38,544 nucleotides of DNA. Source: a virus (lineage: Duplodnaviria > Heunggongvirae > Uroviricota > Caudoviricetes). Positions 1-38,544 of the stretch are shown here, one piece after another. The stretch lies in IMG/VR virus record IMGVR_UViG_2698536428_000019; one strand, given 5' to 3'. Position numbers and translations under genes: made by a program. The notes beneath the pieces were generated by a model. It ran no database searches, was not told where the DNA came from, and saw only the letters and a program-made list of their open reading frames with translations. Positions within the stretch are counted from its first letter, which is position 1, and each line of letters opens with the position of its first letter.

Positions 1-1293
<1,293 letters not shown>

Positions 1294-1317
1294 TACCCAA
1301 TTTTTCTGAATCTAAAA

Positions 1318-1338
1318 AGCGCCTGCGGGCGGTTTTTG
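1318..1338 (+). terminator. weak hairpin plus T-run just after serS stop
   Basis: Short GC stem (cgcc/ggcg) followed by gttttt about 25 nt after the serS stop codon. Confidence 0.35.
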
Positions 1339-1411
1339 CATGAGATTAATTAACTGAAAATAAAAGGGATTTATTTTCAGGTGTCCATATAATGTCCATC
1401 TTTGAAACAAA

Positions 1412-1452
1412 AAAGCCCGCAGTTTTTACGCTACGGGCTTTGTTTTTCTTTG
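1412..1452. terminator. bidirectional intrinsic terminator
   Basis: Stem AAAGCCCG...CGGGCTTT flanked by an A-run upstream and a T-rich tract downstream, so it reads as stem plus T6 on the minus strand and stem plus T-rich on the plus strand. Confidence 0.55.
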
Positions 1453-1477
1453 TGACTTGCGTGTGAGGGTGCTACTT

Positions 1478-1835
1478 TCGACCGAACCTTTGGCAACCGG
1501 ATAGCGGGGGCTTTCACCCCCGCTGCGGTTTCTTACGGTTTACACTGCAAGAACGCCGCAAATTCTGACCACATGATGTTAAGTCTGAACTCACACGGCG
1601 AACGGTGTATCATCCAGACTGTCAACAACATGGTTAAGCATAAAATGCTCACGATGATCGTTTTTTGCGGCATAGCGCTTGCTCCTTTTTCAAAGAGGCG
1701 CTAACCTTCCACTTGCGAAGGTTAGATGGTTAGGGCCTCGGGTTAAACAAATGTTTGACTCGGGGCCTTTTCACATCCGGCCTTCAGGTAATCCTTCCAG
1801 CCGTCAGCCGAAAGGCACCCACGTGTAATCTACTG
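1478..1835. repeat. direct repeat, copy 1 of 2 (about 360 bp)
   Basis: Near-identical to 1950..2311 with scattered substitutions and small indels (offset about 472-476 bp); begins with the GC hairpin agcgggggctttcacccccgct. Confidence 0.85.
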
Positions 1836-1890
1836 ATTTCCCTTTGTGCGCGCAATGCTCAGTGTTGAAACTGTTTAGGGGGAGGGCGGC

Positions 1891-1913
1891 AAAAAAGCCC
1901 GCATATTGCGGGC
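1891..1913 (-). terminator. intrinsic terminator for leftward transcription, in the spacer between the repeat copies
   Basis: Minus strand reads GCCCGCA-ata-TGCGGGC followed by TTTTTT. Confidence 0.5.
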
Positions 1914-1949
1914 AAATACGTCTGTAATCCAATGGAGAAAGGGGTGCCA

Positions 1950-2311
1950 TATCGACTGAACCCGACAACCGGATAGCGGGGGCTTTCACCCCCGCTGCGG
2001 TTTCTTACTGTTTACACTGCAAGAACGCCGCAAATTCTGACCACATGATGTTAAGTCTGAACTCACACGGCGAACGGTGTATCATCCAGATGGCCAACAA
2101 CATGGTTAAGCATAAAATGCTCACGATGATCGTTTTTTGCAGCATAGCGCTTGACTCCTTTTACAGGGAGGCGCTAACCTTCCACTTGTCTAGGGTAGGA
2201 ATGGTTAGGGCCTCGGGTTAAACAATATGTTTGACTCGGGGCCTTTCCACATCCGGCCTTCAGGTTTTCCTTCCAGCCGTCAGCCGAAAGGCACCCGCGC
2301 GTAATGTACTG
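1950..2311. repeat. direct repeat, copy 2 of 2; abuts the prophage ogr end
   Basis: Same unit as 1478..1835; its right edge encodes the last codons of the ogr-like ORF. Confidence 0.85.
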
Positions 2312-2582
2312 GTTTTAAAGCCATACCGCAATCCTCCAGTTGTAGCGTTAACTGACTGCGTCCCTGATGGGATTTGCGCATTGTCTCCCGTGGAATATCT
2401 TTATCGTGGAAGATCAACTGAGGCTGGCCAATAATTCTGTGCACACTTTCCATTGTTGAAAATGTGGCGCTGCACTCAAGGTTATTGCACTGATAGTATT
2501 TGTAGCGGATGGTGCCGGTATCATTGGCGGCTTTACTGGTACGGATCCGGGCAGATGCGCCGCAGAATGGACAATGAAACAT
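2280..2582 (-). CDS. ogr: Ogr-type zinc-finger late-gene activator (P2 Ogr / 186 delta family), C-terminally extended
   Basis: MFHCPFCG...YYQCNNLECSATF... matches the Ogr C4 zinc-finger pattern; start chosen at the internal ATG with SD aggggg (ORF track starts further upstream). About 100 aa versus about 72 aa for P2 Ogr. Confidence 0.8.
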   Translation of the reverse strand: MFHCPFCGASARIRTSKAANDTGTIRYKYYQCNNLECSATFSTMESVHRIIGQPQLIFHDKDIPRETMRKSHQGRSQLTLQLEDCGMALKPVHYARVPFG

Positions 2583-2626
2583 TGATATACCCCCCTGGCT
2601 GAACTGGGGTTGAACTCGTCGCCATT

Positions 2627-3751
2627 CTAACCATTGCTTTCCTTTTCGGCTATCCACTCGGGTATTCTTGCCTCCAGTTCAAGCCTTGTGGTGAAGCCGC
2701 TTCCGTCGATATTGTGTTCCACTTTTGCAATGAGCCAGTCCTGATTGTCTATTTCGGTTTTAAAGCCGGTTACCGTGCCATGCATTTCAGGGTAAAGCTC
2801 CGCTCTGCCCCGGGCCAGCGTGATGGAGAATTCAGCCGCACCGCGCTGTAATTGCTGCCACCTGGCGGCAGCTGCGCGCTGTGCAGCAATTTCATTTGGG
2901 TAGGTTTTTCTCAGAACGAACACGTTACCTTCTGCCCCCTCCATGTAGCTGCCTTCCCGGCTGCTGCTCTTTTCAGCGTGAGTTTTTCGTTTTTTTATGT
3001 TGACGGCTTTCTTTTTGCCATGATTCAAATCCAGCCAGTACGCCTTCACCCCTGTGTATGCCTGGCGATCGGCTATTCTGAACTGGTGACTGTCTCCGTC
3101 ACTGCGTGCCAGTGCAAATGAGGGGAGTGGGCGCCCGTCAGCTGTCACGCCGCCACCCGGCAGAATGAACAGCAGACAGCCATTTTTGACGGTAGTGATG
3201 GCTCCCAGCATATCAGCCATGCGGGTAAGGAATGACATGTCGCTTTCTTCCGTCTGGTCGGCATGATCGATTTCAATATCCATAAGCATATCGCTTATCT
3301 GGGCTTTCAGTCCGTAACGGTGGGCAATAGCGGAAACCACGCGTTCAACAGTCACGTCGTGCCAGGATACTTCCCGTTTGACGTTAAATTCCTCCCTGAA
3401 GTCTGCGCTGTTTGCACTCAGTGTCAGCCGATCCGGAGGTCCTTCATGAGCGACCTCATCAACAATGTAGGTGCCTTTATCAACCAGAGGCTCTCCCTTC
3501 CATCCCAGCATGACTCTGATGTGTGTTCCCCGCCCGGGGAGAGCCAGCTGCCCGTCGGCATCATCCAGCACAAGAGTGACCCTGTCTGCTTCAAACCCCC
3601 GGTTGTCTGTCATGGAAAGCGATATCACCCGGTTATTCAGTTCCTGAAGAGTGTTTTTATCCTGCTCCCTGTCCAGTGAAACGCTGAAATCAGGCATTTT
3701 CACCAGTTCTTTCAGGGGGGAATAAACCGTGTTACCGTTCAGCAATACCAT
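2627..3751 (-). CDS. phage tail protein D (late control gene D family)
   Basis: 375 aa from the internal ATG at 3751 with SD ggagga; ORF-track start at 4111 is an upstream read-through overlapping the sheath gene. Length and position next to ogr match P2 gpD. Confidence 0.85.
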   Translation of the reverse strand: MVLLNGNTVYSPLKELVKMPDFSVSLDREQDKNTLQELNNRVISLSMTDNRGFEADRVTLVLDDADGQLALPGRGTHIRVMLGWKGEPLVDKGTYIVDEVAHEGPPDRLTLSANSADFREEFNVKREVSWHDVTVERVVSAIAHRYGLKAQISDMLMDIEIDHADQTEESDMSFLTRMADMLGAITTVKNGCLLFILPGGGVTADGRPLPSFALARSDGDSHQFRIADRQAYTGVKAYWLDLNHGKKKAVNIKKRKTHAEKSSSREGSYMEGAEGNVFVLRKTYPNEIAAQRAAAARWQQLQRGAAEFSITLARGRAELYPEMHGTVTGFKTEIDNQDWLIAKVEHNIDGSGFTTRLELEARIPEWIAEKESNG

Positions 3752-3816
3752 AATTCCTCCGTTTTTCCCGCCACAGTTGCATACCAGAAACACCACCGGA
3801 ATGAGTTTGGGTTGTA

Positions 3817-3834
3817 TGTGTATTGCGAGAAACC
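3817..3834. promoter_or_regulatory. imperfect Ogr-type dyad (TGT-N12-ACC) midway between divergent D and sheath genes
   Basis: TGTgtattgcgagaaACC; centre about 3825 versus midpoint 3824 between the D ATG (3751) and sheath ATG (3897). Resembles the TGT-N12-ACA element of P2 late promoters. Confidence 0.3.
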
Positions 3835-3896
3835 GCAGTTCGTGAAAAAGCTCCCCGTGTTCGTAAAGATCTCTGCTGAACTCACACCAATGCAGG

Positions 3897-5093
3897 GTGA
3901 ATAATATGGCTGAAACCCGTTTCCATGGCGTGCGGGTCCGGGAGAATGCGGATCTGGTCACGGCCATTAATGATATTGACTCCAGTGTGATTGGTATCGT
4001 GGCTGTTGCTGATGATGCTGATGCAAAAACATTTCCGCTGGATAAGCCGGTGCTCCTGACGCGCGTTATGGATGTGCTGGGTAAGGCCGGGAAAACCGGC
4101 ACGCTGTACAAAAGTCTGAAAGCTATTGCCGATCAGGTCAGCACCAGAGTTGTTGTGGTGCGGGTTGCTGCTGCGAAGGAGGGGGATGGTCAGCCGACAC
4201 AAACGCAGCTTGTTATTGGTGAGGTCAAAAATGACGGAACCTATACAGGCATGCAGGCGCTCCTGGTGGCTGAACAGAATGAGGCTGTTGGTGTTCGTCC
4301 CAGGATCCTGGCCGTGCCATCGCTTGACACCAAAGAGGTGGTGGCGGCACTGGTAACCGTCGCGAAAAAGCTGCGTGCCTTTGTGTATGCGGGCTGTCCC
4401 GGCTGTAATACCGTGCAGGAGGCCGTTACCTGGCGCGCCGATCTTGCTCACCGTGAAGTTATGCTGATCTGGCCTGATTTTATCGCGTACAACCCTAACA
4501 GTGGCCAGAATGAGGCTTTTCCTGCATCTGCGTATGCGTGCGGGTTGCGTGCGAAGATTGACCACGAGCAGGGCTGGCATAAATCCCTGTCCAATGTGGC
4601 AGTGAATAATGTCCTGGGTATTTCTGTGCCGGTGTTCTGGTCGCTCCAGGCAGAGGACAGTGACGCGGAAACCCTCAATGACAAGGAGATCACCACACTC
4701 ATTAAACGTAACGGCTTCCGTTTCTGGGGTAACCGGACTCTCGACACCACTACCTACACCTTTGAGACCTACACGCGTACGGCGCAGTCGCTGGCGGATA
4801 CCATCGCCGAATCGCAGTTTGAAACCGTGGACAAGCCGCTGACGCCGTCGAACGTGAAGGATGTGTTAAGCGATATCCGGGCAAAACTGAGTGCCCTTGT
4901 GACAGCGGGTAAACTTATCGGGGCAGAGTGCTGGTATGACGTGGTGGATAACGGCACAACGGATCTGCGTCAGGGGATTGTGCGGATCCGCTACAGATAT
5001 ACGCCGGTACCACCGCTTGAAGATCTGGAGCTTCACCAGACGTTTACTGATGAGTTCTTTGACGGTGCATTTGCATCACTGGGAGGTGAGTAA
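3897..5093 (+). CDS. tail sheath protein (P2 FI homolog)
   Basis: 398 aa; translation aligns along its length with P2 FI as recalled (e.g. KPVLLT, LRAF.Y, WPDF, GFRFWGNRT, YTPVPPLE). Confidence 0.95.
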   Translation: MNNMAETRFHGVRVRENADLVTAINDIDSSVIGIVAVADDADAKTFPLDKPVLLTRVMDVLGKAGKTGTLYKSLKAIADQVSTRVVVVRVAAAKEGDGQPTQTQLVIGEVKNDGTYTGMQALLVAEQNEAVGVRPRILAVPSLDTKEVVAALVTVAKKLRAFVYAGCPGCNTVQEAVTWRADLAHREVMLIWPDFIAYNPNSGQNEAFPASAYACGLRAKIDHEQGWHKSLSNVAVNNVLGISVPVFWSLQAEDSDAETLNDKEITTLIKRNGFRFWGNRTLDTTTYTFETYTRTAQSLADTIAESQFETVDKPLTPSNVKDVLSDIRAKLSALVTAGKLIGAECWYDVVDNGTTDLRQGIVRIRYRYTPVPPLEDLELHQTFTDEFFDGAFASLGGE

Positions 5094-5602
5094 TGGCGGT
5101 ACCAAACAAACTTCGCGTTTTCACGGTGTACATCGATGGCGAAAACAAGCTGGGGCGGGTGACGTCCTTCACGCCGCCTAAACTGACCCGAAAAACGGAG
5201 TCCTTCCGTGGTGCCGGGATGCCCGGCAGTGTTTCCGTCGACTTTGGTCTTGATGATGGTGCACTGGATCTCTCTTTTGCGGTAGGCGGCGCAGATGCCC
5301 ACCTTTTCTCCCGTTATGCCGGGTCACTTGATGAAGTCCGTCTTCGCTTTTCCGGTGAGTACTATTCGGATGCGGATATCAGATATGTGGATATTGAGGT
5401 CCGCGGGCGCATCACTGAAATCGATATGGGGGAGGCGAAGCAGGGTGAAGACACTGAGCACAGTTATTCGATGAAAAACACCTGGTACAGACTGAGTGTG
5501 GACGATCGGGAAAAAATCGAATTTGATGTGCTGAATTTTATCTGGCGCATTGACGGTAAGGATGTGCTGCCGGATCGCACCCGCTCGATGCTGGGCTTCT
5601 GA
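5093..5602 (+). CDS. tail tube protein (P2 FII homolog)
   Basis: 169 aa; TAATG overlap with the sheath stop and SD gggaggtg; position and size match FII. Confidence 0.9.
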   Translation: MAVPNKLRVFTVYIDGENKLGRVTSFTPPKLTRKTESFRGAGMPGSVSVDFGLDDGALDLSFAVGGADAHLFSRYAGSLDEVRLRFSGEYYSDADIRYVDIEVRGRITEIDMGEAKQGEDTEHSYSMKNTWYRLSVDDREKIEFDVLNFIWRIDGKDVLPDRTRSMLGF

Positions 5603-5649
5603 TTATTGTTTAACAGAGAACGGCGGGGATCCCGCCGTGGAGACTGAAA

Positions 5650-6039
5650 ATGGATAAAGAAACGGAAATGGCCACTGACACTGCCGTCAGTAACGGGGAG
5701 GCTTCCGCGGTGGCAGTTGCCGCTACGGCTGCACCTAAGAACGTGGTGAAGCTGACGGTGCCTGTTGTGCGCGGAGATGTGTCGTACAGTGAAATTAAAA
5801 TCGGACCGCTGGCGAATCAGGCCGGATCTCTGCGTGGGCTGTCTTTGCTTGCGCTTTACAACATGAACTGTGATGCCATGGTCACCTGGCTTGCGCGTGT
5901 GACAGAGCCAAAACTTAAGGAGGCCGAAATGTATGCCATGAATACGGCGGATTTTACGGCGCTGAGCTCGGCGGCGGTTAATTTTTTCGCACCCTCGGGG
6001 TCGAATGCACCGGCACCGGAGAACACGGCAGAGCCGTAA
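5650..6039 (+). CDS. tail assembly chaperone (P2 E homolog)
   Basis: 129 aa acidic/Ala-rich protein between tube and tape measure; SD ggag upstream. Confidence 0.8.
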   Translation: MDKETEMATDTAVSNGEASAVAVAATAAPKNVVKLTVPVVRGDVSYSEIKIGPLANQAGSLRGLSLLALYNMNCDAMVTWLARVTEPKLKEAEMYAMNTADFTALSSAAVNFFAPSGSNAPAPENTAEP

Positions 6040-6197
6040 CCTGTCTTTGCTTTGACTGCATTGAAGATCCCGTTGCGGATATTGCTGTTATTTTTAACTG
6101 GCCGCCCGCAGAGATATTTGCAATGACGCCTGCAGAGGTGGTCGCCTGGCGTGAGCGGGCGGCTGCCAGAAGCGGAAGTCACAATCATGATGAATAA
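5650..6197 (+). CDS. E+E' frameshift-extended chaperone (programmed -1 frameshift at 5982..5988)
   Basis: In-frame slippery heptamer T_TTT_TTC; the -1 frame is open from 5988 to a TAA at 6195..6197, which overlaps the tape-measure ATG. Confidence 0.5.
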
Positions 6198-8979
6198 TCT
6201 GCATATCAGGGTTGCTCTGGCGGCGGCAGACACCCTGACACAACCTCTCAGGCGCGCCCGCGAAACCGTGGGCGCGCTTTCTGATTCCCTCCGTGAAACT
6301 CAGGACTCCATCCGCTCGCTTGAACGGCAGAGTGAAGCCTTTGCTGCGGCACAGACTAAATTTGACGAAGCCACCCGGAAAATTGCCGCTGTTCAGCAGC
6401 AACTGAACCGTCTGCAGCAGGCGGAGCGTGAGGGTACCGTGCTCAGTGAACGGCAGCGTGAAATGATGGCTTCGCTGACCACCCGGCTTGAACGTCTGAA
6501 CCGGGTGAGGGATGTACATCAGCGACGCCTGGAGGATTCACGCCGGGAGCTGGAGAGACACGGTATTGCCGCAGAGGGCAGCAGTCAGACCATACAGGCA
6601 GCCATTCGCCGGACGGCAGAGTATAACGAAGAGCTGGCGCGACAGCGGCAGGCACTCGCACAGGTGACCCGTGCACAGCAACGCTATGAACAGGCGCAGG
6701 AGCGACTCGGGCGGATACGTAATGCCGGTGCGGCGGCACTGGCTGCCGGTGCAGCAGGACTTTACGCTGGCGGGCGTGCTGTTGCGCCGGTGATGGATCT
6801 CCAGCGTCATGGTGCCGTCATTGCGGCTCAGGCAGGAGAGGGCGCGTCAGATGCCGTGGGGTATACCGGGGTTATAAACCACATGGTTCATACCGGTATC
6901 ACACCGGATGCACAACTGGCGGCTGAAGCTGTGGGTGCTGTCCGCTCCACTCTGGGTGGGCTGGGGGCGGTTAGTGAGAATGAACTGACCCGAATCACCC
7001 GAAAAATGCTGGATATGCAGGCCGTGATGGGGGGCGATATCCCGCAGCACATTCAGGCGGCTGCCATCATGATCAAAAACGGTCTTGCACGCAGCAGTGA
7101 CGAGGCGGTTGATCTGATGGTGGCGGGCATGCAGCGCATGGGGCCGGTTATGCGCGATGAGCTGCCTGAGATCCTTCACGAGTATTCGACCCATTTTCGT
7201 AACATGGGGCTGACAGGGTCGGAAACCATGACGCTCCTTGCGGATATGGCGCAGCAGGGGAAGTTTGCGCTGGATAAAACCGGCGATGCCATCAAGGAGT
7301 TCAGTATTCGCGGCTCCGATATGTCAAAGGCGAGTGCTGAAGCGTATGCGCTTATCGGGCTGGATGCAGCCAGGATGTCATCGGCTGTAGCCAGTGGTGG
7401 AACGGCTGCACGGGCTGCGCTGCAGAAAACAGCCTCGGGTCTGTTGCAGATCGTCGATCCGGCTGAGCGGGCCAATGCGGCCATCGCACTTTTTGGTACA
7501 CCGGTTGAAGATCTGTCTGTCGATCAAATCCCTGCCTTTCTTGGCGCGCTGGCGCGGGTGTCTGACCGTATGGCTGACGTGTCTGGTGTGGCGGACCGGA
7601 TGGGGCAAACCCTGCGTGACAATCTGAGTGGTGATGTGGCGCGGCTTACCGGGACGTTCAGCGCGCTGAGAAGTGGGATTATCGGGGAGATTACGGACGA
7701 TCTGCGTGGGCTTGTCCGGATGGCCACAGCGTGGGGTGAGCGTCTGCAGGCGTGGGTGAATGCGCATCCGGAACTGGTGCGAATGATTGCGCTGACGACG
7801 GGAGCGGTGCTGGCGTTAACCACAGCGATGGGGGCGTTGTCCGTTGCGGCCTGGATGGTTGTCGCACCGTTACTGAAACTGCGTCTGGGGCTTGCCCTGC
7901 TTCGCGCGATCCCGGCCGGACTCTCTGTTGCCGGTACGCTGTTTGGCGGACTGACGGGTGTGATTTCAGCCGTGGGGGCTGCGCTGGGGGCGCTGACCTG
8001 GCCGGTTGTGGTGGCGGTGGGAGCCCTGGTCGGTGGTGCTCTGCTGATCTGGCGCTACTGGGATCGGGTCAGGGCGTTTGTGAGCGGATTTATTGAAGTG
8101 GTACAGTCAGCACTGGCGCCCTTCATGGCGACAGCCTCCCGTTTTGCGCCGCTGCTGGATCTGGTTTCAGGGGCACTGTCCCGTATTCTGGGATGGTTTA
8201 AATCCCTGTTAACGCCAGTCTCCTCCACGCGTGATTTGCTTGAGCAGTGCACCTCTGCCGGGCAGACGTTCGGGAGCACTCTGGCCGGTGCGTTAGCCAC
8301 GGTTTTTTCGCCCCTGAAAGCTCTGATTGACGGTCTGGCGTGGGTGCTGGAAAAACTCGGTGTTCTGCCCGGTGAAGCTGAGCGGGTTAAGCGAAAACTG
8401 GATGAGGCCCGTAAAACGCCGGTGGCATGGGAGTGGGATCCGGAACAGAAAAAAATGGTTCAGAAGGCGTGGCACTGGTCGCCTCCTGGTGGGGCCAGTG
8501 TGCCTTCCGGCGCCTCCGGTACACAGCCTCCGCCGGTGGCGCTCCCTGCGGGGATAGCGCCGGACGGTAACCGTAACGTTCTCCGTCACCTGAAAGGCAT
8601 TGAGGGGAATACCGGTGGTCTGCTGGCTGAAAACCGTAAACGTATCGGACCCGGAGATATTGTGTTTAAACATCTTCCACGGGCGCTGGCGGTCCGGGGG
8701 CAGTGGCATGAACCTGTCGTTGCGCCGTCTTCCGGCGGAATGCGCGCGCTGCCACAGGAGGAGATTCAGGTGCAGCAATGGCCGACGGCACGCCCGGCGC
8801 CACGAATGCACCAGCAGGAAACCTTCGCCAGCGCCTTTCAGGGGGAGATACATGTGCATCTTCACGGGGTGAGTTCGCATAATCCCCGGGAACTGGCGCG
8901 CATGGTTGGTGACGCTGTCAGGGCGGAAATGAACAGAATGGCACGTGCCGGAACCGGCAGCTTCCGCGATCGCGACTGA
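6187..8979 (+). CDS. tail tape measure protein (P2 T homolog)
   Basis: About 930 aa with coiled-coil N-terminus and Gly/Ala-rich hydrophobic segments; start taken at MMNNLH (first ATG of the ORF is at 6151). Confidence 0.9.
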   Translation: MMNNLHIRVALAAADTLTQPLRRARETVGALSDSLRETQDSIRSLERQSEAFAAAQTKFDEATRKIAAVQQQLNRLQQAEREGTVLSERQREMMASLTTRLERLNRVRDVHQRRLEDSRRELERHGIAAEGSSQTIQAAIRRTAEYNEELARQRQALAQVTRAQQRYEQAQERLGRIRNAGAAALAAGAAGLYAGGRAVAPVMDLQRHGAVIAAQAGEGASDAVGYTGVINHMVHTGITPDAQLAAEAVGAVRSTLGGLGAVSENELTRITRKMLDMQAVMGGDIPQHIQAAAIMIKNGLARSSDEAVDLMVAGMQRMGPVMRDELPEILHEYSTHFRNMGLTGSETMTLLADMAQQGKFALDKTGDAIKEFSIRGSDMSKASAEAYALIGLDAARMSSAVASGGTAARAALQKTASGLLQIVDPAERANAAIALFGTPVEDLSVDQIPAFLGALARVSDRMADVSGVADRMGQTLRDNLSGDVARLTGTFSALRSGIIGEITDDLRGLVRMATAWGERLQAWVNAHPELVRMIALTTGAVLALTTAMGALSVAAWMVVAPLLKLRLGLALLRAIPAGLSVAGTLFGGLTGVISAVGAALGALTWPVVVAVGALVGGALLIWRYWDRVRAFVSGFIEVVQSALAPFMATASRFAPLLDLVSGALSRILGWFKSLLTPVSSTRDLLEQCTSAGQTFGSTLAGALATVFSPLKALIDGLAWVLEKLGVLPGEAERVKRKLDEARKTPVAWEWDPEQKKMVQKAWHWSPPGGASVPSGASGTQPPPVALPAGIAPDGNRNVLRHLKGIEGNTGGLLAENRKRIGPGDIVFKHLPRALAVRGQWHEPVVAPSSGGMRALPQEEIQVQQWPTARPAPRMHQQETFASAFQGEIHVHLHGVSSHNPRELARMVGDAVRAEMNRMARAGTGSFRDRD

Positions 8980-8989
8980 GGTGAAAAAG

Positions 8990-9481
8990 ATGATGATGAT
9001 TTATGGGATGTTTGTGTTTCAGTTAAGTACCCTGCCGCATCAGCAGGTGGAACAGAGTAAACGCTGGCGACACGTCAGTAATGAACGGGTTAACCGTTCA
9101 TCCTCCTGGCAGTATATTGGCTCTGGTGAAGATCACATCACGATGTCCGGTGTGCTCTGTCCGGAAATCACCGGCGGGGAGGTGTCACTGACTGCCCTGA
9201 ACACCCTGGCCTACACAGGATTACCCTGGCCACTGATTGATGGTGTCGGACAGATTTACGGGATGTATGTCATTACGGAAATCAGGACCACCCGTCAGGA
9301 GCTGGATCGCTATGGCATGGCCCGCAAAATTGAGTTCACTGTCAGCTTTCAGCGATGCAATGAAGATCTGCGTGAGCGTCTTCAGTCGGGCTCGGTGGGT
9401 GATCTGATGGCAGGATTAAAAAACAGCGCGTCGTCGGCCCTGTCGTCGGCGTCCTCTGCGCTGTCTGGTCTCATGTTGTGA
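8990..9481 (+). CDS. tail protein U homolog
   Basis: MMMIYGMFVF...WPL(I/L)DG.G.IYGMYVI matches P2 gpU; SD gaggtg; ORF-track start at 8945 is upstream of the RBS-supported ATG. Confidence 0.9.
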   Translation: MMMIYGMFVFQLSTLPHQQVEQSKRWRHVSNERVNRSSSWQYIGSGEDHITMSGVLCPEITGGEVSLTALNTLAYTGLPWPLIDGVGQIYGMYVITEIRTTRQELDRYGMARKIEFTVSFQRCNEDLRERLQSGSVGDLMAGLKNSASSALSSASSALSGLML

Positions 9482-9491
9482 AGGTCACTGT

Positions 9492-10079
9492 TCAGGCTTC
9501 GGCTTCTTTTCCCCAGCCAACCTTATAGTCCAGAATCGCCGCCGTATCGTTCAGGGCGGCGATCTCTTTTTTCATGTTACGCTGGCGAATGTGAATTTCC
9601 ATCCCTTTGGCAAACAGGGCTTTTGCGGCTGCATCGCTGAGGGCAATCAGCTCATCAGCAGAAACAGGAACATCGTTGTTCTGTGCATCAGTCCAGAAAA
9701 AATCCAGCGGCAGGATCCCCGCTTTTGCGGCAGCAACGGAAGGCTCAAGGCGGGCCTGCGTTGACTTCCCGTAGTCCCATTTCCTGCCGTTATGTTCAAA
9801 GGTGTAACTCGCCGCTTCCATCGCATTACGCCAGGCGTTGATTTCGTCGTTTTTCAGGCGTCTGGCGTTTTCCCTGTCAGTGTCGTTTTCCTGGTATTCA
9901 GATACAGAGCCGTGATTTCCTGCTTTCAGTTCGCCCCAGAGTTTTTTGCCGTGTGGCGAGTTGTCATATTCGGTTGCCGTATAGGGCAGCCAGCTCTCCT
10001 CCCCTTCAAACTGGATCTCACAGTCGATAGTGCCGTCACGGTTATAAGCGGCATTTCTTGCTGATTTGATTGTGTGCAT
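9492..10079 (-). CDS. tail fibre assembly protein (P2 G / Tfa family)
   Basis: 195 aa immediately downstream of the fibre gene; typical Tfa size and position. Confidence 0.85.
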   Translation of the reverse strand: MHTIKSARNAAYNRDGTIDCEIQFEGEESWLPYTATEYDNSPHGKKLWGELKAGNHGSVSEYQENDTDRENARRLKNDEINAWRNAMEAASYTFEHNGRKWDYGKSTQARLEPSVAAAKAGILPLDFFWTDAQNNDVPVSADELIALSDAAAKALFAKGMEIHIRQRNMKKEIAALNDTAAILDYKVGWGKEAEA

Positions 10080-10090
10080 GAGTCTCTCCG

Positions 10091-11431
10091 TCAGGCAATG
10101 CGCTCAAATATTCCGATTCCTGCGCCTGCATAAATGTCAGCGCAGGCCCGCCACGTGCCCGGTGGCCTGCGGTTTGTGTTCCAGTTTTGCATGGATTCAT
10201 AAAAACTGATTTCGAAGTCGGAATTAGTCATGCTCATCAGTCTGAGTTTACTGCCCGGGCGGGTATCTCCGGGCGCTATATTAATTCTGGCAGGATATAC
10301 CCCCTCGGCATCCGTTGCCGCCAGAATAAAGCTGCCCACATCCCAGAGTGTCCGCTGTGTTTTTGCCTGTGCAGCCTCCAGTGCTTGCCGTGCTTTCTGC
10401 CCGGCGTTTTCTGCTGCCGTCATGGCCGTCTTCACAGCTTTTGGTGTGGCAGCCAGCACTTCACTGTCACTGTCCGTTGCGCTGCTTAGCTGAACAATAC
10501 CTCGCTCTGTCAGGGAGGCATCGCCGGTCTGCGTGAGGGGGAGTATGGCAACCTCCTTCCATTCAGACCACGGCCCGTTGCCGGTGAAGTTACCTGTCAC
10601 TGTCCGGATAAATTTTCGTGGAGGATTCCAGGCGGTGTATTCCTGCTGACAGAATCCCCATGCGCCCATCCTGATGGATAATGATCCGGCTGATGTTACC
10701 GGGTAGTGATGCGCAGTGGTGGCTCCGCTGTTGTTGGGCTGATAGTAGTCGCCATGATGTTCAGGTCTTCCCAGTGTATCCAGGTCCACGCTGAGGGCGG
10801 CTGTTGGTCTTGTTACTGCCAGCGCCTTAAGTGCTTTTATTGCTTTGGGTGTGGCTGCCCGGGTTTCATCATCACTGTCGGTTTCACTACTGAGCTGAGT
10901 AAATCCCTTACTGGTGGTTGTGGCATCCGGGTGTTTACCGTTTTGTTCATGCTGCTTTATCATTTCTGCCACGCCAGCCTGTGTTGCCATGGTGGTTGAT
11001 GAGTCGGCTGTCAGATTTACAGAGGCTTCGTTGCTCAGCAGAATCACCATGCGGAATACCTGTTCTCTGCCTGAGCCCTCATCAAGCTGCGGTTTGTAAC
11101 CTTCCGCAACATTACCCACGGCGATGAGTGTGCCTTTGCTGTCAAACAGACCGATTTCGCGGATCCAGAATCCTCCTTCATTCGCAGGAATGATCACTTC
11201 GGCGGTTAAAAAACTGGTGTTTTCCGCGTCACGGCTGACCCTGCTGACCTCGCCCCGCCAGACCTCTTTAACGAGAGCGGTTTGCGTGGCCAGTGGTTCT
11301 GTGGGTTTACCGTTACCGTCTCCGACGGCGATATGTGTCAGCGTGATCTTTTCTCCATCCGGTAACACCGCAGCTGCGAGGGCTGCTGTTCCGGCATTTG
11401 TGATAATGGTTTTGTATTTTGCGGCCATCAT
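10091..11431 (-). CDS. tail fibre protein (P2 H homolog)
   Basis: N-terminus aligns with P2 H (GGFW.RE(I/L)GL.D..GTLIAV.N.AE.YKP...EGSGR); internal repeat ...GFTQLSS.TDSD.E..AATPKA(I/V)K... Confidence 0.9.
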   Translation of the reverse strand: MMAAKYKTIITNAGTAALAAAVLPDGEKITLTHIAVGDGNGKPTEPLATQTALVKEVWRGEVSRVSRDAENTSFLTAEVIIPANEGGFWIREIGLFDSKGTLIAVGNVAEGYKPQLDEGSGREQVFRMVILLSNEASVNLTADSSTTMATQAGVAEMIKQHEQNGKHPDATTTSKGFTQLSSETDSDDETRAATPKAIKALKALAVTRPTAALSVDLDTLGRPEHHGDYYQPNNSGATTAHHYPVTSAGSLSIRMGAWGFCQQEYTAWNPPRKFIRTVTGNFTGNGPWSEWKEVAILPLTQTGDASLTERGIVQLSSATDSDSEVLAATPKAVKTAMTAAENAGQKARQALEAAQAKTQRTLWDVGSFILAATDAEGVYPARINIAPGDTRPGSKLRLMSMTNSDFEISFYESMQNWNTNRRPPGTWRACADIYAGAGIGIFERIA

Positions 11432-12054
11432 TACTCCTTGTCCGGTCTGATGGTTACTGTGATGCCTTCATAGGTGACTCCACCCGGGTGGATGTCACCA
11501 CTGACTGACAGCGGGCTTGTCAGTTCTGCTGCCGGATATACCACGATGGTTTCCCCGGTCAGCGTGGCCCCGGTTATGCGGGATATACCCCGTGCAACGT
11601 AGGTCATTTTCATGGCGGCAAGGTGTCGGCTTACCGGGCGAACGGTGGTAATCATTCGCTCCATCTCCTGCCGGGTTTCCTCTGTCAGTCCGCGCTCCGA
11701 TATGTCAATATCCAGCCTGAATGACCCCGGCGGATCGTTGTTCTCCCACCATTCTGTAATACTCAGTATCGCGCCGAAGGGCTCCACAGCCCGACGCATG
11801 GCGCTGATGGTGCCTTTGTGGCGGTGAATATGCCACGAGTCACGGATGATCTGACGACGTGCCTCTTCACTCCATGTTTCATCCCAGCGGTCAACGGAAA
11901 GCGCCCAGGCAAGCCATGGCAGCAGATGGGCTGGGCAGGTGTCGGGGTTCCAGAGGGTGTTGATATGGATCGGCAGCTCTGACAGGCGCTGAGCGCCCTG
12001 TTCCGAATGATGCAGGAAGGAGGGCGAGGATGGCGGCAGCAGTCGGTTATTCAT
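11431..12054 (-). CDS. baseplate protein I homolog
   Basis: LWNPDTCPA.LLPWLAWA.SVDRWDE and TEWWEN.DPPG.FRLDI motifs match P2 gpI; start may instead be the upstream ATG at 12063. Confidence 0.9.
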   Translation of the reverse strand: MNNRLLPPSSPSFLHHSEQGAQRLSELPIHINTLWNPDTCPAHLLPWLAWALSVDRWDETWSEEARRQIIRDSWHIHRHKGTISAMRRAVEPFGAILSITEWWENNDPPGSFRLDIDISERGLTEETRQEMERMITTVRPVSRHLAAMKMTYVARGISRITGATLTGETIVVYPAAELTSPLSVSGDIHPGGVTYEGITVTIRPDKE

Positions 12055-12943
12055 CGGTGCCACCTGCAGAGATGTTCCGGGATGTGCAGCGGGCTGACTG
12101 GGTGTTACTGATCACCACATTCTGCGCTGGTTTCTTCAGCTCGACTCGCTGAACGCCCGGTACGTGTAGCGTTGCCATAATGGCAGAGCGGGCCACATCA
12201 CGTCCTATGGCATTCTGAGTTTTCAGCCATGTGTCAAGTGCATTTCTGGCGGCGGCAAGAATGGGTTCGGATTCCGGGCCCGGATAAAAATAGAGTACGG
12301 CCTCAATATCGTAACTGACGATGGTCGCACTCTGTACCGTGAGTCTGTCGGCCAGGGGGCGCACAGTTTCATCATTGAGAGCCCGGCTGACGGTCGCGAT
12401 TAATTCCGGTGACGCTGTGCCGTCTCCTTCCGTTGAGAGAATGGAGACAATGACCGTCGCAGGTGACGGACTGGTTGCCCGTGCATCGGCAACAAGACCG
12501 CTGGCACTGCGGGCAAAATATTCATATGCAGCAGAGGGGCCTGCGACGCTGAAACCTTCAAATCCGGATTGTGCCCGCAGACGGAACGCGCTGTCGCTCT
12601 CCATGATGGCAGCTTCTGTATCAGTAGCAGGTTTCAGTTCAAGGCGTTTCGCATTCACGATAGCGGCGAGATTATCCAGGTCTGTGGATACGGCATGGCT
12701 GAGCATGCACCCCGCCGCTGCATCGTTGATCCGCTGACGGAGCAGCATTTCGCGAAAGGCGATGGCCTGAGCAATGATGTTGAGTGGCTCTGATTCCAGC
12801 GCAATGGCTGCGCTGACGGCACTGCGCATGTTTTCAGGGAAGGCATCAATCATAAAGGCCTTCACGTCTTTCAGTATGCTCTCATAATCCAGTGATTCAA
12901 TGATCTGCGGACGTGGTAACTGAGACAGGTCAATTGTCGGCAT
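12047..12943 (-). CDS. baseplate assembly protein J homolog
   Basis: 298 aa, size and position between W and I; overlapping stop/start coupling. Confidence 0.88.
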   Translation of the reverse strand: MPTIDLSQLPRPQIIESLDYESILKDVKAFMIDAFPENMRSAVSAAIALESEPLNIIAQAIAFREMLLRQRINDAAAGCMLSHAVSTDLDNLAAIVNAKRLELKPATDTEAAIMESDSAFRLRAQSGFEGFSVAGPSAAYEYFARSASGLVADARATSPSPATVIVSILSTEGDGTASPELIATVSRALNDETVRPLADRLTVQSATIVSYDIEAVLYFYPGPESEPILAAARNALDTWLKTQNAIGRDVARSAIMATLHVPGVQRVELKKPAQNVVISNTQSARCTSRNISAGGTDE

Positions 12944-13295
12944 TACTCCCCCTCAGCGGAATGCTCATCTGTACGGGCTGCATTGTGCGGGTGAGCACGC
13001 CTGAGATGGCCAGCAGAGCGCGTCCGTCAGGCAGCCAGGCGATATCCACCCGGTTAATGGCGATCCGGGGCTCCCACTGTGCGAGCGCCATAACCACCGC
13101 GCTCATGCACTGCAGACGCGTCACGTCGTTTTGTGGCGCATCGAGCAGTTCAGGTAACAGGCTGCCATACTCTCTTCGCATGATGCGACTGCCGCGCGGG
13201 GTGGTCAGAATATTGTTTACAGAGTGGCGGAGGTGTTCTGTGTCACTGATGCATCCGCTACCATGCGGGTTCATGCCTGTGCATACCGGTGTCAT
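12930..13295 (-). CDS. baseplate protein W homolog (gp25-like)
   Basis: ...TP.GSR.MRR.YGSLL..... matches P2 gpW. Confidence 0.88.
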   Translation of the reverse strand: MTPVCTGMNPHGSGCISDTEHLRHSVNNILTTPRGSRIMRREYGSLLPELLDAPQNDVTRLQCMSAVVMALAQWEPRIAINRVDIAWLPDGRALLAISGVLTRTMQPVQMSIPLRGSNADN

Positions 13296-13888
13296 TTCGG
13301 CCCCCCTGTCATGCTTCCGCCGGACTGAACACCGTTATGAACGTGCGTATGCACGGTAACACCATTTGAGAGTAAGTTTCCGTTACTGTGTGTGATATCC
13401 CCTTTCATGGTGCCACCGTCAGTCAGTTCAAACGTCCTGGCCTTCAGATGTTTTGTGCACTCTACGGCCGGTGTGTCCAGGGTAATACGTGTTTCCGCAG
13501 AGATCTCTGCGGTTTTGATTCCTTTCACCGTCAGCGCGCCTTTTTCTGCGTCATAGCGTATCTCGGCACCGTCAGGTGCAAGGAGTATCACTTCATTCTG
13601 TTTTGTGCCGGGCGCCGGGTGTTCTTCGCTGTAGAGACTGCCAGCCACAACGGCCATTTCAGGACTGCCGCCCGGGCAGAGCAACAGCACCTGTTCACCG
13701 GGGGAGGGGGGCAGCCAGATTTTAAACGCCCCGGCGCGTGTGCAGTTCCAGCGGAGCCAGTCCGTTGTCAGTCCGCCGCTGGTAGCGCGAATGCGCCAGT
13801 TTTTCAGATCCACCTCCGAAACGACGCCGGTGCGGACCATGTTTTCCAGCAGTCGCATGATTTCAGCATTCAACGGGTGTTTCTCCAC
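13292..13888 (-). CDS. baseplate spike/assembly protein V homolog
   Basis: TDWL.W..RAG, GEQVL.L..GG and HTH.H motifs align with P2 gpV. Confidence 0.88.
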   Translation of the reverse strand: MEKHPLNAEIMRLLENMVRTGVVSEVDLKNWRIRATSGGLTTDWLRWNCTRAGAFKIWLPPSPGEQVLLLCPGGSPEMAVVAGSLYSEEHPAPGTKQNEVILLAPDGAEIRYDAEKGALTVKGIKTAEISAETRITLDTPAVECTKHLKARTFELTDGGTMKGDITHSNGNLLSNGVTVHTHVHNGVQSGGSMTGGPK

Positions 13889-14514
13889 AGGTTGTTGATA
13901 ATGATTTCCGTCACTTTCTGTCTGTCGGCTTCACTGAATCCCAGCAGTTCGCGTTGCGGATAGCGGACGGCATTACCGGCAGAGACCAGTGACACTTCGC
14001 CGAACTGATGAACGCGGGCAATGCGGGCTGCGCGGCCTTCAAATCCCACGCTGACGCCGCCGGGATCGGTTTTTACCTTCAGAAAGCGGTTTGTCCGAAG
14101 CTGCTCAAACATGGGTGGACGCTTAATGGCGCTCTGCGTTCGCCTGCGGGTGTCAATTTCCAGGTATTCTTCAATATCGGCTTTGTGGAACGAGCGTATT
14201 CCCCGGCGCTCCGTGTCGTAACCGGTGATCATGGGGCCGTACCGGCCGGTTGTTGTCCGCCAGTTTTTCAGTCGTCTCACCTGAGTGCCGTTCCAGATGA
14301 ACACCACACCTGCCTGGACACGGAATACACGTTTTTTACGGGCGGGCCACCGGTTACCGTCCGGTGATTGTTGCGAACGTATACGCTTTTGTTGCGCGGC
14401 GCGGACAGCCTGACCGACAGCACGTGCTGTTTTGTTTATACCGGCAGCGGACAGACCACTGAGGATCTCCTGAAAGAGACCGTCCAGTCTGTGCAGGTCA
14501 TCCGGAGCCATCAT
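13870..14514 (-). CDS. virion morphogenesis / tail completion protein (P2 S-like)
   Basis: Start chosen at the ATGATG overlapping the R 3' end; the ORF-track start at 14616 would overlap R extensively. Confidence 0.7.
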   Translation of the reverse strand: MMAPDDLHRLDGLFQEILSGLSAAGINKTARAVGQAVRAAQQKRIRSQQSPDGNRWPARKKRVFRVQAGVVFIWNGTQVRRLKNWRTTTGRYGPMITGYDTERRGIRSFHKADIEEYLEIDTRRRTQSAIKRPPMFEQLRTNRFLKVKTDPGGVSVGFEGRAARIARVHQFGEVSLVSAGNAVRYPQRELLGFSEADRQKVTEIIINNLWRNTR

Positions 14515-14965
14515 TCTGACCCCATGTGACATCTTCGAGGGTGACGTGCCATGCTTCCAGGGCCCGGCTGACAGGCGGCTCTCCGATGTGTTCTGCGTGA
14601 ACAGTGCCATCATCATTACGGCGGATAATCACCCGCTCCCATACCGGGATTTCCAGCAGGATATCGGTGCTGTCGTCGTCATTGATGGCAACAGAAAATT
14701 TGATATCCCTGTTTTTCTCCGGATTAAGCAGGAGATCAGGCTGATTGCGGTACAGCCAGCGCATCAGCGGCACCATCAGTTCATCGAGATCCTGCGTGAA
14801 GTCCATGACAAAGATCCCAAGCGTGTAACGGTAAAGATATGAGGGGGATTCGCCGGTCGTCTCAATGCCTCCGTTATTCACATACACAGTGAATTTCTCC
14901 GGGTTGGCGCGACACCATGGGCAGGCGTCAGTCATGGCGTCGCGCAGGGTGTTAATTTTCAGCAT
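14498..14965 (-). CDS. tail completion protein R homolog
   Basis: 155 aa, same size and position as P2 gpR upstream of S and V. Confidence 0.8.
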   Translation of the reverse strand: MLKINTLRDAMTDACPWCRANPEKFTVYVNNGGIETTGESPSYLYRYTLGIFVMDFTQDLDELMVPLMRWLYRNQPDLLLNPEKNRDIKFSVAINDDDSTDILLEIPVWERVIIRRNDDGTVHAEHIGEPPVSRALEAWHVTLEDVTWGQNDGSG

Positions 14966-14980
14966 GCCCCCTCCTGTGTG

Positions 14981-15154
14981 TTATGGCATGTTCTGGTTGT
15001 TCTGTTGTGCAGACTTCTGACTGATTTTTTCAGCGGCGCGCTCGTCAATTTTTCGCTGAAAATAATTTCTGATAACACTGTAACCGCCGCTGATCAGATA
15101 CAGCGCGCAGACTGCAGTACAGAAATACAGCATGATCTGATGAATGAATAACAT
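14981..15154 (-). CDS. small single-pass membrane protein (57 aa), unknown function
   Basis: MLFIHQIMLYFCTAVCALYLISGGY then a basic tail; ATG preceded by SD gaggtg (the ORF-track start at 15169 lacks an SD). Confidence 0.45.
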   Translation of the reverse strand: MLFIHQIMLYFCTAVCALYLISGGYSVIRNYFQRKIDERAAEKISQKSAQQNNQNMP

Positions 15155-15299
15155 AATCACCTCACACAAATGATTGACATAACGATGTCTGGCGTTTTAA
15201 AAAAATGAATAACAATAATAAACACTCTCCATAATTCCTCTTGCGCTCCCGTCAGGTATCTTCTCCTCTAAGTCTTGCCTGCCGGGAGCCTCTTTTTTC

Positions 15300-17345
15300 T
15301 TATGCGGCGTTGCTGTTATTGATATCCACCGTCACATACTCAATCAGCACGGGGTAGGTGTCCTGGTTACTGGTGATATCCGTGATCAGCAGTTTGTCGT
15401 TATCCAGTCCTGCCGCCGGGCATTTCGCCAGATTAAAGGCCGCCTGGGTCTGACCGTTGATGACCGGTGTCACGCTGATGCTGTTATTTCCGGCAAACCG
15501 GAACACCACGTTGTGCCAGTTATGATTAAATGCCCCGAAGGTTCCCAGTTTTGCATTCTGTTGTTTGTGCTGCATCAGATTCAGGTTTGCGCTGTCGCTC
15601 TGGATGAAGAAGGCTGCCAGCATATTGTTTCCTGTGCTTCCCTCCGGAACAACGTTTTCAGGTAGCTGAGAAACCGGCCAGTACAGAGCCATGGCGAAGC
15701 GGTTTTCTGCCAGCTGAACACCTTCCGGGATTTTGAAACGAAAGGCAATTTCCCCGCCTTTCTGAAGTAATTCAGTTGCTTTACTTGCAGGCACATCGTG
15801 GGCGATTTTCCAGGCTGTTTGTTGCCCCTGGACTTTTTCCACTCGCACGGCTTTACCGCTCTCAGCAGCAGAGTCATTTACGACGGAGGCTTTTCCATCT
15901 GCCCCTGTCCAGCCCTGTTCTTTCAGTTTCCCTTCCTGTGCGTCTGCGCGATAAGCGACGGCCGTTGTTCTTGCCGGTGATGACTGCGTACCTGCGCCCG
16001 GCTGAGGTGCAGGTGTGGAGGGCTGCGGGCTTTCCGTGGTGGTGCTGTCTGAACCGGCCGTGGCTGGAGGTGCTGCGACCACGCTGAACGGTGCGGGTGC
16101 ACCTTTCAGGAAGGCGACGGTCTTCCCGGCATGCATCAGGATCGCCGTTGCCAGGCGGTCAGAAATAATGCCGCGGCGGGCCCATGAACTGAAATGCGTG
16201 GCGCGATCTGAAGAGGTCCAGTTTCCGTTACTACGGGATGCAGCACCGTAATAACCGGCTTCTGCCAGGTCAGGATCTTCGGCAGGCAGGTTTGTTGGCG
16301 TGTTAGCACCTTTCTCATCGGTCATCAGGGGCACAAAATAAATTTTTTGCGCTTCTTTGTTCTGATATGCACCGTAAACCACCGGGTACTGAGAGGTATA
16401 TTGTTGTTTCCAGATATAGGTGGTATCGCCGCAAATCCAGGGAACAAGTGATGCGTTGCCTCCGGTGCACTGTGCAGCATATGCGCTGAGATCGGCGCGG
16501 AACTGATTCACCATGTTCAGGAATAATTGCGGGTACTGTGCGTATGTTGCTGATTTCAGATCAAACTCTCCCAGCATCCAGACCACGGATAACAGGACGT
16601 TTTTGGGGTTTTTATCCAGCGCGGCTTTTGTACGGGTAAGCAGATCGTTATACAGCGGTTTGCCGACGCCCCACAGGGATGATTCGGCCGTTGCTCCTGA
16701 AGATTCACTGAATGCCCCCTCAGCGCCGGAAGTAAGCGCTGACCCTCCACGACAGCAAGGTACCAGGAGGATCCCTGCATTTTTCGGGATAAACGCCAGT
16801 AATTTTTTGGCAATATGTAAACCCTGTCCGACGCAGCCATACTGACCTTTTGACAGATCGGCGTTCGGATGATTAAGGCTGCTCATATCCTGTACATCAT
16901 GGAGACAGTGATCTGCCGGAATAATATCGTTATAGGTACATGCAGCGCCGCCCGGTGTTACCGTACTGCGACGCGCTAACTGTTTAATTCGTGGATCAGG
17001 ACTGTCGAATGTATCGGGTAATGGCAGCCCCTCACCGTATGCCATGCCATTGGACTGACCAGCCAGTGGCACCACATAATAAAACTCTGGCTCAGTTGTG
17101 TGTCCAGTGTCGTATCCGTCGGTAGTGCCCGGTACGGGGTTTTCCTCGCCTTCTGGTACCGGAATGGCTGATGGCAGGTCTCTGTCAGTGACCAGTGCCT
17201 GCATCAGGTAAAATGGTGCTCCCGGCTCTGATGCTGAGACAGGTCCCCCAAGAAGTCCCCATCCTTCCCTGAGCATGGGCGCAAGTTTTTCGGCAAGTTC
17301 CTTGTTCGTCATTGCCGTCACAAGCTGATAATGTTTCGGTACCAT
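15300..17345 (-). CDS. nanS: NanS-p-like sialate 9-O-acetylesterase (DUF1737 N-terminus plus SGNH/SASA-type esterase domain), prophage cargo
   Basis: 681 aa from the ATG with SD ggag (MVPKHYQLVTAMTNKELAEKL...); architecture matches prophage-encoded NanS-p esterases of EHEC prophages as recalled. Confidence 0.75.
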   Translation of the reverse strand: MVPKHYQLVTAMTNKELAEKLAPMLREGWGLLGGPVSASEPGAPFYLMQALVTDRDLPSAIPVPEGEENPVPGTTDGYDTGHTTEPEFYYVVPLAGQSNGMAYGEGLPLPDTFDSPDPRIKQLARRSTVTPGGAACTYNDIIPADHCLHDVQDMSSLNHPNADLSKGQYGCVGQGLHIAKKLLAFIPKNAGILLVPCCRGGSALTSGAEGAFSESSGATAESSLWGVGKPLYNDLLTRTKAALDKNPKNVLLSVVWMLGEFDLKSATYAQYPQLFLNMVNQFRADLSAYAAQCTGGNASLVPWICGDTTYIWKQQYTSQYPVVYGAYQNKEAQKIYFVPLMTDEKGANTPTNLPAEDPDLAEAGYYGAASRSNGNWTSSDRATHFSSWARRGIISDRLATAILMHAGKTVAFLKGAPAPFSVVAAPPATAGSDSTTTESPQPSTPAPQPGAGTQSSPARTTAVAYRADAQEGKLKEQGWTGADGKASVVNDSAAESGKAVRVEKVQGQQTAWKIAHDVPASKATELLQKGGEIAFRFKIPEGVQLAENRFAMALYWPVSQLPENVVPEGSTGNNMLAAFFIQSDSANLNLMQHKQQNAKLGTFGAFNHNWHNVVFRFAGNNSISVTPVINGQTQAAFNLAKCPAAGLDNDKLLITDITSNQDTYPVLIEYVTVDINNSNAA

Positions 17346-17355
17346 AGTGACTCCG

Positions 17356-17631
17356 TTATTTTTCATGAGTGTTCATTCGTGCTGTCCGCTGCCGCTCCAG
17401 CCCGGCAATGGCGGCTTTATCGGCATTACAACTGTCCAGGGCATCTACCAGTCGGTCTCCCCAGTCAGCCACATCAGCCCATATCATGTGTTGCGGCAGC
17501 ACCGGTACCGGTGTCTGTCTGGTCAGACTTTCCGGCACGCTCCCGCAAATGACGCCGGTTTTCAGCGGCGCTGGCGTGTTGTTGCAGGCTGTCAGCAACA
17601 TCAGCAGGGGGAGGAGTGCGTGCGCACTCAT
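17356..17631 (-). CDS. o-spanin lipoprotein (Rz1 / LysC-like)
   Basis: MSAHALLPLLMLLTAC: signal peptide with lipobox; overlaps the 3' end of the i-spanin gene in another frame. Confidence 0.7.
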   Translation of the reverse strand: MSAHALLPLLMLLTACNNTPAPLKTGVICGSVPESLTRQTPVPVLPQHMIWADVADWGDRLVDALDSCNADKAAIAGLERQRTARMNTHEK

Positions 17632-17899
17632 CCGCCTGTAAGTTTTTCCGCATCGTTTCACGTCGTTCTTCCCCTCTGGCTGCACGCTCCTGATCTTCGC
17701 GCCGGATAGCGGCCAGCGCTGACTGTGTCTCCGCCGTGGCCTTAAGCAACTCCCGGACGGTCGTATTGCTCTCTTTCACGGCTTTTTCCAGCGCTTCATA
17801 ACGGGTGCTCTCCTGACCTGAGCGATAGGCCCGGATGACCACCATTGCCTGCAGCGAAATGGTCAGCAGCAGCGCACAAAGGATAATGTTCAGTTTCAT
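17474..17899 (-). CDS. i-spanin (Rz / LysB-like)
   Basis: MKLNIILCALLLTISLQAMVV N-terminal TM followed by a charged coiled-coil region; ATGA overlap with the endolysin stop. Confidence 0.75.
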   Translation of the reverse strand: MKLNIILCALLLTISLQAMVVIRAYRSGQESTRYEALEKAVKESNTTVRELLKATAETQSALAAIRREDQERAARGEERRETMRKNLQADECARTPPPADVADSLQQHASAAENRRHLRERAGKSDQTDTGTGAAATHDMG

Positions 17900-18447
17900 G
17901 GCTGCGCTCCCGCGTCTTTCAGGCACCAGTTCTTAAAATCATTCCGGCGGTTAACCAGTCCCTGCGTGCGCGTTCCGCCACTGTTCACAAAATCTGTCAG
18001 CCGGTAACACATGAGGCGCCATTGCCGTGTCTGCGCGTGTTTCCAGATGGTGGTGCGTTGCGGCGTGCCGTTTTTGTTTTTAAACCACATCAGATTCCGG
18101 CAGCCCAGGTTAAAGGCGGCGTCCGTCATGGCTTCGAATGCAGACTGCGGCATCTGCTGCCCCCTGAAATTCTGTGTGATGCAGTTCTCAGCGCGGCGCA
18201 TATCGTTGATCCACCGCCCGGCCACTTCCTCCTGTGTGTACAGGCGGTTTTCCACGTTACCGGTGGATCCGCATCCGACCGTACCGACCCCCACCAGATC
18301 ACGGTAGGGTCGGGCCCGGCACTCCTCCCATGTGGCAATTTTGATTTGTGCCTCGCGGGAGGTTCTCAGTTCTCCGGGAGCCAGGGAGATCCCCAGCGCC
18401 ACAATGGCGGCCACGGCGTAACGCTTAGGTCCGGCCATCGTGCTCAT
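17896..18447 (-). CDS. endolysin, T4-lysozyme-like, probable SAR (signal-anchor-release) type
   Basis: Hydrophobic N-terminus (YAVAAIVALGISLAPG) followed by an E...D...T lysozyme core (EECRARPYRDLVGVGTVGCG); resembles phage 21-type SAR endolysins. Confidence 0.8.
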   Translation of the reverse strand: MSTMAGPKRYAVAAIVALGISLAPGELRTSREAQIKIATWEECRARPYRDLVGVGTVGCGSTGNVENRLYTQEEVAGRWINDMRRAENCITQNFRGQQMPQSAFEAMTDAAFNLGCRNLMWFKNKNGTPQRTTIWKHAQTRQWRLMCYRLTDFVNSGGTRTQGLVNRRNDFKNWCLKDAGAQP

Positions 18448-18721
18448 CCTGCTTCAGAAGCATCATTGCCCGGCGCTCTGCGTCGTTCAGCTCCCTTCCT
18501 TCTGACTGCATAAGGATTTTTTCAATCAGTTCGTTGCGCCTTGCCTGGGCGATCTCCATCCTGCGGCGGTGAAGCCAGGCACGAAGCAGTGACAGCGTTC
18601 CCAGCACAAAACCGGCCACGGCAATTTTTTCGCTCAGCGTCATCACGCCGATACCGGCTGTCGTCACTGACGCCCAGAACGTGATGTGATCACAAAGCCG
18701 CTGAAACATTCTCACCCCCAC
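18425..18721 (-). CDS. holin (possible dual-start holin/antiholin)
   Basis: 98 aa with two hydrophobic segments; N-terminus MGVRM has two Met separated by a basic residue; sits between X and the endolysin. Confidence 0.65.
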   Translation of the reverse strand: MGVRMFQRLCDHITFWASVTTAGIGVMTLSEKIAVAGFVLGTLSLLRAWLHRRRMEIAQARRNELIEKILMQSEGRELNDAERRAMMLLKQDEHDGRT

Positions 18722-18912
18722 AACTGGATCATTTCACGCCGGGTCTGCCCCTGCAGCTCCGGTAGCTCCACTTCCTGTCCGGCATGCAGAAACATGACGG
18801 CTGAAATCCCCGGATTGGCGGCCAGTACCGCCTCAGTCACCCCCTGCGTGGTGCCGTAATGGCGCTGACAGAGTAAATCGACGGTGTCACCGTCCAGAGC
18901 CATTACTTTCAT
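18712..18912 (-). CDS. tail protein X homolog (LysM-like)
   Basis: 66 aa from the internal ATG (MKVMALDGDTVDLLCQRHYG...); ORF-track start is upstream; overlaps the L stop by one nt. Confidence 0.8.
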   Translation of the reverse strand: MKVMALDGDTVDLLCQRHYGTTQGVTEAVLAANPGISAVMFLHAGQEVELPELQGQTRREMIQLWG

Positions 18913-19406
18913 CAGACCAGCTCCGCATAAATGCGGGTGACACCGCGTATGTCTGATATTGCCCAGCGGGCATCCCGCCACAAATCCTCAACCTGCATGT
19001 CCAGCGCGTCAGCCCTGCGGTCGCCTTTATCGGTGGTATCCACATCCCGGGTGCGCTCCAGTACAAACGCGCGGGTGAGTGCGAAAACGGCCCTGCGGTA
19101 GCGGTGGACGTGTACACTCTCTCCGTTCACCTGCGTGGCCGGAACGTCAGCCAGTGAGGCCGCGCCTTCAGCCATCCGCTCACGTTTCCAGAGCTCCAGT
19201 TCGGCGATCACATGGGCGACCGCTTCCGTTGCTGCATGTAACAGACGGGTTGTTGTTGTCCTCCCCGGAATGCGGGAAGCCAGGCGAATTTCATGCAGTG
19301 AGATCGCCGGCCAGAAGTCACCCGCGCTCACCATGGCGTCGCCGTCATCGGTGTCGGTGGTATCTGTGTCAGCGCTGTTCACGCGGGGTCTGGCTATCAG
19401 ACTCAT
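18912..19406 (-). CDS. head completion protein L homolog
   Basis: 164 aa, size and position between M and X as in P2. Confidence 0.8.
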   Translation of the reverse strand: MSLIARPRVNSADTDTTDTDDGDAMVSAGDFWPAISLHEIRLASRIPGRTTTTRLLHAATEAVAHVIAELELWKRERMAEGAASLADVPATQVNGESVHVHRYRRAVFALTRAFVLERTRDVDTTDKGDRRADALDMQVEDLWRDARWAISDIRGVTRIYAELV

Positions 19407-19510
19407 GCCTGTCTCCGTAAAAATCAGGCGGTGGGCAACCGGTAAAAAGAACGCGAAGCCTGTTCAGATCACCGGTTGCGCCGCCTGCCGACGAGGTGCG
19501 GTTCGTTAAA

Positions 19511-20308
19511 TCAGTTTGTTTTGCGCGCGGCTTTTTTCTGGCTGGCAGCGCTTTTCTTTTTTGCGCTGCTCTTTTTCCCGCCGGTGGTGGTTTTCCTGCC
19601 CGTTGTGGATGCAGGCACCACCTGATTTCCGTCTGCCAGTTTCCTGACCGCGCGCTCCAGCGTGGCAATTTCACGCTTCACTCCCAAAGCCGGATTGATC
19701 CGCATGGCTTCACGTAACAGGCTCAGCGACAGACGCAGATCATCGGGAGAGGAGGAGGCGCGGCGGGAAAATGCGCGTGCCTTGTGCAGTTTTGACCTGA
19801 CCTGGTCCGGCATATCCTGCTCACTGACCAGGTGGTTCAGCTCATCAAGCATGGCGGTGTACACAGACAAATCCGCCTCGCTGTCCGTTGTGGCCTGCGT
19901 CAGAACGGCGTCAGTAATCTCTTCAGCCAGTACCGTGGCGGCGTCACGGCCAAAGTTATCCGGCAGCGCCAGACCATGGCGGATCACGTACTCCCCGATA
20001 CGCAGTGCCAGCGGGTAGTCACGGCAGTCAATGGCCCACACCATCATGGTGGTGATGACCTCATCCTGGCGTCCGCTGTCTCCTGCCAGGGTGCCTTCAA
20101 TCCACCCTTCAAAGTCAGGCAACAGATGTTTTTTAAGCTCTGCCCTGGCGACGTTTGACTGAATACCCTTCAGCTGCATCTGTGCCAGCCTTAACTGGTG
20201 AAGGACCTGTTCATGTGCGGTTCTTTCCCGTTGTGTTTCCCGGGCGTTCATGGTCACCCGGTTGCGGGCCACCGCCTGTTGCACATAGCGTTGTGCCGGT
20301 GTCAGCAT
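19511..20308 (-). CDS. terminase endonuclease subunit M homolog
   Basis: 265 aa with a Lys/Ser/Thr-rich basic C-terminal tail; position between N and L as in P2. Confidence 0.85.
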   Translation of the reverse strand: MLTPAQRYVQQAVARNRVTMNARETQRERTAHEQVLHQLRLAQMQLKGIQSNVARAELKKHLLPDFEGWIEGTLAGDSGRQDEVITTMMVWAIDCRDYPLALRIGEYVIRHGLALPDNFGRDAATVLAEEITDAVLTQATTDSEADLSVYTAMLDELNHLVSEQDMPDQVRSKLHKARAFSRRASSSPDDLRLSLSLLREAMRINPALGVKREIATLERAVRKLADGNQVVPASTTGRKTTTGGKKSSAKKKSAASQKKAARKTN

Positions 20309-20348
20309 TTCTCAGCTCCTGTTAACGGGCGCGGCGCGCCCGTCCGGG

Positions 20349-21449
20349 TTATGCTTCGGGTTGCGGCTGTCCGCTTTCGGCGTTGTTGTCCGGATCTTCA
20401 CCTGCGAAGGTGATCCCCTCAATCAGCGCGCATTTTCCGTAGTCTTCCACCACGTAGCAGTCATTCATGGACTGGTAAGTCGCGATACGGTTGTATTCCG
20501 GCTCCTCGCGAATGAAACGGCGCAGTGAGCCTTTCTGGAAGTAGATCGACAGGTTTTTCAGCGACGTGATGAGCATGGCGTCTTTCGGGAAGTACGGCGC
20601 AAGATACGTCTGAAGACCACCGACGGTACGGGACGCCACAATCAGCTGCCCGGCAACAAGCTCAGTGTTCGGGTTGGTGGTGCTGATGGCGTTAATCATG
20701 GGAAGACGCAGTGTATTGAACAGATCCCGCCCCATCAGTACGACCAGATCCGGTGCGTCCTTATGCCATTCATCCAGCACGGATGAGCGGATGTCGTGCA
20801 CCATGGCATCCGGGTTACCATAGTCACCTTTTGCCACCAGTTTGTTTTCATCATCGCGACGGGTCAGGGTCATCCCTTTCACCACGCGGGTGGCTGCCTT
20901 GTCGCGGATGTGTTTCAGCCAGCCCGGGTTGACGTCCTGCAGGAGAGGGTTGGTGGCACGATCGGAAATCAGCGCGTGTGACTCCCCGTTGAAACCAATC
21001 ATGATTCGATCCAGGGCTATCTGGCGGGTGATTTGCGCGCTCAGCAGTTGCTGAAAGTTTTTCTGGCTGCTCCATGCGTCAATCTGTGCGTAGCTGATGA
21101 AGGTATCGTAGTTCACCTGCTCGCAGCGGTAACGGCGTGCAGCCAGATCAGCAACTGATGCAGGGTTGCGGCGTTTCACTCCGTCGCTCGTTGCGTTCGT
21201 GCTGGCAATGGGGCCGCTGGTGTCAATCAGGACTTTTTCACCTTCCTGGTCATCCACACCGATAAAATTGATTTCCTGTAACAGTCCGGCGCTTTCCTTG
21301 ATGGCGTTCTCCATCTTCTGCTGAATGGATGGATCCACGCCGAAGGTTTTACCCAGGCGCTCTGTTGTGATACCAGCCAGCGATGCCTGCTGAATCATAT
21401 AGCGTTCCAGACTGTCACGTCCTTCACGGGAAAGTGATAAACGGGCCAT
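20349..21449 (-). CDS. major capsid protein N homolog
   Basis: 366 aa; N-terminal region aligns with P2 gpN as recalled. Confidence 0.9.
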   Translation of the reverse strand: MARLSLSREGRDSLERYMIQQASLAGITTERLGKTFGVDPSIQQKMENAIKESAGLLQEINFIGVDDQEGEKVLIDTSGPIASTNATSDGVKRRNPASVADLAARRYRCEQVNYDTFISYAQIDAWSSQKNFQQLLSAQITRQIALDRIMIGFNGESHALISDRATNPLLQDVNPGWLKHIRDKAATRVVKGMTLTRRDDENKLVAKGDYGNPDAMVHDIRSSVLDEWHKDAPDLVVLMGRDLFNTLRLPMINAISTTNPNTELVAGQLIVASRTVGGLQTYLAPYFPKDAMLITSLKNLSIYFQKGSLRRFIREEPEYNRIATYQSMNDCYVVEDYGKCALIEGITFAGEDPDNNAESGQPQPEA

Positions 21450-21466
21450 AAATTACTCTTCTCCTG

Positions 21467-22303
21467 TCAGAATTCAGCCAGTGTCTGGTCAGTGCCGCCA
21501 GCGGAAGTAAAACGCTGCTGTGGATCGGCATCCTGGTTTCTCAGTTGCTCTTTCAGTGCTGCAAGCTCGTGACTGAGCTCATCCAGCGCCGTTTTGTCGA
21601 GGGCATGTTTCTGCTCCAGAGTGCTGAAACGGTCGATAAGATCTGCATGATCGGATGCGATGTTTTCCACAACGTCGCGCAGCTGGCTGAACTGCTCGCC
21701 ATCCGCTGTGCGTGTTTTGCTGATGAGTGCCATGACGCGGCTGAACCACTGACGGCTCTCTTCCGTTCGCTGTTCTGTGGTGGTAAGCATCTCTGCTTCC
21801 ATGGCGACGGTGAACATGGGGGGTTCTGTTGTGCACTTACTGAACTGCATGATGCTGGCGCGTTGCTGTGCGGCAAACTCCAGGCGTTCAGTGCCCAGAC
21901 TTGCTGGCGTGTCGGTCATTGCCAGACCCACAATGTAAGGCCCCTTGACGGCGTCCAGCTCAGGCAACATCTCAATGCTCGAATACACTTTTTTCCCGTC
22001 AGCAATCATGTTTTTCATGCGGTCGGTGGGTTCAATTTCGGCATATAACGCTGTACGCCCTGCCAGTTTCCCTTCGGTGATTTCATCAGTTGACAGAGCG
22101 ATCAGATCACCCACTGCGCAGAGTTCACTGGATGGCCACATCGAAATGACGTGCTCAATGTTCACCCGGGAGGCGTAAACGGACGGGTCATAGTTTTCTG
22201 CGGCCTGACGCAGCATTTCACCAGAAATTTCACGTCCGTCGATGGTTGAACCGGAAACGGCAACGCGAAATTTTTTGCGCTCTGGCGTGTTTTTGCTTCC
22301 CAT
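21467..22303 (-). CDS. capsid scaffolding protein O homolog
   Basis: Start at MGSKNTPERKKFRVAV with SD ggag; aligns with the P2 gpO N-terminus (...DG..IS......A...DP.VY..R.N.EH). Confidence 0.88.
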   Translation of the reverse strand: MGSKNTPERKKFRVAVSGSTIDGREISGEMLRQAAENYDPSVYASRVNIEHVISMWPSSELCAVGDLIALSTDEITEGKLAGRTALYAEIEPTDRMKNMIADGKKVYSSIEMLPELDAVKGPYIVGLAMTDTPASLGTERLEFAAQQRASIMQFSKCTTEPPMFTVAMEAEMLTTTEQRTEESRQWFSRVMALISKTRTADGEQFSQLRDVVENIASDHADLIDRFSTLEQKHALDKTALDELSHELAALKEQLRNQDADPQQRFTSAGGTDQTLAEF

Positions 22304-22375
22304 GGAAATTCTCCATAACCTGGTCGTTTTTCCCATGATGGCGGCAGATAACGGTGTGTCTCAAGGTGCTTAAGT

Positions 22376-22393
22376 TGTATGGCGACGGGGACA
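22376..22393. promoter_or_regulatory. Ogr-type late promoter dyad TGT-N12-ACA between divergent O and P
   Basis: TGTatggcgacggggACA; centre about 22384.5 versus midpoint 22381 between the O ATG (22303) and P ATG (22459). Confidence 0.45.
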
Positions 22394-22458
22394 ACGCGGG
22401 CTGGTATCAGGCGGTATTGCTGAGGCTTAATCTTGCCCTGTTAATGTCAGGGGGTGCA

Positions 22459-24192
22459 ATGATCCAGGATGTCTTTATTCGTATGCGGGCGAAACAGCTT
22501 TACTGGCAGGGGTATACCCCGGCGGATATCGCTCAGCTGATGGGAATAAACCAGAACACGATTTATTCGTGGAAAAAACGCGATGAGTGGGATGCCACTC
22601 CCCCGATCCAGCGGGTCACCCAGTCCATTGATGCACGCCTGATACAGCTCACCGCCAAACCGGATAAAAGCGGCGGTGACTTTAAGGAAATTGACCTGCT
22701 GACGCGCCAGCTGAAAAAACTGAATGACGGTCAGGGAGAACAGGCTGTTTCCGGTAAGAAGCCCCGCAGGCGCAAACTGAAAAATCACTTCACCGAAGAG
22801 CAGATTGTCGCACTCAGGGAAAAAATCCTGCCGTCACTGGCCTGGCATCAGCGCGAATGGTACGACAACCGCCATCACCGCAACCGCATGATCCTGAAGT
22901 CGCGTCAGATTGGTGCGACCTGGTATTTTGCGCGCGAAGCACTCCTTGATGCACTGCGTGATGATGTCTCCGCCGGGTACCAGCGCAACCAGATATTTTT
23001 GTCCGCATCCCGTCGCCAGGCGTATCAGTTCAAACACTTTATTCAGCAGGCGGCGCTGGAAGTTGATGTCGAACTGAAAGGGGGTGACAAGATTGTTTTG
23101 TCTAACGGTGCAGAGCTTCACTTCCTTGGCACATCGGCAGCAACCGCTCAGTCGTATACCGGACACCTTAAATTTGATGAATTTTTTTGGGTCAGTAACT
23201 TTGTGGAACTCAGGAAGGTTGCTGGGGCAATGGCGACACTGGAAGGGCTTACGCGAACCTACTTTTCAACACCGTCAGGTGAAACACATGAGGCGTATCA
23301 GTTCTGGACGGGGGACCGCTGGAACAGCGAACAGCCACGCTCAAAACGCAGTGAGTTTGATGTTTCACATGCGCATCTGAAGGGGGGCGTGCTCTTTCCT
23401 GACGAAACATGGCGGCAGATTGTCACTATTGAGGATGCTGTCGCTAACGGATGGCGGTACACCAATATTGGTGTTATTCGCGGCGAAAATACAGAAAGTG
23501 AATTTCGTAATCTGTACATGTGCGAATTTGTCCGTGATGGTGAGGCAGCCTTCAGCCTGAGTGCGCTCACCGGCTGCGGTGTTGACGGCTATGACGAATG
23601 GCCTGACTGGAAACCTTTTGCTGCCCGCCCTATGGGGGTGAGGGAGGTCTGGCTTGGGTATGACGCCAACGGCAGCAGCGGGAAGGGGGACTGCGGGGCA
23701 CTGTCGGTGTGCGTGCCGCCCCTTGTTGCCGGTGGGCGTTTTCGCACGGTGGAAACTGTCAGGGTTCAGGGGATGGAGTTTGAACAGCAGGCCGCACTGA
23801 TTGAGGAATACACCCAAAAATATAACGTGAAACATATCGGCATTGATGTGACCGGCGGGAACGGGGAGGGGGTTTATCAGATTGTGAAAAAGTTTTTCCC
23901 GATGGCCGTACCGTACAACTTCAATATCGCCTCCAAGCGGGCACTGGTCATGAAAATGCTTCAGGTGGTGCGTGCCGGACGCTGGGAGTATGACCGCAGT
24001 GAACGTGACCTGATCCAGGCATTCGCATCGGTGCGAAAAATACAGACACCCGGCGGCTATATCACCTACGACACCGACCGCTCCCGTGGCGTCAGCCATG
24101 GTGACCTCGCCTGGGCAACCATGCTTGCTGTTATCAATGAGCCAATTGGTGCGGAGCGTGAGGATAATCGCGGCTTTGCAATGGAGTTCTGA
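22459..24192 (+). CDS. terminase large (ATPase) subunit P homolog
   Basis: 578 aa from the ATG with SD aggggg (ORF-track start 22354 lacks an RBS); divergent from O as in P2. Confidence 0.9.
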   Translation: MIQDVFIRMRAKQLYWQGYTPADIAQLMGINQNTIYSWKKRDEWDATPPIQRVTQSIDARLIQLTAKPDKSGGDFKEIDLLTRQLKKLNDGQGEQAVSGKKPRRRKLKNHFTEEQIVALREKILPSLAWHQREWYDNRHHRNRMILKSRQIGATWYFAREALLDALRDDVSAGYQRNQIFLSASRRQAYQFKHFIQQAALEVDVELKGGDKIVLSNGAELHFLGTSAATAQSYTGHLKFDEFFWVSNFVELRKVAGAMATLEGLTRTYFSTPSGETHEAYQFWTGDRWNSEQPRSKRSEFDVSHAHLKGGVLFPDETWRQIVTIEDAVANGWRYTNIGVIRGENTESEFRNLYMCEFVRDGEAAFSLSALTGCGVDGYDEWPDWKPFAARPMGVREVWLGYDANGSSGKGDCGALSVCVPPLVAGGRFRTVETVRVQGMEFEQQAALIEEYTQKYNVKHIGIDVTGGNGEGVYQIVKKFFPMAVPYNFNIASKRALVMKMLQVVRAGRWEYDRSERDLIQAFASVRKIQTPGGYITYDTDRSRGVSHGDLAWATMLAVINEPIGAEREDNRGFAMEF

Positions 24193-24197
24193 ACACA

Positions 24198-25241
24198 ATG
24201 AGTAAACGCAAAAAATACACCGGAAAGCGGGGGCAGGATTCGCTACACGATGCACTGAAATCAACGCCTGCACTCAGCGCATTCACCTTTGATGGGCCCT
24301 ATGAAGTCAGCCGCATGGATCTCCTGGATAACATGTCATGTGCAGATAACGGGCGCTACTTTGATACCCCCATGGACTGGAACGCTATCGCCCGTGCATC
24401 CCGTCGTGCGTCCTGGCATCAGTCGGCTTTGTACTTCAAGCGCAACGCCCTGAACGGGTGCTTTGTTCCTCACCCTCTGCTGTCCCGCCAGGCGTTTTCA
24501 GCGTTTGCGCTCGACTGGTTTGTGTTTGGTAATGCCTATCTTGAAGTGCGGCGTAACAGGCTGGGGGAACCACTCCTGCTTCGCCCGGCACTGGCAAAAT
24601 ATACACGCAGGGGAAGTGACCTGGATACCTACTGGTATCTCAACGACGACGGTACGGAGTTCAGTTTCAGGAAAGGGACTGTGTGCCACGTGCTTAATCC
24701 TGATATTAATCAGGAGATCTACGGGATGCCGGAATATATCGGCGGGTTGCTGTCTGTCAGCCTGTCAAACTCAGCGGATACATTCCGCAAGCTCTACTAC
24801 GATAACGGCTCTCATGCCGGGTGTATTATCTATGTAGGCACATCTCAGGCGAATGCGGAAAGTGTCGAGGCCATTAAAAAAACGCTTACGGATTCCCGTG
24901 GTCGCGGGGCGTTTAAAAACCTGTTTCTACATGCGCCGGGTGGTGGCAAGGATGGTGTGCAAATACTGCCGTTCCAGCAGATAACCGCAAAGGATGAATT
25001 CCTGAACATCAAGGGGAGCGCCCGCGACGATATCCTTGCTGCCCATCGTGTACCACCTCAACTGATGGGGGCAATGCCTGACGGGAATGCGGCGTTTGGT
25101 GACGTTGAAAAAGCGGCGAGAGTGTTTTTCATCAACGAGTTGCAACCTGTCATGGAGGCCATGAAGCATGTCAATGAATGGCTTGGCGTTGAGGTGATGC
25201 GCTTTAACCCCTATGCCCTGCTTCTGGATAACGCCAGCTGA
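24198..25241 (+). CDS. portal (capsid) protein Q homolog
   Basis: 347 aa immediately downstream of P; size matches P2 gpQ. Confidence 0.9.
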   Translation: MSKRKKYTGKRGQDSLHDALKSTPALSAFTFDGPYEVSRMDLLDNMSCADNGRYFDTPMDWNAIARASRRASWHQSALYFKRNALNGCFVPHPLLSRQAFSAFALDWFVFGNAYLEVRRNRLGEPLLLRPALAKYTRRGSDLDTYWYLNDDGTEFSFRKGTVCHVLNPDINQEIYGMPEYIGGLLSVSLSNSADTFRKLYYDNGSHAGCIIYVGTSQANAESVEAIKKTLTDSRGRGAFKNLFLHAPGGGKDGVQILPFQQITAKDEFLNIKGSARDDILAAHRVPPQLMGAMPDGNAAFGDVEKAARVFFINELQPVMEAMKHVNEWLGVEVMRFNPYALLLDNAS

Positions 25242-25268
25242 CGCGCTTCGCTTGTCTGCTGCTTCGCC

Positions 25269-25291
25269 GGGGCATAAAAAATTTATGCCCC
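25269..25291. terminator. hairpin between convergent portal gene and the unknown gene at 25307..25810
   Basis: GGGGCATAA-aaaat-TTATGCCCC, a 9-bp stem with no clear U-tract. Confidence 0.35.
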
Positions 25292-25306
25292 GACTCTCCA
25301 GCTCTC

Positions 25307-25810
25307 TTAACGGAATGCGGATGGCGTTCTTCTTTGCAGCTTGCTGATAATATGTATCTTCATGCTGTTTACTATCGGCAGCCATTCCCTGTCACCGTCT
25401 CCGTTGATGACCACGCGAATGGAGGTATCATCTTCCACGCGAACCCGAAGAGATACACCGTCTTTTCCGACGGAATGTAACTCCATTGCCAGGACTATGT
25501 TTACCGACTCTCCTTCATCGTGTGAGTCAACCCATGTTCTTACAGCCATCCGGAATATGTTATCTGTGTCGGTTGCAATCATATTTACCGGAAATGGCCT
25601 GAAGTCCCGATCGTTTCTGCACGGAAACCCCGTATCAACGTAACGATGATGCTCGCCGTCTTTGTCTTCCCATGTCTCTGAAGGCAATTCCAGCCACTGC
25701 TCATAAAAAGCAACCAGCTTTTCAGCCTGATTGCGCAGAATCCCTGTAACCTCCCGCCTCGCGTCCCGGCTCTTTTTGTTTGCCAGGTACAAATCGCGAA
25801 AATGGCTCAT
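25307..25810 (-). CDS. hypothetical protein (167 aa) in the portal-cos accessory slot
   Basis: ORF with SD aaggag 7 nt upstream of the ATG; soluble, acidic; no family recognised by eye. Confidence 0.6.
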   Translation of the reverse strand: MSHFRDLYLANKKSRDARREVTGILRNQAEKLVAFYEQWLELPSETWEDKDGEHHRYVDTGFPCRNDRDFRPFPVNMIATDTDNIFRMAVRTWVDSHDEGESVNIVLAMELHSVGKDGVSLRVRVEDDTSIRVVINGDGDREWLPIVNSMKIHIISKLQRRTPSAFR

Positions 25811-26293
25811 GTCGCTCTCCTTTGGTCTGTTTATGCCAGCCTGTATTCTGCGCTCACCTCATATTGTGCGCAAGTTTTCACCCGTGAATGACTGATACTT
25901 TAAATTCTATTAACTTTATGATTTCAGTGATTTTTGTCTCTCTTTTTTATCCCGTTCGTCACGTCCGTTTCCCTCCCGATCTCCGACCTCGCCAGACGCA
26001 ATCAGACGCATTCTGACGGCCTGTTTCCCTGACCATGTTTTGATGTGGTTTTTCAAAACTGGCTTCACTGCGCGCGTATCATGCGCAATACGACCCCAAA
26101 TAAAGCAACCTGCCTTCCACCCCTCAATTCGTGCGCCCTTCCCTCGTCGCCTGCGCGCTGCAATTGCCTCGTTTTTCGTGCACCGTGCAAAGTGGCTTCA
26201 GCCCGCGCCGTTACTGGGCTGAGTGGGGATGAAACACATAAGAAAAATTGTGCAATTTCGTGCACTTTTGTGCAGTTTGAAACGGGTATCTGT

Positions 26294-26323
26294 TTGACAC
26301 TGGTACTTACTTTGCGCTAACTT
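26294..26323 (+). promoter_or_regulatory. candidate sigma70 promoter (TTGACA-18-TAACTT) driving the leader and membrane-protein gene
   Basis: Perfect -35 hexamer TTGACA at 26294..26299; a three-fold 10-bp-phased GTGCA repeat lies immediately upstream. Confidence 0.35.
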
Positions 26324-26484
26324 TACTCGACCAGAAATTTCAATGAATCGGATGAGGTTGTTTGTCATACGACCTCGGTTAGCTAGGTTGCCTTAATCAA
26401 AAGGCATGTTTGATACTGGAGGAGGTTAATATGAATAAAGCATTTGACGAATTTGATGGATTCTGAATGTGTTAACCTCGATAA

Positions 26485-26510
26485 GGCGGAGACTGATCTC
26501 CGCCTTTTTT
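26485..26510 (+). terminator. intrinsic terminator/attenuator 15 nt upstream of the membrane-protein gene ATG
   Basis: GGCGGAGA-ctga-TCTCCGCC followed by TTTTTT. Confidence 0.6.
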
Positions 26511-26524
26511 ATTGGTAAAGAAAT

Positions 26525-27028
26525 ATGGCTATGGACTCAGTAACGATACAAATCATTAGCAATATGATAGTCCTGTTTGGTGTCATTGTTGCTATCTGTA
26601 CAATTATCTATAACGTTCGTACGGCAAAAAAAACACAAACCGCTAATTTTTTATTTGAAAGTCGCCAGGATAAGGAATACCTGGAATCATTACATCTCCT
26701 CAGGAGAATTCATCGCTCAGGGAAATCGTTTCGTGCTTATGTTTTTCCTTGTGAAGGCGGGGCTATTACGGAAGAGGAGATGACCGAACGTCGCAAGTTT
26801 CAGTACATTCTTAACTTTTACGAGAGAGTTGCAGTTAGTATCCGTGAAGGTATTTATGATGAAAGGATGATCAAACGAACGTCCTTTACAACGATTATTA
26901 CAACTTATGATATTGCAGAACCCCTGATTAAGGCTATCAGAGAAGATACTCAATCAAAAACAGCGTACCAGGAGTTTGAATGGCTGGTAAAACGATGGAA
27001 AGCTCGTCCTCTTGATAGGGATGTGTAG
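26525..27028 (+). CDS. membrane-anchored hypothetical protein (167 aa) in the old/tin position; candidate defence or exclusion gene
   Basis: N-terminal TM helix (IQIISNMIVLFGVIVAICTIIY) then a roughly 135-aa charged domain; visibly AT-rich; same orientation as P2 old/tin; weak RBS. Confidence 0.65.
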   Translation: MAMDSVTIQIISNMIVLFGVIVAICTIIYNVRTAKKTQTANFLFESRQDKEYLESLHLLRRIHRSGKSFRAYVFPCEGGAITEEEMTERRKFQYILNFYERVAVSIREGIYDERMIKRTSFTTIITTYDIAEPLIKAIREDTQSKTAYQEFEWLVKRWKARPLDRDV

Positions 27029-27043
27029 TTTATTTCTTGCATT

Positions 27044-27070
27044 AGAGCGAGGTTATTGGTGCCTCGCTCT
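27044..27070. terminator. hairpin between convergent membrane-protein gene and SSB-like gene
   Basis: AGAGCGAGG-ttattggtg-CCTCGCTCT, 9-bp stem. Confidence 0.4.
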
Positions 27071-27075
27071 TTAAA

Positions 27076-27393
27076 TTATCGAGCCGTTCTTGCGCTCATG
27101 ATGCTTTGCGCCAGCAACTGCCAGCCCTCTTTCTGTTGCCCGCGCTTGTCCTGATACCTGTTTACCTGCAAGTTTCCGTGCACCAGAATCAGATCGCCTT
27201 TTCTGTGTTTTGCCAGTTCTTCGTGCTGCTTCCCGAATGCAATAAGGTAAAGCCACATTGTGGTTGGCTGTTCTGCGCCATGGCAGGGTAGTGATACCGC
27301 CAGTTGTGCCGTTGTGACGTTGGTTCCTTTGGTTGTTCTCCTTGTGTTCGGGTCTGCTGCCAGTCGTCCCTCTGTTGCAACCTGTGTTGGCAT
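27076..27393 (-). CDS. small SSB-like OB-fold protein (last gene of the early operon)
   Basis: 105 aa; pattern resembles the E. coli SSB OB-fold (..W..V.F.GK.AE......KG....(V/I).G.L) without the acidic C-terminal tail. Confidence 0.5.
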   Translation of the reverse strand: MPTQVATEGRLAADPNTRRTTKGTNVTTAQLAVSLPCHGAEQPTTMWLYLIAFGKQHEELAKHRKGDLILVHGNLQVNRYQDKRGQQKEGWQLLAQSIMSARTAR

Positions 27394-27425
27394 ATTTGTC
27401 TCCCGTGTTGGTTTTATTGTTGGGG

Positions 27426-27764
27426 TTAGATGGCTGGCAGATCTCCGCCAGCGCCGTAGATAAACAGAATTCGCTTCATGATTTCGCTGCGCTTACAGGC
27501 TTCGATGACTGATTTTTCCTGTTGCCATTCAGTCCTTTGCGCCAGTTCCTGTCGTTCCTTTTCCGTTGGCTTGCGATAATGCGTTACCTTGTCGGTGTAC
27601 CCGTCCACAACCAGCAGCCCTTCGCGTACCATCTTCCCGGCGGCCTGATTAATGATGGTCCTTTTCACGCCCAGTTTTTCAACCAGCTCTGGTGCGCTGA
27701 AGCGTGCGTGCGTTTCCAGGTAGCGTAAAATGATTACCTTTCCGGTCATTCTGGGTGTCTTCAT
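27426..27764 (-). CDS. putative winged-helix DNA-binding protein
   Basis: 112 aa from the ATG overlapping the upstream stop (ATGA); HTH-like segment APELVEKLGVKRTIINQAAGKMVREGLL. Confidence 0.5.
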   Translation of the reverse strand: MKTPRMTGKVIILRYLETHARFSAPELVEKLGVKRTIINQAAGKMVREGLLVVDGYTDKVTHYRKPTEKERQELAQRTEWQQEKSVIEACKRSEIMKRILFIYGAGGDLPAI

Positions 27765-27931
27765 TTGGCGGCTCCTTCGTTGTTCCGGCGTTCGCGGAGT
27801 TCGGTCAGTGCTGCCAGTAAATTTTCCCACCATGTTTCTTCCACAACCGGATTTCGTCGTGAAAGCAGCTGCTGCGCCGACTCAATCATTTTCGTAAGCT
27901 CTTTGTCGCTGATCCTCCTGATGTCGTTCAT
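27761..27931 (-). CDS. hypothetical small protein (56 aa)
   Basis: Start chosen at the ATG with SD aaggag (MNDIRRISDKEL...). Confidence 0.45.
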   Translation of the reverse strand: MNDIRRISDKELTKMIESAQQLLSRRNPVVEETWWENLLAALTELRERRNNEGAAK

Positions 27932-27979
27932 GGTGTGCTCCTTCGGTTTGCTGTTTCTGGTCATGTTCATGGTCTTTTG

Positions 27980-28384
27980 TTACCTGCGTGATTGCCTGCT
28001 GGCGGCCGAATGCACATAGCGGACAATTGCCGCTTTTCGGTTAACGACGGCCAGCGTTCTTGCCAGTTCTTCGTTGAGTTTTCTGGTCTGTTTTTCGTGG
28101 TATGCCTGCATGATTTTTCCTACGGGAGTCAGTGGTTCAGGCTCTGATATGGCGCGACGAGGGCGCACGGCAACGATGAATGCGCTTCTGTCGGTGTTGA
28201 TTCTTGCAGTCAGGATGTCGGTCATAACGGTGTCTGTGCTGCGATCGGGACTGGCGATCGTGATTTCCAGTTCGTCGCCTGGCTGCGGTCGAACACTGAC
28301 GCCGCTCAGTGTCAGTGCCGGAATGCGTGCGTTCATGATGGTGCTGAAATCATGGCGCTGGAGTACGCAATGGAATCGTGTCAT
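27980..28384 (-). CDS. hypothetical protein (134 aa)
   Basis: ATGA overlap with the stop of replication gene A; same strand as the early operon. Confidence 0.5.
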   Translation of the reverse strand: MTRFHCVLQRHDFSTIMNARIPALTLSGVSVRPQPGDELEITIASPDRSTDTVMTDILTARINTDRSAFIVAVRPRRAISEPEPLTPVGKIMQAYHEKQTRKLNEELARTLAVVNRKAAIVRYVHSAASRQSRR

Positions 28385-30894
28385 GGGTTAACCTCCGGTT
28401 GATCTGCTGCCACCAGGCTTCGTGATTTTTCATCCCAGTGCACAATCCGCCCGTCAGGCAGGCGAACGCGTGCACCTCTGTGTACGGAAAGTGCTGCGCC
28501 ACTGTGTAGCTCCTCGCCCGTCGTGCTCAGTGCCGACTTGATTACGGTGGTGGTGACGTCAGTCAGCGGCAATGCTGTACGCACATGTATGACGTCATCG
28601 GGCGTGGTGGGGCCGCCGGTTTTCACGGTTTTTGTGTCAGATGGCGCATCTTTCAGCTGCCTGGTGAGTTGTTTTCTCTCTGTGGGGGTCAGTGACCTTA
28701 ACCATTCGCTCAAATCACCTTCCGGGATGGTCAGTTTTTGTTCTTTCCTGGTTTCCGGTGGTGGGGTTTTACCCTCTCCGGTGTCTGTTTTTTCATCATG
28801 GGGACAGTTATTGCCACGAGTCCAAGGTGCGGCGAAGCCGCCCCCAACGTCAAAATCCTCGTCCGTGCTGTTGTCGGCTTTCGCTTCTTTTCTGACCAGT
28901 TTCCACTCGTCCGGATGGGTGCAGATGGTGTAGCGCTCGCCGAGCGACGGGGCACAAATTCCGTAGATGCGCTGCGGGAATTCGCCGTAGTCGTTGGCCT
29001 CATCTGCGGTTTCGTATGCGGTGCGGACCAGGTACGCGTTGCGGGGAATGAGCACGCCACCCTGGCGGGTGATGTAGGTGGCAAAACACCCCACGTCAGC
29101 AGCGGCCAGAATGGCGTCAATGTCGTCATGATCCAGGCGCTTCGGTGATGCCGGGTTGCGCTCCATTTGTCCGGCAAGGCGGCGTAGTTCACGCCACACC
29201 TGGCGGGGCGGGATGCCGAAGAACTGGAACTGACGGATGCGATGGAGACTCGCCCAGGCAATGGCGTTTTCCACGGTTTCCGCCATGGTTTTTCCCGATT
29301 CTTTATCGGCGTAAGGTTTGCCGGTTTTCGGGTCATTGTCGTGAAAGGTGCTGGCGTCCAGGTTCTTGCCAATATAGGTTGCGATGTAGCTTGCCGGTGT
29401 GCCTTTTGCCGGGTCGATTTTTTCGCACTTGAAGCGCGGAGAAATATCATTCCCCAGTTCTGCGCGATCTGATTTGATTGCTGCATCACGCATGATTTCA
29501 ATGATGCGTTCTTCATTGTCCGGGGAAGTGAATACCAGCATGTGCCAGTGTGGTGTGCCGTCATGGTGTGGCTCAACGGTGCGCACCCCGTACCAGCTCA
29601 GACCTTCTTTGTTGAGTTTTTTTCTTGCAGCTGCAAAGACGTCGTAAACCAGATAATCACTGGCATCGCGCACGGTGGCACCGTTGTATTTCGGGTTCAG
29701 GCTGCCGTCCTCGTTCACGCTGTGAAAGCGGGAAGGGCAGGTCACTGTTACGAAGAACGCGGAGTCACCACGCGATTCGGCGACCTGTTCCATCCCTCTG
29801 ACGCAGGCCATCATCTCGTTGCGGCGGTTGCGCGGATTCCCCAGCCCTGACCAGTACACGTCCTCCAGACTCAGGCGTTCACCGTCTTCGTTTTCAATGT
29901 CCCAGCTTTTGAGAAAATCACGGGTGCGCTGGCGTTTCTCCCGGAATTTCTGGAGTGACTCATGGCTGATGTAGGGGGATGCCTTGCGCGATACTCTTCC
30001 GGCGGCACGCAGTAATTCCTCCCGCCAGAGATCAGCGAGGTGGCGCAGCTGGTTGTTCCACCAGGTGGCGCAGGTGATGCGCATGACTGCACCCGGTACC
30101 CGTTCAGGGTCTGGTGCCGTGCGGCGGTCACGTCTGATCTCGAGTGACGGCCAGTATGGTGGGGTCACGCCCAGTTTTAACGCCATGCGCGCCAGCTGCT
30201 GGTAAGTCAGCAACCAGGTAAACAGGTTATCGTCGCCTTTTCCTGTCCGCTCAGTAACTTCATCACATATGCGTTCCAGTTCGGTGGAAAATGCCGCCGC
30301 TGTTAGTGTGGCAAGGCGCTGAATTTGATCACGGTTGAGTTGTGGCAACATGAGTAATTCATCAAGGCGATGGCGTGCTGCGGTGGCTCTGAATGCTGTC
30401 GTGGCGAAGCATTCATTCACCTGTTCGATGCGTTTCAGGCGTGTGCGCAGTCCACGGCGAACGAAGTTATCGGCCACGTGAGTGTTGTTGTTTTTCACGC
30501 CTTCATTGCGGGCGCTTTGTTGTTTGCGGTTTAAACGCGCCAGATCACGAATGAGCGCGTTACCAAGAAACGAGGGCAGGGTGCGAAGTTCTGCCATGGC
30601 TTCCGATACCAGCGTTGGCGGATTTTCTCGTTTGTGTCTCGCCAGTTTTTCCAGTCTGATCCGGCGCTCTTCGTCGTGGTGAAGATGCGAATTAATTCGC
30701 TTGCCTTCGTCTGTGTTTGTCAGGAAGGAGACGGTTTCTTCATCCAGTCTGGCATCAATGCGAATGTCTTCGTTGATGTAGCTCTGAATGGCCTGGCGTA
30801 ATGCGGTTGGTTGCGCTCTGCCGAACGTTTCAGGATCGATAACCGGTAGCGGGGCGTTCCACGGGTACGCCAGTTGTGCGTTATGGTCGCTCAT
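28381..30894 (-). CDS. replication initiation endonuclease (P2 gene A family, rolling-circle Rep)
   Basis: 837 aa; only large early protein, with size, position and general character of P2 gpA; start at the ATG overlapping the upstream stop (the ORF-track start is a GTG). Confidence 0.85.
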   Translation of the reverse strand: MSDHNAQLAYPWNAPLPVIDPETFGRAQPTALRQAIQSYINEDIRIDARLDEETVSFLTNTDEGKRINSHLHHDEERRIRLEKLARHKRENPPTLVSEAMAELRTLPSFLGNALIRDLARLNRKQQSARNEGVKNNNTHVADNFVRRGLRTRLKRIEQVNECFATTAFRATAARHRLDELLMLPQLNRDQIQRLATLTAAAFSTELERICDEVTERTGKGDDNLFTWLLTYQQLARMALKLGVTPPYWPSLEIRRDRRTAPDPERVPGAVMRITCATWWNNQLRHLADLWREELLRAAGRVSRKASPYISHESLQKFREKRQRTRDFLKSWDIENEDGERLSLEDVYWSGLGNPRNRRNEMMACVRGMEQVAESRGDSAFFVTVTCPSRFHSVNEDGSLNPKYNGATVRDASDYLVYDVFAAARKKLNKEGLSWYGVRTVEPHHDGTPHWHMLVFTSPDNEERIIEIMRDAAIKSDRAELGNDISPRFKCEKIDPAKGTPASYIATYIGKNLDASTFHDNDPKTGKPYADKESGKTMAETVENAIAWASLHRIRQFQFFGIPPRQVWRELRRLAGQMERNPASPKRLDHDDIDAILAAADVGCFATYITRQGGVLIPRNAYLVRTAYETADEANDYGEFPQRIYGICAPSLGERYTICTHPDEWKLVRKEAKADNSTDEDFDVGGGFAAPWTRGNNCPHDEKTDTGEGKTPPPETRKEQKLTIPEGDLSEWLRSLTPTERKQLTRQLKDAPSDTKTVKTGGPTTPDDVIHVRTALPLTDVTTTVIKSALSTTGEELHSGAALSVHRGARVRLPDGRIVHWDEKSRSLVAADQPEVNP

Positions 30895-31307
30895 GCGTCG
30901 CACTCCCCGGCAGTTGCCACCTGAAACGCCGCGCGGTACAGCACGAGAAGGCGCTGGTATTCACCGATAAAGTCTTCTGCGGTGTATATGCCTTTCACGG
31001 CCACGCTGTGGGTTGTCATTTCCAGAACCAGTGCCATCTCTGACGATGACCAGCTGATGGCGGTACTGTCGGTGCCGTTGATGTGAAATAAACCAAAGCC
31101 ATCACCGTCACCTTTCACGTCCACGCGGTAACGACCGTCAACGGTGAAGGAGAAATCCCCGGATGTGGTGATGCTGCGGGCAGCCTGTTTACAGGCGCGG
31201 CGGTAATAGTCGTGCCAGTCGTTCAGGCGGGAAGCCAGCCGGGGATCCACTGCCCACATCCAGTTAAAAAAATCCTGAATATCTGAAAGTCCCTTAACGC
31301 TCTTCAT
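30891..31307 (-). CDS. hypothetical early protein (138 aa)
   Basis: ORF translationally coupled to gene A. Confidence 0.55.
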   Translation of the reverse strand: MKSVKGLSDIQDFFNWMWAVDPRLASRLNDWHDYYRRACKQAARSITTSGDFSFTVDGRYRVDVKGDGDGFGLFHINGTDSTAISWSSSEMALVLEMTTHSVAVKGIYTAEDFIGEYQRLLVLYRAAFQVATAGECDA

Positions 31308-31375
31308 GAGAACCTCCGGTAACAGATGTGCGGAAGCCTCCCGCGTACGGGTGCGGGATGGCTTCAGGATGTTGT

Positions 31376-31603
31376 TTAGTGGTGGTGTTGCTGGTTGATA
31401 AGGTCCTGCAGCTCCGCGAGATCATCCGCCAGGTAGCTGAAAACAGCGGCACAGTAACGGTTTGACAGAGCGTGAGTGCGCTCATGCAGCATGTTGATAT
31501 GCATGATTTGCGCGACGCGTGTTGCGCGGAAAAGTCTGCGGTTGATTTCAGTCTGGATGTGACGACGCTCAGCGCGGGCGCGCTGTTGCTTGCGGTTTGC
31601 CAT
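31376..31603 (-). CDS. hypothetical small basic protein (75 aa)
   Basis: Arg-rich N-terminus; position like the small orfs between B and A in P2-like phages. Confidence 0.45.
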   Translation of the reverse strand: MANRKQQRARAERRHIQTEINRRLFRATRVAQIMHINMLHERTHALSNRYCAAVFSYLADDLAELQDLINQQHHH

Positions 31604-31986
31604 GGTGTTGCCTCTTCGTTTGTGAATTTTGAAAACTCACCAACCAGAGGTGGAAAACTCAGGGTGGCGAGACGTACAGGGTTTCCACAACCGGCAAACG
31701 AAGAAACCGGCCCGACCGAAGTCGGCCCTGTACGCCCCGCCATAATTCTGACGCGAAAAAGACGTGGCGATACAGTACGCACAAAAAAACCGCTGGCGCG
31801 GCTGTGCGCTTCGTTTGTCAGCGGGGTGGAAATCCCGGCACCCGTTTTATGAGGTGCAGCGGAAATGTAACCCGACACGACGAGCGCTGGCAAGCGGTTT
31901 TTGTGTTGCGTGCTGATGTGGTTAGAATGTGGCGAATTAATATCACCTGGCAACTGGTGATTGTCTGCATACGCGGGGTGTTTCTG

Positions 31987-32451
31987 ATGAGTGATAAGCT
32001 CCCTTCTGATTACGACATTCTTTTTGACCTGTGGTACAGCTACTGGCTTGAACGTATTACATGTGTGTTTCACCGACGCGTTTCTGCTGCTCTGCGAATC
32101 AGCGCCTTTCTGGTTGGTGTTGCGGCGTTTGTCCTGTGTGATTTTGTTGTGTTGGTACTCTTCAGTGTGGTTCTGTTTCTGCTCTGGCAGTGCATGGCTG
32201 CCAGTTTTGAACGCAGGGCTGAAAAGGCTGAATGGCAGACAGTCAGTTACCAGCGCCTTATCAGTCAGCGCCATGTGATTAGTAAGGAATGCATGATTGC
32301 GCGCCTCTCCTTTGTTGAGGAAAGTGACAGTCCCATCATGGAGTGCATGATTAATCTTGCCTGGAATAAAGCCTGTGAGGCGGTTGGCAGCTCTTCGCGC
32401 AATCATGTTTCGATCTCCGGTCGGTTACTCAGTCGCCTGTGCGGCTTTTGA
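31987..32451 (+). CDS. hypothetical membrane protein encoded antisense to the early operon
   Basis: Hydrophobic hairpin ISAFLVGVAAFVLCDFVVLVLFSVVLFLLW; fills an otherwise gene-free ~0.8-kb gap; start and extent uncertain; 3' end overlaps the convergent gene at 32425..32775. Confidence 0.35.
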   Translation: MSDKLPSDYDILFDLWYSYWLERITCVFHRRVSAALRISAFLVGVAAFVLCDFVVLVLFSVVLFLLWQCMAASFERRAEKAEWQTVSYQRLISQRHVISKECMIARLSFVEESDSPIMECMINLAWNKACEAVGSSSRNHVSISGRLLSRLCGF

Positions 32452-32775
32452 CTGGCGAAGCAGCTGGGTGATGCTTTCACCGGCTGCCCTGTTTTCCGGG
32501 AATGACACCGGCATGTTCAGCTTGCGTGCCATTGCGTACTCTGCCCGTGCGCCAGCTGACTCCGTCCAGCCTTCCAGTAAGTAAATGGCATCGGCACACA
32601 TGAGCATCGAAATACAAATGCTCATGTACTGCTGCTGGCTTAGTCCGTCCGGCAGTATGGCAGGGTTGAGTGCGGTGTATCCGGCTGACTTAAGCTTCAT
32701 CGCCGCCATGGAAAACGCCGTTCTGTTGTGGTCTTTGTATCCGGTCATGGGACCGGCGATATAAATCACTGCCAT
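32425..32775 (-). CDS. DUF4406-like protein
   Basis: MAVIYIAGPMTGYKDHN... N-terminal P-loop-like motif typical of the DUF4406 family as recalled. Confidence 0.55.
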   Translation of the reverse strand: MAVIYIAGPMTGYKDHNRTAFSMAAMKLKSAGYTALNPAILPDGLSQQQYMSICISMLMCADAIYLLEGWTESAGARAEYAMARKLNMPVSFPENRAAGESITQLLRQSKAAQATE

Positions 32776-32984
32776 GCTGTACCTCCCGTGTTGCGTGTTG
32801 CTGTCAGCACGCGTACTTCTTCCATGTTCGTGGCGCAGAAGTGCGAGCCGTTGATAAGGCGGATGTGATGCATCTCAGGATTGCGTGAGTCCTGGCGTGT
32901 CATGCCCGGGTCAATCAGGCTTTCGTCGACTTCGTACTGACGGCCGTTGGCTGTGAACCGGATAACGGTTGATTCCTGGATCAT
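32766..32984 (-). CDS. hypothetical protein (72 aa)
   Basis: ORF in operon context with overlapping stop/start. Confidence 0.45.
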   Translation of the reverse strand: MIQESTVIRFTANGRQYEVDESLIDPGMTRQDSRNPEMHHIRLINGSHFCATNMEEVRVLTATRNTGGTAWQ

Positions 32985-33253
32985 TGTTCGCCCCTTCCTC
33001 TCCGTTCCTTGTTTGCTGCGGTTTTAAGTGCCTCAATTTCCCGTTGCTGCTCCTCAATGAATTCAGCGGACCTGCTGGCAAGCATTGCCGTATAGCTGTG
33101 TCCAAGTGCCACAAATATCCCCGAATCCCGCTTCTCCACCGCCTCTCTTGCTTCCTGTTGTTTGATGCAGGCCAGATATCTCAGTGCTGAAACGACGATT
33201 GATTGCTGCGTGCTTTTGTTATTCACCGGTTGACTCCTGTGTTGCTGATTCAT
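32981..33253 (-). CDS. hypothetical protein (about 90 aa)
   Basis: Start chosen at the internal ATG so it does not overlap the dam gene; the ORF-track start at 33364 would run into dam. Confidence 0.4.
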   Translation of the reverse strand: MNQQHRSQPVNNKSTQQSIVVSALRYLACIKQQEAREAVEKRDSGIFVALGHSYTAMLASRSAEFIEEQQREIEALKTAANKERRGRGEQ

Positions 33254-33261
33254 CTGGTTAT

Positions 33262-34236
33262 TCACGGGTGAGCAGAGGTAAACATCGCGCTGTACGTTGC
33301 ATCTCCCGTCGCCGGGCCGCAGTCCGGGCACCAGCCACCGCCATGGCGACCGCAGGTGTCGCACTGCTTCAGGGTGGCGATAACTTCCATTGCGGGTTCA
33401 CTGGTTCTTGCGCCAACGCTTCGTGGTGCCTGTATGCAGTTCATCCGGTAACCCTGATAAATGCGTCTGGTTTCCGGTGTGTCGGAATTGGAGATGGTGA
33501 TGCTGGTCATGCCGCCCGTTTCCTGTGAAAGGCGGTCAAGCGCTGCTCTCAGGCGAATGTGGTCGTCCTTCGTGAAGGGTTTTCCATAGGCGGTGAAATT
33601 GTCCCGGCCACTGAATGGCAGGTAAGGGGGATCGCAGTACACGCAAAGCGTGTTACCCATGCTGAACAGGTGGCTGGCACAGCTCAGCGTTTTTCGAAAA
33701 TCGCCATGAACAAGCAGCGTTTGGGTGCTGTTTGCCTTGTCTGCAAATGCGCGGATTTCCCGCTCAGGGAAGTAGGGTTTTCGGTAGCCGCCGAAAGGCA
33801 CGTTAAAATCACCTTTTCCGTTCACCCGGTACAGGCCATTAAAACAGTGCCGGTTGAGGTACAAAAACATGGCGGCCAGTCGCAGTTCACGGCGGTCGCT
33901 TATTCCCGTGCTCAGGAATGCATGATTCTCTGCATTAAAGGTGTTGCGGATGGCGAGATAGTCAGCCCTGTTGTTATGTTCCAGGAACAGGTCTTTTGCC
34001 TCATCGATCAGGCTGTCGGTGTTGTCCCGTGCTGCCCGCCAGAAATTAATCAGCGCACCGTTGGAATCTCCAAGGATGCAGCGGCTGTAACGGGTGTTCA
34101 TGAATACCGATGCGCCACCCACGAACGGCTCAACCAGGCAGTCAGCTTCTGGCAGGTGCGCCTTCAGTGTGTCCATGATGCGGTTTTTTCCGCCCACCCA
34201 TTTCAGCGGTGTGCCGGATAACAGTTTTTCGCTCAT
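33262..34236 (-). CDS. dam: DNA adenine methyltransferase (Dam-like) with Cys-rich C-terminal extension
   Basis: Motif I (EPFVGGASVF) and catalytic DPPY (VYCDPPYLPF); C-terminus contains CDTCGRHGGGWCPDCG. Confidence 0.85.
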   Translation of the reverse strand: MSEKLLSGTPLKWVGGKNRIMDTLKAHLPEADCLVEPFVGGASVFMNTRYSRCILGDSNGALINFWRAARDNTDSLIDEAKDLFLEHNNRADYLAIRNTFNAENHAFLSTGISDRRELRLAAMFLYLNRHCFNGLYRVNGKGDFNVPFGGYRKPYFPEREIRAFADKANSTQTLLVHGDFRKTLSCASHLFSMGNTLCVYCDPPYLPFSGRDNFTAYGKPFTKDDHIRLRAALDRLSQETGGMTSITISNSDTPETRRIYQGYRMNCIQAPRSVGARTSEPAMEVIATLKQCDTCGRHGGGWCPDCGPATGDATYSAMFTSAHP

Positions 34237-34459
34237 AACGCGGCCTCTCTGTTATAGGTTTCGTGCGTTAATAAATCCCATGACTTCCCGTTGTTTTTGC
34301 TCAGTAATCGCCAGCGAAAACCGATTCTTATGACCAGGTAGTCGTGGGGCTTTATGCGTGAAAAATTCCGCGCTCCGTTGCGAAATAAGCGCAGAGACGT
34401 GCGGGCTTTTGTTTCCACGTTCAGGGGGGGCGGCAACGCATATTCAGGATGGCGACCAT
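34233..34459 (-). pseudogene. small gene disrupted at a G7/C7 homopolymer (frameshift or phase-variable)
   Basis: SD gaggtg plus ATG at 34459 opens a frame that stops after 12 codons just past the homopolymer at 34424..34430; the frame coupled to dam by ATGA (34233..34436) has no ATG; adding one C would join them. Confidence 0.45.
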
Positions 34460-34468
34460 GGCTTCACC

Positions 34469-35050
34469 TCATATGTTCAGGAATGGTGTTGTGAAGCGCT
34501 GCCAGATTTCTGACACGACCTTTGCCTGGTAAACGGCGTCGCCCAGCGCGGTGTGAGCAATGGTCTCTTTGCCTGATCGGCCTGGCATTCTCCAGCCGGT
34601 TGATTCAGCCATGGCGATAAGCGGACGCATACAGCGCTCGTCCCAGTAGCACCAGGGGATGCTTTTTTCTCCGGCTGTGCGTGTTATGGCGGATTTCAGG
34701 ATTGGGAAATCGAAGGATGCGCCTTTGCACCATATGGTCAGTGAATTGCCCAGGCTTTCGTCATGCATATTGCGTGAAATGAACGCCAGAAATTCGGTCA
34801 CTGCTGCCAGCTCTGTTCCATCTGCGTTGCGCAGGCAGGCTCTGGCTTCCACGGATTGTCCGGCCCACCATACAGCGGTGGCTGCATTGACGGTTCCGCC
34901 GTTGCGTTCTGAATCCACCGGGTCGATGAATTTCTCAAACTGCTTGCCCAGCTTTCCGGTGAACGGGTCGAAAAACACCGCCCCAATCGCGAATATGGCT
35001 GCGTCCGGTCCGTTACCCAGTGTTTCGGTGTCAATCATGAGATGGTTCAT
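34469..35050 (-). CDS. 3'-5' exonuclease (DEDDh / DnaQ-like)
   Basis: MIDTETLG (exo I motif) and HTALGDA (DEDDh motif); start at the ATG overlapping the upstream stop (TAATG). Confidence 0.8.
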   Translation of the reverse strand: MNHLMIDTETLGNGPDAAIFAIGAVFFDPFTGKLGKQFEKFIDPVDSERNGGTVNAATAVWWAGQSVEARACLRNADGTELAAVTEFLAFISRNMHDESLGNSLTIWCKGASFDFPILKSAITRTAGEKSIPWCYWDERCMRPLIAMAESTGWRMPGRSGKETIAHTALGDAVYQAKVVSEIWQRFTTPFLNI

Positions 35051-35280
35051 TATGCGCACCCCTTCAGTTCGTCTGGGTTGGCGAGTATTGCAATCAGTCG
35101 TTCAATGGCTGCGCAGGTTTCCTGTGGACAGGTGTGTGTCTCTTTCGCTGTCTCAGTCAGCTCGCGCAGTAATTCGCAGATATGTGCACGCTCGGCTTTT
35201 CTTGCGGCCATGCTGATATGCGCATGATGGTTAGCTGGTCTGGCGGTTATTTCTCTGCCGGGTGATTCGGCTGTTCTCAT
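35050..35280 (-). CDS. hypothetical protein (76 aa)
   Basis: Start chosen at the ATG with SD caggag. Confidence 0.45.
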   Translation of the reverse strand: MRTAESPGREITARPANHHAHISMAARKAERAHICELLRELTETAKETHTCPQETCAAIERLIAILANPDELKGCA

Positions 35281-35494
35281 TTGTTGACTCCTGAAAAAAA
35301 GACAAAGGGAACCCGAAGGCATGAATGCCTTAATTAATTGCTCGTGTGTTTTCTGGTGTTATTCCGCGCCTGCTTTCGGCTTCAGGTTATTCCCAGATCT
35401 TCAGGGCTAACCAGATAAGCGCACTCACCTGAAATATCACCCATACAGTGGCGATGGTGTGTATTGCTTTTACATTCTTCATAAGGTTTTCGCT

Positions 35495-35620
35495 TTATTT
35501 ACGGCGTTTATCGCCGGTAAAGAATAATTCGATATCCTTCAGTGTGTGGATAATTCGCATAATGCCGATTGCCATAAGCACGGAGATAATCAGAATTACC
35601 CATGAAAGAAATATGCTCAT
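35495..35620 (-). CDS. small hydrophobic peptide (41 aa), below the ORF-track cutoff
   Basis: MSIFLSWVILIISVLMAIGIMRIIHTLKDIELFFTGDKRRK; SD caggag; ATGA overlap with the upstream gene stop. Confidence 0.4.
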   Translation of the reverse strand: MSIFLSWVILIISVLMAIGIMRIIHTLKDIELFFTGDKRRK

Positions 35621-35859
35621 GCTGCCACTCCTGTGAAGTAAGGCTCGACAATTTCACCTTCAAACAGTTCTGTCATAATCGACTTTAATTCTTCCAGCGC
35701 TTCACGGTCATCGCTGCCCAGCGCGCAGTTATACAGTCCCATAATTGCGCCGCGCAGTGAGTTACGAAGGCTTTCATCCTTAGTTACGCCCCGGTTTGCA
35801 AGTTCGAAGTGGTAACGCTGCAACGCGTTATTAATAAGTATTTTGTAGGCTTCGATCAT
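35617..35859 (-). CDS. hypothetical protein (80 aa)
   Basis: ORF in early operon context. Confidence 0.5.
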   Translation of the reverse strand: MIEAYKILINNALQRYHFELANRGVTKDESLRNSLRGAIMGLYNCALGSDDREALEELKSIMTELFEGEIVEPYFTGVAA

Positions 35860-35877
35860 GGCTGAATCCTTTATTTA

Positions 35878-36240
35878 TCAGTGCTTGCTTCCCGGATATT
35901 GAAAACGCAGGCCGCTGATTAATCTGTCTGCCGTTCTTAAGGCTTCAAAAAATGTGAAGTCCTGTCCGAAGTAATCATCCCCGCGAGTCAGGGTGAAATT
36001 AAATCTGCCAGTAACAGGGCTGCGAAAACTTTTGTGAATAACGATGCCAGTGTCGCCAATCGTCCAGGTGTGTTTGCCGGTTTGTGTTACAGGGCGGCCG
36101 TCAGGTGTTGCATGGATTTCAGTGGTTGCGGTCGCACCATTTTTACGGTGGGACTGACACGCAACGTTGCGTTCTGCGCCACTGCGCAATTTGTGGCGTT
36201 CAGTGTTGTTATGGATGCGCGCATTTCGTTGTTGCTTCAT
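35878..36240 (-). CDS. hypothetical early protein (120 aa)
   Basis: ORF in early operon context. Confidence 0.5.
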   Translation of the reverse strand: MKQQRNARIHNNTERHKLRSGAERNVACQSHRKNGATATTEIHATPDGRPVTQTGKHTWTIGDTGIVIHKSFRSPVTGRFNFTLTRGDDYFGQDFTFFEALRTADRLISGLRFQYPGSKH

Positions 36241-36265
36241 TCTTCACCTGGTCCTTATGTAATGG

Positions 36266-36460
36266 TTACAGTGACGCGTCTCTTGACAGCCTAAAAATCA
36301 CTTCAGCCATGACTACGCTAATTACATCGATCCCCTGATCGGTAAGGGCTTCTTTCCAGGCCTTGCTTGCACGTGTTGGATCCATCCTGCCTGATTGCTG
36401 TTGTATGATGATGAAGCGTAAATCGCTGTATAAGTCTTTTGTTTGAGTGGAGTCAGTCAT
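36266..36460 (-). CDS. hypothetical protein (64 aa)
   Basis: ORF in early operon context. Confidence 0.45.
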   Translation of the reverse strand: MTDSTQTKDLYSDLRFIIIQQQSGRMDPTRASKAWKEALTDQGIDVISVVMAEVIFRLSRDASL

Positions 36461-36511
36461 GTCAACACCTTCAAATCCCGATGCTCTTAATGATCCCGGT
36501 TTGTTTTGATG

Positions 36512-37036
36512 TCACTGGTTGCCTTCGCTGTATTGGTGTTGCTCCAGTTTTGACTTTCTTCCTGTGTAAACCCGCTTTCCATTGATGGTCTGGCAGTCTT
36601 CTTTGTTTGCCGGGGAAAACTTTCTTTTCTGTCGGTCGTACGTCCAGTAGCTTTTCCAGTTGTGCCATTCTGGCGGCTCGCATTCTGGTAGTTCGTCAGC
36701 CAGCTTGTCCCACTCTCTGGCGTTAAACCACCATACGCCATCCGAATTTTCATCTTCAGGGTTTGAACGGGTCTTGTGTCCAGGCATCTGATTTCGCTGA
36801 AGCGCCACGCGCAATGCAGCTTTTGTCAACCCGATATAGGCTGCCCCTTTTTCAAGTGAGCAAAGTCCGGCTACCGGGCCATCCAGTCGCAAGGTTGCCC
36901 CTTTTTTGTAGGTGCGTTTTTTCTTTTCCTCTTGGTGTTCATCGTCGTTTTCCGCACCAACGGATTCGGTGATGCTGTCGTTTTCCTGAAGGGCTTGTGT
37001 GTCAGATAACTCTTTATCGGCAATTGACTTCCGCAT
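36512..37036 (-). CDS. Cox/Apl-like excisionase-regulator with N- and C-terminal extensions (first early gene)
   Basis: 174 aa; central segment GLTKAALRVALQRNQMPGH...SDGVWWFNAREWDKL resembles the P2 Cox pattern; SD agagga; divergent from the repressor gene. Confidence 0.6.
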   Translation of the reverse strand: MRKSIADKELSDTQALQENDSITESVGAENDDEHQEEKKKRTYKKGATLRLDGPVAGLCSLEKGAAYIGLTKAALRVALQRNQMPGHKTRSNPEDENSDGVWWFNAREWDKLADELPECEPPEWHNWKSYWTYDRQKRKFSPANKEDCQTINGKRVYTGRKSKLEQHQYSEGNQ

Positions 37037-37096
37037 TTGCTATCCTCTTGCGTTGGTGCGCTTGTCGCGCATCATGAAGGTTTGTTTAGGTTTATA

Positions 37097-37120
37097 AAAG
37101 ATACTCGTGCGAGTATCTTT
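37097..37120. promoter_or_regulatory. perfect 11-bp-arm palindrome in the C/Cox switch region (candidate operator)
   Basis: AAAGATACTCG-tg-CGAGTATCTTT between the divergent early and repressor genes; adjacent TATAAA element. Confidence 0.5.
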
Positions 37121-37140
37121 CGCGAGAGGTTAATACTCAA

Positions 37141-37482
37141 ATGGTTATCTTGTCAATAGACTATGCAAAAAAGCTACGTCAAATACGCAAGGCTGAAGGG
37201 CTAACGCAAAAGGAATTTGCGGATATTACGGGGTTGTCTTTAGCTGCCATAAGGAACTATGAATCAGGGCAAAAAAGCGCCAGAGCCAAAATTGTTGAGA
37301 TGGTTCTCCAAGTTGATCGGTTTGAAAAATACATGATGTGGCTAATAAAAGATAAGACAATGCCTGCTGCCGGTCAGATAGCCCCGGCTCTCTCTCTTGA
37401 TGGCTCCATTCAGTCGGAGGGCGATCAGGTTTCAATCGGCATTACCCAAAAATCACCCCGATCTCGTCGCAATGCTGGCTAA
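37141..37482 (+). CDS. immunity repressor (P2 C-type)
   Basis: ...YESG.......(V/I)(M/V)..(I/L)Q...F.KY..W......(A/P)..GQIAPAL...G matches P2 C as recalled; immediately upstream of int. Confidence 0.85.
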   Translation: MVILSIDYAKKLRQIRKAEGLTQKEFADITGLSLAAIRNYESGQKSARAKIVEMVLQVDRFEKYMMWLIKDKTMPAAGQIAPALSLDGSIQSEGDQVSIGITQKSPRSRRNAG

Positions 37483-37551
37483 CGCTGTACATCGAGCGGG
37501 TTTCATCCCGTAGAGAGTGTACGGCTGATTCATCCGTTGGAGGGGCTAATC

Positions 37552-38544
37552 ATGTCGATTAAGCAACTCAAAGACGGGCGTTATAAGGTTGATGTAAGAC
37601 CGCAAGGGACGGAAGGAAAGCGGATCCGTAAGATTTTTACCCTGAAGTCAAAGGCACAGGAGTTTGAAAGGTATGTTTTGCAGAATTTCCACGATAAACC
37701 GTGGCAGGCCAAGCCAGCTGATCAGCGTCGGTTATCCGAACTGATAGATGCCTGGTGGGTGCTTGATGGCCGGAATCAGCCTTACGGGGATACTTACAGG
37801 GTCAGGCTGGAAAAAATAAACCGTGAGATGAGGGACCCCCGCGCCAGTGAGATGACGCGAAAGTTTATGCTCGGGTATCGTTCAGACAAATTACAGGCCG
37901 GATTAATGCCCTCCAGTGTTAATCGTGATTTGTGCGCCTTGTCTGCAATGTTTACCTCGCTGATTGATGCGGAGGTTTTCCATAACGAAAACCCGGTGCG
38001 TGGAATACGTAAGCTCAAGGTCAGGAATACAGAAATGGCCTTTCTTTCAGATGATGAGATTGATCGGCTGCTTGAACGACTCGAGGGGGATGCGCGTCGT
38101 GTTGCTGTTCTGTGTCTTTCCACTGGCGCAAGGTGGGGGGAAGCAGCTGGCTTACGTGGTGAGCATATCGTTGGTAACCGCGTAATGTTCTTTAACACAA
38201 AGAATGGAAAATCCCGCGCGGTTCCTGTTTCTGATACGGTGCTTTCGTTGATAAAAACCCGAAAAACCGGGCTATTGTACCAGGCTGATTACATCCGTTT
38301 TCGGGATATCCTTCAGGAGGTGAAACCGGACTTACCCAAAGGTCAGGCGACTCACGTTATGCGTCACACGTTCGCCACGCATTTCATGATGAACGGCGGA
38401 AATATCGTTACGTTACAGCGAATCCTTGGGCACGCCACGATTCAACAAACGATGACGTATGCGCATTTTTCACCGGACTTTTTACAGGATGCGATTAGCT
38501 TTAATCCGCTGGCTGATAGTGTCCATAAACTGTCCATTGACTAG
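37552..38544 (+). CDS. int: tyrosine integrase (P2 Int family)
   Basis: 330 aa from the ATG with SD ggagggg (the ORF-track start is a TTG); C-terminal HxxR...Y catalytic region (HVMRHTFATHF...MTYAHF); stop is the last codon in the window. Confidence 0.9.
   Translation: MSIKQLKDGRYKVDVRPQGTEGKRIRKIFTLKSKAQEFERYVLQNFHDKPWQAKPADQRRLSELIDAWWVLDGRNQPYGDTYRVRLEKINREMRDPRASEMTRKFMLGYRSDKLQAGLMPSSVNRDLCALSAMFTSLIDAEVFHNENPVRGIRKLKVRNTEMAFLSDDEIDRLLERLEGDARRVAVLCLSTGARWGEAAGLRGEHIVGNRVMFFNTKNGKSRAVPVSDTVLSLIKTRKTGLLYQADYIRFRDILQEVKPDLPKGQATHVMRHTFATHFMMNGGNIVTLQRILGHATIQQTMTYAHFSPDFLQDAISFNPLADSVHKLSID

Follow-up and report, generated by a model that had tools for sequence, protein, structure and literature searches.

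An inverted FI–U tail block in an Escherichia coli P2-like prophage is the layout of a whole enterobacterial phage clade and borders a putative shared Ogr site

In phage P2 (Peduovirus), the late tail genes lie on one strand in the order V-W-J-I-H-G, FI-FII-E-T-U-D and ogr. The F operon unites seven of them, FI, FII, E (with its E/E' frameshift), T, U, D and ogr, on the strand of V-G, with the start of D overlapping the stop codon of U. The activator site of its promoter pF, GTTGT-N12-CCAAC, is located 82.5 nt upstream of FI, with the hexamer GAAAAT at 45 nt and a mapped transcription start at +56.5 to +58.5. Two further P2 late operons are divergent, and the P2 record NC_001895 annotates between them a single "activator binding site; pO, pP promoters" at 3057-3087. 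This partial dyad lies midway between the two operons, with hexamers 44 nt from its centre; the mapped pO and pP starts (3016 and 3127) are 111 bp apart, each 55.5 nt from the centre.

Rearrangement of late-gene blocks has occurred repeatedly among P2-like phages, with a redistribution of TGT-N12-ACA sites, as described for Stenotrophomonas phage Smp131 (PMC3931495). Phage particles or plaques have been described for P88, PhiSM, SEN4/5 and the KSP20-like PP4 (PMC5285337, PMC6456863, PMC5261728, PMC9826266), phages of the lineage analysed here. Our window is the whole stretch of DNA of the virus record IMGVR_UViG_2698536428_000019 (38,544 nucleotides), an E. coli P2-like prophage whose integration site adjoins serS.

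Gene content and orientation of the tail module

The tail module of the window comprises the following genes:

2280-2582, minus strand: ogr-type late activator gene, 100 aa, with a C-x2-C-x24-C-x4-C zinc finger (Pfam Ogr_Delta, 58.3 bits; cutoff 26.3)
2627-3751, minus strand: D, encoding gpD, the tail/baseplate hub or "late control D" protein (PHROG 52, Pfam Phage_GPD)
3906-5093, plus strand: FI, tail sheath (PHROG 23, Pfam Phage_sheath_1)
5093-5602, plus strand: FII, tail tube (Pfam Phage_tube, 166 bits)
5650-6039, plus strand: E, tail assembly chaperone (PHROG 103)
5650-6197, plus strand: E+E', predicted -1 frameshift product, with a slippery T-run TTTTTTC at approximately 5981-5987 read from the sequence
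6187-8979, plus strand: T, tape measure protein (PHROG 28, Pfam PhageMin_Tail)
8990-9481, plus strand: U, final gene of the inverted block, encoding the tail protein gpU (Pfam Phage_P2_GpU, 132 bits)
9482-9491, no strand: gap between the stop codons of the convergent U and G genes, 10 bp
9492-10079, minus strand: tail fibre assembly-type gene in the G position, at the end of the V-W-J-I-H-G operon (PHROG 1141, Pfam DUF4376)
beyond the G-position gene, minus strand: H, I, J, W and V

The homologue set of the P2-like (Peduoviridae) late tail module is thus present in the window. FI, FII, T, U, D and Ogr all score above their Pfam gathering thresholds, and identities to the P2 proteins are in the range of 46-52%: 46% for U, 47% for D (with an unalignable N-terminus of ~19 aa), 48% for the sheath and 52% across 54 aa for Ogr. 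The predicted -1 frame following TTTTTTC near the end of E stays open until 6197, and the position equivalent to the E' segment carries a "GpE family" ORF in RefSeq. Outside the tail module, a PADLOC scan of the cargo ORFs returned no credible defence match, only two marginal ones (E about 1e-3, ORF 27426-27833).

The canonical P2 order on a single strand is not found in the window, where the strand of FI-U is opposite to those of both V-G and D-ogr. D is split off from the remaining F operon and faces away from the sheath gene, and ogr follows 3' of D on the same strand after a gap of 44 bp (2583-2626). A first-pass annotation of this DNA had proposed the same strand assignments for ogr and D, for the five genes between G and D and for the fibre and baseplate genes, and the gene calls and the PHROG and Pfam matches agree with it. 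The divergence of D and the sheath gene likewise stands, but the distance of 145 bp given there is valid only for a GTG start at 3897; homologues, and a 99.8% identical locus as annotated in RefSeq, start the sheath gene at the ATG at 3906, so that the distance becomes 154 bp. At the other end of the block, U and G converge with 10 bp between their stop codons, as previously noted. No terminator-like site and no hairpin was found at this U/G junction: its folding z-scores (-0.27 and -1.20) are unremarkable, and terminator-like matches in the region 2000-12000 are at chance level (14 versus 10.8 expected).

Distribution of the inverted layout

The region 2200-11500 is colinear in 12 complete E. 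coli genomes at 95-99.8% identity, and one IMG/VR contig shows 100% protein identity for 11/11 genes checked. Among the best viral contigs with a sheath at least 75% identical, 80/80 carry ogr and D on the minus strand, FI to U on the plus strand and H, I and J on the minus strand, with W and V also on the minus strand where the query set contained these two genes. The same layout is found in 20 species-representative loci of other Enterobacterales (L085-L103, L125), of which the 17 titled ones include members of Salmonella, Enterobacter, Erwinia, Pantoea, Serratia, Raoultella, Kosakonia, Trabulsiella, Yokenella, Photorhabdus, Xenorhabdus, Chania, Morganella and Klebsiella, as well as in the four named phages checked (P88_4B11, SEN5, phiT5282H and KSP20). 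A match to the sheath is present in roughly 510 phage records.

In a simple neighbour-joining tree of the sheath, midpoint-rooted and without bootstrap, the 25 inverted loci descend from one node that includes no canonical locus; the 58 canonical loci branch outside it. The window belongs to this "inverted F block" clade: its D gene is divergent from FI, its FI-U genes converge with the fibre genes, and its sheath lies inside the clade, sharing 58-79% identity with other members and no more than 53% with loci of canonical order. A single origin of the inversion would be the most parsimonious, if unproven, reading of this tree. Within the clade, members of one genus are expected in ICTV practice to share ~70% nucleotide identity over the whole genome. 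Megablast, run with the 9.3-kb region only, aligned no more than 9% of it to any phage record, at ~76% identity; since the similarity to P88-type phages is this patchy, the window probably represents a different genus, and the result for this region argues against membership in Xuanwuvirus.

The first-pass annotation regarded the inversion as unusual and took the lack of inverted repeats at the breakpoints as keeping a misassembly possible. The repeats are indeed missing. Between 3700-3950 and 9400-9580, exact inverted matches reach no more than 7 nt, the length most often obtained with shuffled sequence, and a search of both junctions for inverted repeats, direct repeats and recombinase-type sites, as the annotation had proposed, yielded nothing exceeding chance. 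We nevertheless give virtually no credence to a misassembled tail block or to one that was flipped recently in this strain only, for which just the difference from P2 would also speak: the 12 colinear genomes were assembled independently, isolated phages and over 100 loci spanning many genera have the same layout, and conservation extends to the promoter region at the junction. An equally negligible chance remains for a programmed invertible segment of the Mu G, P1 C or P88 fibre type that switches between two orientations. P88-type relatives do possess a DNA invertase gene beside U together with an invertible fibre segment, but the 10-bp gap between G and U in the window holds no invertase gene, and flanking inverted repeats that could represent crossover sites of the Gin/Cin/Hin/Pin type do not rise above chance. 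Moreover, the opposite orientation occurs in none of more than 100 clade loci (0 of >100), and turning the block into the P2 orientation would cost D its own promoter region, which is conserved throughout the clade.

Synteny and the single sheath clade thus make the inverted orientation the norm for this lineage, an outcome that the first-pass annotation itself had listed as refuting its reading. Inherited and fixed across an entire clade of working phages, the inverted block is therefore ordinary, not an anomaly or an assembly error; the earlier view that the arrangement is functional rather than scrambled is borne out. For annotation and prophage typing, the layout can serve as a clade marker of a large enterobacterial P2-like group (P88, SEN4, phiT5282H, KSP20) and is no reason to mark a prophage as scrambled or misassembled. 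It is already present in public phage records. We found no explicit discussion of the orientation in the literature on P88, PhiSM, SEN4/5 and PP4/KSP20; Casjens & Grose 2016, who reportedly defined P2-like subclusters, lay outside this search.

The D/FI spacer and its predicted late promoters

The divergent spacer and the O/P region of the window contain the following elements:

3752-3905, no strand: D/FI divergent intergenic region, putative bidirectional late promoter region, 154 bp
3773-3781, minus strand: predicted extended -10 element of pD, TG-c-AACTGT; predicted start ~3766, 55.5 nt from the dyad centre
3811-3832, no strand: conserved Ogr-type partial dyad GTTGT-N12-AGAAA; core TGT at 3813-3815 and AGA at 3828-3830, centre 3821.5
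3865-3870, plus strand: predicted -10 element of pF, AAAGAT; predicted start ~3877, 55.5 nt from the dyad centre
22374-22395, no strand: late activator dyad GTTGT-N12-ACAAC shared by O and P, centre 22384.5, in a 155-bp O/P intergenic region

The length of the D/FI spacer is kept at 149-159 bp in 19 diverged lineages (18 lineages and SEN5, the latter with 157 bp). One GTTGT-N12-A[C/G]A dyad is conserved across these lineages, with an AGG variant in a single locus (L088), and an alignment of 15 non-redundant lineages with 45% mean identity places the most conserved columns in the GTTGT half-site and at A+7/A+9. The dyad has the form of the activator sites that NC_001895 lists for pF and pP/pO. 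Its centre lies 70.5 nt from the ATG of D and 84.5 nt from that of FI. The right half-site in the window reads AGA, not ACA; degenerate right half-sites (CCA) also occur in P2 pF and pO. The conserved GTTGT-N12-AGA supports the earlier proposal of an Ogr-type site between D and the sheath gene that closely resembles the one between O and P.

The O/P site of the window can be used as an internal reference for the D/FI site. Its TGT-N12-ACA core is present at 22376-22393, as described in the first-pass annotation, and -10-like hexamers flank its centre at 45 nt towards O and 44 nt towards P. Upstream of R/S/V, no pV-type Ogr site was identifiable by eye.

Motif counts alone are of little help. 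The bare TGT-N12-ACA occurs 8 times in the window versus 10.35 expected by chance and is not enriched, and the extended GTTGT-N12-[AC][CG]A occurs 8 times versus about 4.3 expected and is not rare. Since the motif is not rare within the window, we dropped motif counting in favour of comparative conservation, and the case rests on conservation and position.

Analyzing the flanks of the dyad, we found that in 19/19 inverted-clade lineages an nAnnnT hexamer starts 44-45 nt to either side of its centre; these lineages are mutually related, so that the counts are not independent. On the D side, the hexamer is preceded by TGn in 16/19 lineages; in the window it reads AACTGT and matches TATAAT at 2/6 positions. 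As a control, we inspected 20 canonical-order relatives, in which the FI-side hexamer is present in 20/20 but a hexamer on the opposite side in only 4/20. The distance from the dyad to FI is alike in both groups (79.5-82.5 nt in canonical and 80.5-88.5 nt in inverted loci). Because both -10-like hexamers lie in a geometry similar to that of pP/pO, we infer a bidirectional Ogr-dependent promoter pair at D/FI, consisting of pF and a new pD that would drive D-ogr. Binding of Ogr, both transcription starts and the co-transcription of D and ogr are predicted here from sequence. The extended -10 element on the D side could render pD partly independent of the activator.

This element also lends some weight to a different view, in which the dyad serves pF only and D is expressed from an independent promoter, such as an activator-independent extended -10 promoter, or under another regulator. 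Promoters with TGn can act without an activator, and a (CG)n run is conserved in the pD spacer of most relatives, but not in the window. We nonetheless consider this view unlikely, since the D-side hexamer keeps the same 44-45 nt from the centre as its FI-side counterpart in all 19 lineages, as in P2 pP/pO, and the length of the spacer is preserved. In addition, transcripts from a constitutive pD would extend into ogr, 44 bp beyond D, and the late genes should then switch on in lysogens. Very improbable, in turn, is the register favoured by the first-pass annotation, in which the functional Ogr site is the TGT(3817-3819)-N12-ACC(3832-3834) at the exact midpoint between the D and sheath genes. 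That sequence exists, and its centre (3825.5) is closer to the geometric midpoint, but it is 4 bp off the conserved site at 3813-3830. It is misaligned with the invariant GTTGT of the 18 other lineages and of the O/P site of the window, with which the register 4 bp to the left aligns, and only the register centred at 3821.5 gives both hexamers the 44-nt distance to the centre that is seen at P2 pP/pO.

Proposed history and comparison with known systems

Returning to the shared-site reading, we consider it likely that a single ancient inversion of FI-FII-E/E'-T-U relative to P2 became fixed in one clade of enterobacterial P2-like (Peduoviridae) phages, of which this E. coli prophage is a member. 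The late promoter pF and its Ogr-binding dyad would have moved with the flipped block and come to lie back-to-back with D, which stayed in place beside ogr. One dyad-symmetric Ogr site (centre 3821.5) would then serve two divergent late promoters, pF for an FI-FII-E-T-U transcript and the new pD for a transcript of D and probably ogr. It is the match between the geometry of D/FI and that of the shared activator site at P2 pP/pO that suggests two promoters. This reading predicts two late starts 111 bp apart, ~3766 on the minus and ~3877 on the plus strand, both relying on one shared site.

With less confidence, we lean towards the idea that the dyad symmetry of the Ogr site allowed the inversion to be tolerated and then fixed: the flip of pF with its operon would have put the site 55.5 nt upstream of a nascent promoter of the stranded D, providing a second bidirectional late promoter in the style of pP/pO and a shortened positive feedback loop from Ogr through pD to D-ogr. 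If true, this would be a clean natural case of an operon split by inversion without a new regulator, in which expression of the hub protein D is uncoupled from that of the sheath and tube; it would offer a modest, tidy example of a symmetric activator site that lets a late operon split yet keep the same regulator. The inverted tail block opens no new kind of system. The layout itself is known, and only the proposed promoter pair is modestly new.

The closest described systems are P88 and P88_4B11 (Peduoviridae, Xuanwuvirus) and Citrobacter phage PhiSM, which match the window in gene order and strands (V W J I H G against U T E' E FII FI, followed by D and ogr). P88-type phages have a D/FI spacer of 157 bp with the same site, there GTTGT-N12-AGAAC, and they share with the window a Hok/Mok-type gene after ogr. 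Their sheath and D proteins are 76% and 77% identical to those of the window, whereas the tape measure protein reaches 35-40%, and between G and U, where the window has only 10 bp, they carry a DNA invertase along with an invertible fibre segment. Similar to the window, SEN4/SEN5 (Salmonella, Senquatrovirus), phiT5282H (Enterobacter, Novemvirus) and KSP20 (Serratia) have D divergent from FI and FI-FII-E-T-U opposite to the baseplate and fibre genes; SEN5 features a perfect TTGT-N12-ACAA dyad with hexamers 44 nt off on both sides. Their sheaths are 58-73% identical to that of the window, their cargo genes differ, and 150-200 bp separate U from the fibre-assembly gene, compared to 10 bp here.

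Relative to P2, the window has the same F operon genes, but FI-U is flipped and D-ogr forms a separate divergent unit, while the distance from the pF site to FI is nearly unchanged (82.5 nt in P2 and 84.5 nt in the window). The pP/pO arrangement of P2 is kept at O/P in the window and would be repeated at D/FI; the pP/pO starts were mapped experimentally (NC_001895 annotation), whereas those at D/FI are predicted, and the D-side element carries an extended -10 TG that P2 pP/pO lack. Other rearranged P2-like phages have different breakpoints: in Smp131 and in Xanthomonadales, V-W joined the F operon, and in the Moraxella prophage L151 the V-H operon is flipped, with FI to D left intact.

The gene map around the inverted block

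The window holds a P2-like E. coli prophage adjoining serS. Family searches named the genes in and around the region at 3752-9491 that the first-pass annotation had flagged as inverted relative to P2; together with the two genes at the window ends, they are:

Genes of the window
1-1293, plus strand: serS
2280-2582, minus strand: ogr (late activator)
2627-3751, minus strand: D
3906-5093, plus strand: FI (sheath)
5093-5602, plus strand: FII (tube)
5650-6039, plus strand: E; a predicted −1 frameshift product, E', extends to 6197
6187-8979, plus strand: T (tape measure)
8990-9481, plus strand: U
9492-10079, minus strand: DUF4376 fibre-assembly-type gene in the G position
H, I, J, W, V and beyond: minus strand
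37537-38544: integrase gene, running past the right window end

The strands assigned earlier from ogr to V are correct, as is the 10 bp gap between the stop codons of U and the G-position gene. The reported D-sheath distance of 145 bp applies only to a GTG start at 3897; with ATG 3906, which homologues use and which RefSeq annotates at a 99.8% identical locus, it becomes 154 bp. The strands of O (minus) and of P and Q (plus) are those of P2 read backwards.

Within the block, a stable GC-rich hairpin (ACGGCGGGGATCCCGCCGT; 5620-5638, folding z-score −3.0) follows the tube stop (5602) and precedes the E start (5650). A possible role is as an attenuator or processing site that sets the abundant sheath and tube apart from the low-abundance E, T and U genes. 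Elsewhere, an insertion separates the lysis genes from R: a minus-strand 688-aa ORF (15300-17366) that contains DUF1737, a SASA-type carbohydrate (sialate O-acetyl) esterase domain and DUF6645. A 72%-identity sister lineage (L083) shares this ORF, which lacks a PADLOC match and may be cargo or a virion-associated esterase. An AT-rich island (~25300-27400; GC 43-47% versus ~55% elsewhere) adjoins the portal gene at the position of the P2 old/tin hotspot and holds a DUF4760 ORF (26525-27028, plus) and an unknown 167-aa ORF (25307-25810, minus), neither matching a PADLOC model. Between serS and ogr, the RefSeq annotation of the 99.8% identical locus places two Hok/Gef-family toxin genes (~1534-1674 and ~2005-2145, minus). 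Since phage P88_4B11 comparably has a MokW-like gene directly after ogr, hok-type cargo seems to have a conserved place at this end of the prophage.

Orientation of the block among relatives

The stretch 2200-11500 is colinear in 12 complete E. coli genomes (95-99.8% identity), and one IMG/VR contig has 100% protein identity with the window in 11 of 11 genes checked. Layouts were read by tblastn of window proteins against every fetched locus. All 80 viral contigs with a sheath at least 75% identical show ogr and D on the minus strand, FI, FII, E, T and U on the plus strand, and H, I and J on the minus strand. The same order, including W and V on the minus strand, recurs in 20 species-representative loci (L085-L103 and L125; sheath at least 58% identical). 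Titles, recoverable for 17 of these, include Salmonella, Enterobacter, Erwinia, Pantoea, Serratia, Raoultella, Kosakonia, Trabulsiella, Yokenella, Photorhabdus, Xenorhabdus, Chania, Morganella and Klebsiella. Loci with a sheath at most 53% identical carry D downstream of FI-U on the same strand (58 classed so in the sheath-tree set), mostly in the complete order V W J I H - FI FII E T U D - ogr, from which one Moraxella locus and Xanthomonadales depart. In a neighbour-joining tree of sheath proteins, 25 inverted loci group without any canonical locus inside.

The inversion is thus almost certainly real and typical of its clade. The first-pass annotation had framed it as unusual or a misassembly, which is refuted by the synteny comparison it had proposed: viral contigs, species loci and named phages show the inverted layout throughout the clade, as the lineage norm. 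Every outgroup, from Burkholderia to Xanthomonadales, keeps FI-U and D contiguous, which makes the P2 order ancestral; the block inverted together with its pF site (the late promoter of the FI operon), while D and ogr stayed put. One old inversion, inherited by the whole clade, is the simplest reading. The layout is compatible with a working phage, since P88, PhiSM, SEN4/5 and the KSP20-like PP4 are reported to yield particles or plaques (PMC5285337, PMC6456863, PMC5261728, PMC9826266).

A programmed invertible segment is countered by the junctions and by the single orientation seen: the opposite one occurs in none of more than 100 clade loci, and no inverted or direct repeats link both junctions above chance. 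Exact inverted matches reach 7 nt at most, the length that shuffled sequence gives most often, in agreement with the earlier remark that the breakpoints lack inverted repeats; the suggested search for recombinase sites at the two junctions likewise yielded nothing above chance. Such absence is the expectation for an ancient event. The D N-terminus and U C-terminus are unalignable, as would fit a breakpoint at the former U/D overlap. Beside U, P88-type relatives carry a DNA invertase and an invertible fibre segment, both absent from the window; its U/G junction spans 10 bp, compared with 150-200 bp in SEN5 and phiT5282H and an invertase gene in P88. No terminator-like hairpin was found at this junction, and F- and V-operon transcripts may overlap there as antisense RNA (9482-9491 and flanks).

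A symmetric promoter-like region between D and FI

The D/FI junction is a length-constrained, conserved and symmetric promoter-like region. In 19 inverted lineages (18 plus SEN5), the D ATG, with its Shine-Dalgarno sequence, lies 149-159 bp from the FI ATG. The spacers, otherwise only ~45% identical on average, share a single conserved dyad, GTTGT-N12-A[C/G]A (AGG in L088), whose centre is 67.5-79.5 nt away from the D ATG, in most cases 68.5-71.5, with 80.5-88.5 nt to the FI ATG. As previously proposed, an Ogr-type site is present here and the arrangement is functional, but the register given for the site (TGT3817-N12-ACC3834) was 4 bp too far right and fails to align with the invariant GTTGT.

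Elements of the D/FI region in the window
3813-3815 (TGT) and 3828-3830 (AGA): dyad aligned with relatives, centre 3821.5
3865-3870, plus strand: predicted pF −10, AAAGAT; predicted start ~3877
3781-3773, minus strand: predicted extended −10 of pD (predicted D promoter), TG-c-AACTGT; predicted start ~3766

Ungapped stacking of the inverted-clade sequences about the dyad centre showed conservation to be highest at the GTTGT half-site, at A+7 and A+9, at GTG +21 to +23, and at nAnnnT hexamers. In 19 of 19 lineages, a hexamer starts on either side at 44 nt from the centre, or at 45 nt in a few; the P2 divergent pair pP/pO and the window O/P region likewise have hexamers at 44-45 nt on both sides. 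The P2 reference record gives one "activator binding site; pO, pP promoters" at 3057-3087, with mapped starts at 3016 (P) and 3127 (O), 111 bp apart; its sequence places the site at GTTGT-N12-CCATC, centre 3071.5, each start 55.5 nt away. The two predicted starts in the window repeat this spacing: 111 bp separate them, and each is 55.5 nt from the centre. At P2 pF, the site reads GTTGT-N12-CCAAC; its centre is 82.5 nt upstream of FI, and the starts fall 56.5-58.5 nt from it. As a control, we took 20 canonical-order relatives with a recognisable pF dyad (centre 79.5-82.5 nt from FI): the FI-side hexamer occurs in 20 of 20, the other-side hexamer in only 4, so the D-side hexamer is specific to the clade that has D there.

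This symmetry suggests that a single Ogr site likely serves a shared bidirectional promoter. It would activate late promoters in both directions: pF for FI-FII-E-T-U, and a new pD for D and probably also for ogr, which lies 44 bp farther on. Such a site has dyad symmetry and is already bidirectional at pP/pO, so inversion would at once place it at the right distance from D. A TGn extended −10 is found on the D side in 16 of 19 lineages, and the main alternative is a pD independent of the dyad, for example an extended −10 promoter or one under another regulator; with hexamers equidistant from the dyad in every lineage, we regard this as rather unlikely.

In the predicted D promoter spacer, ~26-35 nt from the dyad centre on the D side, most clade members (L004, L085-L103, SEN5) also conserve an alternating (CG)4-5 run (CACGCGCGCG) that the window lacks. 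A search by eye for a pV equivalent upstream of R/S/V (14960-15300) gave no convincing Ogr-type dyad; a TGT-N12-ACA at 14390-14407 falls inside S.

Known phages and other rearrangements

Other P2-like tail modules were rearranged independently. In L151 (Moraxella sp. ATCC 23246), the V-W-J-I-H operon has been flipped so that it diverges from a FI-D operon left intact, and in Xanthomonadales (L146, L154-L164), V-W lies directly upstream of FI with J-I further upstream. A rearranged tail cluster with redistributed TGT-N12-ACA sites has also been described for Smp131 (PMC3931495). In many P88-type viral contigs, including L011, L012, L036 and L038, D and ogr are 1.1-4 kb apart rather than adjacent, implying variable cargo between them.

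Our literature search, of incomplete coverage, returned no paper that explicitly treats either the inversion or an activator site shared by D and FI. The inverted arrangement is already known from public records; bidirectional pD/pF is a small, testable addition. The genes of the region are ordinary P2-family tail genes in the layout of P88, PhiSM, SEN4/5, phiT5282H and KSP20, as seen in P88_4B11 (Xuanwuvirus), SEN5 (Senquatrovirus), phiT5282H (Novemvirus) and KSP20, a Serratia phage in whose record the gpD-like and gpFI-like genes are annotated on opposite strands. P88 is closest (sheath 76%), with patchy nucleotide similarity, and the window therefore probably represents a different genus-level lineage within the same clade.

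Follow-up and report, generated by a model that had tools for sequence, protein, structure and literature searches.

The 145-nt spacer between a sialate esterase gene and a small membrane-protein gene in an Escherichia coli prophage is, on balance, best read as a gene for a Pas-like small regulatory RNA that travels in a mobile esterase–DUF1378 cassette, and not as one half of a toxin–antitoxin pair. The unit within it is a probable sRNA and, judging from its sequence, a new variant of the Pas-like prophage sRNAs. RNAs of this kind matter. In EHEC and EPEC, the prophage sRNAs AsxR and AgvB and the Pas RNAs rewire host regulation. An initial annotation of the DNA had picked out a 57-residue ORF with its Shine–Dalgarno (SD) sequence, a TTGACA and a TTAAAA box separated by 17 nt on the opposite strand, a stem-loop with a T-run and a short frame reading MESVYYCYSFF, and every one of these is where it was said to be (Table 1). 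The annotation went on to liken the layout, candidate sRNA included, to type I toxin–antitoxin systems. The sRNA half of that comparison has gained ground; the toxin–antitoxin half has lost it.

The window, by which we mean the whole 38,544-nt stretch of DNA that was analyzed, is a P2-like E. coli prophage. A prophage beside serS in E. coli SCU-106 is 99.9% identical to it, and both have the gene order lysC, esterase, DUF1378, gpR. Elsewhere in the window are two Hok/Gef-like ORFs (1533..1673 and 2005..2145), and RefSeq names the matching genes of SCU-106 Hok/Gef family proteins. The late operon of the window prophage holds an imported cassette between lysC and gpR, made up of a NanS-p-type sialate esterase gene, the spacer and DUF1378. 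The esterase has DUF1737, SASA and DUF6645 domains in Pfam, also matches phrog_143 and is annotated in SCU-106 as a DUF6645/SASA esterase. Its annotated start, in coordinates converted from SCU-106, lies 10 nt past the lysC stop, and its own stop codon occupies 15300..15302. At the other end, gpR is the first native P2-type gene past the cassette and sets the downstream boundary.

Table 1. Features of the spacer and its flanking genes, in window coordinates
Feature	Position	Strand	Details
P2 gpR tail-completion gene	14498..14965	minus	PF06891 (P2_Phage_GpR), 137 bits; SCU-106-type annotation
DUF1378 gene, 57 aa (MLFIHQ...)	14981..15154	minus	PF07125; SD GAGGTG at 15159..15164, 4 nt before ATG
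Candidate sigma-70 promoter	15174..15203	plus	-35 TTGACA at 15174..15179; 17-nt spacer; TTAAAA at 15197..15202
Mini-ORF MESVYYCYSFF	15197..15232	minus	SD AGAGGA at 15236..15241
Predicted small RNA, ~90 nt	15209..15298	plus	Start inferred from the -35 + 35 nt rule
Intrinsic-terminator-like hairpin and tail	15245..15298	plus	Hairpin 15245..15289, CTC, T6 at 15293..15298
NanS-p-type sialate O-acetylesterase gene	15300..17366	minus	First cassette gene; RefSeq start 17346

The cassette has relatives elsewhere. The esterase gene is ~93.5% identical in nucleotide sequence to that of lambdoid STEC prophages, and the figure is again 93.5% for the stretch that takes in the esterase, the spacer and codons 1–19 of DUF1378; in those prophages the order is esterase, spacer, DUF1378, DUF826, holin. 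A Mu-like phage also holds the cassette, RNA-like unit and all. These occurrences suggest that esterase, RNA unit and DUF1378 travel together when they enter P2-like and Mu-like phages. The region in Table 1 would then be the downstream half of a mobile cassette with three parts (NanS-p-type esterase, convergent small-RNA gene, DUF1378). The usual home of this cassette would be lambdoid prophages of the Stx type, with the toxin/Q region on one side and the S-R-Rz lysis genes on the other, and it would have been copied here into a P2-like late operon.

On its plus strand, the spacer has the look of a sigma-70 gene in its own right, with a perfect -35, a weak A-rich -10, a transcript of ~90 nt and a one-way intrinsic terminator. 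An alternative -10 (TAAAAA, 15198..15203, at an 18-nt spacing) has four of six consensus matches and is missing the final T. We set the RNA start by counting 35 nt from the first T of TTGACA, a rule which, when checked on the Pas RNAs, gives 85 nt for PasA (published 85) and 78 nt for PasC (published 79). Five AAN triplets mark the predicted 5' end (AAT AAC AAT AAT AAA in the DNA, 15208..15222), the first A falling just before the predicted start; Hfq is reported to bind repeated A-R-N triplets (PMC4104026). A single-stranded CU-rich stretch follows (15223..15244), TCTCCAT included, and then the hairpin, of 7 + 6 bp with a GCUCCCG/CGGGAGC stem and a CU-rich apical region. The T6 tail ends 1 nt short of the esterase stop codon. 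The hairpin works in one direction: on the sense strand an A-run comes before it and no T-run after it, so it is not a sense-strand terminator. Folding the predicted 96-nt RNA gives -23.2 kcal/mol; dinucleotide shuffles give -11.5 ± 2.4 (z = -4.8), and none of 200 folded as well. The 5' AAN repeats, the unstructured CU-rich and anti-Shine–Dalgarno-like stretch, the GC-clamped hairpin and the U6 tail would together be the hallmarks of an Hfq-binding RNA.

A simple consensus scan calls neither the promoter nor the terminator of this unit, the -10 having no T at position 6 and the hairpin loop being longer than 8 nt. The same scan overlooks the promoter and terminator of the Northern-validated PasA, and its verdict on the window unit therefore says little. 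Between the P2-like copy and a lambdoid copy, 15155..15242 is 100% identical, an 88-nt block spanning the promoter and the 5' part of the RNA; in the coding DNA on either side, identity is 86% and 63%. The conservation could reflect recent transfer and not selection, because window-type copies are few and closely related. All six differences between the two copies fall in the hairpin region (15243..15270) and leave the outer 7-bp stem intact.

The comparison that gives the unit its meaning is with PasA and PasC of EPEC E2348/69, which are Northern-confirmed, Hfq-dependent and abundant in Hfq RIL-seq (Pearl Mizrahi et al. 2021, PMC8550237). Each occupies the gap between a SASA esterase gene and its downstream neighbor and runs antisense to the two ('> < >'), and the published 3' ends of PasC and of a 236-nt PasA species correspond to the equivalent terminator by the esterase stop (PMC8550237 table S6). 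EcOnc52, an Hfq-crosslinking peak (Tree et al. 2014, PMC4104026 table S2), lies in Sakai Sp4 at 1181998..1182075 on the minus strand and abuts an esterase stop at 1182008. The window unit is placed as PasA, PasC, EcOnc51 and EcOnc52 are, immediately 3' of a SASA/NanS-p esterase and convergent with it. With the Pas RNAs it has in common a prophage location, a TTGACA -35, a 17- to 18-nt spacer, an A-rich -10, an RNA of 65 to 90 nt, a GC-rich hairpin with a CU-containing loop, and a U-tail; at the PasA and PasC loci, too, hairpin and T-run come by the esterase stop codon. The terminator adjoins that stop in the window unit, PasC, EcOnc52 and the second unit at the PasA locus. The candidate sRNA of the initial annotation thus finds support: position, orientation and layout are those of PasA, PasC and EcOnc52, and the -35 + 35 rule fits. 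The differences are as plain. The stem is GCUCCCG/CGGGAGC in the window and GCCAGC(A/G) in the Pas RNAs, with no detectable sequence similarity; the host element is a P2-like and not a lambdoid phage; the downstream neighbor is DUF1378, where the Pas loci have a holin or an IS element; and expression and Hfq binding are experimental facts for the Pas RNAs and predictions for the window unit.

From these likenesses we infer that the window RNA is transcribed, that it binds Hfq, that it acts in trans and that it is expressed in the lysogen. It would be made while the late operon is silent, because its promoter would work without Ogr, the late activator of P2, and it would most likely act on host or prophage mRNAs, like PasA and PasC at the equivalent EPEC position. 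When the late operon fires, the RNA would be perfectly complementary to the esterase–DUF1378 junction of the late mRNA, the ribosome-binding site (RBS) of the mini-ORF included.

The strongest argument that the unit is more than chance comes from a wider survey of cassettes. TTGAC[AT] stands 18 to 19 nt from the DUF1378 start codon in all 46 distinct DUF1378-upstream spacers (TTGACA in 43, TTGACT in three). Seen from the other side, every NanS-p-type esterase flank examined has a convergent hairpin and U-tail at the stop codon, with the antisense T-run within 25 nt of that codon in 41 of 41 distinct 3' flanks, and in 39 of the 41 a TTGAC[AT] lies 108 to 147 nt upstream. Between these landmarks the sequences are largely unalignable, and the unit falls into at least eight mutually unalignable classes. 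That of the window is rare: among 5426 complete E. coli genomes only 16 have it, and no phage record does. Its spacer retrieves only near-identical copies with blastn. An nhmmer profile built from 36 Pas/933W-type units has no match at the window locus at E ≤ 100, and an Infernal model (R1) that recovers PasA, PasC, EcOnc52 and 933W leaves the window unit unmatched at E ≤ 10. Pairwise local alignments give p = 0.27–0.46, with a marginal p = 0.045 for the Mu-like class. Rfam has no gathering-score hit in 14800..15500, where only chance-level snoRNA matches appear (E > 2), and its AsxR, AgvB and STnc100 families have no hit in the window. Because none of these searches shows homology, the link between the window unit and the Pas RNAs is one of position and architecture only.

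Could these landmarks be kept without any functional RNA? The hairpin and T-run might serve as an insulator against stray antisense transcription or as a 3' stabilizer of the esterase message, with TTGACA and the A-run retained for sense-strand reasons, for instance as DUF1378 5' leader or mini-ORF stop. The weak -10 and the promoter's escape from the consensus scan lean this way, as do the still putative transcript of the window class and the double duty of the A-run as the mini-ORF stop region. So does the 933W/Sp5-type unit, which Tree et al. do not list among their Hfq peaks; the peaks retained in that screen were all either antisense to coding regions or >100 bp away from them (PMC4104026). 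Yet units of the same layout yield stable, Hfq-bound RNAs with ends matching promoter and terminator (PMC8550237 table S6), and the perfect -35 keeps a fixed spacing from an A-rich -10 across classes that otherwise share almost nothing. An insulator, moreover, needs no promoter 110 to 150 nt upstream, and one is there in nearly every flank class. We regard an RNA-free explanation as quite improbable.

A second alternative accepts the RNA and gives it a different job, as a dedicated cis-antisense regulator that mainly pairs with read-through or leaky late transcripts at the esterase–DUF1378 junction, its trans targets being incidental. Through RNase III cleavage, a block of the mini-ORF RBS or transcriptional interference from its convergent promoter, it would tune or silence the genes past the esterase: DUF1378 and holin in lambdoid phages, DUF1378 and tail genes here. 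The RNA is by construction fully complementary to the intercistronic spacer, the unit is always at an intercistronic junction of a long late operon, and its terminator acts in the antisense direction only. Lysis genes are the next essential genes downstream in lambdoid phages, the RIL-seq partners of PasA include the 3' end of the adjacent esterase mRNA (PMC8550237 supplement), and in the P2-like prophage of strain G1/2 an antisense hairpin and T-run sit in the cassette's other spacer. Against this, RIL-seq links PasA and PasC to many partners in trans, and both are abundant while late genes are off (PMC8550237), the P2-like host has its lysis genes upstream of the cassette and so no obvious lethal gene to guard, and the RNA does not cover the DUF1378 RBS. 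A mainly local role strikes us as unlikely, if less so than the other rival readings.

The toxin–antitoxin reading turns on the nature of DUF1378. The small ORF belongs to a catalogued phage family of unknown function: it matches PF07125 with 95.2 bits against a cutoff of 25 (residues 1–49, on a 59-position model) and phrog_494, also of unknown function, with E = 6e-28, and RefSeq calls it a 'DUF1378 family protein'. A hydrophobic N-terminal segment, at about residues 3–24 (FIHQIMLYFCTAVCALYLISGG), is followed by a charged C-terminal tail. DUF1378 is thus, at 57 aa, the small (<60 aa), hydrophobic, membrane-inserting kind of peptide expected of a type I toxin; the charged tail, of ~30 residues, is unlike that of most such toxins. 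The ORF returned zero matches in PADLOC, NCBIfam and PDB and falls in no recognized type I toxin family, a Pfam scan giving DUF1378 alone. In Stenotrophomonas phage BUCT709 and in a Logan contig, DUF1378 occurs without spacer, RNA unit or esterase; there it overlaps the preceding Rz-like spanin gene by 4 nt and is the last gene of a holin–lysozyme–spanin lysis cassette. Because no minus-strand promoter-like site was found in 14000..18500 (by a crude consensus scan that misses real promoters too), DUF1378 appears to be expressed from the late operon alone. We would see it as a late-expressed small membrane protein of lysis cassettes and not as the RNA's toxin partner. The fallback offered by the initial annotation, an ordinary late-operon protein, fits the findings better.

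As a type I system, DUF1378 would be a membrane-damaging toxin and the divergent plus-strand RNA its antitoxin, acting as IstR-1 does on tisB or blocking the RBS of a coupled mini-ORF, like Sok at mok/hok. The resemblance is real as far as it goes. In hok/mok/sok and tisB/istR-1, as here, a small single-TM peptide gene has an opposite-strand small RNA gene just upstream; like Sok over mok, the window RNA covers the RBS of an upstream frame, its gene spanning both the SD and the ATG of the sense mini-ORF that precedes DUF1378; and the antisense -35 is held at its fixed distance from the DUF1378 start in every spacer class. What those systems have and this one does not is a peptide in a toxin family, above-chance pairing at the toxin start, partners that keep together and a conserved upstream frame; nor did the crude scan find a promoter that would give a toxin mRNA in uninduced cells. 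The RNA gene ends 55 nt short of the DUF1378 ATG (15154) and leaves the SD uncovered. Of dinucleotide shuffles, 56% form a predicted duplex with the DUF1378 start region at least as good as that of the RNA, and 92% do so with the rest of the DUF1378 mRNA. The partners also part company: prophage G1/2 has an esterase–DUF1378 gap of only 64 nt, without promoter or RNA unit, and the PasA, PasC and EcOnc52 units occur at loci without DUF1378. Lacking a toxin-family match, start-region pairing and obligate pairing, the proposed likeness to type I systems is poorly supported, and a toxin–antitoxin role for the DUF1378/RNA pair is unlikely, indeed highly so.

The mini-ORF lies wholly inside the candidate sRNA gene and its promoter. 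Its SD and ATGGAG are present in 43 of 46 distinct spacers and the frame is absent from the other three; elsewhere its length ranges from 4 to 25 aa, the frame shifting with the length of the A-run. To judge from these spacers, the mini-ORF does not encode a conserved peptide. Its role may be to load ribosomes, or it may be no more than the complement of the RNA's TCTCCAT stretch. In A8 copies it ends 7 nt before the DUF1378 ATG, which makes coupling geometrically possible and is a point for the toxin–antitoxin reading. A more elaborate idea is that antisense RNA and mini-ORF form a hok/mok/sok-like switch for DUF1378. Ribosomes at the conserved SD–ATGGAG site would open or couple DUF1378 translation; a constitutive antisense RNA would mask the same site, so that a membrane-active accessory protein of lysis stayed silent until late transcription swamped the RNA. 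An A-run of A7 or A8 would toggle the reach of the mini-ORF (11 aa, or 23 aa in the A8 form) and, with it, the geometry of the antisense -10. If true, this would be a new phage-lysis-linked type I-like module, built from a DUF family that hundreds of Stx phage records contain. We rate it a long shot.

A free-standing prophage sRNA gene, our preferred reading, places the window unit in familiar company. AsxR and AgvB (51–60 nt) and PasD/STnc100 (PasD is ~172 nt) are likewise prophage-encoded RNAs flanking the same esterase gene; they are Hfq-bound, and AsxR is antisense to a late transcript. They differ in lying 5' of the esterase, between stx/Q and nanS-p (PMC4104026; PMC8550237 table S6), a region absent from the window. 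Cataloguing by BLAST has turned up Pas homologues in no more than seven phage genomes (Zhu, Shabalina & Storz 2026 preprint, 10.64898/2026.05.13.724894). The survey suggests that these are what BLAST can see of a much larger group. If its units are transcribed, the sRNA repertoire of pathogenic E. coli has been under-counted, and a fixed partnership between an sRNA gene and a sialic-acid esterase gene would need explaining.

One of the classes is that of the Stx2 phages 933W and Sp5, whose spacer we have not found described as an sRNA in the literature searched. Like the window spacer, it is flanked by nanS-p and DUF1378. The -35 stands 18 nt from the DUF1378 start there and 19 nt in the window, and the two share a TTAAAA/TAAAAA box, TCTCCAT before the hairpin and the T-run at the esterase stop. 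The remainder is unalignable (p = 0.46): at the 5' end there is a CGAAAG hairpin in the 933W type and a run of AAN repeats in the window type. The 933W type also has a CCGCCAGC stem, and the hairpin of the window type is longer. The 933W type occurs in hundreds of Stx phage records, the neighboring DUF1378 gene being carried by 309 records.

Every element that the initial annotation had placed between the esterase gene and the gene for a small membrane peptide, DUF1378, is there when the sequence of 14700..15600 is read (see the table). Its interpretation has fared less evenly. That the locus makes a small plus-strand RNA is likely; that this RNA and the 57-aa peptide form a type I toxin–antitoxin pair is unlikely.

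Landmarks of the esterase–DUF1378 spacer, in positions of the whole stretch
Feature	Position	Strand	Detail
57-aa ORF (DUF1378)	14981..15154	minus	SD GAGGTG at 15159..15164
Candidate promoter	TTGACA 15174..15179, 17-nt spacer, TTAAAA 15197..15202	plus	sequence
A-run	15199..15205		within antisense -10; 7 in the window and in L002 (lambdoid copy); compared with copies L001 (E. coli SCU-106), L011, L093, L094
Tiny ORF MESVYYCYSFF	15197..15232	minus	ORF reading
Hairpin and tail	hairpin 15245..15289, CTC, then T6 15293..15298	plus	sequence
Esterase stop codon, 688-aa ORF	15300..15302	minus	sequence

If transcription is taken to start 35 nt from the first T of TTGACA, the RNA would run from 15209 to 15298, a length of 90 nt. 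The predicted plus-strand RNA, folded as 96 nt, has an energy of -23.2 kcal/mol against -11.5 +/- 2.4 for dinucleotide shuffles (z = -4.8), and none of 200 shuffles did as well. Viewed from the sense strand, the hairpin has an A-run before it and no T-run after it, and is therefore a one-way terminator for antisense transcription. A simple consensus scan called neither the promoter nor the terminator, because position 6 of the -10 is not a T and the hairpin has a longer loop than the scan allows. Applied to PasA, an RNA validated by experiment, the same scan finds neither promoter nor terminator, so we gave its negative no weight as a test.

PasA belongs to the precedents for such a gene. [quoted passage not shown] Table S6 of that paper places PasA on the minus strand of NC_011601, from 743499 to 743415 (85 nt, the major species) or to 743264 (236 nt, minor), and PasC on the same strand from 1290909 to 1290832; both are flanked on either side by plus-strand genes ('> < >'), and the EHEC homologues are given as EcOnc51 and EcOnc52. 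In the loci we retrieved, SASA esterase genes end at 743265 and 1290830, and PasC and the long form of PasA therefore stop 1–2 nt from an esterase stop codon, on the opposite strand. Units at the Pas loci share TTGACA, a 17–18-nt spacer, an A-rich -10, a body of about 35–60 nt, a GC hairpin and T7. Two of them stand in tandem at the PasA locus (L003 2468..2740, equivalent to NC_011601 743267..743539), each with promoter, hairpin and T-run. The one nearer the esterase has almost the same sequence as the unit beneath the EcOnc52 Hfq-crosslinking peak in prophage Sp4 of strain Sakai, a peak that abuts the esterase stop at 1182008; the terminator of this EcOnc52-type unit accounts for the published 236-nt minor species. 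Our start rule predicts lengths of 85 nt (PasA) and 78 nt (PasC); the published figures are 85 and 79 nt. A 2026 preprint (10.64898/2026.05.13.724894) suggests that PasA is processed at its 5' end. The published end lies exactly 35 nt from a perfect TTGACA, so a primary transcript fits better than processing.

The window unit is Pas-like by position and architecture, not by sequence. Built from 36 units of the Pas and 933W types (the latter from Stx phages), an nhmmer profile found nothing at the window locus at E <= 100. An Infernal model built from the same kinds of unit recovered 933W/Sp5 at 86 bits, PasC at 41, both PasA-locus units at 30–31 and EcOnc52 at 29, and weakly the unit of a Mu-like phage (15 bits, E = 0.42), leaving the window and lambdoid L002 units unrecovered at E <= 10. 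On the strength of these two misses we claim no homology to Pas or 933W-type units. Smith–Waterman alignments with shuffles were not significant for the window against 933W (p = 0.46) or against E. coli G1/2 (p = 0.27); against the Mu-like unit a marginal p = 0.045, in the 5' arm of the hairpin, is too weak to build on. Rfam had no match at the locus, whether in a scan of the whole window at its gathering thresholds or in one of the locus itself at E <= 10. Covariation is of no use as evidence here, since RNAalifold on 18 933W-type units predicts only an invariant 7-bp terminator base, with no compensatory changes in that class; between classes the stems differ completely, yet are unalignable. 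With searches and alignments failing, the window unit is best kept outside the PasA/PasC sequence family, as what would be a variant set apart from it.

It is also a rare variant. The spacer returned only 20 near-identical copies by blastn, in 16 of 5426 complete E. coli genomes (12 in a P2-like and 4 in a lambdoid context), and it is absent from 50,697 phage records, where megablast found no match to the locus either. A 20-mer search of IMG/VR viral contigs gave two true copies; in genome contigs it gave chance matches only, in unrelated taxa.

The layout is far more general than the sequence. Eighty IMG/VR loci found through DUF1378, four phage records, L002 and the window yielded 46 distinct spacers. 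Every full-length spacer has a -35, 43 of them TTGACA and 3 TTGACT (46 distinct, with the Mu-like spacer included in this tally). From TTGAC[AT] to the complement of the DUF1378 start codon the distance is always 18–19 nt across the 46 distinct spacers. A TTAAAA/TAAAAA-type box follows 17–18 nt past the -35, and a hairpin with its T-run lies 106–125 nt downstream. A second set, built on the esterase (74 loci, 41 distinct 3' flanks), shows five or more consecutive T on the antisense strand no further than 25 nt from the esterase stop codon in all 41 flanks, and TTGAC[AT] 108–147 nt upstream of that stop in 39. What lies between the landmarks can be sorted into at least 8 classes that do not align with one another, and many hairpins across the classes, the window's included, carry CU-rich apical regions. 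A hypervariable antisense sRNA-like unit stands at the stop codon of every NanS-p-type esterase gene we examined, 933W/Sp5 included, and accompanies that gene when it enters other phage types. The breadth of this pattern exceeds what the BLAST-based Pas survey reported, and it is directly testable.

How the window unit came to sit in a P2-like prophage can be read from its neighbours. The locus is 99–99.9% identical in 9 complete E. coli genomes, among 12 that cover the whole query. In SCU-106 the equivalent region is a P2-like prophage adjoining serS, whose minus-strand late operon runs through capsid/terminase genes, X, a holin-like gene, lysozyme, a LysB-like gene, lysC, esterase, DUF1378, gpR, a gpS-like gene, V, W, J, I and onward. 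Pfam assigns the 57-aa protein to DUF1378 (95 bits, cutoff 25), the gene after it to P2 gpR, and the 688-aa protein to DUF1737 + SASA + DUF6645, the NanS-p architecture of Stx phages. From 15096 to 15900 (esterase, spacer and the first 19 DUF1378 codons) the window is 93.5% identical to lambdoid STEC prophages, in which the order is esterase, spacer, DUF1378, DUF826, class II holin, lysozyme. By this identity and these gene orders, the cassette is an import from lambdoid phages, placed between lysC and gpR; its sole sizeable non-coding stretch is the 145-nt esterase–DUF1378 spacer. In LC727895 (L092 312..2964), a Mu-like phage inserted in an Stx1a phage carries the whole block (esterase, antisense unit, DUF1378, DUF826-like) near its right end, by com/mom-like genes, and so a third phage type has been reached. 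The esterase cassette with its RNA-like unit is thus a mobile module of lambdoid, P2-like and Mu-like phages. In the Stx2 prophage Sp5 of Sakai (L009 4004..5313), nanS-p is broken by IS629 (annotated IS1203), and a 933W-type antisense unit and DUF1378 (ECs1210) are intact downstream of the esterase remnant ECs_5706.

The P2-like copy and L002 are identical over 15155..15242, where the leader of DUF1378, the promoter and the first 34 nt of the RNA lie. Their spacers differ at six positions, all within 15243..15270: a single change immediately 5' to the stem, four at bulge or loop positions, and a sixth that disrupts a pair of the inner stem. The adjacent 100 nt of esterase coding DNA are 86% identical, and DUF1378 past codon 19 is 63% identical. 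Six copies otherwise differ only in the A-run (7 or 8), the T-run (6 or 8) and a few substitutions. Such a pattern would fit selection on the window unit. Recent transfer is the alternative explanation, and it gains from the sample of copies being small and closely related.

The tiny ORF proved not to be a conserved peptide. Of the 46 distinct spacers, 43 have a sense-strand SD and then ATGGAG, with the otherwise unrelated window class among them; the ORF that follows is 4 to 25 aa long, and its frame depends on how many A the run contains that doubles as the antisense -10. With A7 (the window and lambdoid L002) the product has 11 aa; with A8 (most P2-like copies) it extends to 23 aa and stops 7 nt short of the DUF1378 ATG. 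Both A-run states also occur among the 933W-type spacers. The conserved start signal is either a ribosome-loading or coupling site or merely the complement of a functional UCUCCAU in the RNA. It is the sole observation that keeps alive a hok/mok/sok-like reading of the locus, which we regard as very improbable.

Several results speak against a toxin–antitoxin pair. DUF1378 matches no type I toxin family, and NCBIfam, PADLOC and PDB returned nothing that would make it a defence protein or a protein of known structure. The RNA gene ends 55 nt short of the DUF1378 ATG and leaves the SD uncovered. Duplexes of the RNA with the non-overlapping DUF1378 mRNA or with the start region were no better than shuffles (92% and 56% of which scored at least as well). 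No minus-strand promoter was found by the simple consensus scan, which also misses PasA's, and DUF1378 accordingly looks like a late-operon gene. Each element, moreover, occurs without the other, and the two are therefore separable. Stenotrophomonas phage BUCT709 (L091 1938..3153) has lysozyme, directly followed by an Rz-like spanin gene and by DUF1378, which overlaps the spanin stop codon by 4 nt, and no unit; a Logan contig (L096 2721..4153) has holin, lysozyme, a 176-aa gene, DUF1378 and tailspike, with the same 4-nt overlap and again no unit. The P2-like prophage of strain G1/2 also has DUF1378 without a unit, 64 nt from the esterase. Conversely, units are present at the loci of PasA, PasC and Sakai Sp4, where a tblastn search for DUF1378 was negative. 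The RNA unit tracks the esterase 3' end, not DUF1378, and DUF1378 tracks lysis cassettes; its place as last gene of such cassettes outside E. coli prophages points to a role in lysis. The releasin family of the work on Mu is reportedly DUF2730, not DUF1378. A search of genome contigs for DUF1378 gave pattern matches, none confirmed, and a literature search on ECs1210 or Z1467 found nothing relevant. The G1/2 prophage (L183 2923..3323, NZ_CP060083) is a different P2-like one in which esterase and DUF1378 likewise occupy the space between lysC and gpR; its 64-nt gap has a hairpin but no promoter/-35 and no T-run, and its 172-nt DUF1378–gpR spacer has an antisense CU-rich stretch, an 8-bp GC hairpin and T6.

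What might the RNA do? The sequences show the unit's anatomy, its conservation and its positional equivalence to the Pas RNAs; its transcription, Hfq binding and targets are matters we infer. The unit would be a sigma-70 gene independent of Ogr, and with that independence transcription in the lysogen is to be expected. The 5' end of the predicted RNA would offer AAN triplets (AAT AAC AAT AAT AAA in DNA, 15208..15222); Hfq is a binder of repeated A-R-N triplets (PMC4104026). Then would come an unpaired CU-rich stretch resembling an anti-Shine–Dalgarno seed and, at the 3' end, a GC-clamped terminator that finishes in U6. If PasA and PasC are a guide, the RNA would act through Hfq on mRNAs in trans; once the prophage is induced, the late transcript would offer it a perfectly complementary partner as well.

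Other RNA and toxin elements lie elsewhere in the window. Just outside the ogr end of the prophage, by serS, two tandem minus-strand ORFs of 46 aa (1533..1673 and 2005..2145; MPQKTIIVSILCLTMLLTVWMIHRSPCEF...) look like type I toxin genes, and the matching genes of the near-identical strain SCU-106 are annotated in RefSeq as Hok/Gef family; at gathering thresholds, Rfam showed no Sok RNA to go with them. A C4 antisense RNA (31660..31747, minus, 82 bits) adjoins an isrK Hfq-binding RNA (31783..31857, minus, 64 bits) in the early region of the P2-like prophage or next to it, both above the Rfam gathering score, and the pair is an immunity/antirepressor RNA module of P1/P7 type.

Follow-up and report, generated by a model that had tools for sequence, protein, structure and literature searches.

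A mosaic NanS-p-like esterase gene among the late genes of a P2-like Escherichia coli prophage

A NanS-p-like gene in the window (the whole stretch of DNA that was analysed, 38,544 nucleotides) appears to encode a late-expressed, dispensable esterase-lectin module that would either be tethered to the capsid through a P2-type DUF1737 domain or be released at lysis, a reading to which we assign a probability of roughly 0.55. So far NanS-p has been regarded as belonging to the Stx and other lambdoid prophages of EHEC, and in the literature we found no description of nanS-p, DUF1737 or a sialate O-acetylesterase in P2-like phages, Peduoviridae or Xuanwuvirus. Since NanS-p is common in P2-like prophages (about 7% of complete E. 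coli genomes) its ecological reach extends further than published work suggests.

Results

The prophage and the lysC|R site

The prophage carrying nanS-p is complete and P2-like (P88/Xuanwuvirus-like) and lies beside serS in E. coli. Backbone genes, called from PHROG matches and from the RefSeq annotation of a 99.9% identical locus, follow the complete P2-type module order (Q, P, O, N, M, L, X, lysis, R, S, V, W, J, I, H and onwards), and the tail sheath and tube, D, ogr and int are present as further P2 hallmarks together with Cox and C. A preliminary description of this DNA had called the backbone Peduovirus-type, which holds at the level of Peduoviridae and fails for the genus Peduovirus, the closest phage records being P88-like (P88/Xuanwuvirus) at about 72% nucleotide identity. 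Its placement of nanS-p between the spanin genes and R on the late strand agrees with the flanking genes in both PHROG and RefSeq, with holin, lysozyme, LysB and LysC upstream and R, S, V, W and J downstream. The features of the locus are as follows.

2280..2657, minus strand: Ogr/Delta zinc-finger late activator (PF04606, 57.5 bits; RefSeq)
13870..14965, minus strand: tail completion genes R (14498-14965) and S (13870-14616) (PHROG_65 and PHROG_26; PF06891 and PF05069 in sister loci)
14981..15169, minus strand: small DUF1378 ORF of 57-62 amino acids (Pfam DUF1378, 94.8 bits; PHROG_494)
15300..17345, minus strand: nanS-p-like gene (ORF, Pfam, PHROG_143, PDB 3PT5 and 6YP6, start codon context)
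17356..17926, minus strand: spanin genes lysB (DUF2570, 17474-17926) and embedded lysC (Rz1-like, stop at 17356) (PHROG Rz-like spanin; RefSeq)
17896..18721, minus strand: lysozyme (17896-18447) and holin (18425-18721) (PHROG)
20349..21449, minus strand: P2-family major capsid protein gpN (RefSeq; PF05125 in sister loci)
22376..22393, no strand assigned: TGT-N12-ACA dyad in the O/P divergent intergenic region (pattern search)

The small DUF1378 ORF, which was overlooked in the first reading, separates nanS-p from R, and DUF1378 accompanies nanS-p in lambdoid and in most P2-like contexts. GC content dips to about 0.50 across the cassette against 0.56-0.59 in its flanks. The low-GC accessory island gave no PADLOC hits.

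We found nanS-p at the lysC|R site in about 404 of 5426 complete E. coli genomes, a frequency at which its presence on a P2-like backbone, put forward in the preliminary description as an extension, is no rarity. At least four diverged P2-like lineages have it at the same site (among our loci L004, L009, L012 and L049), and in IMG/VR the P2-like loci with nanS-p at that site number 36/36. In P88 itself the site is empty and R directly follows lysB/lysC; comparison of P88 with L012 shows about 93 bp swapped for about 1995 bp, and among E. coli genomes with P88-like prophages 376 have a filled site and about 663 an empty one. The nanS-p gene together with DUF1378 is a dispensable accessory cassette of the P2-like late operon.

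Carrier strains are diverse, and those of E. coli span commensal, ExPEC and STEC strains. The L004-type junction was absent from the complete E. coli genomes, and contig scans with one genome per species gave no match either with the N-terminus or with the P2-type alignment, so that spread beyond E. coli rests only on an incomplete Salmonella protein (P0002) and an IMG/VR locus (L047).

Domains and catalytic residues

The ORF containing nanS-p spans 15300..17366 on the minus strand and amounts to 688 amino acids before start choice. The likely start is the ATG at 17345, which has GGAG 5 nt 5' of it and agrees with the RefSeq start, giving a product of 681 amino acids plus the stop codon, in which DUF1737 is followed by a NanS-like SASA esterase and then by a lectin-like domain (DUF6645). 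In the numbering of the 688-aa ORF Pfam places DUF1737 (PF08410) at 11-60 with 31.4 bits (cut-off 24), SASA (PF03629) at 170-295 with 42 bits (cut-off 24.8) and DUF6645 (PF20350) at 534-650 with 136 bits (cut-off 27). PHROG_143 matches the product over its full length (E=2e-293), and PDB sequence matches were found to NanS/YjhS (3PT5, aa 84-404, E=3e-118) and to the NanS-p C-terminal domain (6YP6, aa 460-676, E=9e-60); NCBIfam had no model matching it. The parts of the gene are as follows.

17178..17345, minus strand: DUF1737 domain of the P2-type subclass, aa 1-56 (Pfam, NJ tree, AF2 model)
17091..17177, minus strand: linker 1, aa 57-85, Pro/Glu/Thr-rich and lineage-specific (alignment, motif search; pLDDT <50)
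16131..17090, minus strand: NanS-like SGNH/SASA esterase domain, aa 86-405 (3PT5 alignment)
17052-17054 and 16194-16196, minus strand: codons of Ser98 and His384
15969..16130, minus strand: linker 2, aa 406-459, Pro/Ser/Thr-rich with SSP at aa 455 (motif search, AF2)
15303..15968, minus strand: lectin-like jelly-roll domain (DUF6645), aa 460-681 (Pfam, 6YP6, AF2 pLDDT 80-93)

Ser98 (in GQSN) and His384 (in RATH) are intact and align with the NanS Ser and His in 3PT5; the RxxH block is given as RSSH or RASH in the AIMS 2023 paper. The full-length AF2 model is only moderate (pLDDT 65.9) and the active-site assignment therefore rests on the 3PT5 sequence alignment. In the lectin-like domain the 933W sites Y510, Y515, Y540 and F611 correspond to F550, Y555, F580 and L647, so that all but the last of these four proposed binding sites keep an aromatic residue. 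There is no evident signal peptide. The product is thus apparently a functional NanS-p-family sialate O-acetylesterase of three modules, and O-acetyl esterase activity on Neu5,9Ac2 and mucin would follow from a catalytic domain 96-98% identical to lambdoid alleles. That the window holds a full-length NanS-p homologue with DUF1737 and esterase, as first described, is borne out by the three domains and the intact catalytic Ser and His; the domain search proposed there for DUF1737 and SGNH/SASA recovered both, and brought up neither another hydrolase family nor a truncated esterase core.

A gene of this kind might be a decaying passenger, left behind without function after recombination with lambdoid prophages. 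Four P88-like IMG/VR loci (L032, L043, L046 and L048) do have copies with frameshifts or internal deletions, and truncated nanS-p fragments are common in databases. The window copy however is complete and lacks none of the catalytic or fold elements, the cluster around its protein at ≥90% identity has 744 member sequences, and the gene is retained at the same site in P2-like lineages although the protein identity of their backbones is as low as 57-92%, which together make decay highly improbable.

The enzyme, virion-borne or lysis-released, could alternatively modify receptors by de-O-acetylating glycans of the bacterial surface, such as O-antigen or a capsule of O-acetylated polysialic acid, so that receptors are exposed or progeny are kept from sticking to cell debris. 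This possibility was raised in a 2021 review (PMC8065619), a lectin joined to an esterase is the usual receptor-binding and receptor-destroying layout, and nanS-p adjoins lysis and tail genes. We consider it improbable, as the closeness of the catalytic domain to NanS points to free or mucin-bound 9-O-acetyl sialic acid as substrate, lambdoid NanS-p enzymes work on mucin O-glycans (PMC8065619) and no O- or K-type association was found among the diverse carrier strains.

Expression context

The gap from the lysC stop to the nanS-p start is 10 nt. Consensus scans of the minus strand beside nanS-p found neither a sigma-70-like promoter nor an intrinsic terminator, and a search for the pattern TGT-N12-ACA, the Ogr-dependent late-promoter element of P2, found no dyad within or flanking the cassette; the nearest one upstream on the late strand is that at 22376..22393. 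The position of nanS-p inside the late operon implies that it would be transcribed only with the Ogr-dependent late genes.

The description of nanS-p as lysogenic-conversion cargo is borne out in part: the gene is accessory, empty sites being known, but it lies in mid-operon after lysC and no promoter or terminator of its own was found. Taken as plain cargo, the esterase would matter to the bacterial population alone, being released by a few spontaneously lysing cells so that surviving lysogens could use the de-O-acetylated sialic acids, with DUF1737 having no capsid role and its divergence reflecting lineage history. The dispensable, presence/absence polymorphic cassette and its slight GC dip are in keeping with this, as is the finding that lambdoid NanS-p is active and supports growth on Neu5,9Ac2 (PMC8065619). 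The mid-operon position argues against it, and so does the prophage C repressor, which is P2-type and lacks a peptidase domain, so that by analogy with P2 induction would be rare. On balance we regard plain cargo as rather unlikely, for reasons that also include the behaviour of DUF1737 described below.

A P2-type N-terminus on a lambdoid-type esterase and lectin

Identity to alleles of 933W-type prophages is 95-98% over residues 86-681 and a portion of DUF1378, the esterase domain showing 96-98% amino acid identity to lambdoid alleles P0030-P0039, but the window DUF1737 is only about 35% identical to the DUF1737 of those 933W-type alleles. The shared portion forms a single tract.

15096..17094, minus strand: recombination tract common with 933W-type-head prophages (blastn; megablast matches H63-H66)

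This tract runs from the esterase through linker 2, the lectin and the intergenic region into the 5' part of DUF1378, and over its 2 kb the nucleotide identity is 96.5% to L005 and 93.7% to L002, as against only 62-78% to the sister P2-like prophage L004. Judged by these identities nanS-p is a mosaic of a P2-type N-terminus and a lambdoid-type esterase and lectin, and its esterase-lectin part evidently exchanges freely with lambdoid prophage alleles.

Fusion of the esterase onto a stand-alone P2-like DUF1737 gene at lysC|R was considered and rejected as no stand-alone gene was found: when 1.84 billion representatives were scanned by HMMER with the first 60 amino acids, truncated or frameshifted nanS-p fragments were all that came up, and DUF1737 is fused to the esterase in 36/36 IMG/VR loci.

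DUF1737 subtype and head type

P2-type DUF1737 domains carry the loop motif SEPGxP[FW]YLMQA and are 20-43% identical to lambdoid DUF1737. The domain in the window is 47-90% identical to other P2-like ones and 34-40% identical to lambdoid ones; the other P2-like alleles score 27-38 bits against Pfam DUF1737. In per-domain NJ trees DUF1737 forms separate P2-like and lambdoid clades, and the esterase and lectin domains are interleaved. The P2 clade was seen on P2-like backbones only, in 36/36 IMG/VR loci and in one blind prediction, in which P0098, assigned to the P2 clade by its N-terminus alone, turned out to lie in a P2-like prophage. Among the P2-like lineages DUF1737 identity follows that of the major capsid protein (rho 0.71, with L and O also at about 0.7) and is unrelated to that of its own esterase (rho 0.09), the P2-type DUF1737 co-diverging with the head genes.

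A similar picture emerges among lambdoid phages. 933W and BP-4795 share 97% identity in the esterase and 99% in the lectin but only 59% in DUF1737, whereas BP-4795 and YYZ-2008, which have the same head type, share 98% in DUF1737, 71% in the esterase and 31% in the lectin. The N-terminal loop STAGYGAEFIQ was found with 933W-type heads in 7/7 cases, and the covariation of DUF1737 with head type in lambdoid phages spans an intervening variable region. A one-to-one relation of DUF1737 subtype to head type was rejected, the loop AITPYTLMQ occurring with Pankow/Marienburg-type and with true lambda heads.

A backbone-tied N-terminus could come from recombination mechanics alone, a point in favour of plain cargo: the sequence upstream of nanS-p is non-homologous between P2-like and lambdoid phages, so that crossovers must lie inside the conserved esterase, and in P2-like genomes nanS-p has its N-terminal end closest to the head genes. 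What plain cargo leaves unexplained is a 56-aa domain kept intact in every lineage, and the covariation of DUF1737 with head type.

Discussion

A possible capsid tether

In phi24B DUF1737 anchors NanS-p (gp84) to the capsid as hexamers on hexons (bioRxiv 10.64898/2026.04.10.717836). This cryo-EM work of 2026 is one preprint that has yet to be reviewed; with the phi24B counterpart a virion component, it speaks against plain cargo and makes a link to the virion more plausible than a simple moron. The AF2 model of aa 1-60 (pLDDT 87) has a beta strand at 5-11, an alpha helix at 14-26, a strand at 30-38, a loop at 39-45 and a strand at 46-53, with aromatic residues F45 and Y46 where the beta2-beta3 loop ends, and this predicted beta-alpha-beta-beta fold with its aromatic pair would fit the description of the phi24B anchor. 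PDB sequence searches yielded no solved DUF1737 structure, and Foldseek with the DUF1737 model gave nothing significant, the top match being dodecin (E=0.24).

By analogy with phi24B we propose that the P2-type DUF1737 would hold the esterase-lectin part on the gpN capsid, perhaps only for a time until proteolysis sets it free. As no signal peptide is evident the protein would exit the cell on virions or at lysis. Once outside it would strip O-acetyl groups from mucin sialic acids, and such de-O-acetylation would help the phage in mucus and also feed surviving lysogens.

Several points count against parts of this proposal, among them the imperfect match of subtype to head type and the recombination mechanics described above. 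The phi24B capsid is T=9 and gp84 sits only on its flat face-centre hexons, while the P2 capsid is T=7, a form that is not known to have such a hexon, so that hexon geometry speaks against tethering. Furthermore, the SSP motif occurs in the window protein in linker 2 only and is absent from linker 1, as compared with aa 57 and 414 in 933W, and the missing linker-1 SSP counts against a phi24B-like cleavage after DUF1737; the SSP processing motif in phi24B gp84 is itself a manual proposal by the preprint authors (bioRxiv 10.64898/2026.04.10.717836). The stronger version of the proposal, in which DUF1737 would be a head-type-specific capsid anchor whose esterase-lectin payloads are swapped and which P2-like myoviruses display on or shed from gpN hexons, is one that we hold tentatively and rate at somewhat worse than even.

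Implications

Were DUF1737 a capsid adaptor, one would expect just such a head-module-linked N-terminus with a freely exchanged esterase and lectin, and the comparison of backbones offers a separate line of support for a capsid claim that rests on one cryo-EM preprint. If the anchor reading is true, the protein would be a phage counterpart of haemagglutinin-esterase serving movement in O-acetylated gut mucus, and from the N-terminal subtype one could predict which head a phage has, in Sepvirinae as well as in lambdoid siphoviruses and Peduoviridae. Near-identical P88-like phages with filled and empty sites, together with the natural domain chimeras, constitute a natural test system which could help to tell if it is the phage that profits from NanS-p, or the lysogen, or the two together.

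Comparison with known systems

The closest relatives are the NanS-p proteins of lambdoid and Stx phages (933W L0105/z1466; phi24B vb_24B_21, that is gp84), which have the same DUF1737-SASA-DUF6645 layout, the same GQSN Ser and RxxH His, and an esterase-lectin part up to 98% identical (933W-type-head alleles). They also share with the window gene a DUF1378 after the gene, late transcription as predicted for the window, a place beside the lysis cassette and the lack of a signal peptide. The carriers differ, as 933W and phi24B are lambdoid phages and the carrier in the window is a Peduoviridae myovirus, and the position differs too: lambdoid nanS-p lies between Q/stx and the holin, whereas the window gene lies between the spanins and R, on the opposite side of the lysis genes. 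Ogr would exert late control in the window in contrast to Q antitermination in lambdoid phages, and the window DUF1737 stands in a clade apart, with a beta2-beta3 loop 4 residues longer than the lambdoid one.

Chromosomal NanS (YjhS, 3PT5) has a homologous catalytic domain with aligned Ser and His, but it is a single-domain protein of the nan regulon with a signal sequence, has no DUF1737 or lectin and is not phage-borne. The haemagglutinin-esterases of influenza C and betacoronaviruses combine a virion lectin with a Ser/His sialate O-acetylesterase for reversible contact with mucus sialoglycans. The likeness is a functional analogy only, since these are enveloped animal viruses that use a membrane anchor in place of a capsid-binding domain, and common ancestry is undemonstrated. 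The P4 protein Psu, bound on gpN hexamers, indicates that P2-type hexamers accept a decoration protein at their centre, and T4 Hoc that capsid-displayed domains can mediate mucus adherence; the Foldseek search with the DUF1737 model gave no significant match that would relate it to either.

The nearest system for the proposed tether is phi24B gp84. It belongs to the T=9 capsid of a podovirus, whereas the head encoded in the window is of the P2-type gpN kind. The predicted likenesses are a DUF1737 made up of a single helix plus three antiparallel strands, an anchor loop that ends in aromatic residues, Pro/Ser-rich linkers and an SSP ahead of the lectin domain.

An intact nanS-p gene in a P2-like late operon

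The window opens with serS, followed by a whole P2-like prophage with hok/gef and ogr at one end and the integrase at the other. The main features are located as follows.

1-1293: serS
~1530-2150: two hok/gef-family toxin genes between serS and ogr (RefSeq annotation of a near-identical locus)
10091-11431, minus strand: tail-fibre gene, intact 446-aa ORF
14981-15169, minus strand: DUF1378 small ORF between nanS-p and R
15300-17345, minus strand: nanS-p
~25300-27100: low-GC island between the portal gene and the SSB/replication genes
33262-35059, minus strand: early region with further accessory genes (Dam-like DNA adenine methylase, ParE toxin-like ORF, Rv2179c-like 3'-5' exoribonuclease)

The sialate O-acetylesterase proposed at 15300-17345 in the preliminary description is real. 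The ORF call gives one long ORF (15300..17366, minus strand), with nanS-p starting at ATG 17345, 10 nt past the lysC stop codon and with a GGAG 5 nt 5' of the ATG, the same start that RefSeq uses in a 99.9% identical E. coli locus. The 681-aa product scores above the Pfam gathering thresholds for DUF1737, SASA and DUF6645, matches PHROG_143 over its full length and in sequence searches of the PDB aligns with 3PT5 (chromosomal NanS/YjhS; E=3e-118, aa 84-404) and 6YP6 (the phi24B NanS-p C-terminal domain; E=9e-60, aa 460-676). Block I Ser98 (GQSN) and His384 (RATH) align with the NanS Ser/His, and the domain search found neither another hydrolase family nor a truncated core. These matches establish the identity and integrity of the protein, while its substrate is something we infer, and the gene genuinely belongs to the NanS-p family, carried here by a Peduoviridae backbone.

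The minus-strand order is X, holin, lysozyme, LysB, LysC, nanS-p, DUF1378 ORF, R, S, V, W, J, so that the position first given for nanS-p, between the spanins and R, holds upstream at lysC but had overlooked the DUF1378 ORF before R. No sigma-70-like promoter or terminator was found near nanS-p on the coding strand. The cassette also has no TGT-N12-ACA dyad within it or at its flanks; going upstream along the late strand, the first such dyad is in the O/P intergenic region. Together with the 10-nt gap to lysC this argues against independent expression, and nanS-p is embedded in the late operon. The interpretation first proposed is partly supported: the NanS-p assignment stands, and of the two main readings lysogenic-conversion cargo is the less likely.

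The prophage encodes Ogr, a P2-type C repressor and a Cox-like protein. Its closest phage records are P88-like Peduoviridae (Xuanwuvirus, ~72% nucleotide identity), and a DNA search found its esterase locus in no phage record. P88 carries a hok/gef gene at the equivalent prophage end. The low-GC island (GC 0.43-0.47 against ~0.55 elsewhere) occupies a classic P2 cargo hotspot and codes for a DUF4760 protein (26525-27028); its ORF at 25307-25810 matched no family, and a PADLOC scan of the island was negative. The tail-fibre counterpart in strain SCU-106 (L001, 16028-17032) is annotated as pseudogene fragments, although the two prophages are otherwise 99.9% identical.

Distribution among P2-like prophages

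The window-type locus was present at 98.9% identity or higher in 12 of 5426 complete E. coli genomes. A DUF1737-SASA-DUF6645 gene occupies the identical junction in three more diverged P2-like lineages, and every P2-like variant tested passed all three Pfam thresholds.

L003/L004 (protein P0064): P2-like, backbone 77-88% nucleotide identical to the window
L009 (E. coli G1/2 and relatives): P2-like, 16 genomes
P88-like prophages: for example L012, PV468777 and vB_EcoM-705R2

Within the complete E. coli set a P88-like junction probe matched with at least 80% coverage in 376 genomes, and its lysB/lysC half alone matched in ~663 further genomes, corresponding to an empty site as in phage P88. Counting all P2-like types together, the site is filled by nanS-p in ~404 genomes (7%); the gene is accessory and widespread. 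Between P88 and L012, ~93 bp from the lysC 3' end to the R 5' end are swapped for ~1995 bp, a replacement that resembles homologous exchange among P2-like phages more than site-specific insertion.

RefSeq names the P2-like variants 'DUF6645 domain-containing protein'. We found NanS-p on P2-like phages in no paper, not even in a 2026 survey that covered 5945 P2-like genomes, and neither the P2-type context nor the distinct anchor subclass is described in the searchable literature. What is new here is that a familiar enzyme family turns up in a virus family new to it, at a new genomic position and joined to an anchor domain of a distinct subclass.

P0002 (Salmonella enterica, partial) and the IMG/VR locus L047 share another P2-type DUF1737 subtype, TA[ST]APG[AT]PFYLMQA; in L047 a longer, 747-aa esterase adjoins a P2-family MCP. 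The two hint at spread past E. coli. One-genome-per-species scans for the P2-type DUF1737 gave no matches. In another nanS-p-positive P2-like prophage, L049, an IS200/IS605-family element (12244-13933; TnpB-like OrfB and Y1 transposase) splits the baseplate J/I region.

Mosaic structure of the cassette

Positions 15096-17094 are 96.5% and 93.7% identical at the nucleotide level to two lambdoid prophages with 933W-type head genes (L005 and L002 respectively), with abrupt loss of homology at each end. Included in the tract are the esterase (from ~aa 85 on) with linker 2 and the lectin, then the intergenic spacer and a 5' portion of the DUF1378 ORF. Against such lambdoid alleles aa 86-681 are 95-98% identical and aa 1-60 only ~35%, whereas the sister P2-like locus L004 shows the opposite pattern (DUF1737 90%, esterase 85%, linker 2 42%, lectin 71%). 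As the L004 DUF1737 is 90% identical and the cassette (62-78% at the nucleotide level) is similar to or slightly below the backbone genes (77-88%), both lineages probably inherited nanS-p from their common ancestor. The comparisons show that in the window lineage the 3' two kilobases recently underwent exchange with a lambdoid allele, presumably in the direction lambdoid to P2-like, making nanS-p a chimera with a P2-specific N-terminal domain.

The DUF1378 ORF (55-64 aa) follows nanS-p in lambdoid prophages and most P2-like lineages (the window, L002, L005, L004, L009, L049, L050, L052, L060-L062) but not in the P88-like type (L012); it contains one end of the tract and behaves as part of the mobile cassette. 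The spacer between the two genes (15170-15299, minus strand), within the lambdoid-derived tract, holds an inverted repeat (GCTCCCG ... CGGGAGC, ~31 nt apart) with a T-rich run further on, the loop being too large for a canonical terminator.

DUF1737 follows the phage backbone

In neighbour-joining trees built one per domain, all P2-context DUF1737 sequences form one clade, with identities of 47-90% inside it and 20-43% between P2 and lambdoid sequences, a loop that is longer by 4 residues, and the motif SEPGxP[FW]YLMQA. In the esterase and lectin trees P2-like and lambdoid sequences are interleaved. P0098, whose context was not known beforehand, fell into the P2 clade by its N-terminus alone and was then located between lysB and DUF1378-R in a P2-like prophage. 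Scanning IMG/VR with the P2-type alignment gave 36 loci, all 36 P2-like and all 36 fused to an esterase. Four of these, all P88-like (L032, L043, L046, L048), have nanS-p frameshifted or cut in frame to 218-286 aa and in phage 2851 (L055) it is split over two CDS, so the gene is decaying in some prophages.

Across P2-like lineages DUF1737 identity correlated with that of MCP, head-completion L and scaffold O (Spearman ~0.7) and less with R (0.3), but not with its own esterase (0.09), all over the same 36 non-independent pairs and descriptive only. On sequence evidence the N-terminal domain tracks the phage backbone and the enzyme part does not.

Recombination mechanics alone could bind the N-terminus to its backbone without selection, as the upstream flanks of nanS-p are non-homologous between P2-like and lambdoid phages. 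The lambdoid data speak against such simple linkage, since in those phages the variable esterase-lectin segment physically separates DUF1737 from the head genes. Between 933W (Sepvirinae) and BP-4795 (Marienburgvirus) identity is 97% in the esterase and 99% in the lectin but only 59% in DUF1737, while BP-4795 and YYZ-2008, with a shared head type, are 98% identical in DUF1737, only 71% in the esterase and 31% in the lectin. Lambdoid Stx phages thus carry nanS-p genes that are domain chimeras in their own right, and in 933W and BP-4795 each DUF1737 fits its own phage's head type.

Table. DUF1737 loop and head type in lambdoid phages
STAGYGAEFIQ: 933W-type head, 7/7 (phi24B itself among them)
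SYDDNGMKIIQ: GpA-707 terminase with fused ClpP-MCP and cement protein, 2/2
AITPYTLMQ: Pankow/Marienburg-type head, 3 cases
AITPYTLMQ: true lambda head, 2 cases

The mapping from loop subtype to head type is strong, and is not one to one because AITPYTLMQ is found with two head types; judged by these alleles the backbone rule holds in lambdoid phages too.

A putative capsid adaptor

The NanS-p homologue gp84 of phi24B is reported in a 2026 preprint to be a virion protein whose DUF1737 hexamers fill the hexon at the centre of each T=9 face via loop Tyr42, with the esterase and lectin parts cleaved off once outside the cell; this one preprint is the source of the capsid-binding evidence for DUF1737 (bioRxiv 10.64898/2026.04.10.717836). 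An AF2 model of aa 1-60 of the window protein (pLDDT 87) predicts a helix and three strands, as described for gp84 DUF1737, with F45 and Y46 at the end of the beta2-beta3 loop. PDB sequence and structure searches found no solved DUF1737 structure for superposition, and linker 1 lacks the SSP motif at which cleavage after DUF1737 has been proposed.

Our best reading is that nanS-p is a late-expressed accessory module in which DUF1737 would act as a capsid adaptor, fitting the esterase-lectin payload to the P2-type capsid. Capsid tethering and late-only expression are inferred; the esterase would meet O-acetylated sialoglycans on virions or at lysis, as its product has no evident signal peptide. 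The two systems differ in capsid geometry, that of phi24B with gp84 being T=9, whereas P2 capsids are T=7 and are built without the flat face-centre hexon that gp84 selects.

What the first reader, a model, noticed from the sequence alone, without database searches (positions are those of the whole stretch)
26294..27070. AT-rich gene for a membrane-anchored 167-aa protein in the old/tin position, behind a structured leader with micro-ORF and terminator
P2-like phages carry anti-phage genes (old, tin and others) between replication gene A and cos, and this gene sits there in the old/tin orientation. It is visibly AT-rich relative to the flanking phage genes. The protein has one N-terminal TM helix and a roughly 135-aa charged domain I cannot assign to a family. 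Upstream are a TTGACA promoter, an 11-codon micro-ORF (MNKAFDEFDGF, 26431..26466) with a strong SD (ggaggagg), and an intrinsic terminator only 15 nt before the gene's ATG, which itself has a weak RBS. The leader SD region (gaggttaa) is complementary to ttaacctc just upstream of the terminator, so alternative pairing is possible. This looks like tightly gated expression, as expected for a toxic exclusion or abortive-infection effector.
Basis: partly seen in the sequence, partly recalled or inferred. Interest (0 to 1): 0.72.

Follow-up and report, generated by a model that had tools for sequence, protein, structure and literature searches.

The report
Conserved micropeptide plus membrane-protein phage cassette
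A swappable 807-bp cassette in a P2-like prophage encodes two products, an 11-residue acidic peptide conserved across many phages and a membrane-anchored protein of unknown function, laid out like an antidote-and-poison pair, which makes it a good candidate for an undescribed kind of phage-exclusion system.

Summary
Window 26279-27085 is a discrete AT-rich cargo cassette (39.5% GC against 53.8%) in the old/tin hotspot of a P2-like prophage. It has its own promoter, a structured leader, an 11-codon ORF, a strong terminator and a 167-aa gene.

The gene belongs to Pfam DUF4760. It has one N-terminal membrane helix and a basic all-helical domain. The closest solved folds are the EP domains of plant EDS1/PAD4/SAG101, by structure only.

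The main result is that the micro-ORF is a conserved peptide gene, not just an expression gate. All 100 full-length DUF4760 loci examined have one, down to 24% protein identity. Its C-terminus reads [D/E]-[E/G]-[F/W/Y]-[D/E]-G-[F/Y]. Eleven different nucleotide versions all encode DEFDGF.

The same peptide also occurs without DUF4760, often as 2-4 repeats. It is found in virulent T4-like phages that infect genera whose relatives carry the cassette.

My best reading (about 0.4) is a toxin-antitoxin-like exclusion module. The abundant peptide restrains the scarce membrane protein, and the orphan copies act as decoys. No function has been shown, and DUF4760 has no functional literature.

The parts
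26279..27085 (+). Cargo cassette (807 bp) in the P2-type gpA-gpQ hotspot
   Evidence: Flanks 25001-26278 and 27086-28500 are 98-99% identical to a sibling prophage that carries different cargo between them. GC is 0.395 against 0.538 for the window.
26294..26323 (+). Promoter: -35 TTGACA (26294-26299), 18-nt spacer, -10 TAACTT (26318-26323)
   Evidence: Read from the sequence. The -35 TTGAC[ACT] and -10 TA[AG][TC]TT are positionally conserved in related cassettes. The consensus scan did not call it. The transcription start is inferred, not shown.
26354..26406 (+). Two 5'-UTR hairpins (26354-26376 and 26389-26406)
   Evidence: Present in both the minimum-energy and the centroid fold. Related leaders have hairpins of different sequence at the same place.
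26418..26425 (+). Strong Shine-Dalgarno GGAGGAGG of the micro-ORF
   Evidence: Every micro-ORF in related loci has a strong SD.
26431..26466 (+). Micropeptide gene, MNKAFDEFDGF (11 codons plus TGA)
   Evidence: A motif-matching micro-ORF lies upstream of 95 of 100 DUF4760 loci, and the other 5 have variant forms. The control rate is 4 of 1358. Eleven nucleotide versions all encode DEFDGF, with no nonsynonymous change. It is unannotated in RefSeq.
26471..26479 (+). Anti-SD segment (GTTAACCTC) that pairs with 26422-26430 and closes a helix around the micro-ORF
   Evidence: Present in the minimum-energy fold. Duplex energy is -14.7 kcal/mol, reached by 0.2% of shuffles. Conserved only in the clade at 72% protein identity or above.
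26483..26510 (+). Intrinsic terminator between the peptide gene and the main gene (10-bp stem, 4-nt loop, T6)
   Evidence: A hairpin of unrelated sequence sits at the same position in several clades. Its efficiency was not measured.
26525..27028 (+). DUF4760 gene, 167 aa (alternative start 26531); weak RBS
   Evidence: Pfam PF15956 at 122 bits against a 25-bit cut-off. phrog_2284, function unknown. 2118 cluster representatives at E<=0.001.
26540..26614 (+). Single N-terminal transmembrane helix (about residues 6-30), followed by R32/K35/K36
   Evidence: Maximum Kyte-Doolittle value 2.7 over 19 residues. The AF2 helix spans residues 5-48. A cytoplasmic C-domain is inferred from the positive-inside rule.
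26615..27025 (+). Basic all-helical domain (pI about 9.4) with invariant motifs LNxYE and YQEFEWLxxRW
27044..27070 (.). 3' hairpin (9-bp stem AGAGCGAGG/CCTCGCTCT, 9-nt loop) that closes the cassette
   Evidence: Read from the sequence. The scan missed it because its loop exceeds 8 nt. The U-tract is weak, so its function is inferred.

Best explanation
The cassette is a two-gene module that the prophage expresses from its own promoter.

**How the two products are made**
- Most transcripts stop at the terminator. They yield only the well-translated 11-residue acidic peptide.
- A minority read through and, with a weak RBS, give small amounts of the DUF4760 protein.
- That protein sits in the inner membrane through one N-terminal helix. 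Its basic helical domain faces the cytoplasm.

**Proposed mechanism**
- The peptide acts in trans on this protein. Its conserved acidic-aromatic C-terminus binds the basic domain and keeps the protein inactive, as an antitoxin restrains a toxin.
- If peptide supply stops, for example when an infecting phage shuts off host transcription, the short peptide is degraded. The membrane protein is then freed to act against the cell or the invader, giving exclusion or abortive infection.
- Orphan and multimerised copies of the peptide in other phages, including virulent ones, would be antidote decoys.

**Shown:** the anatomy, the co-occurrence of the two genes, selection on the peptide sequence, the hotspot context and the orphan copies.

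**Inferred:** binding, inhibition, toxicity, the trigger and the anti-phage outcome.
For: 1. **Obligate partnership.** All 100 full-length DUF4760 loci with upstream sequence carry the micro-ORF. 95 match a strict motif and 5 have variants. The rate upstream of other ORFs is 4 of 1358.
2. **Selection acts on the peptide, not the RNA.** Eleven nucleotide versions all encode DEFDGF. Every wobble position varies and all three stop codons are used.
3. **The peptide is kept across two unrelated intergenic layouts.** One has a 40-80-nt spacer with a hairpin of non-conserved sequence. The other has the stop overlapping the main ATG, as TAATG. This argues for a trans-acting product.
4. **The layout gives excess peptide and scarce protein.** The peptide has a strong SD, and the main gene lies behind a terminator with a weak RBS.
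5. **Asymmetry typical of toxin-antitoxin pairs.**
   - The protein never occurs without the peptide.
   - The peptide occurs alone in 13 of 39 FDEFDGF hits and 6 of 7 NEGWDGF hits.
   - One P2 hotspot keeps the promoter, peptide and terminator but has lost DUF4760 (L144).
   - In one remnant both genes are decayed.
   - In one locus an IS sits in the terminator loop and uncouples the gene from its promoter.
6. **Orphan copies in virulent Straboviridae.** They occur in Karamvirus (PG7 CDS gp053, CC31, VPA32, Pet-CM3-4) and in a Providencia Gualtarvirus. They carry 1-2 repeats, and a 183-kb contig carries 4. Their hosts are Enterobacter, Klebsiella, Cronobacter and Providencia. Bacteria of three of these genera, and of the Cronobacter relative Franconibacter, encode DUF4760 proteins.
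7. **Charge complementarity.** The domain has pI about 9.4 in 18 of 19 diverse members, and the peptide core is acidic.
8. **Context.**
   - P2 old/tin hotspot.
   - P22-like Ant/tailspike region.
   - Lambdoid tail-gene moron site beside lipoproteins.
   - Beside integrases.
   - 297 of 5426 complete E. coli genomes carry a cassette.
Against: - No experiment and no literature address function. PADLOC v2 has no matching model.
- Rousset et al. list the gene at the hotspot, but it is absent from their table of tested systems.
- A protein with one membrane helix is not an obvious toxin.
- The peptide is far more conserved than its partner. It is identical from 62% to 100% protein identity. This could instead mean that its target is a conserved host protein.
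- Orphan peptides in virulent phages fit an independent effector role equally well.
- One locus (L088) has the peptide's stop codon mutated to a 4-residue extension beside an intact gene. This is awkward if a free C-terminus is essential.
- In E. coli the cassette often sits beside a ParM/StbA partition system. Prophage maintenance, rather than defence, may therefore be its role.
Confidence: 0.4

Rival explanations
1. The peptide is itself the effector. It would be a short linear motif that mimics an acidic-aromatic C-terminal tail, such as the SSB tip DFDDDIPF or the clamp- and polymerase-binding tails of T4 and T7 proteins. It would act on a conserved host or phage protein. DUF4760 would be an accessory (sink, immunity or localiser), or the pairing would serve prophage maintenance rather than defence.
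For: - The peptide occurs alone in many phages, both temperate and virulent, at different genomic sites and as tandem repeats.
- It is much more conserved than DUF4760, as expected if its target is conserved.
- The resemblance to acidic tails that end in Phe is from memory only.
Against: - This does not explain why every DUF4760 gene keeps the peptide directly upstream.
- It also does not explain why the remnant loses both genes together.
- Constitutive high expression of an inhibitor of host replication factors in lysogens should be costly.
- No target has been identified.
Confidence: 0.2
2. The pair is a ligand and its receptor. The peptide, or its C-terminal hexapeptide, is a signal sensed by the cytoplasmic domain of the membrane protein. 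This would resemble arbitrium-type phage communication. Orphan copies would be eavesdroppers or manipulators.
For: - The peptide gene and a putative receptor are adjacent.
- The conserved part is the C-terminal 6 residues and the N-terminus is variable.
- Peptide classes track protein clades: DEFDGF, DEYEGV, DENDGY, EGWDG.
- The closest structural analogue, the EP domain, is a ligand-sensing module.
Against: - The peptide has no signal sequence or export function.
- The protein has no DNA-binding or enzymatic output domain.
- The peptide does not diversify among close relatives as communication codes do. It is identical from 62% to 100% protein identity.
Confidence: 0.15
3. The micro-ORF is a cis-acting leader peptide. 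Its translation, or ribosome stalling on the conserved C-terminus, would control terminator read-through or downstream initiation, as in tnaC, erm or mccA-type control. This is essentially the first reader's gating idea.
For: - The order micro-ORF, terminator, gene with weak RBS.
- The SD/anti-SD helix and the significantly structured leader.
- Conservation concentrated at the C-terminus next to the stop codon, as in termination-stalling peptides.
- A small hairpin over the stop codon that shows compensatory changes.
Against: - No antiterminator overlapping the terminator stem was found. The terminator stem begins 16 nt after the stop codon, which I estimate to be beyond the footprint of a ribosome at the stop (coordinates, footprint from memory).
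- The SD/anti-SD helix is absent outside the close clade.
- The same peptide is kept where there is no terminator at all (TAATG overlap).
- It is also kept where no same-strand gene follows (L144, L138, L141).
Confidence: 0.1

Closest known systems
P2 old/tin hotspot cargo (Rousset et al. 2022, PMC9122126)
   Same: - Same slot between gpA and gpQ next to cos.
- Same orientation as old-tin, with its own promoter reading toward A.
- AT-rich swappable cargo.
- DUF4760 arrangements appear in their Table S5.
   Different: - No homology to Old, Tin or any PADLOC model.
- Not among their tested systems.
- Their table lists only the protein, not the micropeptide.
SpoIISA/SpoIISB of Bacillus subtilis (membrane toxin with a cytoplasmic domain, neutralised by a small protein); from memory
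   Same: A membrane-anchored protein whose cytoplasmic domain would be bound by a small, separately encoded partner.
   Different: - SpoIISA has three membrane helices and SpoIISB is 56 aa.
- Here there is one helix and an 8-20-aa peptide.
- No sequence relationship was tested or expected.
ToxIN type III toxin-antitoxin/abortive infection; from memory
   Same: - Antitoxin encoded first.
- A terminator between antitoxin and toxin sets the ratio.
- Phages can escape by carrying expanded antitoxin mimics, which parallels the orphan and repeated peptide copies.
   Different: - The ToxIN antitoxin is a repeated RNA. No tandem RNA repeats exist in this leader, and here selection acts on the amino-acid sequence.
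- ToxN is a soluble RNase, not a membrane protein.
mccA of microcin C (7-codon ORF followed by a terminator before mccB-E); from memory
   Same: A tiny, well-translated ORF followed by an intrinsic terminator gives a large excess of short transcript over the downstream genes.
   Different: MccA is the substrate of downstream enzymes. DUF4760 has no enzymatic signature.
EP domain of plant EDS1/PAD4/SAG101
   Same: - Foldseek ranks EDS1 first, with probability up to 0.98 and TM 0.53-0.57.
- Both are basic, all-helical modules in immune contexts.
   Different: - No sequence signal: no Pfam EDS1_EP hit, no PDB hit from the profile, and hhalign probability 0.1.
- No lipase-like domain.
- Membrane-anchored.
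- Foldseek E-values (0.27 and above) are not significant.
Single-helix membrane effectors with a cytoplasmic ligand-binding domain (e.g. type III CRISPR Cam1); from memory
   Same: One N-terminal membrane helix plus a cytoplasmic regulatory domain, a design in which oligomerisation can perturb the membrane.
   Different: Cam1 has a CARF domain that senses cyclic oligoadenylate. Nothing comparable was detected here.

Membership tests
Pfam DUF4760 (PF15956) | Match to the family HMM above the gathering score | tested here: met
   122 bits against a 25-bit cut-off, E = 2.7e-35, covering profile positions 2-141 of 141. All 19 diverse members match.
P2-type cos-proximal hotspot cargo (old/tin locus) | Lies between replication gene A and portal gene Q, and varies between otherwise identical prophages | tested here: met
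   Portal at 24198-25241 and A at 28381-30903. A sibling with 98-99% identical flanks carries other cargo. Definition from PMC9122126.
P2-type cos-proximal hotspot cargo (old/tin locus) | Transcribed from its own promoter toward gene A, on the strand opposite A | tested here: met
   In P2, old and tin are on the strand opposite A and the old-tin mRNA starts next to cosR. Here the gene is on + and A on -. The promoter is inferred.
Known anti-phage defence system | Sequence match to a described defence protein model | tested here: not met
   No PADLOC-DB v2 family at E<=1. No NCBIfam match.
Known anti-phage defence system | Reduces plating or burst of some phage when expressed | not testable with these tools
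   Needs plaque assays. The gene is not in the tested set of Rousset et al..
Toxin-antitoxin module (protein antitoxin) | Adjacent co-transcribed genes with the antitoxin upstream and in excess | tested here: met
   Peptide gene first with a strong SD. The main gene lies behind a terminator or is translationally coupled.
Toxin-antitoxin module (protein antitoxin) | The toxin is rarely found without its antitoxin, while orphan antitoxins occur | tested here: met
   100 of 100 DUF4760 loci have the peptide. 19 of 46 peptide-motif hits lack DUF4760.
Toxin-antitoxin module (protein antitoxin) | The toxin arrests growth, and the antitoxin binds and neutralises it | not testable with these tools
No experiments exist.
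Type III toxin-antitoxin (ToxIN-like) | Antitoxin is a tandem array of RNA repeats upstream of the terminator | tested here: not met
   No tandem repeat in the leader. The only array, at 26248-26278, is phage backbone outside the cassette.
Leader-peptide transcription attenuator | Short ORF upstream of an intrinsic terminator | tested here: met
   Micro-ORF at 26431-26466 and terminator at 26483-26510.
Leader-peptide transcription attenuator | A conserved alternative structure that competes with the terminator and depends on ribosome position | tested here: not met
   The only alternative pairing (SD/anti-SD) lies outside the terminator stem and is absent from clades at 62% identity or below. 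The peptide persists without any terminator.
EDS1-family EP domain | EP-domain fold | tested here: inconclusive
   [not shown]
EDS1-family EP domain | Sequence or profile similarity to EDS1_EP (PF18117) | tested here: not met
   No Pfam hit at E<=10 in 19 members. hhalign against AtEDS1 347-623 gave probability 0.1. The EDS1 sequence was verified.
EDS1-family EP domain | Fused to an N-terminal lipase-like domain | tested here: not met
   The protein is 167 aa, comprising a membrane helix plus the helical domain only.
Arbitrium/RRNPP-type peptide signalling | Pro-peptide with a secretion signal and a TPR receptor with a DNA-binding output | tested here: not met
   Peptides are 8-20 aa and start M-K/R-K with no hydrophobic signal. 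No TPR or HTH domain in DUF4760.

The most novel reading that the evidence does not exclude
DUF4760 is a membrane-anchored immune effector whose sensing domain is the prokaryotic/viral counterpart of the plant EDS1-family EP domain. It is held off by an 8-13-residue antidote peptide, the smallest protein antitoxin I know of. Virulent T4-like phages carry single or multimerised copies of that peptide as a counter-defence.
Probability: 0.15. Interest if true: 0.9.

Novelty: new variant of a known kind. Interest (0 to 1): 0.75.

Why it matters
**Unannotated gene.** The peptide gene is invisible to annotation. RefSeq calls only the DUF4760 ORF in the prophage identical to the window and in two related records. 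The hotspot catalogue of Rousset et al. lists only the protein. Anyone cloning the ORF alone would be testing half a system.

**Scale.** The module is common. It occurs in 5.5% of complete E. coli genomes, including many ST131 strains. There are about 2100 family clusters at 50% identity. It is found across gamma-, beta- and alpha-proteobacterial phages.

**If the antidote reading is right,** it adds three things:
- a new kind of antitoxin, a ribosomally made peptide of about 10 residues;
- a new membrane effector;
- a ready-made example of counter-defence by antidote mimicry in sequenced T4-like phages (PG7, CC31).

All three can be tested with synthetic peptides and simple genetics.

**The EP-domain resemblance,** if it reflects common ancestry, would bear on the origin of a plant immune signalling module. 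No paper I found describes a prokaryotic relative of it.

Tried and rejected
**Database searches that found nothing useful**
- PADLOC, NCBIfam and PDB sequence searches found nothing for the protein.
- PHROGs gave only an unknown-function family.
- Rfam at gathering score found nothing in the cassette.
- Relaxed Rfam gave only a sub-threshold isrP hit (27.6 bits against 45). It rests on terminator-level similarity and is not seen in 12 related loci.
- Literature searches for DUF4760, PF15956 and the peptide motifs found no functional work.

**Hypotheses tested and dropped**
- Type III toxin-antitoxin: rejected, as the leader has no tandem repeats.
- Regulated attenuator: no structure competes with the terminator, and the SD/anti-SD helix is clade-limited.
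- Homology to P22-type exclusion proteins: tblastn against 50,697 phage records returned only unnamed DUF4760 genes.

**EP-domain follow-up**
- Pfam at E<=10 and hhalign against a verified AtEDS1 EP sequence gave no sequence support.
- A protein-database search seeded with EDS1, meant to build an EP profile, returned one fragment because the database holds few plant proteins.
- The afdb50 library was unavailable.
- BFVD gave one unnamed relative.

**Other attempts**
- The P2 cos sequence is not present near the cassette, so cos was not mapped.

**Ideas considered and set aside**
- The peptide mimics the protein's own invariant QEFEWL motif. The protein motif is constant while the peptide varies, so there is no support.
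- The tail-less phage SSB next door is functionally linked. It is phage backbone, and other cassettes have different neighbours.
Full report
**1. What is in the sequence**

- The ORF at 26525-27028 (+) encodes 167 aa. RefSeq annotates the identical protein from the second ATG, at 26531.
- GC content falls to 0.39-0.40 across the gene, against 0.50-0.58 on both sides.
- TTGACA lies at 26294-26299.
- GGAGGAGG (26418-26425) precedes an 11-codon ORF at 26431-26466 encoding MNKAFDEFDGF.
- A perfect 10-bp hairpin at 26483-26506 followed by a T-run is the best terminator-like site in the region. It ends 14 nt before the main ATG, which has no good Shine-Dalgarno.
- GAGGTTAA pairs with TTAACCTC at -14.7 kcal/mol, a value reached by 0.2% of shuffles.
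- The inferred 198-nt leader folds better than all 200 dinucleotide shuffles, z = -3.29. It forms two 5' hairpins, a helix that closes around the micro-ORF, and the terminator.

**2. It is a discrete cargo cassette in the old/tin hotspot**

The window is a P2-like prophage of the Xuanwuvirus type.
- Gene order is terminase, portal, the cassette, then ssb, a MarR/Ren-like gene and replication gene A on the opposite strand.
- A sibling E. coli prophage is 98-99% identical over 25001-26278 and 27086-28500. Between these points it carries a different 178-aa multi-pass membrane protein. The cassette is therefore 26279-27085: 807 bp at 39.5% GC, against 53.8% for the window.
- In P2 itself, old and tin occupy this slot on the strand opposite A, and their mRNA starts next to cos.
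[quoted passage not shown] Their Table S5 lists arrangements such as DUF4760 + StbA + Plasmid_stab_B. DUF4760 does not appear in their table of tested systems.

**3. The protein**

- It is a full-length member of Pfam DUF4760 (122 bits, E = 2.7e-35) and of phrog_2284, whose function is unknown.
- PADLOC v2, NCBIfam and PDB sequence searches gave nothing.
- The family has 2118 representatives at 50% identity with E<=0.001. Nearly all are stand-alone proteins of 150-200 aa.
- It has one strongly hydrophobic segment (about residues 6-30) followed by R32/K35/K36. By the positive-inside rule the rest is cytoplasmic, which is an inference.
- The remaining domain is basic, pI about 9.4 in 18 of 19 diverse members. 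It carries the invariant motifs LNxYE and YQEFEWLxxRW.
- An AlphaFold2 model from 42 sequences is confident (pLDDT 88.5) and entirely helical.

The closest solved structures are the EP domains of plant immune proteins.
- Foldseek independently ranks EDS1 first, with probability 0.98 and TM 0.53-0.57, but its E-value of 0.27 is not significant.
- There is no sequence support:
  - no EDS1_EP Pfam hit in 19 members at E<=10;
  - hhalign against a verified AtEDS1 EP sequence gives probability 0.1.

I treat this as a fold-level resemblance, not membership.

**4. The micro-ORF is a conserved peptide gene**

This is the main finding.
- Among 80 IMG/VR loci and 27 loci from species-representative genomes that encode relatives of the protein, every full-length DUF4760 gene with upstream sequence is preceded by a short ORF with a strong SD. 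Its C-terminus follows one theme.

| Host group or locus | Peptide |
|---|---|
| Enterobacterial clade | M..FDEFDGF |
| Other variants | ..DEFEGF, ..DEFEWV, ..DEYEGV, ..DEYDWF |
| Halomonadaceae | ..DENDGY |
| Pasteurellaceae | ..NEGWDGF |
| Achromobacter | ..EGWDGC |
| Rhodovulum | ..EGWGG |
| P. stutzeri | ..EGWEI |
| Zoogloeaceae | ..EGWNG |

- A strict-motif detector finds the micro-ORF in 95 of 100 loci. The other five have variant forms:
  - EGWEV, EGWGG and EGWED;
  - a mutated stop codon that gives a 4-residue extension;
  - an IS inserted between the peptide gene and the main gene.
- The same detector fires upstream of 4 of 1358 other ORFs in the same loci.
- Selection acts on the amino acids. 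Eleven distinct nucleotide versions all encode DEFDGF with no nonsynonymous change. Every third position varies and all three stop codons are used, while the partner protein ranges from 62% to 100% identity.
- The peptide is not annotated in the identical RefSeq prophage or in two related records.

**5. Two architectures, one peptide**

- In the enterobacterial, halomonad and several other clades, a GC-rich hairpin lies between the peptide gene and the main gene. It usually has a T-run, and its sequence is not conserved between clades.
- In the more distant EGW clades the peptide's stop overlaps or abuts the main start (TAATG, TGATG) and there is no hairpin.
It is absent from more distant clades.
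- RNAalifold recovers only the terminator and a small hairpin over the stop codon that shows some compensatory changes.
- No structure competes with the terminator stem. The stem starts 16 nt after the stop codon, which I estimate to be beyond the footprint of a ribosome sitting at the stop (footprint size from memory).
- I therefore read the terminator as setting a ratio, much peptide and little protein, rather than as a switch. Read-through was not measured.
- A peptide kept across unrelated cis layouts argues that the product acts in trans.

**6. The peptide also occurs without DUF4760**

- Scanning IMG/VR for DNA encoding FDEFDGF-stop gave 39 new loci (one further stretch, L032, was already held). 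Of these, 26 are followed by DUF4760 and 13 are not.
- I estimate fewer than one match by chance for a pattern of about 39 bits.

| Orphan location | Example | Peptide |
|---|---|---|
| P2-like hotspot, promoter and terminator kept, next gene convergent | L144 | MKKAFDEFDGF |
| P2-like hotspot | L138/L139 | MKNLFDEFDGF |
| Lambdoid Q-to-lysis region | L133, L142 | MLDEFEGFDEFDGF (two repeats) |
| Lambdoid Q-to-lysis region | L141 | MFDEFDGF plus terminator |
| 183-kb contig | L124 | MFEENWGFISEEDWGLDEENWGVFDEFDGF (four repeats) |
| Enterobacter phage PG7 (Karamvirus), annotated CDS gp053 between a-gt.2 and gp47 | L153 | MFSLRKFDEEDFEFFDEFDGF |
| Klebsiella phage VPA32 (Karamvirus) | L162 | MFSLRKFDEFDGF (one repeat) |
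| Cronobacter phage Pet-CM3-4 (Karamvirus) | L163 | two-repeat form |
| Providencia phage PSTRCR_121 (Gualtarvirus), unannotated, at a different locus | L161 | MIVTCVLDEFEGFDEFDGF |

- About 21 phage records, including CC31, carry the whole Karamvirus region.
- A second scan, for NEGWDGF-stop, gave 7 hits. One precedes DUF4760. Six are a stand-alone MMCNEGWDGF upstream of an unrelated 104-aa ORF in gut phage contigs.
- One E. coli hotspot holds a remnant in which the peptide's ATG, the terminator and the main gene have all decayed beside new cargo.

**7. Context and prevalence**

- Closest relatives sit in the same P2 slot. More distant P2-type loci have the gene next to the portal in the opposite orientation.
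- Other clades sit in classic moron sites:
  - between Ant/tailspike and an ejection-type virion protein in P22-like phages;
  - between tail genes K and I beside lipoprotein morons in lambdoid phages;
  - directly after integrases.
- 297 of 5426 complete E. coli genomes carry a cassette whose match spans the micro-ORF and the gene. All copies are chromosomal, and many are in ST131. The window's allele is in two genomes.

**8. How it most likely works**

*Shown:*
- a two-gene module in which the protein is always accompanied by the peptide;
- a peptide sequence under selection;
- a layout that favours excess peptide;
- placement in hotspots used for exclusion genes;
- orphan and multimerised peptide genes in other phages, including virulent ones that infect genera whose members, or close relatives, carry DUF4760.

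*Inferred:*
- The acidic-aromatic C-terminus binds the basic cytoplasmic domain and holds the membrane protein inactive.
- Loss of peptide supply during infection releases the protein.
- The orphan copies are antidote decoys, analogous to phage-encoded pseudo-ToxI (from memory).

The asymmetry in which the protein never occurs alone but the peptide often does, the hotspot that kept only the peptide, and the IS that severs the gene from its promoter are all what a toxin-antitoxin relationship predicts. None of them is proof. I put this reading at about 0.4.

**9. Rivals**

- **The peptide is the effector (0.2).** It would mimic an acidic tail such as the SSB tip or phage polymerase/clamp-binding tails. 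That resemblance is from memory and untested. This reading fits the orphans and the extreme conservation. It does not explain the obligate linkage to DUF4760.
- **Ligand and receptor, a communication pair (0.15).** It fits the conserved C-terminal hexapeptide and the ligand-sensing character of the EP analogue. It lacks a secretion signal, an output domain and peptide diversification among close relatives.
- **Cis-acting leader peptide (0.1).** It fits the ORF-terminator order. It fails on the missing competing structure, the terminator-less clades and the orphans with no downstream gene.

**10. Comparison with what is known, and novelty**

- The protein family (a Pfam DUF) and its presence at the P2 hotspot are already on record.
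- In the searchable literature I found nothing on its function, on the peptide, or on any link between them.
- In design the module resembles toxin-antitoxin/abortive-infection cassettes: SpoIISA/B for the membrane toxin plus small antidote, ToxIN for the terminator-set ratio and phage-borne mimics, and mccA for the tiny ORF plus terminator. It matches none of them in its components.
- I rate it a new variant of a known kind.
- The most novel reading not excluded is a peptide-gated, EP-like membrane immune effector with phage-borne antidote decoys. I give it a probability of about 0.15.

Noticed in passing
window 31660-31857 (-): C4 antisense RNA (82 bits) and isrK (64 bits) lie side by side. 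This is a P1/P7-type immI-like RNA module inside a P2-like prophage. The same pair occurs in related loci L027 and L034, and C4 alone in L017.
   Followed up: partly
window 27076-27393 (-): The phage ssb gene next to the cassette encodes only 105 aa. It has the OB fold but no acidic C-terminal tip, ending ...SIMSARTAR. It is phage backbone, not part of the cassette.
   Followed up: no
window 27426-27833 (-): A MarR-type winged-helix protein matches phrog_142, 'Ren-like exclusion protein' (E = 2e-28).
   Followed up: no
window 26248-26278: Three copies of TTGTGCAATT lie just outside the left edge of the cassette. They are conserved in P2-like relatives whatever cargo follows, so they may be a backbone binding site near cos.
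   Followed up: partly
L004 5157-5693 (sibling prophage, E. coli STEC2018-607): The same slot holds a 178-aa multi-pass membrane protein (phrog_1416, unknown function; cargo region 42.7% GC). It is another uncharacterised membrane cargo of this hotspot.
   Followed up: partly
window 25307-25810 (-): A 167-aa ORF lies between the portal gene and the hotspot. It matches phrog_5091 (unknown function) and no Pfam family, and it is conserved in the sibling prophage.
   Followed up: no
L005, L007, L010, L026, L028, L029, L034: promoter of related cassettes: An inverted repeat ATTACC-N6-GGTAAT overlaps the -10 element in many related cassettes, which looks like an operator. The window's allele lacks a clear copy.
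   Followed up: no
L007, L017, L026 just after the terminator; window 26505-26524: TTTTTTATGGATGAAA after the T-run is nearly invariant in the close clade. In several loci it opens a 4-5-codon ORF that ends at or overlaps the main ATG, which suggests translational coupling. The window has ATT in place of that ATG.
   Followed up: partly
L018 about 4627-5963: An IS encoding a 370-aa transposase is inserted in the loop of the terminator, between an intact micro-ORF (MKKMHDEFDGF) and an intact DUF4760 gene.
   Followed up: yes
window 26442-26510: A sub-threshold Rfam hit to isrP (27.6 bits against a gathering score of 45) rests on the TTAACC-plus-terminator segment. None of 12 related loci reaches the threshold.
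   Followed up: yes
window 26291-26303 and 26407-26419: A 13-nt direct repeat TGTTTGA[C/T]ACTGG occurs over the -35 element and again just upstream of the micro-ORF's SD.
   Followed up: no
A3 alignment columns 73-86 (end of the micro-ORF); window about 26455-26470: A 5-bp hairpin places the micro-ORF stop codon in or next to its loop. It shows compensatory changes, with GGC..GCC alternating with GGT..AT. The sequences are related, so the number of independent events is small.
   Followed up: partly
L154, L157-L160 (HMP gut phage contigs): A stand-alone 10-codon ORF, MMCNEGWDGF, with a good SD lies 9 nt upstream of a 104-aa ORF that is not DUF4760. L158 has a partial duplication of the micro-ORF.
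   Followed up: partly

What the first reader, a model, noticed from the sequence alone, without database searches (positions are those of the whole stretch)
31604..32451. Antisense membrane-protein ORF inside the early operon
An ~0.8-kb stretch of the otherwise tightly packed minus-strand early operon has no convincing minus-strand gene; the only long minus ORF is low-complexity and overlaps real genes. The plus strand encodes a roughly 154-aa protein with a strong hydrophobic hairpin, preceded by a perfect inverted repeat (ATCACC-N8-GGTGAT, about 31955..31974) and a possible promoter. A minus-strand terminator-like hairpin with T-run lies at about 31690..31720. An oppositely oriented membrane protein embedded in early genes is the typical placement of exclusion or moron genes.
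Basis: partly seen in the sequence, partly recalled or inferred. Interest (0 to 1): 0.45.

Follow-up and report, generated by a model that had tools for sequence, protein, structure and literature searches.

The report
Antisense membrane gene beside RNA immunity module
The gap in this P2-like prophage's early operon holds a real opposite-strand gene for a small two-helix membrane protein of unknown function, and next to it two known small-RNA genes that switch off an anti-repressor gene; the odd part is that the membrane gene avoids codons that would put stops in its reverse strand.

Summary

**Plus strand.** The ORF at 31987..32451 (154 aa) is a genuine gene. Against a diverged E. coli allele its dN/dS is 0.20. 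It has a 2-TM hairpin and matches phage family phrog_6315 (E=6.5e-54). It resembles SLATT domains only weakly, below cutoff. Relatives sit alone, usually opposite to the early genes, in P2-like and lambdoid prophages, so it is a moron-type cargo gene. A defence or exclusion role is inferred, not shown.

**Minus strand.** The interval is not empty. It carries an IsrK-like RNA (31857..31783) and a C4 antisense RNA (31747..31660). Two C4 segments pair with IsrK and with the leader and Shine-Dalgarno of the downstream derepression gene. These pairs covary across 44 related loci. This is the known P1/P4-type RNA immunity design.

**The 370-aa minus ORF.** It shows no protein-level constraint, yet it is kept open. 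Antisense-embedded family genes avoid TTA/CTA/TCA (p about 2e-6). This suggests a translated "bridge" across the insert.

**Verdict.** New members of known kinds, with one unexplained twist.

The parts
31987..32451 (+). 154-aa gene for a 2-TM inner-membrane protein (phrog_6315 family, weakly SLATT-like). Accessory 'moron'-type gene, convergent with the DUF4406 gene and overlapping it by 27 nt.
   Evidence: ORF. dN/dS 0.20 overall and 0.14 in the diverged core; mismatches by codon position 25/16/49; no stops. Hydropathy. phrog_6315 E=6.5e-54. AF2 model pLDDT 92 with a long helical hairpin, 8-50 and 54-93. Annotated as hypothetical protein by PGAP.
31901..31928 (+). Putative sigma-70 promoter of the plus gene: -35 TTGTGT (31901..31906), 16-nt spacer, -10 TAGAAT (31923..31928). 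It lies back to back with the isrK promoter.
   Evidence: Read from the sequence. The position is conserved, and the -10 is TATAAT in the P0010-type allele. Not listed by the consensus scan. No transcript data.
31942..31961 (+). Perfect inverted repeat ATCACC-N8-GGTGAT in the predicted 5' UTR. Probably an mRNA 5' stem-loop or an operator.
   Evidence: Position and chance count: 13 in the window against about 9 expected. Predicted to form a hairpin in the 55-nt UTR fold (-12.3 kcal/mol for the whole fold). The diverged allele has a different 7-bp hairpin at the same relative place.
31864..31893 (-). Promoter of the IsrK-like RNA: TTGCCA-18 nt-TACATT.
   Evidence: Consensus scan, 9 of 12 matches. 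Conserved in all related loci.
31783..31857 (-). IsrK-like small RNA (the seqA equivalent of phage P4) with an intrinsic terminator. It carries target copies a1 (31832..31826) and b1 (31817..31806) that are complementary to C4.
   Evidence: Rfam RF01394, 64.1 bits against a gathering score of 50. Terminator. Covariation with C4: 91.5% of cells paired and 184 double-change cells.
31660..31747 (-). C4-type antisense RNA (the CI RNA equivalent of P4). Recognition segments are b' (31706..31695, UUUCUUCGUUUG) and a' (31688..31682, GUGGAAA).
   Evidence: Rfam RF01695, 82.1 bits against a gathering score of 45, full length. Covariation with both target sets.
31611..31656 (-). Leader of the derepression gene with C4 targets a2 (31656..31650) and b2 (31622..31611). 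b2 covers the Shine-Dalgarno GAAGAGG, 8 nt before the ATG at 31603.
   Evidence: 93.6% of cells paired, 10 of 19 pairs with compensatory changes, slid controls 40-52%. Duplex energy with the phage's own leader -13.5 kcal/mol, against -6.5 with leaders of phages carrying a different b'.
31376..31603 (-). 75-aa derepression protein gene (Pfam PF25738; phrog_3688). It is the regulated target of the C4 module.
   Evidence: Pfam E=2.4e-7, above cutoff. phrog_3688 E=2.9e-42. dN/dS 0.28.
31294..32406 (-). 370-aa early-operon-sense 'shadow' ORF. It runs from 18 nt after the DUF4406 stop to 11 nt past the start of the next early gene. Its protein sequence is unconstrained, but the frame is kept stop-free. 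Possible translated bridge.
   Evidence: ORF. dN/dS 1.19 and 2.67. Depletion of TTA/CTA/TCA in antisense-embedded family genes. The frame is open in nearly all of 59 unique related sequences. GGAG lies 8 nt before its ATG.

Best explanation
The interval holds two unrelated units that meet at a pair of back-to-back promoters.

(1) **Plus strand.** This is an independently transcribed accessory gene. It encodes a 154-aa inner-membrane protein with both ends in the cytoplasm: a long helical hairpin whose middle crosses the membrane twice, followed by a small conserved helical cytoplasmic domain. It belongs to phage family phrog_6315 and looks distantly SLATT-like. Most likely it is made in the lysogen and acts at the membrane as a phage-exclusion or abortive-infection effector. 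This function is inferred, not shown.

(2) **Minus strand.** This is an IsrK-C4 RNA immunity module of the P4/P1 type.
- A constitutive promoter makes the IsrK-like RNA.
- Read-through transcripts yield the C4 RNA.
- The a' and b' segments of C4 pair with the leader and Shine-Dalgarno of the 75-aa derepression (anti-repressor-type) gene and block its translation.
- The IsrK-like RNA carries the same two target sequences and can compete for C4.
- By polarity this may also limit the downstream replication gene A (inferred).

The 370-aa minus ORF is not a conserved protein.
For: **Plus gene**
- dN/dS 0.20 (0.14 in the core), a third-position excess of 49 of 90 mismatches, and no indels or stops across a strongly diverged allele.
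- 2-TM hydropathy.
- All 20 aligned family members match phrog_6315.
- A family of 150-175-aa proteins was found by profile search.
- AF2 model pLDDT 92, pTM 0.83.
- Collinear sub-threshold hits to NCBIfam SLATT_4 (7 of 20 members, best E=1.8e-4), SLATT_1 (4 of 20) and PADLOC CBASS '2TM effector' (E=1.3e-4).
- Singleton, opposite-strand placement in early or immunity regions of Yersinia, Salmonella, Escherichia and Citrobacter prophages, plus one chromosomal site next to a Schlafen-like helicase/DUF2726 gene.
- The slot is variable.

**RNA module**
- Both Rfam hits are above gathering score and full length.
- Promoter and terminator are present.
- Of the 19 C4-target pairs, 93.6% (leader) and 91.5% (IsrK) of cells are paired. 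There are 182 and 184 compensatory cells, 0 of 500 shuffles reach these values, and slid controls give 30-52%.
- There are 6 a' types and 12 b' types in 20 combinations.
- Cognate duplexes are about 7 kcal/mol more stable than non-cognate ones.
- The IsrK/seqA-C4/CI-antirepressor design is described for P4, P1/P7 and Gifsy-1 (PMC3632133, PMC4825925).
Against: - There are no expression data. The plus-strand promoter is weak by consensus and no terminator follows the gene.
- The window protein itself hits no SLATT model, and the family hits are far below the curated cutoffs (about 21 bits against 55). They fall mainly on the hydrophobic hairpin, where spurious matches are common.
- Fold searches returned only generic helical hairpins.
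- No partner or sensor gene accompanies it, unlike SLATT effectors in known systems.
- No member of the family has a tested phenotype that I could find.
- For the RNA module, processing, trans action and polarity on gene A are carried over from P1/P4 and were not tested here.
- The stop-free minus frame shows that something besides the plus protein constrains this DNA.
Confidence: 0.6

Rival explanations
1. Both strands are decoded. Besides the plus gene, the early-operon-sense ORF (32406..31294) is translated as a sequence-unconstrained 'bridge'. It keeps ribosomes on the early transcript across the antisense insert and the RNA module. This would prevent Rho-dependent polarity on the downstream replication genes, and/or let transcripts from the early promoter read through the IsrK terminator. 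This complements the main explanation rather than replacing it.
For: - Family genes embedded antisense in P2-like early operons carry 4 TTA/CTA/TCA among 164 Leu/Ser codons (2.4%), against 13.6% in neighbouring ORFs (p=2e-6).
- A-ending codons of other amino acids are used equally, 28.2% against 28.3%.
- Synonymous resampling gives a combined p=1.5e-7.
- Lambdoid and chromosomal relatives carry 8-23 such codons.
- The ORF starts 18 nt after the upstream stop, with GGAG 8 nt before its ATG, and ends at the next gene's start.
- The same geometry is seen in L018 and in Yersinia phage YenM_42.18, where it is the annotated CDS.
- The frame through IsrK-C4-derepression is open in nearly all of 59 unique sequences, while the other two frames carry 27-28 distinct stop positions.
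- From my own knowledge: P2 operons are polarity-sensitive, and P4 Psu suppresses that polarity.
Against: - There is no protein-level constraint (dN/dS 1.19 and 2.67).
- Ribosomes would have to run through a terminator, through a structured RNA, and through the derepression gene in another frame.
- The 186-like Salmonella and Escherichia contexts keep 2-3 stops, so the pattern is not universal.
- The five lineages are few, and codon usage was estimated from short flanks.
- No translation data exist.
Confidence: 0.35
2. The plus-strand protein is real but is not an anti-phage factor. It might serve the phage's own cycle (for example timing of lysis, a Kil-like host shut-off, or DNA entry), or it might be a lysogenic-conversion membrane protein that benefits the host in another way.
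For: - There is no defence-family hit for the window protein itself.
- It is a singleton without a sensor partner.
- The conserved residues lie in the cytoplasmic helices rather than in the membrane segments, which fits a protein-binding role.
- The known P2 defence hotspot is next to cos, not here (PMC9122126).
Against: - It is dispensable for the phage type: it is absent from 64 of 80 related loci, including phage P88.
- It is oriented against the lytic operon, which is the usual mark of lysogen-expressed cargo.
- The weak SLATT and CBASS-2TM similarities recur across family members.
- One relative lies in a chromosomal neighbourhood with defence-type genes.
Confidence: 0.3
3. The true gene is the 370-aa minus-strand protein, and the plus ORF is its shadow.
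For: - The ORF is far longer than chance allows.
- It fits the operon spacing.
- Its translation across IsrK-C4 matches PHROGs named 'transcriptional regulator' (phrog_821, 995 and 6928; E about 1e-15 to 1e-17).
- The Yersinia record annotates the equivalent ORF.
Against: - dN/dS is 1.19 and 2.67 in that frame, against 0.20 and 0.28 in the plus gene and the derepression gene.
- Substitutions fall on its first codon position.
- There is no Pfam hit.
- The PHROG matches cover only the stretch encoding the two RNAs, whose variation follows base pairing rather than codons.
- The plus protein has distant homologues in contexts where the reverse frame is full of stops.
Confidence: 0.04

Closest known systems
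IsrK-C4 (seqA-CI RNA) immunity modules: phage P4 immunity, P1/P7 immI (c4-icd-ant), and Gifsy-1 isrK-orf45(STnc1160)-anrP
   Same: - The two RNA families occur in the same order.
- The antisense RNA has two recognition segments, each matched by one target copy upstream (in IsrK/seqA) and one downstream.
- The downstream target covers the ribosome-binding site of the first gene, which is an anti-repressor-type protein.
- Specificity varies by compensatory changes, as between P1 and P7.
- An ORF overlaps the C4-like RNA, as orf45 does in Gifsy-1.
(PMC3632133, PMC4825925)
   Different: - Here the module sits inside the early operon of a P2-like (P88/Xuanwuvirus-type) helper-class phage, just upstream of replication gene A.
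- It controls a 75-aa PF25738 'derepression' protein rather than Ant, AnrP or the P4 replication genes.
- Many specificity types (6 a' types and 12 b' types) circulate among E. coli prophages.
- Processing, trans-immunity and termination effects were not tested.
SLATT (SMODS and SLOG-associating 2TM effector) domains and CBASS '2TM' effectors
   Same: - Size, and a helical hairpin with two membrane passes flanked by cytoplasmic helices.
- Repeated collinear weak matches of family members to SLATT_4, SLATT_1 and PADLOC 2TM effector models.
- Residence in mobile elements.
   Different: - No match reaches a curated cutoff, and the window protein itself has none.
- There is no adjacent nucleotide cyclase, SLOG, TIR or reverse transcriptase partner.
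- The conserved motifs (F13, Y17, E22, R31, Q84, Y88, D114-S115, A125, A129) are the family's own.
Prophage morons and superinfection-exclusion membrane proteins (for example lambda RexB and SieB, P22 SieA/B, HK97 gp15, T4 Imm; P2 Old/Tin/Fun as P2 cargo). Comparison from my own knowledge.
   Same: - A small membrane protein gene with its own promoter, opposite to or independent of the lytic operon.
- Patchy distribution among otherwise similar phages.
- Location in or near the immunity or early region.
   Different: - No sequence or fold similarity to any of them was found.
- No terminator.
- It lies inside the P2-like early operon rather than at the cos-proximal P2 defence hotspot (PMC9122126).
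- No phenotype is known.
Antiparallel overlapping ('shadow') ORFs
   Same: A long ORF in the exact reverse-complement frame of a real gene. This is the frame where shadows are commonest, because its stops correspond to the sense codons TTA, CTA and TCA.
   Different: - Here the depletion of those three codons is specific. Other A-ending codons are unaffected and the gene is not codon-optimised.
- It depends on context: it is seen only where the gene lies antisense in a P2-like operon.
- The ORF is fitted between the flanking operon genes.

Membership tests
Rfam RF01695 C4 antisense RNA | Covariance-model score at or above the family's gathering score, over the full model | tested here: met
   82.1 bits against 45, model positions 1-87 of 87, E=8.2e-15. 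The same hit is found in related loci L012 and L018.
Rfam RF01695 C4 antisense RNA | Exposed segments complementary to target sites on the same transcript, upstream and downstream, with the downstream site at the ribosome-binding site | tested here: met
   a'/b' pair with a2/b2 (b2 covers the SD) and with a1/b1. 93.6% and 91.5% of cells are paired, with 10 and 11 pairs showing compensatory change.
Rfam RF01695 C4 antisense RNA | Matured from a longer transcript by RNase P, and acts in trans as an immunity factor | not testable with these tools
   Needs Northern blots or 5'/3'-end mapping, and superinfection tests.
Rfam RF01394 isrK | Covariance-model score at or above gathering, with its own promoter and intrinsic terminator | tested here: met
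   64.1 bits against 50, model positions 1-77 of 77. Promoter TTGCCA-18-TACATT and a terminator with a U7 run.
P4/P1-type IsrK-C4 immunity system | The regulated downstream gene is an anti-repressor or lytic-switch function | tested here: inconclusive
   The downstream gene matches Pfam PF25738 'Derepression protein family' above cutoff (30.8 bits against 27). The activity of this protein and its target repressor were not tested. tblastn found relatives only in P88-like phages.
PHROG phrog_6315 (phage protein family, function unknown) | Full-length profile match | tested here: met
   E=6.5e-54, residues 6-154 on profile positions 2-149 of 152. All 20 aligned family members match.
SLATT domain (Pfam SLATT_1-6, NCBIfam NF033632 and NF033634) | Profile match at or above the curated cutoff | tested here: not met
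   The window protein has no SLATT hit at E<=0.1. The best family member scores 21.4 bits against a cutoff of 55 for SLATT_4. SLATT_4 is hit by 7 of 20 members and SLATT_1 by 4 of 20, all sub-threshold.
SLATT domain | Two transmembrane helices forming a hairpin within a helical domain | tested here: met
   Hydropathy over residues 34-74. AF2 helices 8-50 and 54-93, pLDDT 92.
SLATT domain | Genomic association with a nucleotide-signalling or reverse-transcriptase partner (SMODS, SLOG, TIR, RT) | tested here: not met
   The gene is a singleton in all nine contexts examined, with no such neighbour.
Moron (autonomous accessory transcription unit in a prophage) | Present in some but not all otherwise similar phages, at a fixed slot | tested here: met
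   16 of 80 related loci carry a family member. The slot upstream of isrK holds at least 8 alternative contents. It is absent from P88.
Moron (autonomous accessory transcription unit in a prophage) | Own promoter and terminator, and expression in the lysogen | tested here: inconclusive
   A plausible promoter with a conserved -10 position. No convincing plus-strand terminator after 32451. No transcript data.
Superinfection-exclusion or abortive-infection proteins | Reduces plating of other phages when expressed | not testable with these tools
   Needs plating assays. No homology to characterised Sie or Abi proteins was found in Pfam or in fold searches, and only weak sub-threshold PADLOC '2TM effector' matches for a few family members.

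The most novel reading that the evidence does not exclude
Opposite-strand cargo genes inserted into polarity-sensitive P2-like early operons are shaped by selection so that their reverse complement stays stop-free. The early transcript is then translated across the insert, and across the IsrK-C4 RNA genes, by a bridge ORF whose sequence is unconstrained. The only job of that ORF would be to keep ribosomes behind RNA polymerase. This would protect the downstream replication genes from Rho, and would let ribosomes override the IsrK terminator only on transcripts that start at the lytic promoter. It would be a general design rule for how phages tolerate antisense morons, and a promoter-dependent switch built on an RNA immunity module.
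Probability: 0.3. Interest if true: 0.7.

Novelty: new member of a known kind. Interest (0 to 1): 0.45.

Why it matters
- It corrects the annotation of a region present in about a quarter of complete E. coli genomes. The 'Ash/transcriptional regulator'-type ORF calls over it are translations of two RNA genes.
- It shows that P88-like P2-family prophages carry many interchangeable specificity types of a P4/P1-style RNA immunity switch placed just before their replication gene. This bears on helper-satellite and prophage-prophage competition.
- It gives phrog_6315, an uncharacterised phage membrane-protein family, a confident structural model, a topology and a consistent genomic niche, which makes it a reasonable candidate for defence screens.
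- The context-dependent loss of antisense stop codons is a cheap, testable signal that translation of 'non-genes' can matter for operon integrity.

Tried and rejected
**Searches that gave nothing useful for the plus protein**
- Pfam: only sub-threshold hits to membrane families (Mlo, DUF6239, DUF6136).
- Foldseek against BFVD: nothing with E<=0.001. A few SLATT-named proteins appear among chance-level hits.
- PDB sequence search with the family profile: only respiratory-chain membrane helices at E about 0.4.
- The afdb50 library was unavailable.
- The search for related loci with the diverse family alignment failed for lack of a conserved stretch.

**Ideas tested and dropped**
- A functional link between the plus gene and IsrK/C4. 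Family members in Yersinia, Salmonella and Citrobacter prophages have no IsrK or C4 nearby.
- The inverted repeat as a significant operator. It is no more frequent than chance.
- P4 epsilon as a detectable relative of the 75-aa protein. tblastn found only P88-like phages and one Citrobacter phage.

**Literature**
- Searches found no study of this family and no report of antisense stop-codon avoidance in morons.
- My first frame-anchoring script for the shadow ORF was off by one base and was redone.
Full report
**Setting.** The window is a P2-like prophage of Escherichia coli, of the P88/Xuanwuvirus type.
- The stretch 31300..32500 is 99.6% identical to a chromosomal segment of strain JNEC-KY177.
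- Part of it (31388..31923) is 85-88% identical to phage P88 and its relatives.
- The early operon runs on the minus strand: DUF4406 gene (32775..32425), the interval in question, a 75-aa gene (31603..31376), a 138-aa gene (31307..30891), and the replication endonuclease gpA (30903..28381).

**Checking the observation.**
- The interval has no minus-strand gene that behaves as protein-coding. The 370-aa ORF (32406..31294) has no Pfam hit and overlaps the 75-aa gene.
- The plus strand has an ORF from GTG 31804.
- Hydropathy shows one 41-residue hydrophobic block (residues 34-74) broken by Cys51-Asp52, which is a two-helix hairpin.
- The inverted repeat ATCACC-N8-GGTGAT exists, but at 31942..31961. 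Such repeats occur 13 times in the window against about 9 expected, so it is not evidence on its own.
- The 'terminator-like hairpin' at about 31690..31720 is flagged by the simple scan (31719..31707). It lies inside a C4 RNA gene.

**The plus ORF is a real gene.**
- I compared the window with the allele in E. coli EC2 (L003). The two flanks are nearly identical and the central 270 nt are strongly diverged, without any indel.
- Of 90 mismatches, 25, 16 and 49 fall on codon positions 1, 2 and 3.
- dN/dS is 0.20 overall and 0.14 in the core (dS 1.64). All other frames give 0.43-1.97, and all but the exact reverse frame carry several stops; that frame has a single stop per allele. Its dN/dS is 1.19.
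- PGAP annotates the gene as a hypothetical protein.

**What the protein is.**
- Word-indexed search found only E. coli sequences.
- An exhaustive profile search found a family of proteins of about 150-175 aa at 21-38% identity.
- All 20 aligned members match phrog_6315, function unknown. The window protein matches at E=6.5e-54.
- With the family alignment, AlphaFold gives a confident model (pLDDT 92, pTM 0.83). It has two long helices (8-50 and 54-93) whose middle parts are the membrane segments, followed by three short helices.
- Arg30-Arg31 before the first membrane segment and Arg76-Arg77-Lys80 after the second place both termini in the cytoplasm. This is inferred from the positive-inside rule.
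- The near-invariant residues (F13, Y17, E22, R31, A81, Q84, Y88, L91, D114, S115, A125, A129) lie outside the membrane segments.
- No Pfam family reaches its cutoff.
- Several members give collinear but weak hits: NCBIfam SLATT_4 (7 of 20, best E=1.8e-4, about 21 bits against a cutoff of 55), SLATT_1 (4 of 20), Pfam SLATT_3 and SLATT_4, and PADLOC CBASS '2TM effector' models (best E=1.3e-4).
- I treat a SLATT relationship as a lead, not a membership. The window protein itself has no such hit, and the matches lie largely on hydrophobic helices.
- Structure searches returned only generic helical hairpins, and no solved relative exists.

**Where the family lives.**
- Among 80 viral contigs that share the neighbouring derepression gene, 16 carry a family member on the opposite strand:
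  - six carry the window type or the EC2 type;
  - seven carry a type only 38% identical (P0010), at exactly the same slot and with the same geometry;
  - three carry a third type, further upstream.
- The other loci have at least eight different contents in that slot. P88 has a co-oriented gene there.
- More distant members occur in several contexts:
  - antisense inside the early operon of Yersinia phage vB_YenM_42.18;
  - antisense inside the early operon of 186-like Salmonella and Escherichia prophages, between fil and DUF5347;
  - next to the CI-type repressor of lambdoid prophages;
  - once in a chromosomal neighbourhood with a Schlafen-like helicase/DUF2726 gene and an McrA-type DNA-binding protein.
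- None of these other contexts has IsrK or C4 nearby, so the gene is an independent cargo unit.
- Upstream, TTGTGT-16-TAGAAT (31901..31928) is aligned with TTGTGT-16-TATAAT in the 38%-identical allele. Both alleles have a hairpin, different in sequence, just after the predicted start.
- Expression and function remain untested. My preferred reading is a lysogen-expressed membrane effector that excludes or aborts other phages. It rests on placement, topology and the weak SLATT and 2TM-effector signals.

**The minus strand is not empty.**
- Rfam finds an IsrK-like RNA at 31857..31783 (64 bits, gathering score 50) and a C4 antisense RNA at 31747..31660 (82 bits, gathering score 45). Both are full length.
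- IsrK has a promoter (TTGCCA-18-TACATT, 31893..31864) and an intrinsic terminator (31803..31783).
- The next gene (31603..31376) matches Pfam PF25738 'Derepression protein family' above cutoff, and phrog_3688.
- Aligning the window with P88 showed three short motifs changing together.
- I then aligned 44 distinct versions of the region and counted pairs.
  - The C4 loop b' (UUUCUUCGUUUG in the window) pairs with b2 (CAAACGAAGAGG), which contains the Shine-Dalgarno sequence 8 nt before the ATG.
  - The C4 segment a' (GUGGAAA) pairs with a2 (UUUCCAC), 28 nt further upstream.
  - The same two targets, a1 and b1, are present in IsrK.
- For C4 against the leader, 93.6% of 817 cells are standard pairs. 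Ten of 19 pairs show compensatory change (182 cells). No shuffle in 500 reaches this, and sliding the partner by 1-3 columns gives 40-52%.
- For C4 against IsrK the figures are 91.5%, 11 pairs and 184 cells, with slid controls of 30-52%.
- There are 6 a' types and 12 b' types in 20 combinations.
- Predicted b'-leader duplexes average -13.5 kcal/mol with the phage's own leader and -6.5 with leaders of phages that have a different b'.
- This is the architecture described for P4 (seqA, CI RNA, seqC), P1/P7 (c4, with a1b1 and a2b2) and Gifsy-1 (IsrK, STnc1160/orf45, AnrP). Barquist et al. call it the 'IsrK-C4 immunity system' (PMC3632133), and Hershko-Shalev et al. describe the Gifsy-1 case (PMC4825925).
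- Mechanism as I read it:
  - Shown here: the complementarity and the covariation.
  - Inferred by analogy: C4 blocks translation of the derepression gene, IsrK competes for C4, and the specificity types define hetero-immune classes.
  - A further inference: because the module lies just upstream of gpA, translational block plus polarity could also hold down replication.

**The long minus ORF.**
- It is not a conserved protein. dN/dS is 1.19 opposite the plus gene and 2.67 across the derepression gene, where the derepression frame gives 0.28.
- Its translation across IsrK-C4 matches PHROGs labelled 'transcriptional regulator' (phrog_821, 995, 6928). I read these as ORF calls made over the same RNA genes in other phages.
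- Yet the frame is open far beyond chance, and in a patterned way.
  - It starts 18 nt after the DUF4406 stop, with GGAG 8 nt before its ATG, and stops 11 nt after the start of the next gene.
  - In nearly all of 59 unique related sequences the same frame is open from just upstream of IsrK to a conserved stop beside the next gene's start. It has only singleton stops, whereas the other two frames carry 27-28 distinct stop positions.
  - Family genes lying antisense in P2-like early operons almost lack the three sense codons whose complements are stops. The counts are window 1, P0010 type 1, P0011 type 0, Yersinia 0 (expected 9.4) and Salmonella 2.
  - Pooled, 4 of 164 Leu/Ser codons are TTA/CTA/TCA, against 375 of 2753 in neighbouring ORFs (p=2e-6). 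TCA is 0 of 75 Ser codons.
  - A-ending codons of other amino acids are used identically (28.2% against 28.3%), and the genes are not codon-optimised.
  - Synonymous resampling gives a combined p of 1.5e-7.
  - Relatives in lambdoid prophages and in the chromosome carry 8-23 such codons.
  - In L018 and in the Yersinia phage the reverse ORF fits exactly between the flanking early genes. In the Yersinia record it is the annotated CDS.
- The simplest reading is that translation of this frame matters while its product does not. It could be a bridge that keeps the early transcript translated across the insert.
- The reading fits what I know of these phages: P2 operons are sensitive to Rho polarity, and lambdoid early transcription is antiterminated. 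It is a hypothesis with no direct support here, and the 186-like cases are only partly open.

**Verdict.**
- It missed that most of the 'gap' is a known RNA immunity module, and it misread a C4 hairpin as a terminator.
- Both units are new members of known kinds: phrog_6315, and Rfam isrK and C4.
- The one feature I cannot file under existing knowledge is the selection-maintained open frame on the operon strand.

Noticed in passing
window 32406..31294 (-); also L018 887..1522 (+) and L084 3809..4474 (-): The reverse-complement frame of the antisense-embedded membrane-protein gene is kept free of stops. TTA/CTA/TCA codons are depleted about 5.6-fold (p=2e-6), although the frame shows no protein-level constraint. 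The resulting ORF fits between the flanking early genes. Lambdoid and chromosomal relatives of the gene do not show this.
   Followed up: partly
window 31860..31294 (-), and 59 unique related sequences from L001 and L004-L083: One reading frame through IsrK, C4, the leader and the whole derepression gene (which uses a different frame) is open in almost every related phage. It ends at a conserved stop beside the next gene's start. It recalls orf45, which overlaps the C4-like STnc1160 in Gifsy-1.
   Followed up: partly
window 31783..31857 and 31660..31747, translated in the minus frame: Translation of the two RNA genes matches PHROGs named 'transcriptional regulator/repressor' (phrog_821, 995, 6928, 3960; E down to 3e-17). 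Some phage records annotate 'Ash family' or 'antirepressor' CDSs over this DNA. These protein families probably include translated RNA genes.
   Followed up: partly
window 32060..32270 (+), compared with L003: The two E. coli alleles of the membrane-protein gene are mosaic. The ends are nearly identical and the centre is saturated (dS 1.64), covering the membrane hairpin. This suggests recombination between old alleles rather than uniform divergence.
   Followed up: no
A5 alignment of 44 loci (window 31576..31860 and equivalents): The a and b recognition segments of C4 assort independently: 6 a' types and 12 b' types occur in 20 combinations. Each is matched by its own targets in IsrK and in the leader. 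This implies many RNA-defined immunity classes among E. coli P88-like prophages.
   Followed up: yes
L012 and relatives, about 2114..2180 (reverse strand); window 31935..31986: Both diverged alleles of the membrane-protein gene have a stable hairpin right after the predicted transcription start, but with unrelated sequences (a 6-bp stem in the window, a 7-bp stem in the P0010 type). The P0010 type also has a consensus TATAAT and a GGAGG ribosome-binding site.
   Followed up: partly
window 32425..32775 (-): The upstream early gene is a DUF4406 protein (E=7e-34). It has PHROG matches to nucleoside 2-deoxyribosyltransferase-like proteins. Its last 27 nt overlap the end of the plus-strand gene.
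   Followed up: no
window 26501..27000: A stretch of markedly low G+C (0.386, against about 0.54 for the window) lies downstream of the replication gene. It could be another cargo or hotspot region.
   Followed up: no
L095 6011..7687 and L096 3238..4914: In the 186-like Escherichia prophages that carry a family member, a 558-aa SNIPE/T5orf172-domain gene sits between the CI repressor gene and the integrase gene. This looks like a second accessory, defence-type insertion.
   Followed up: no
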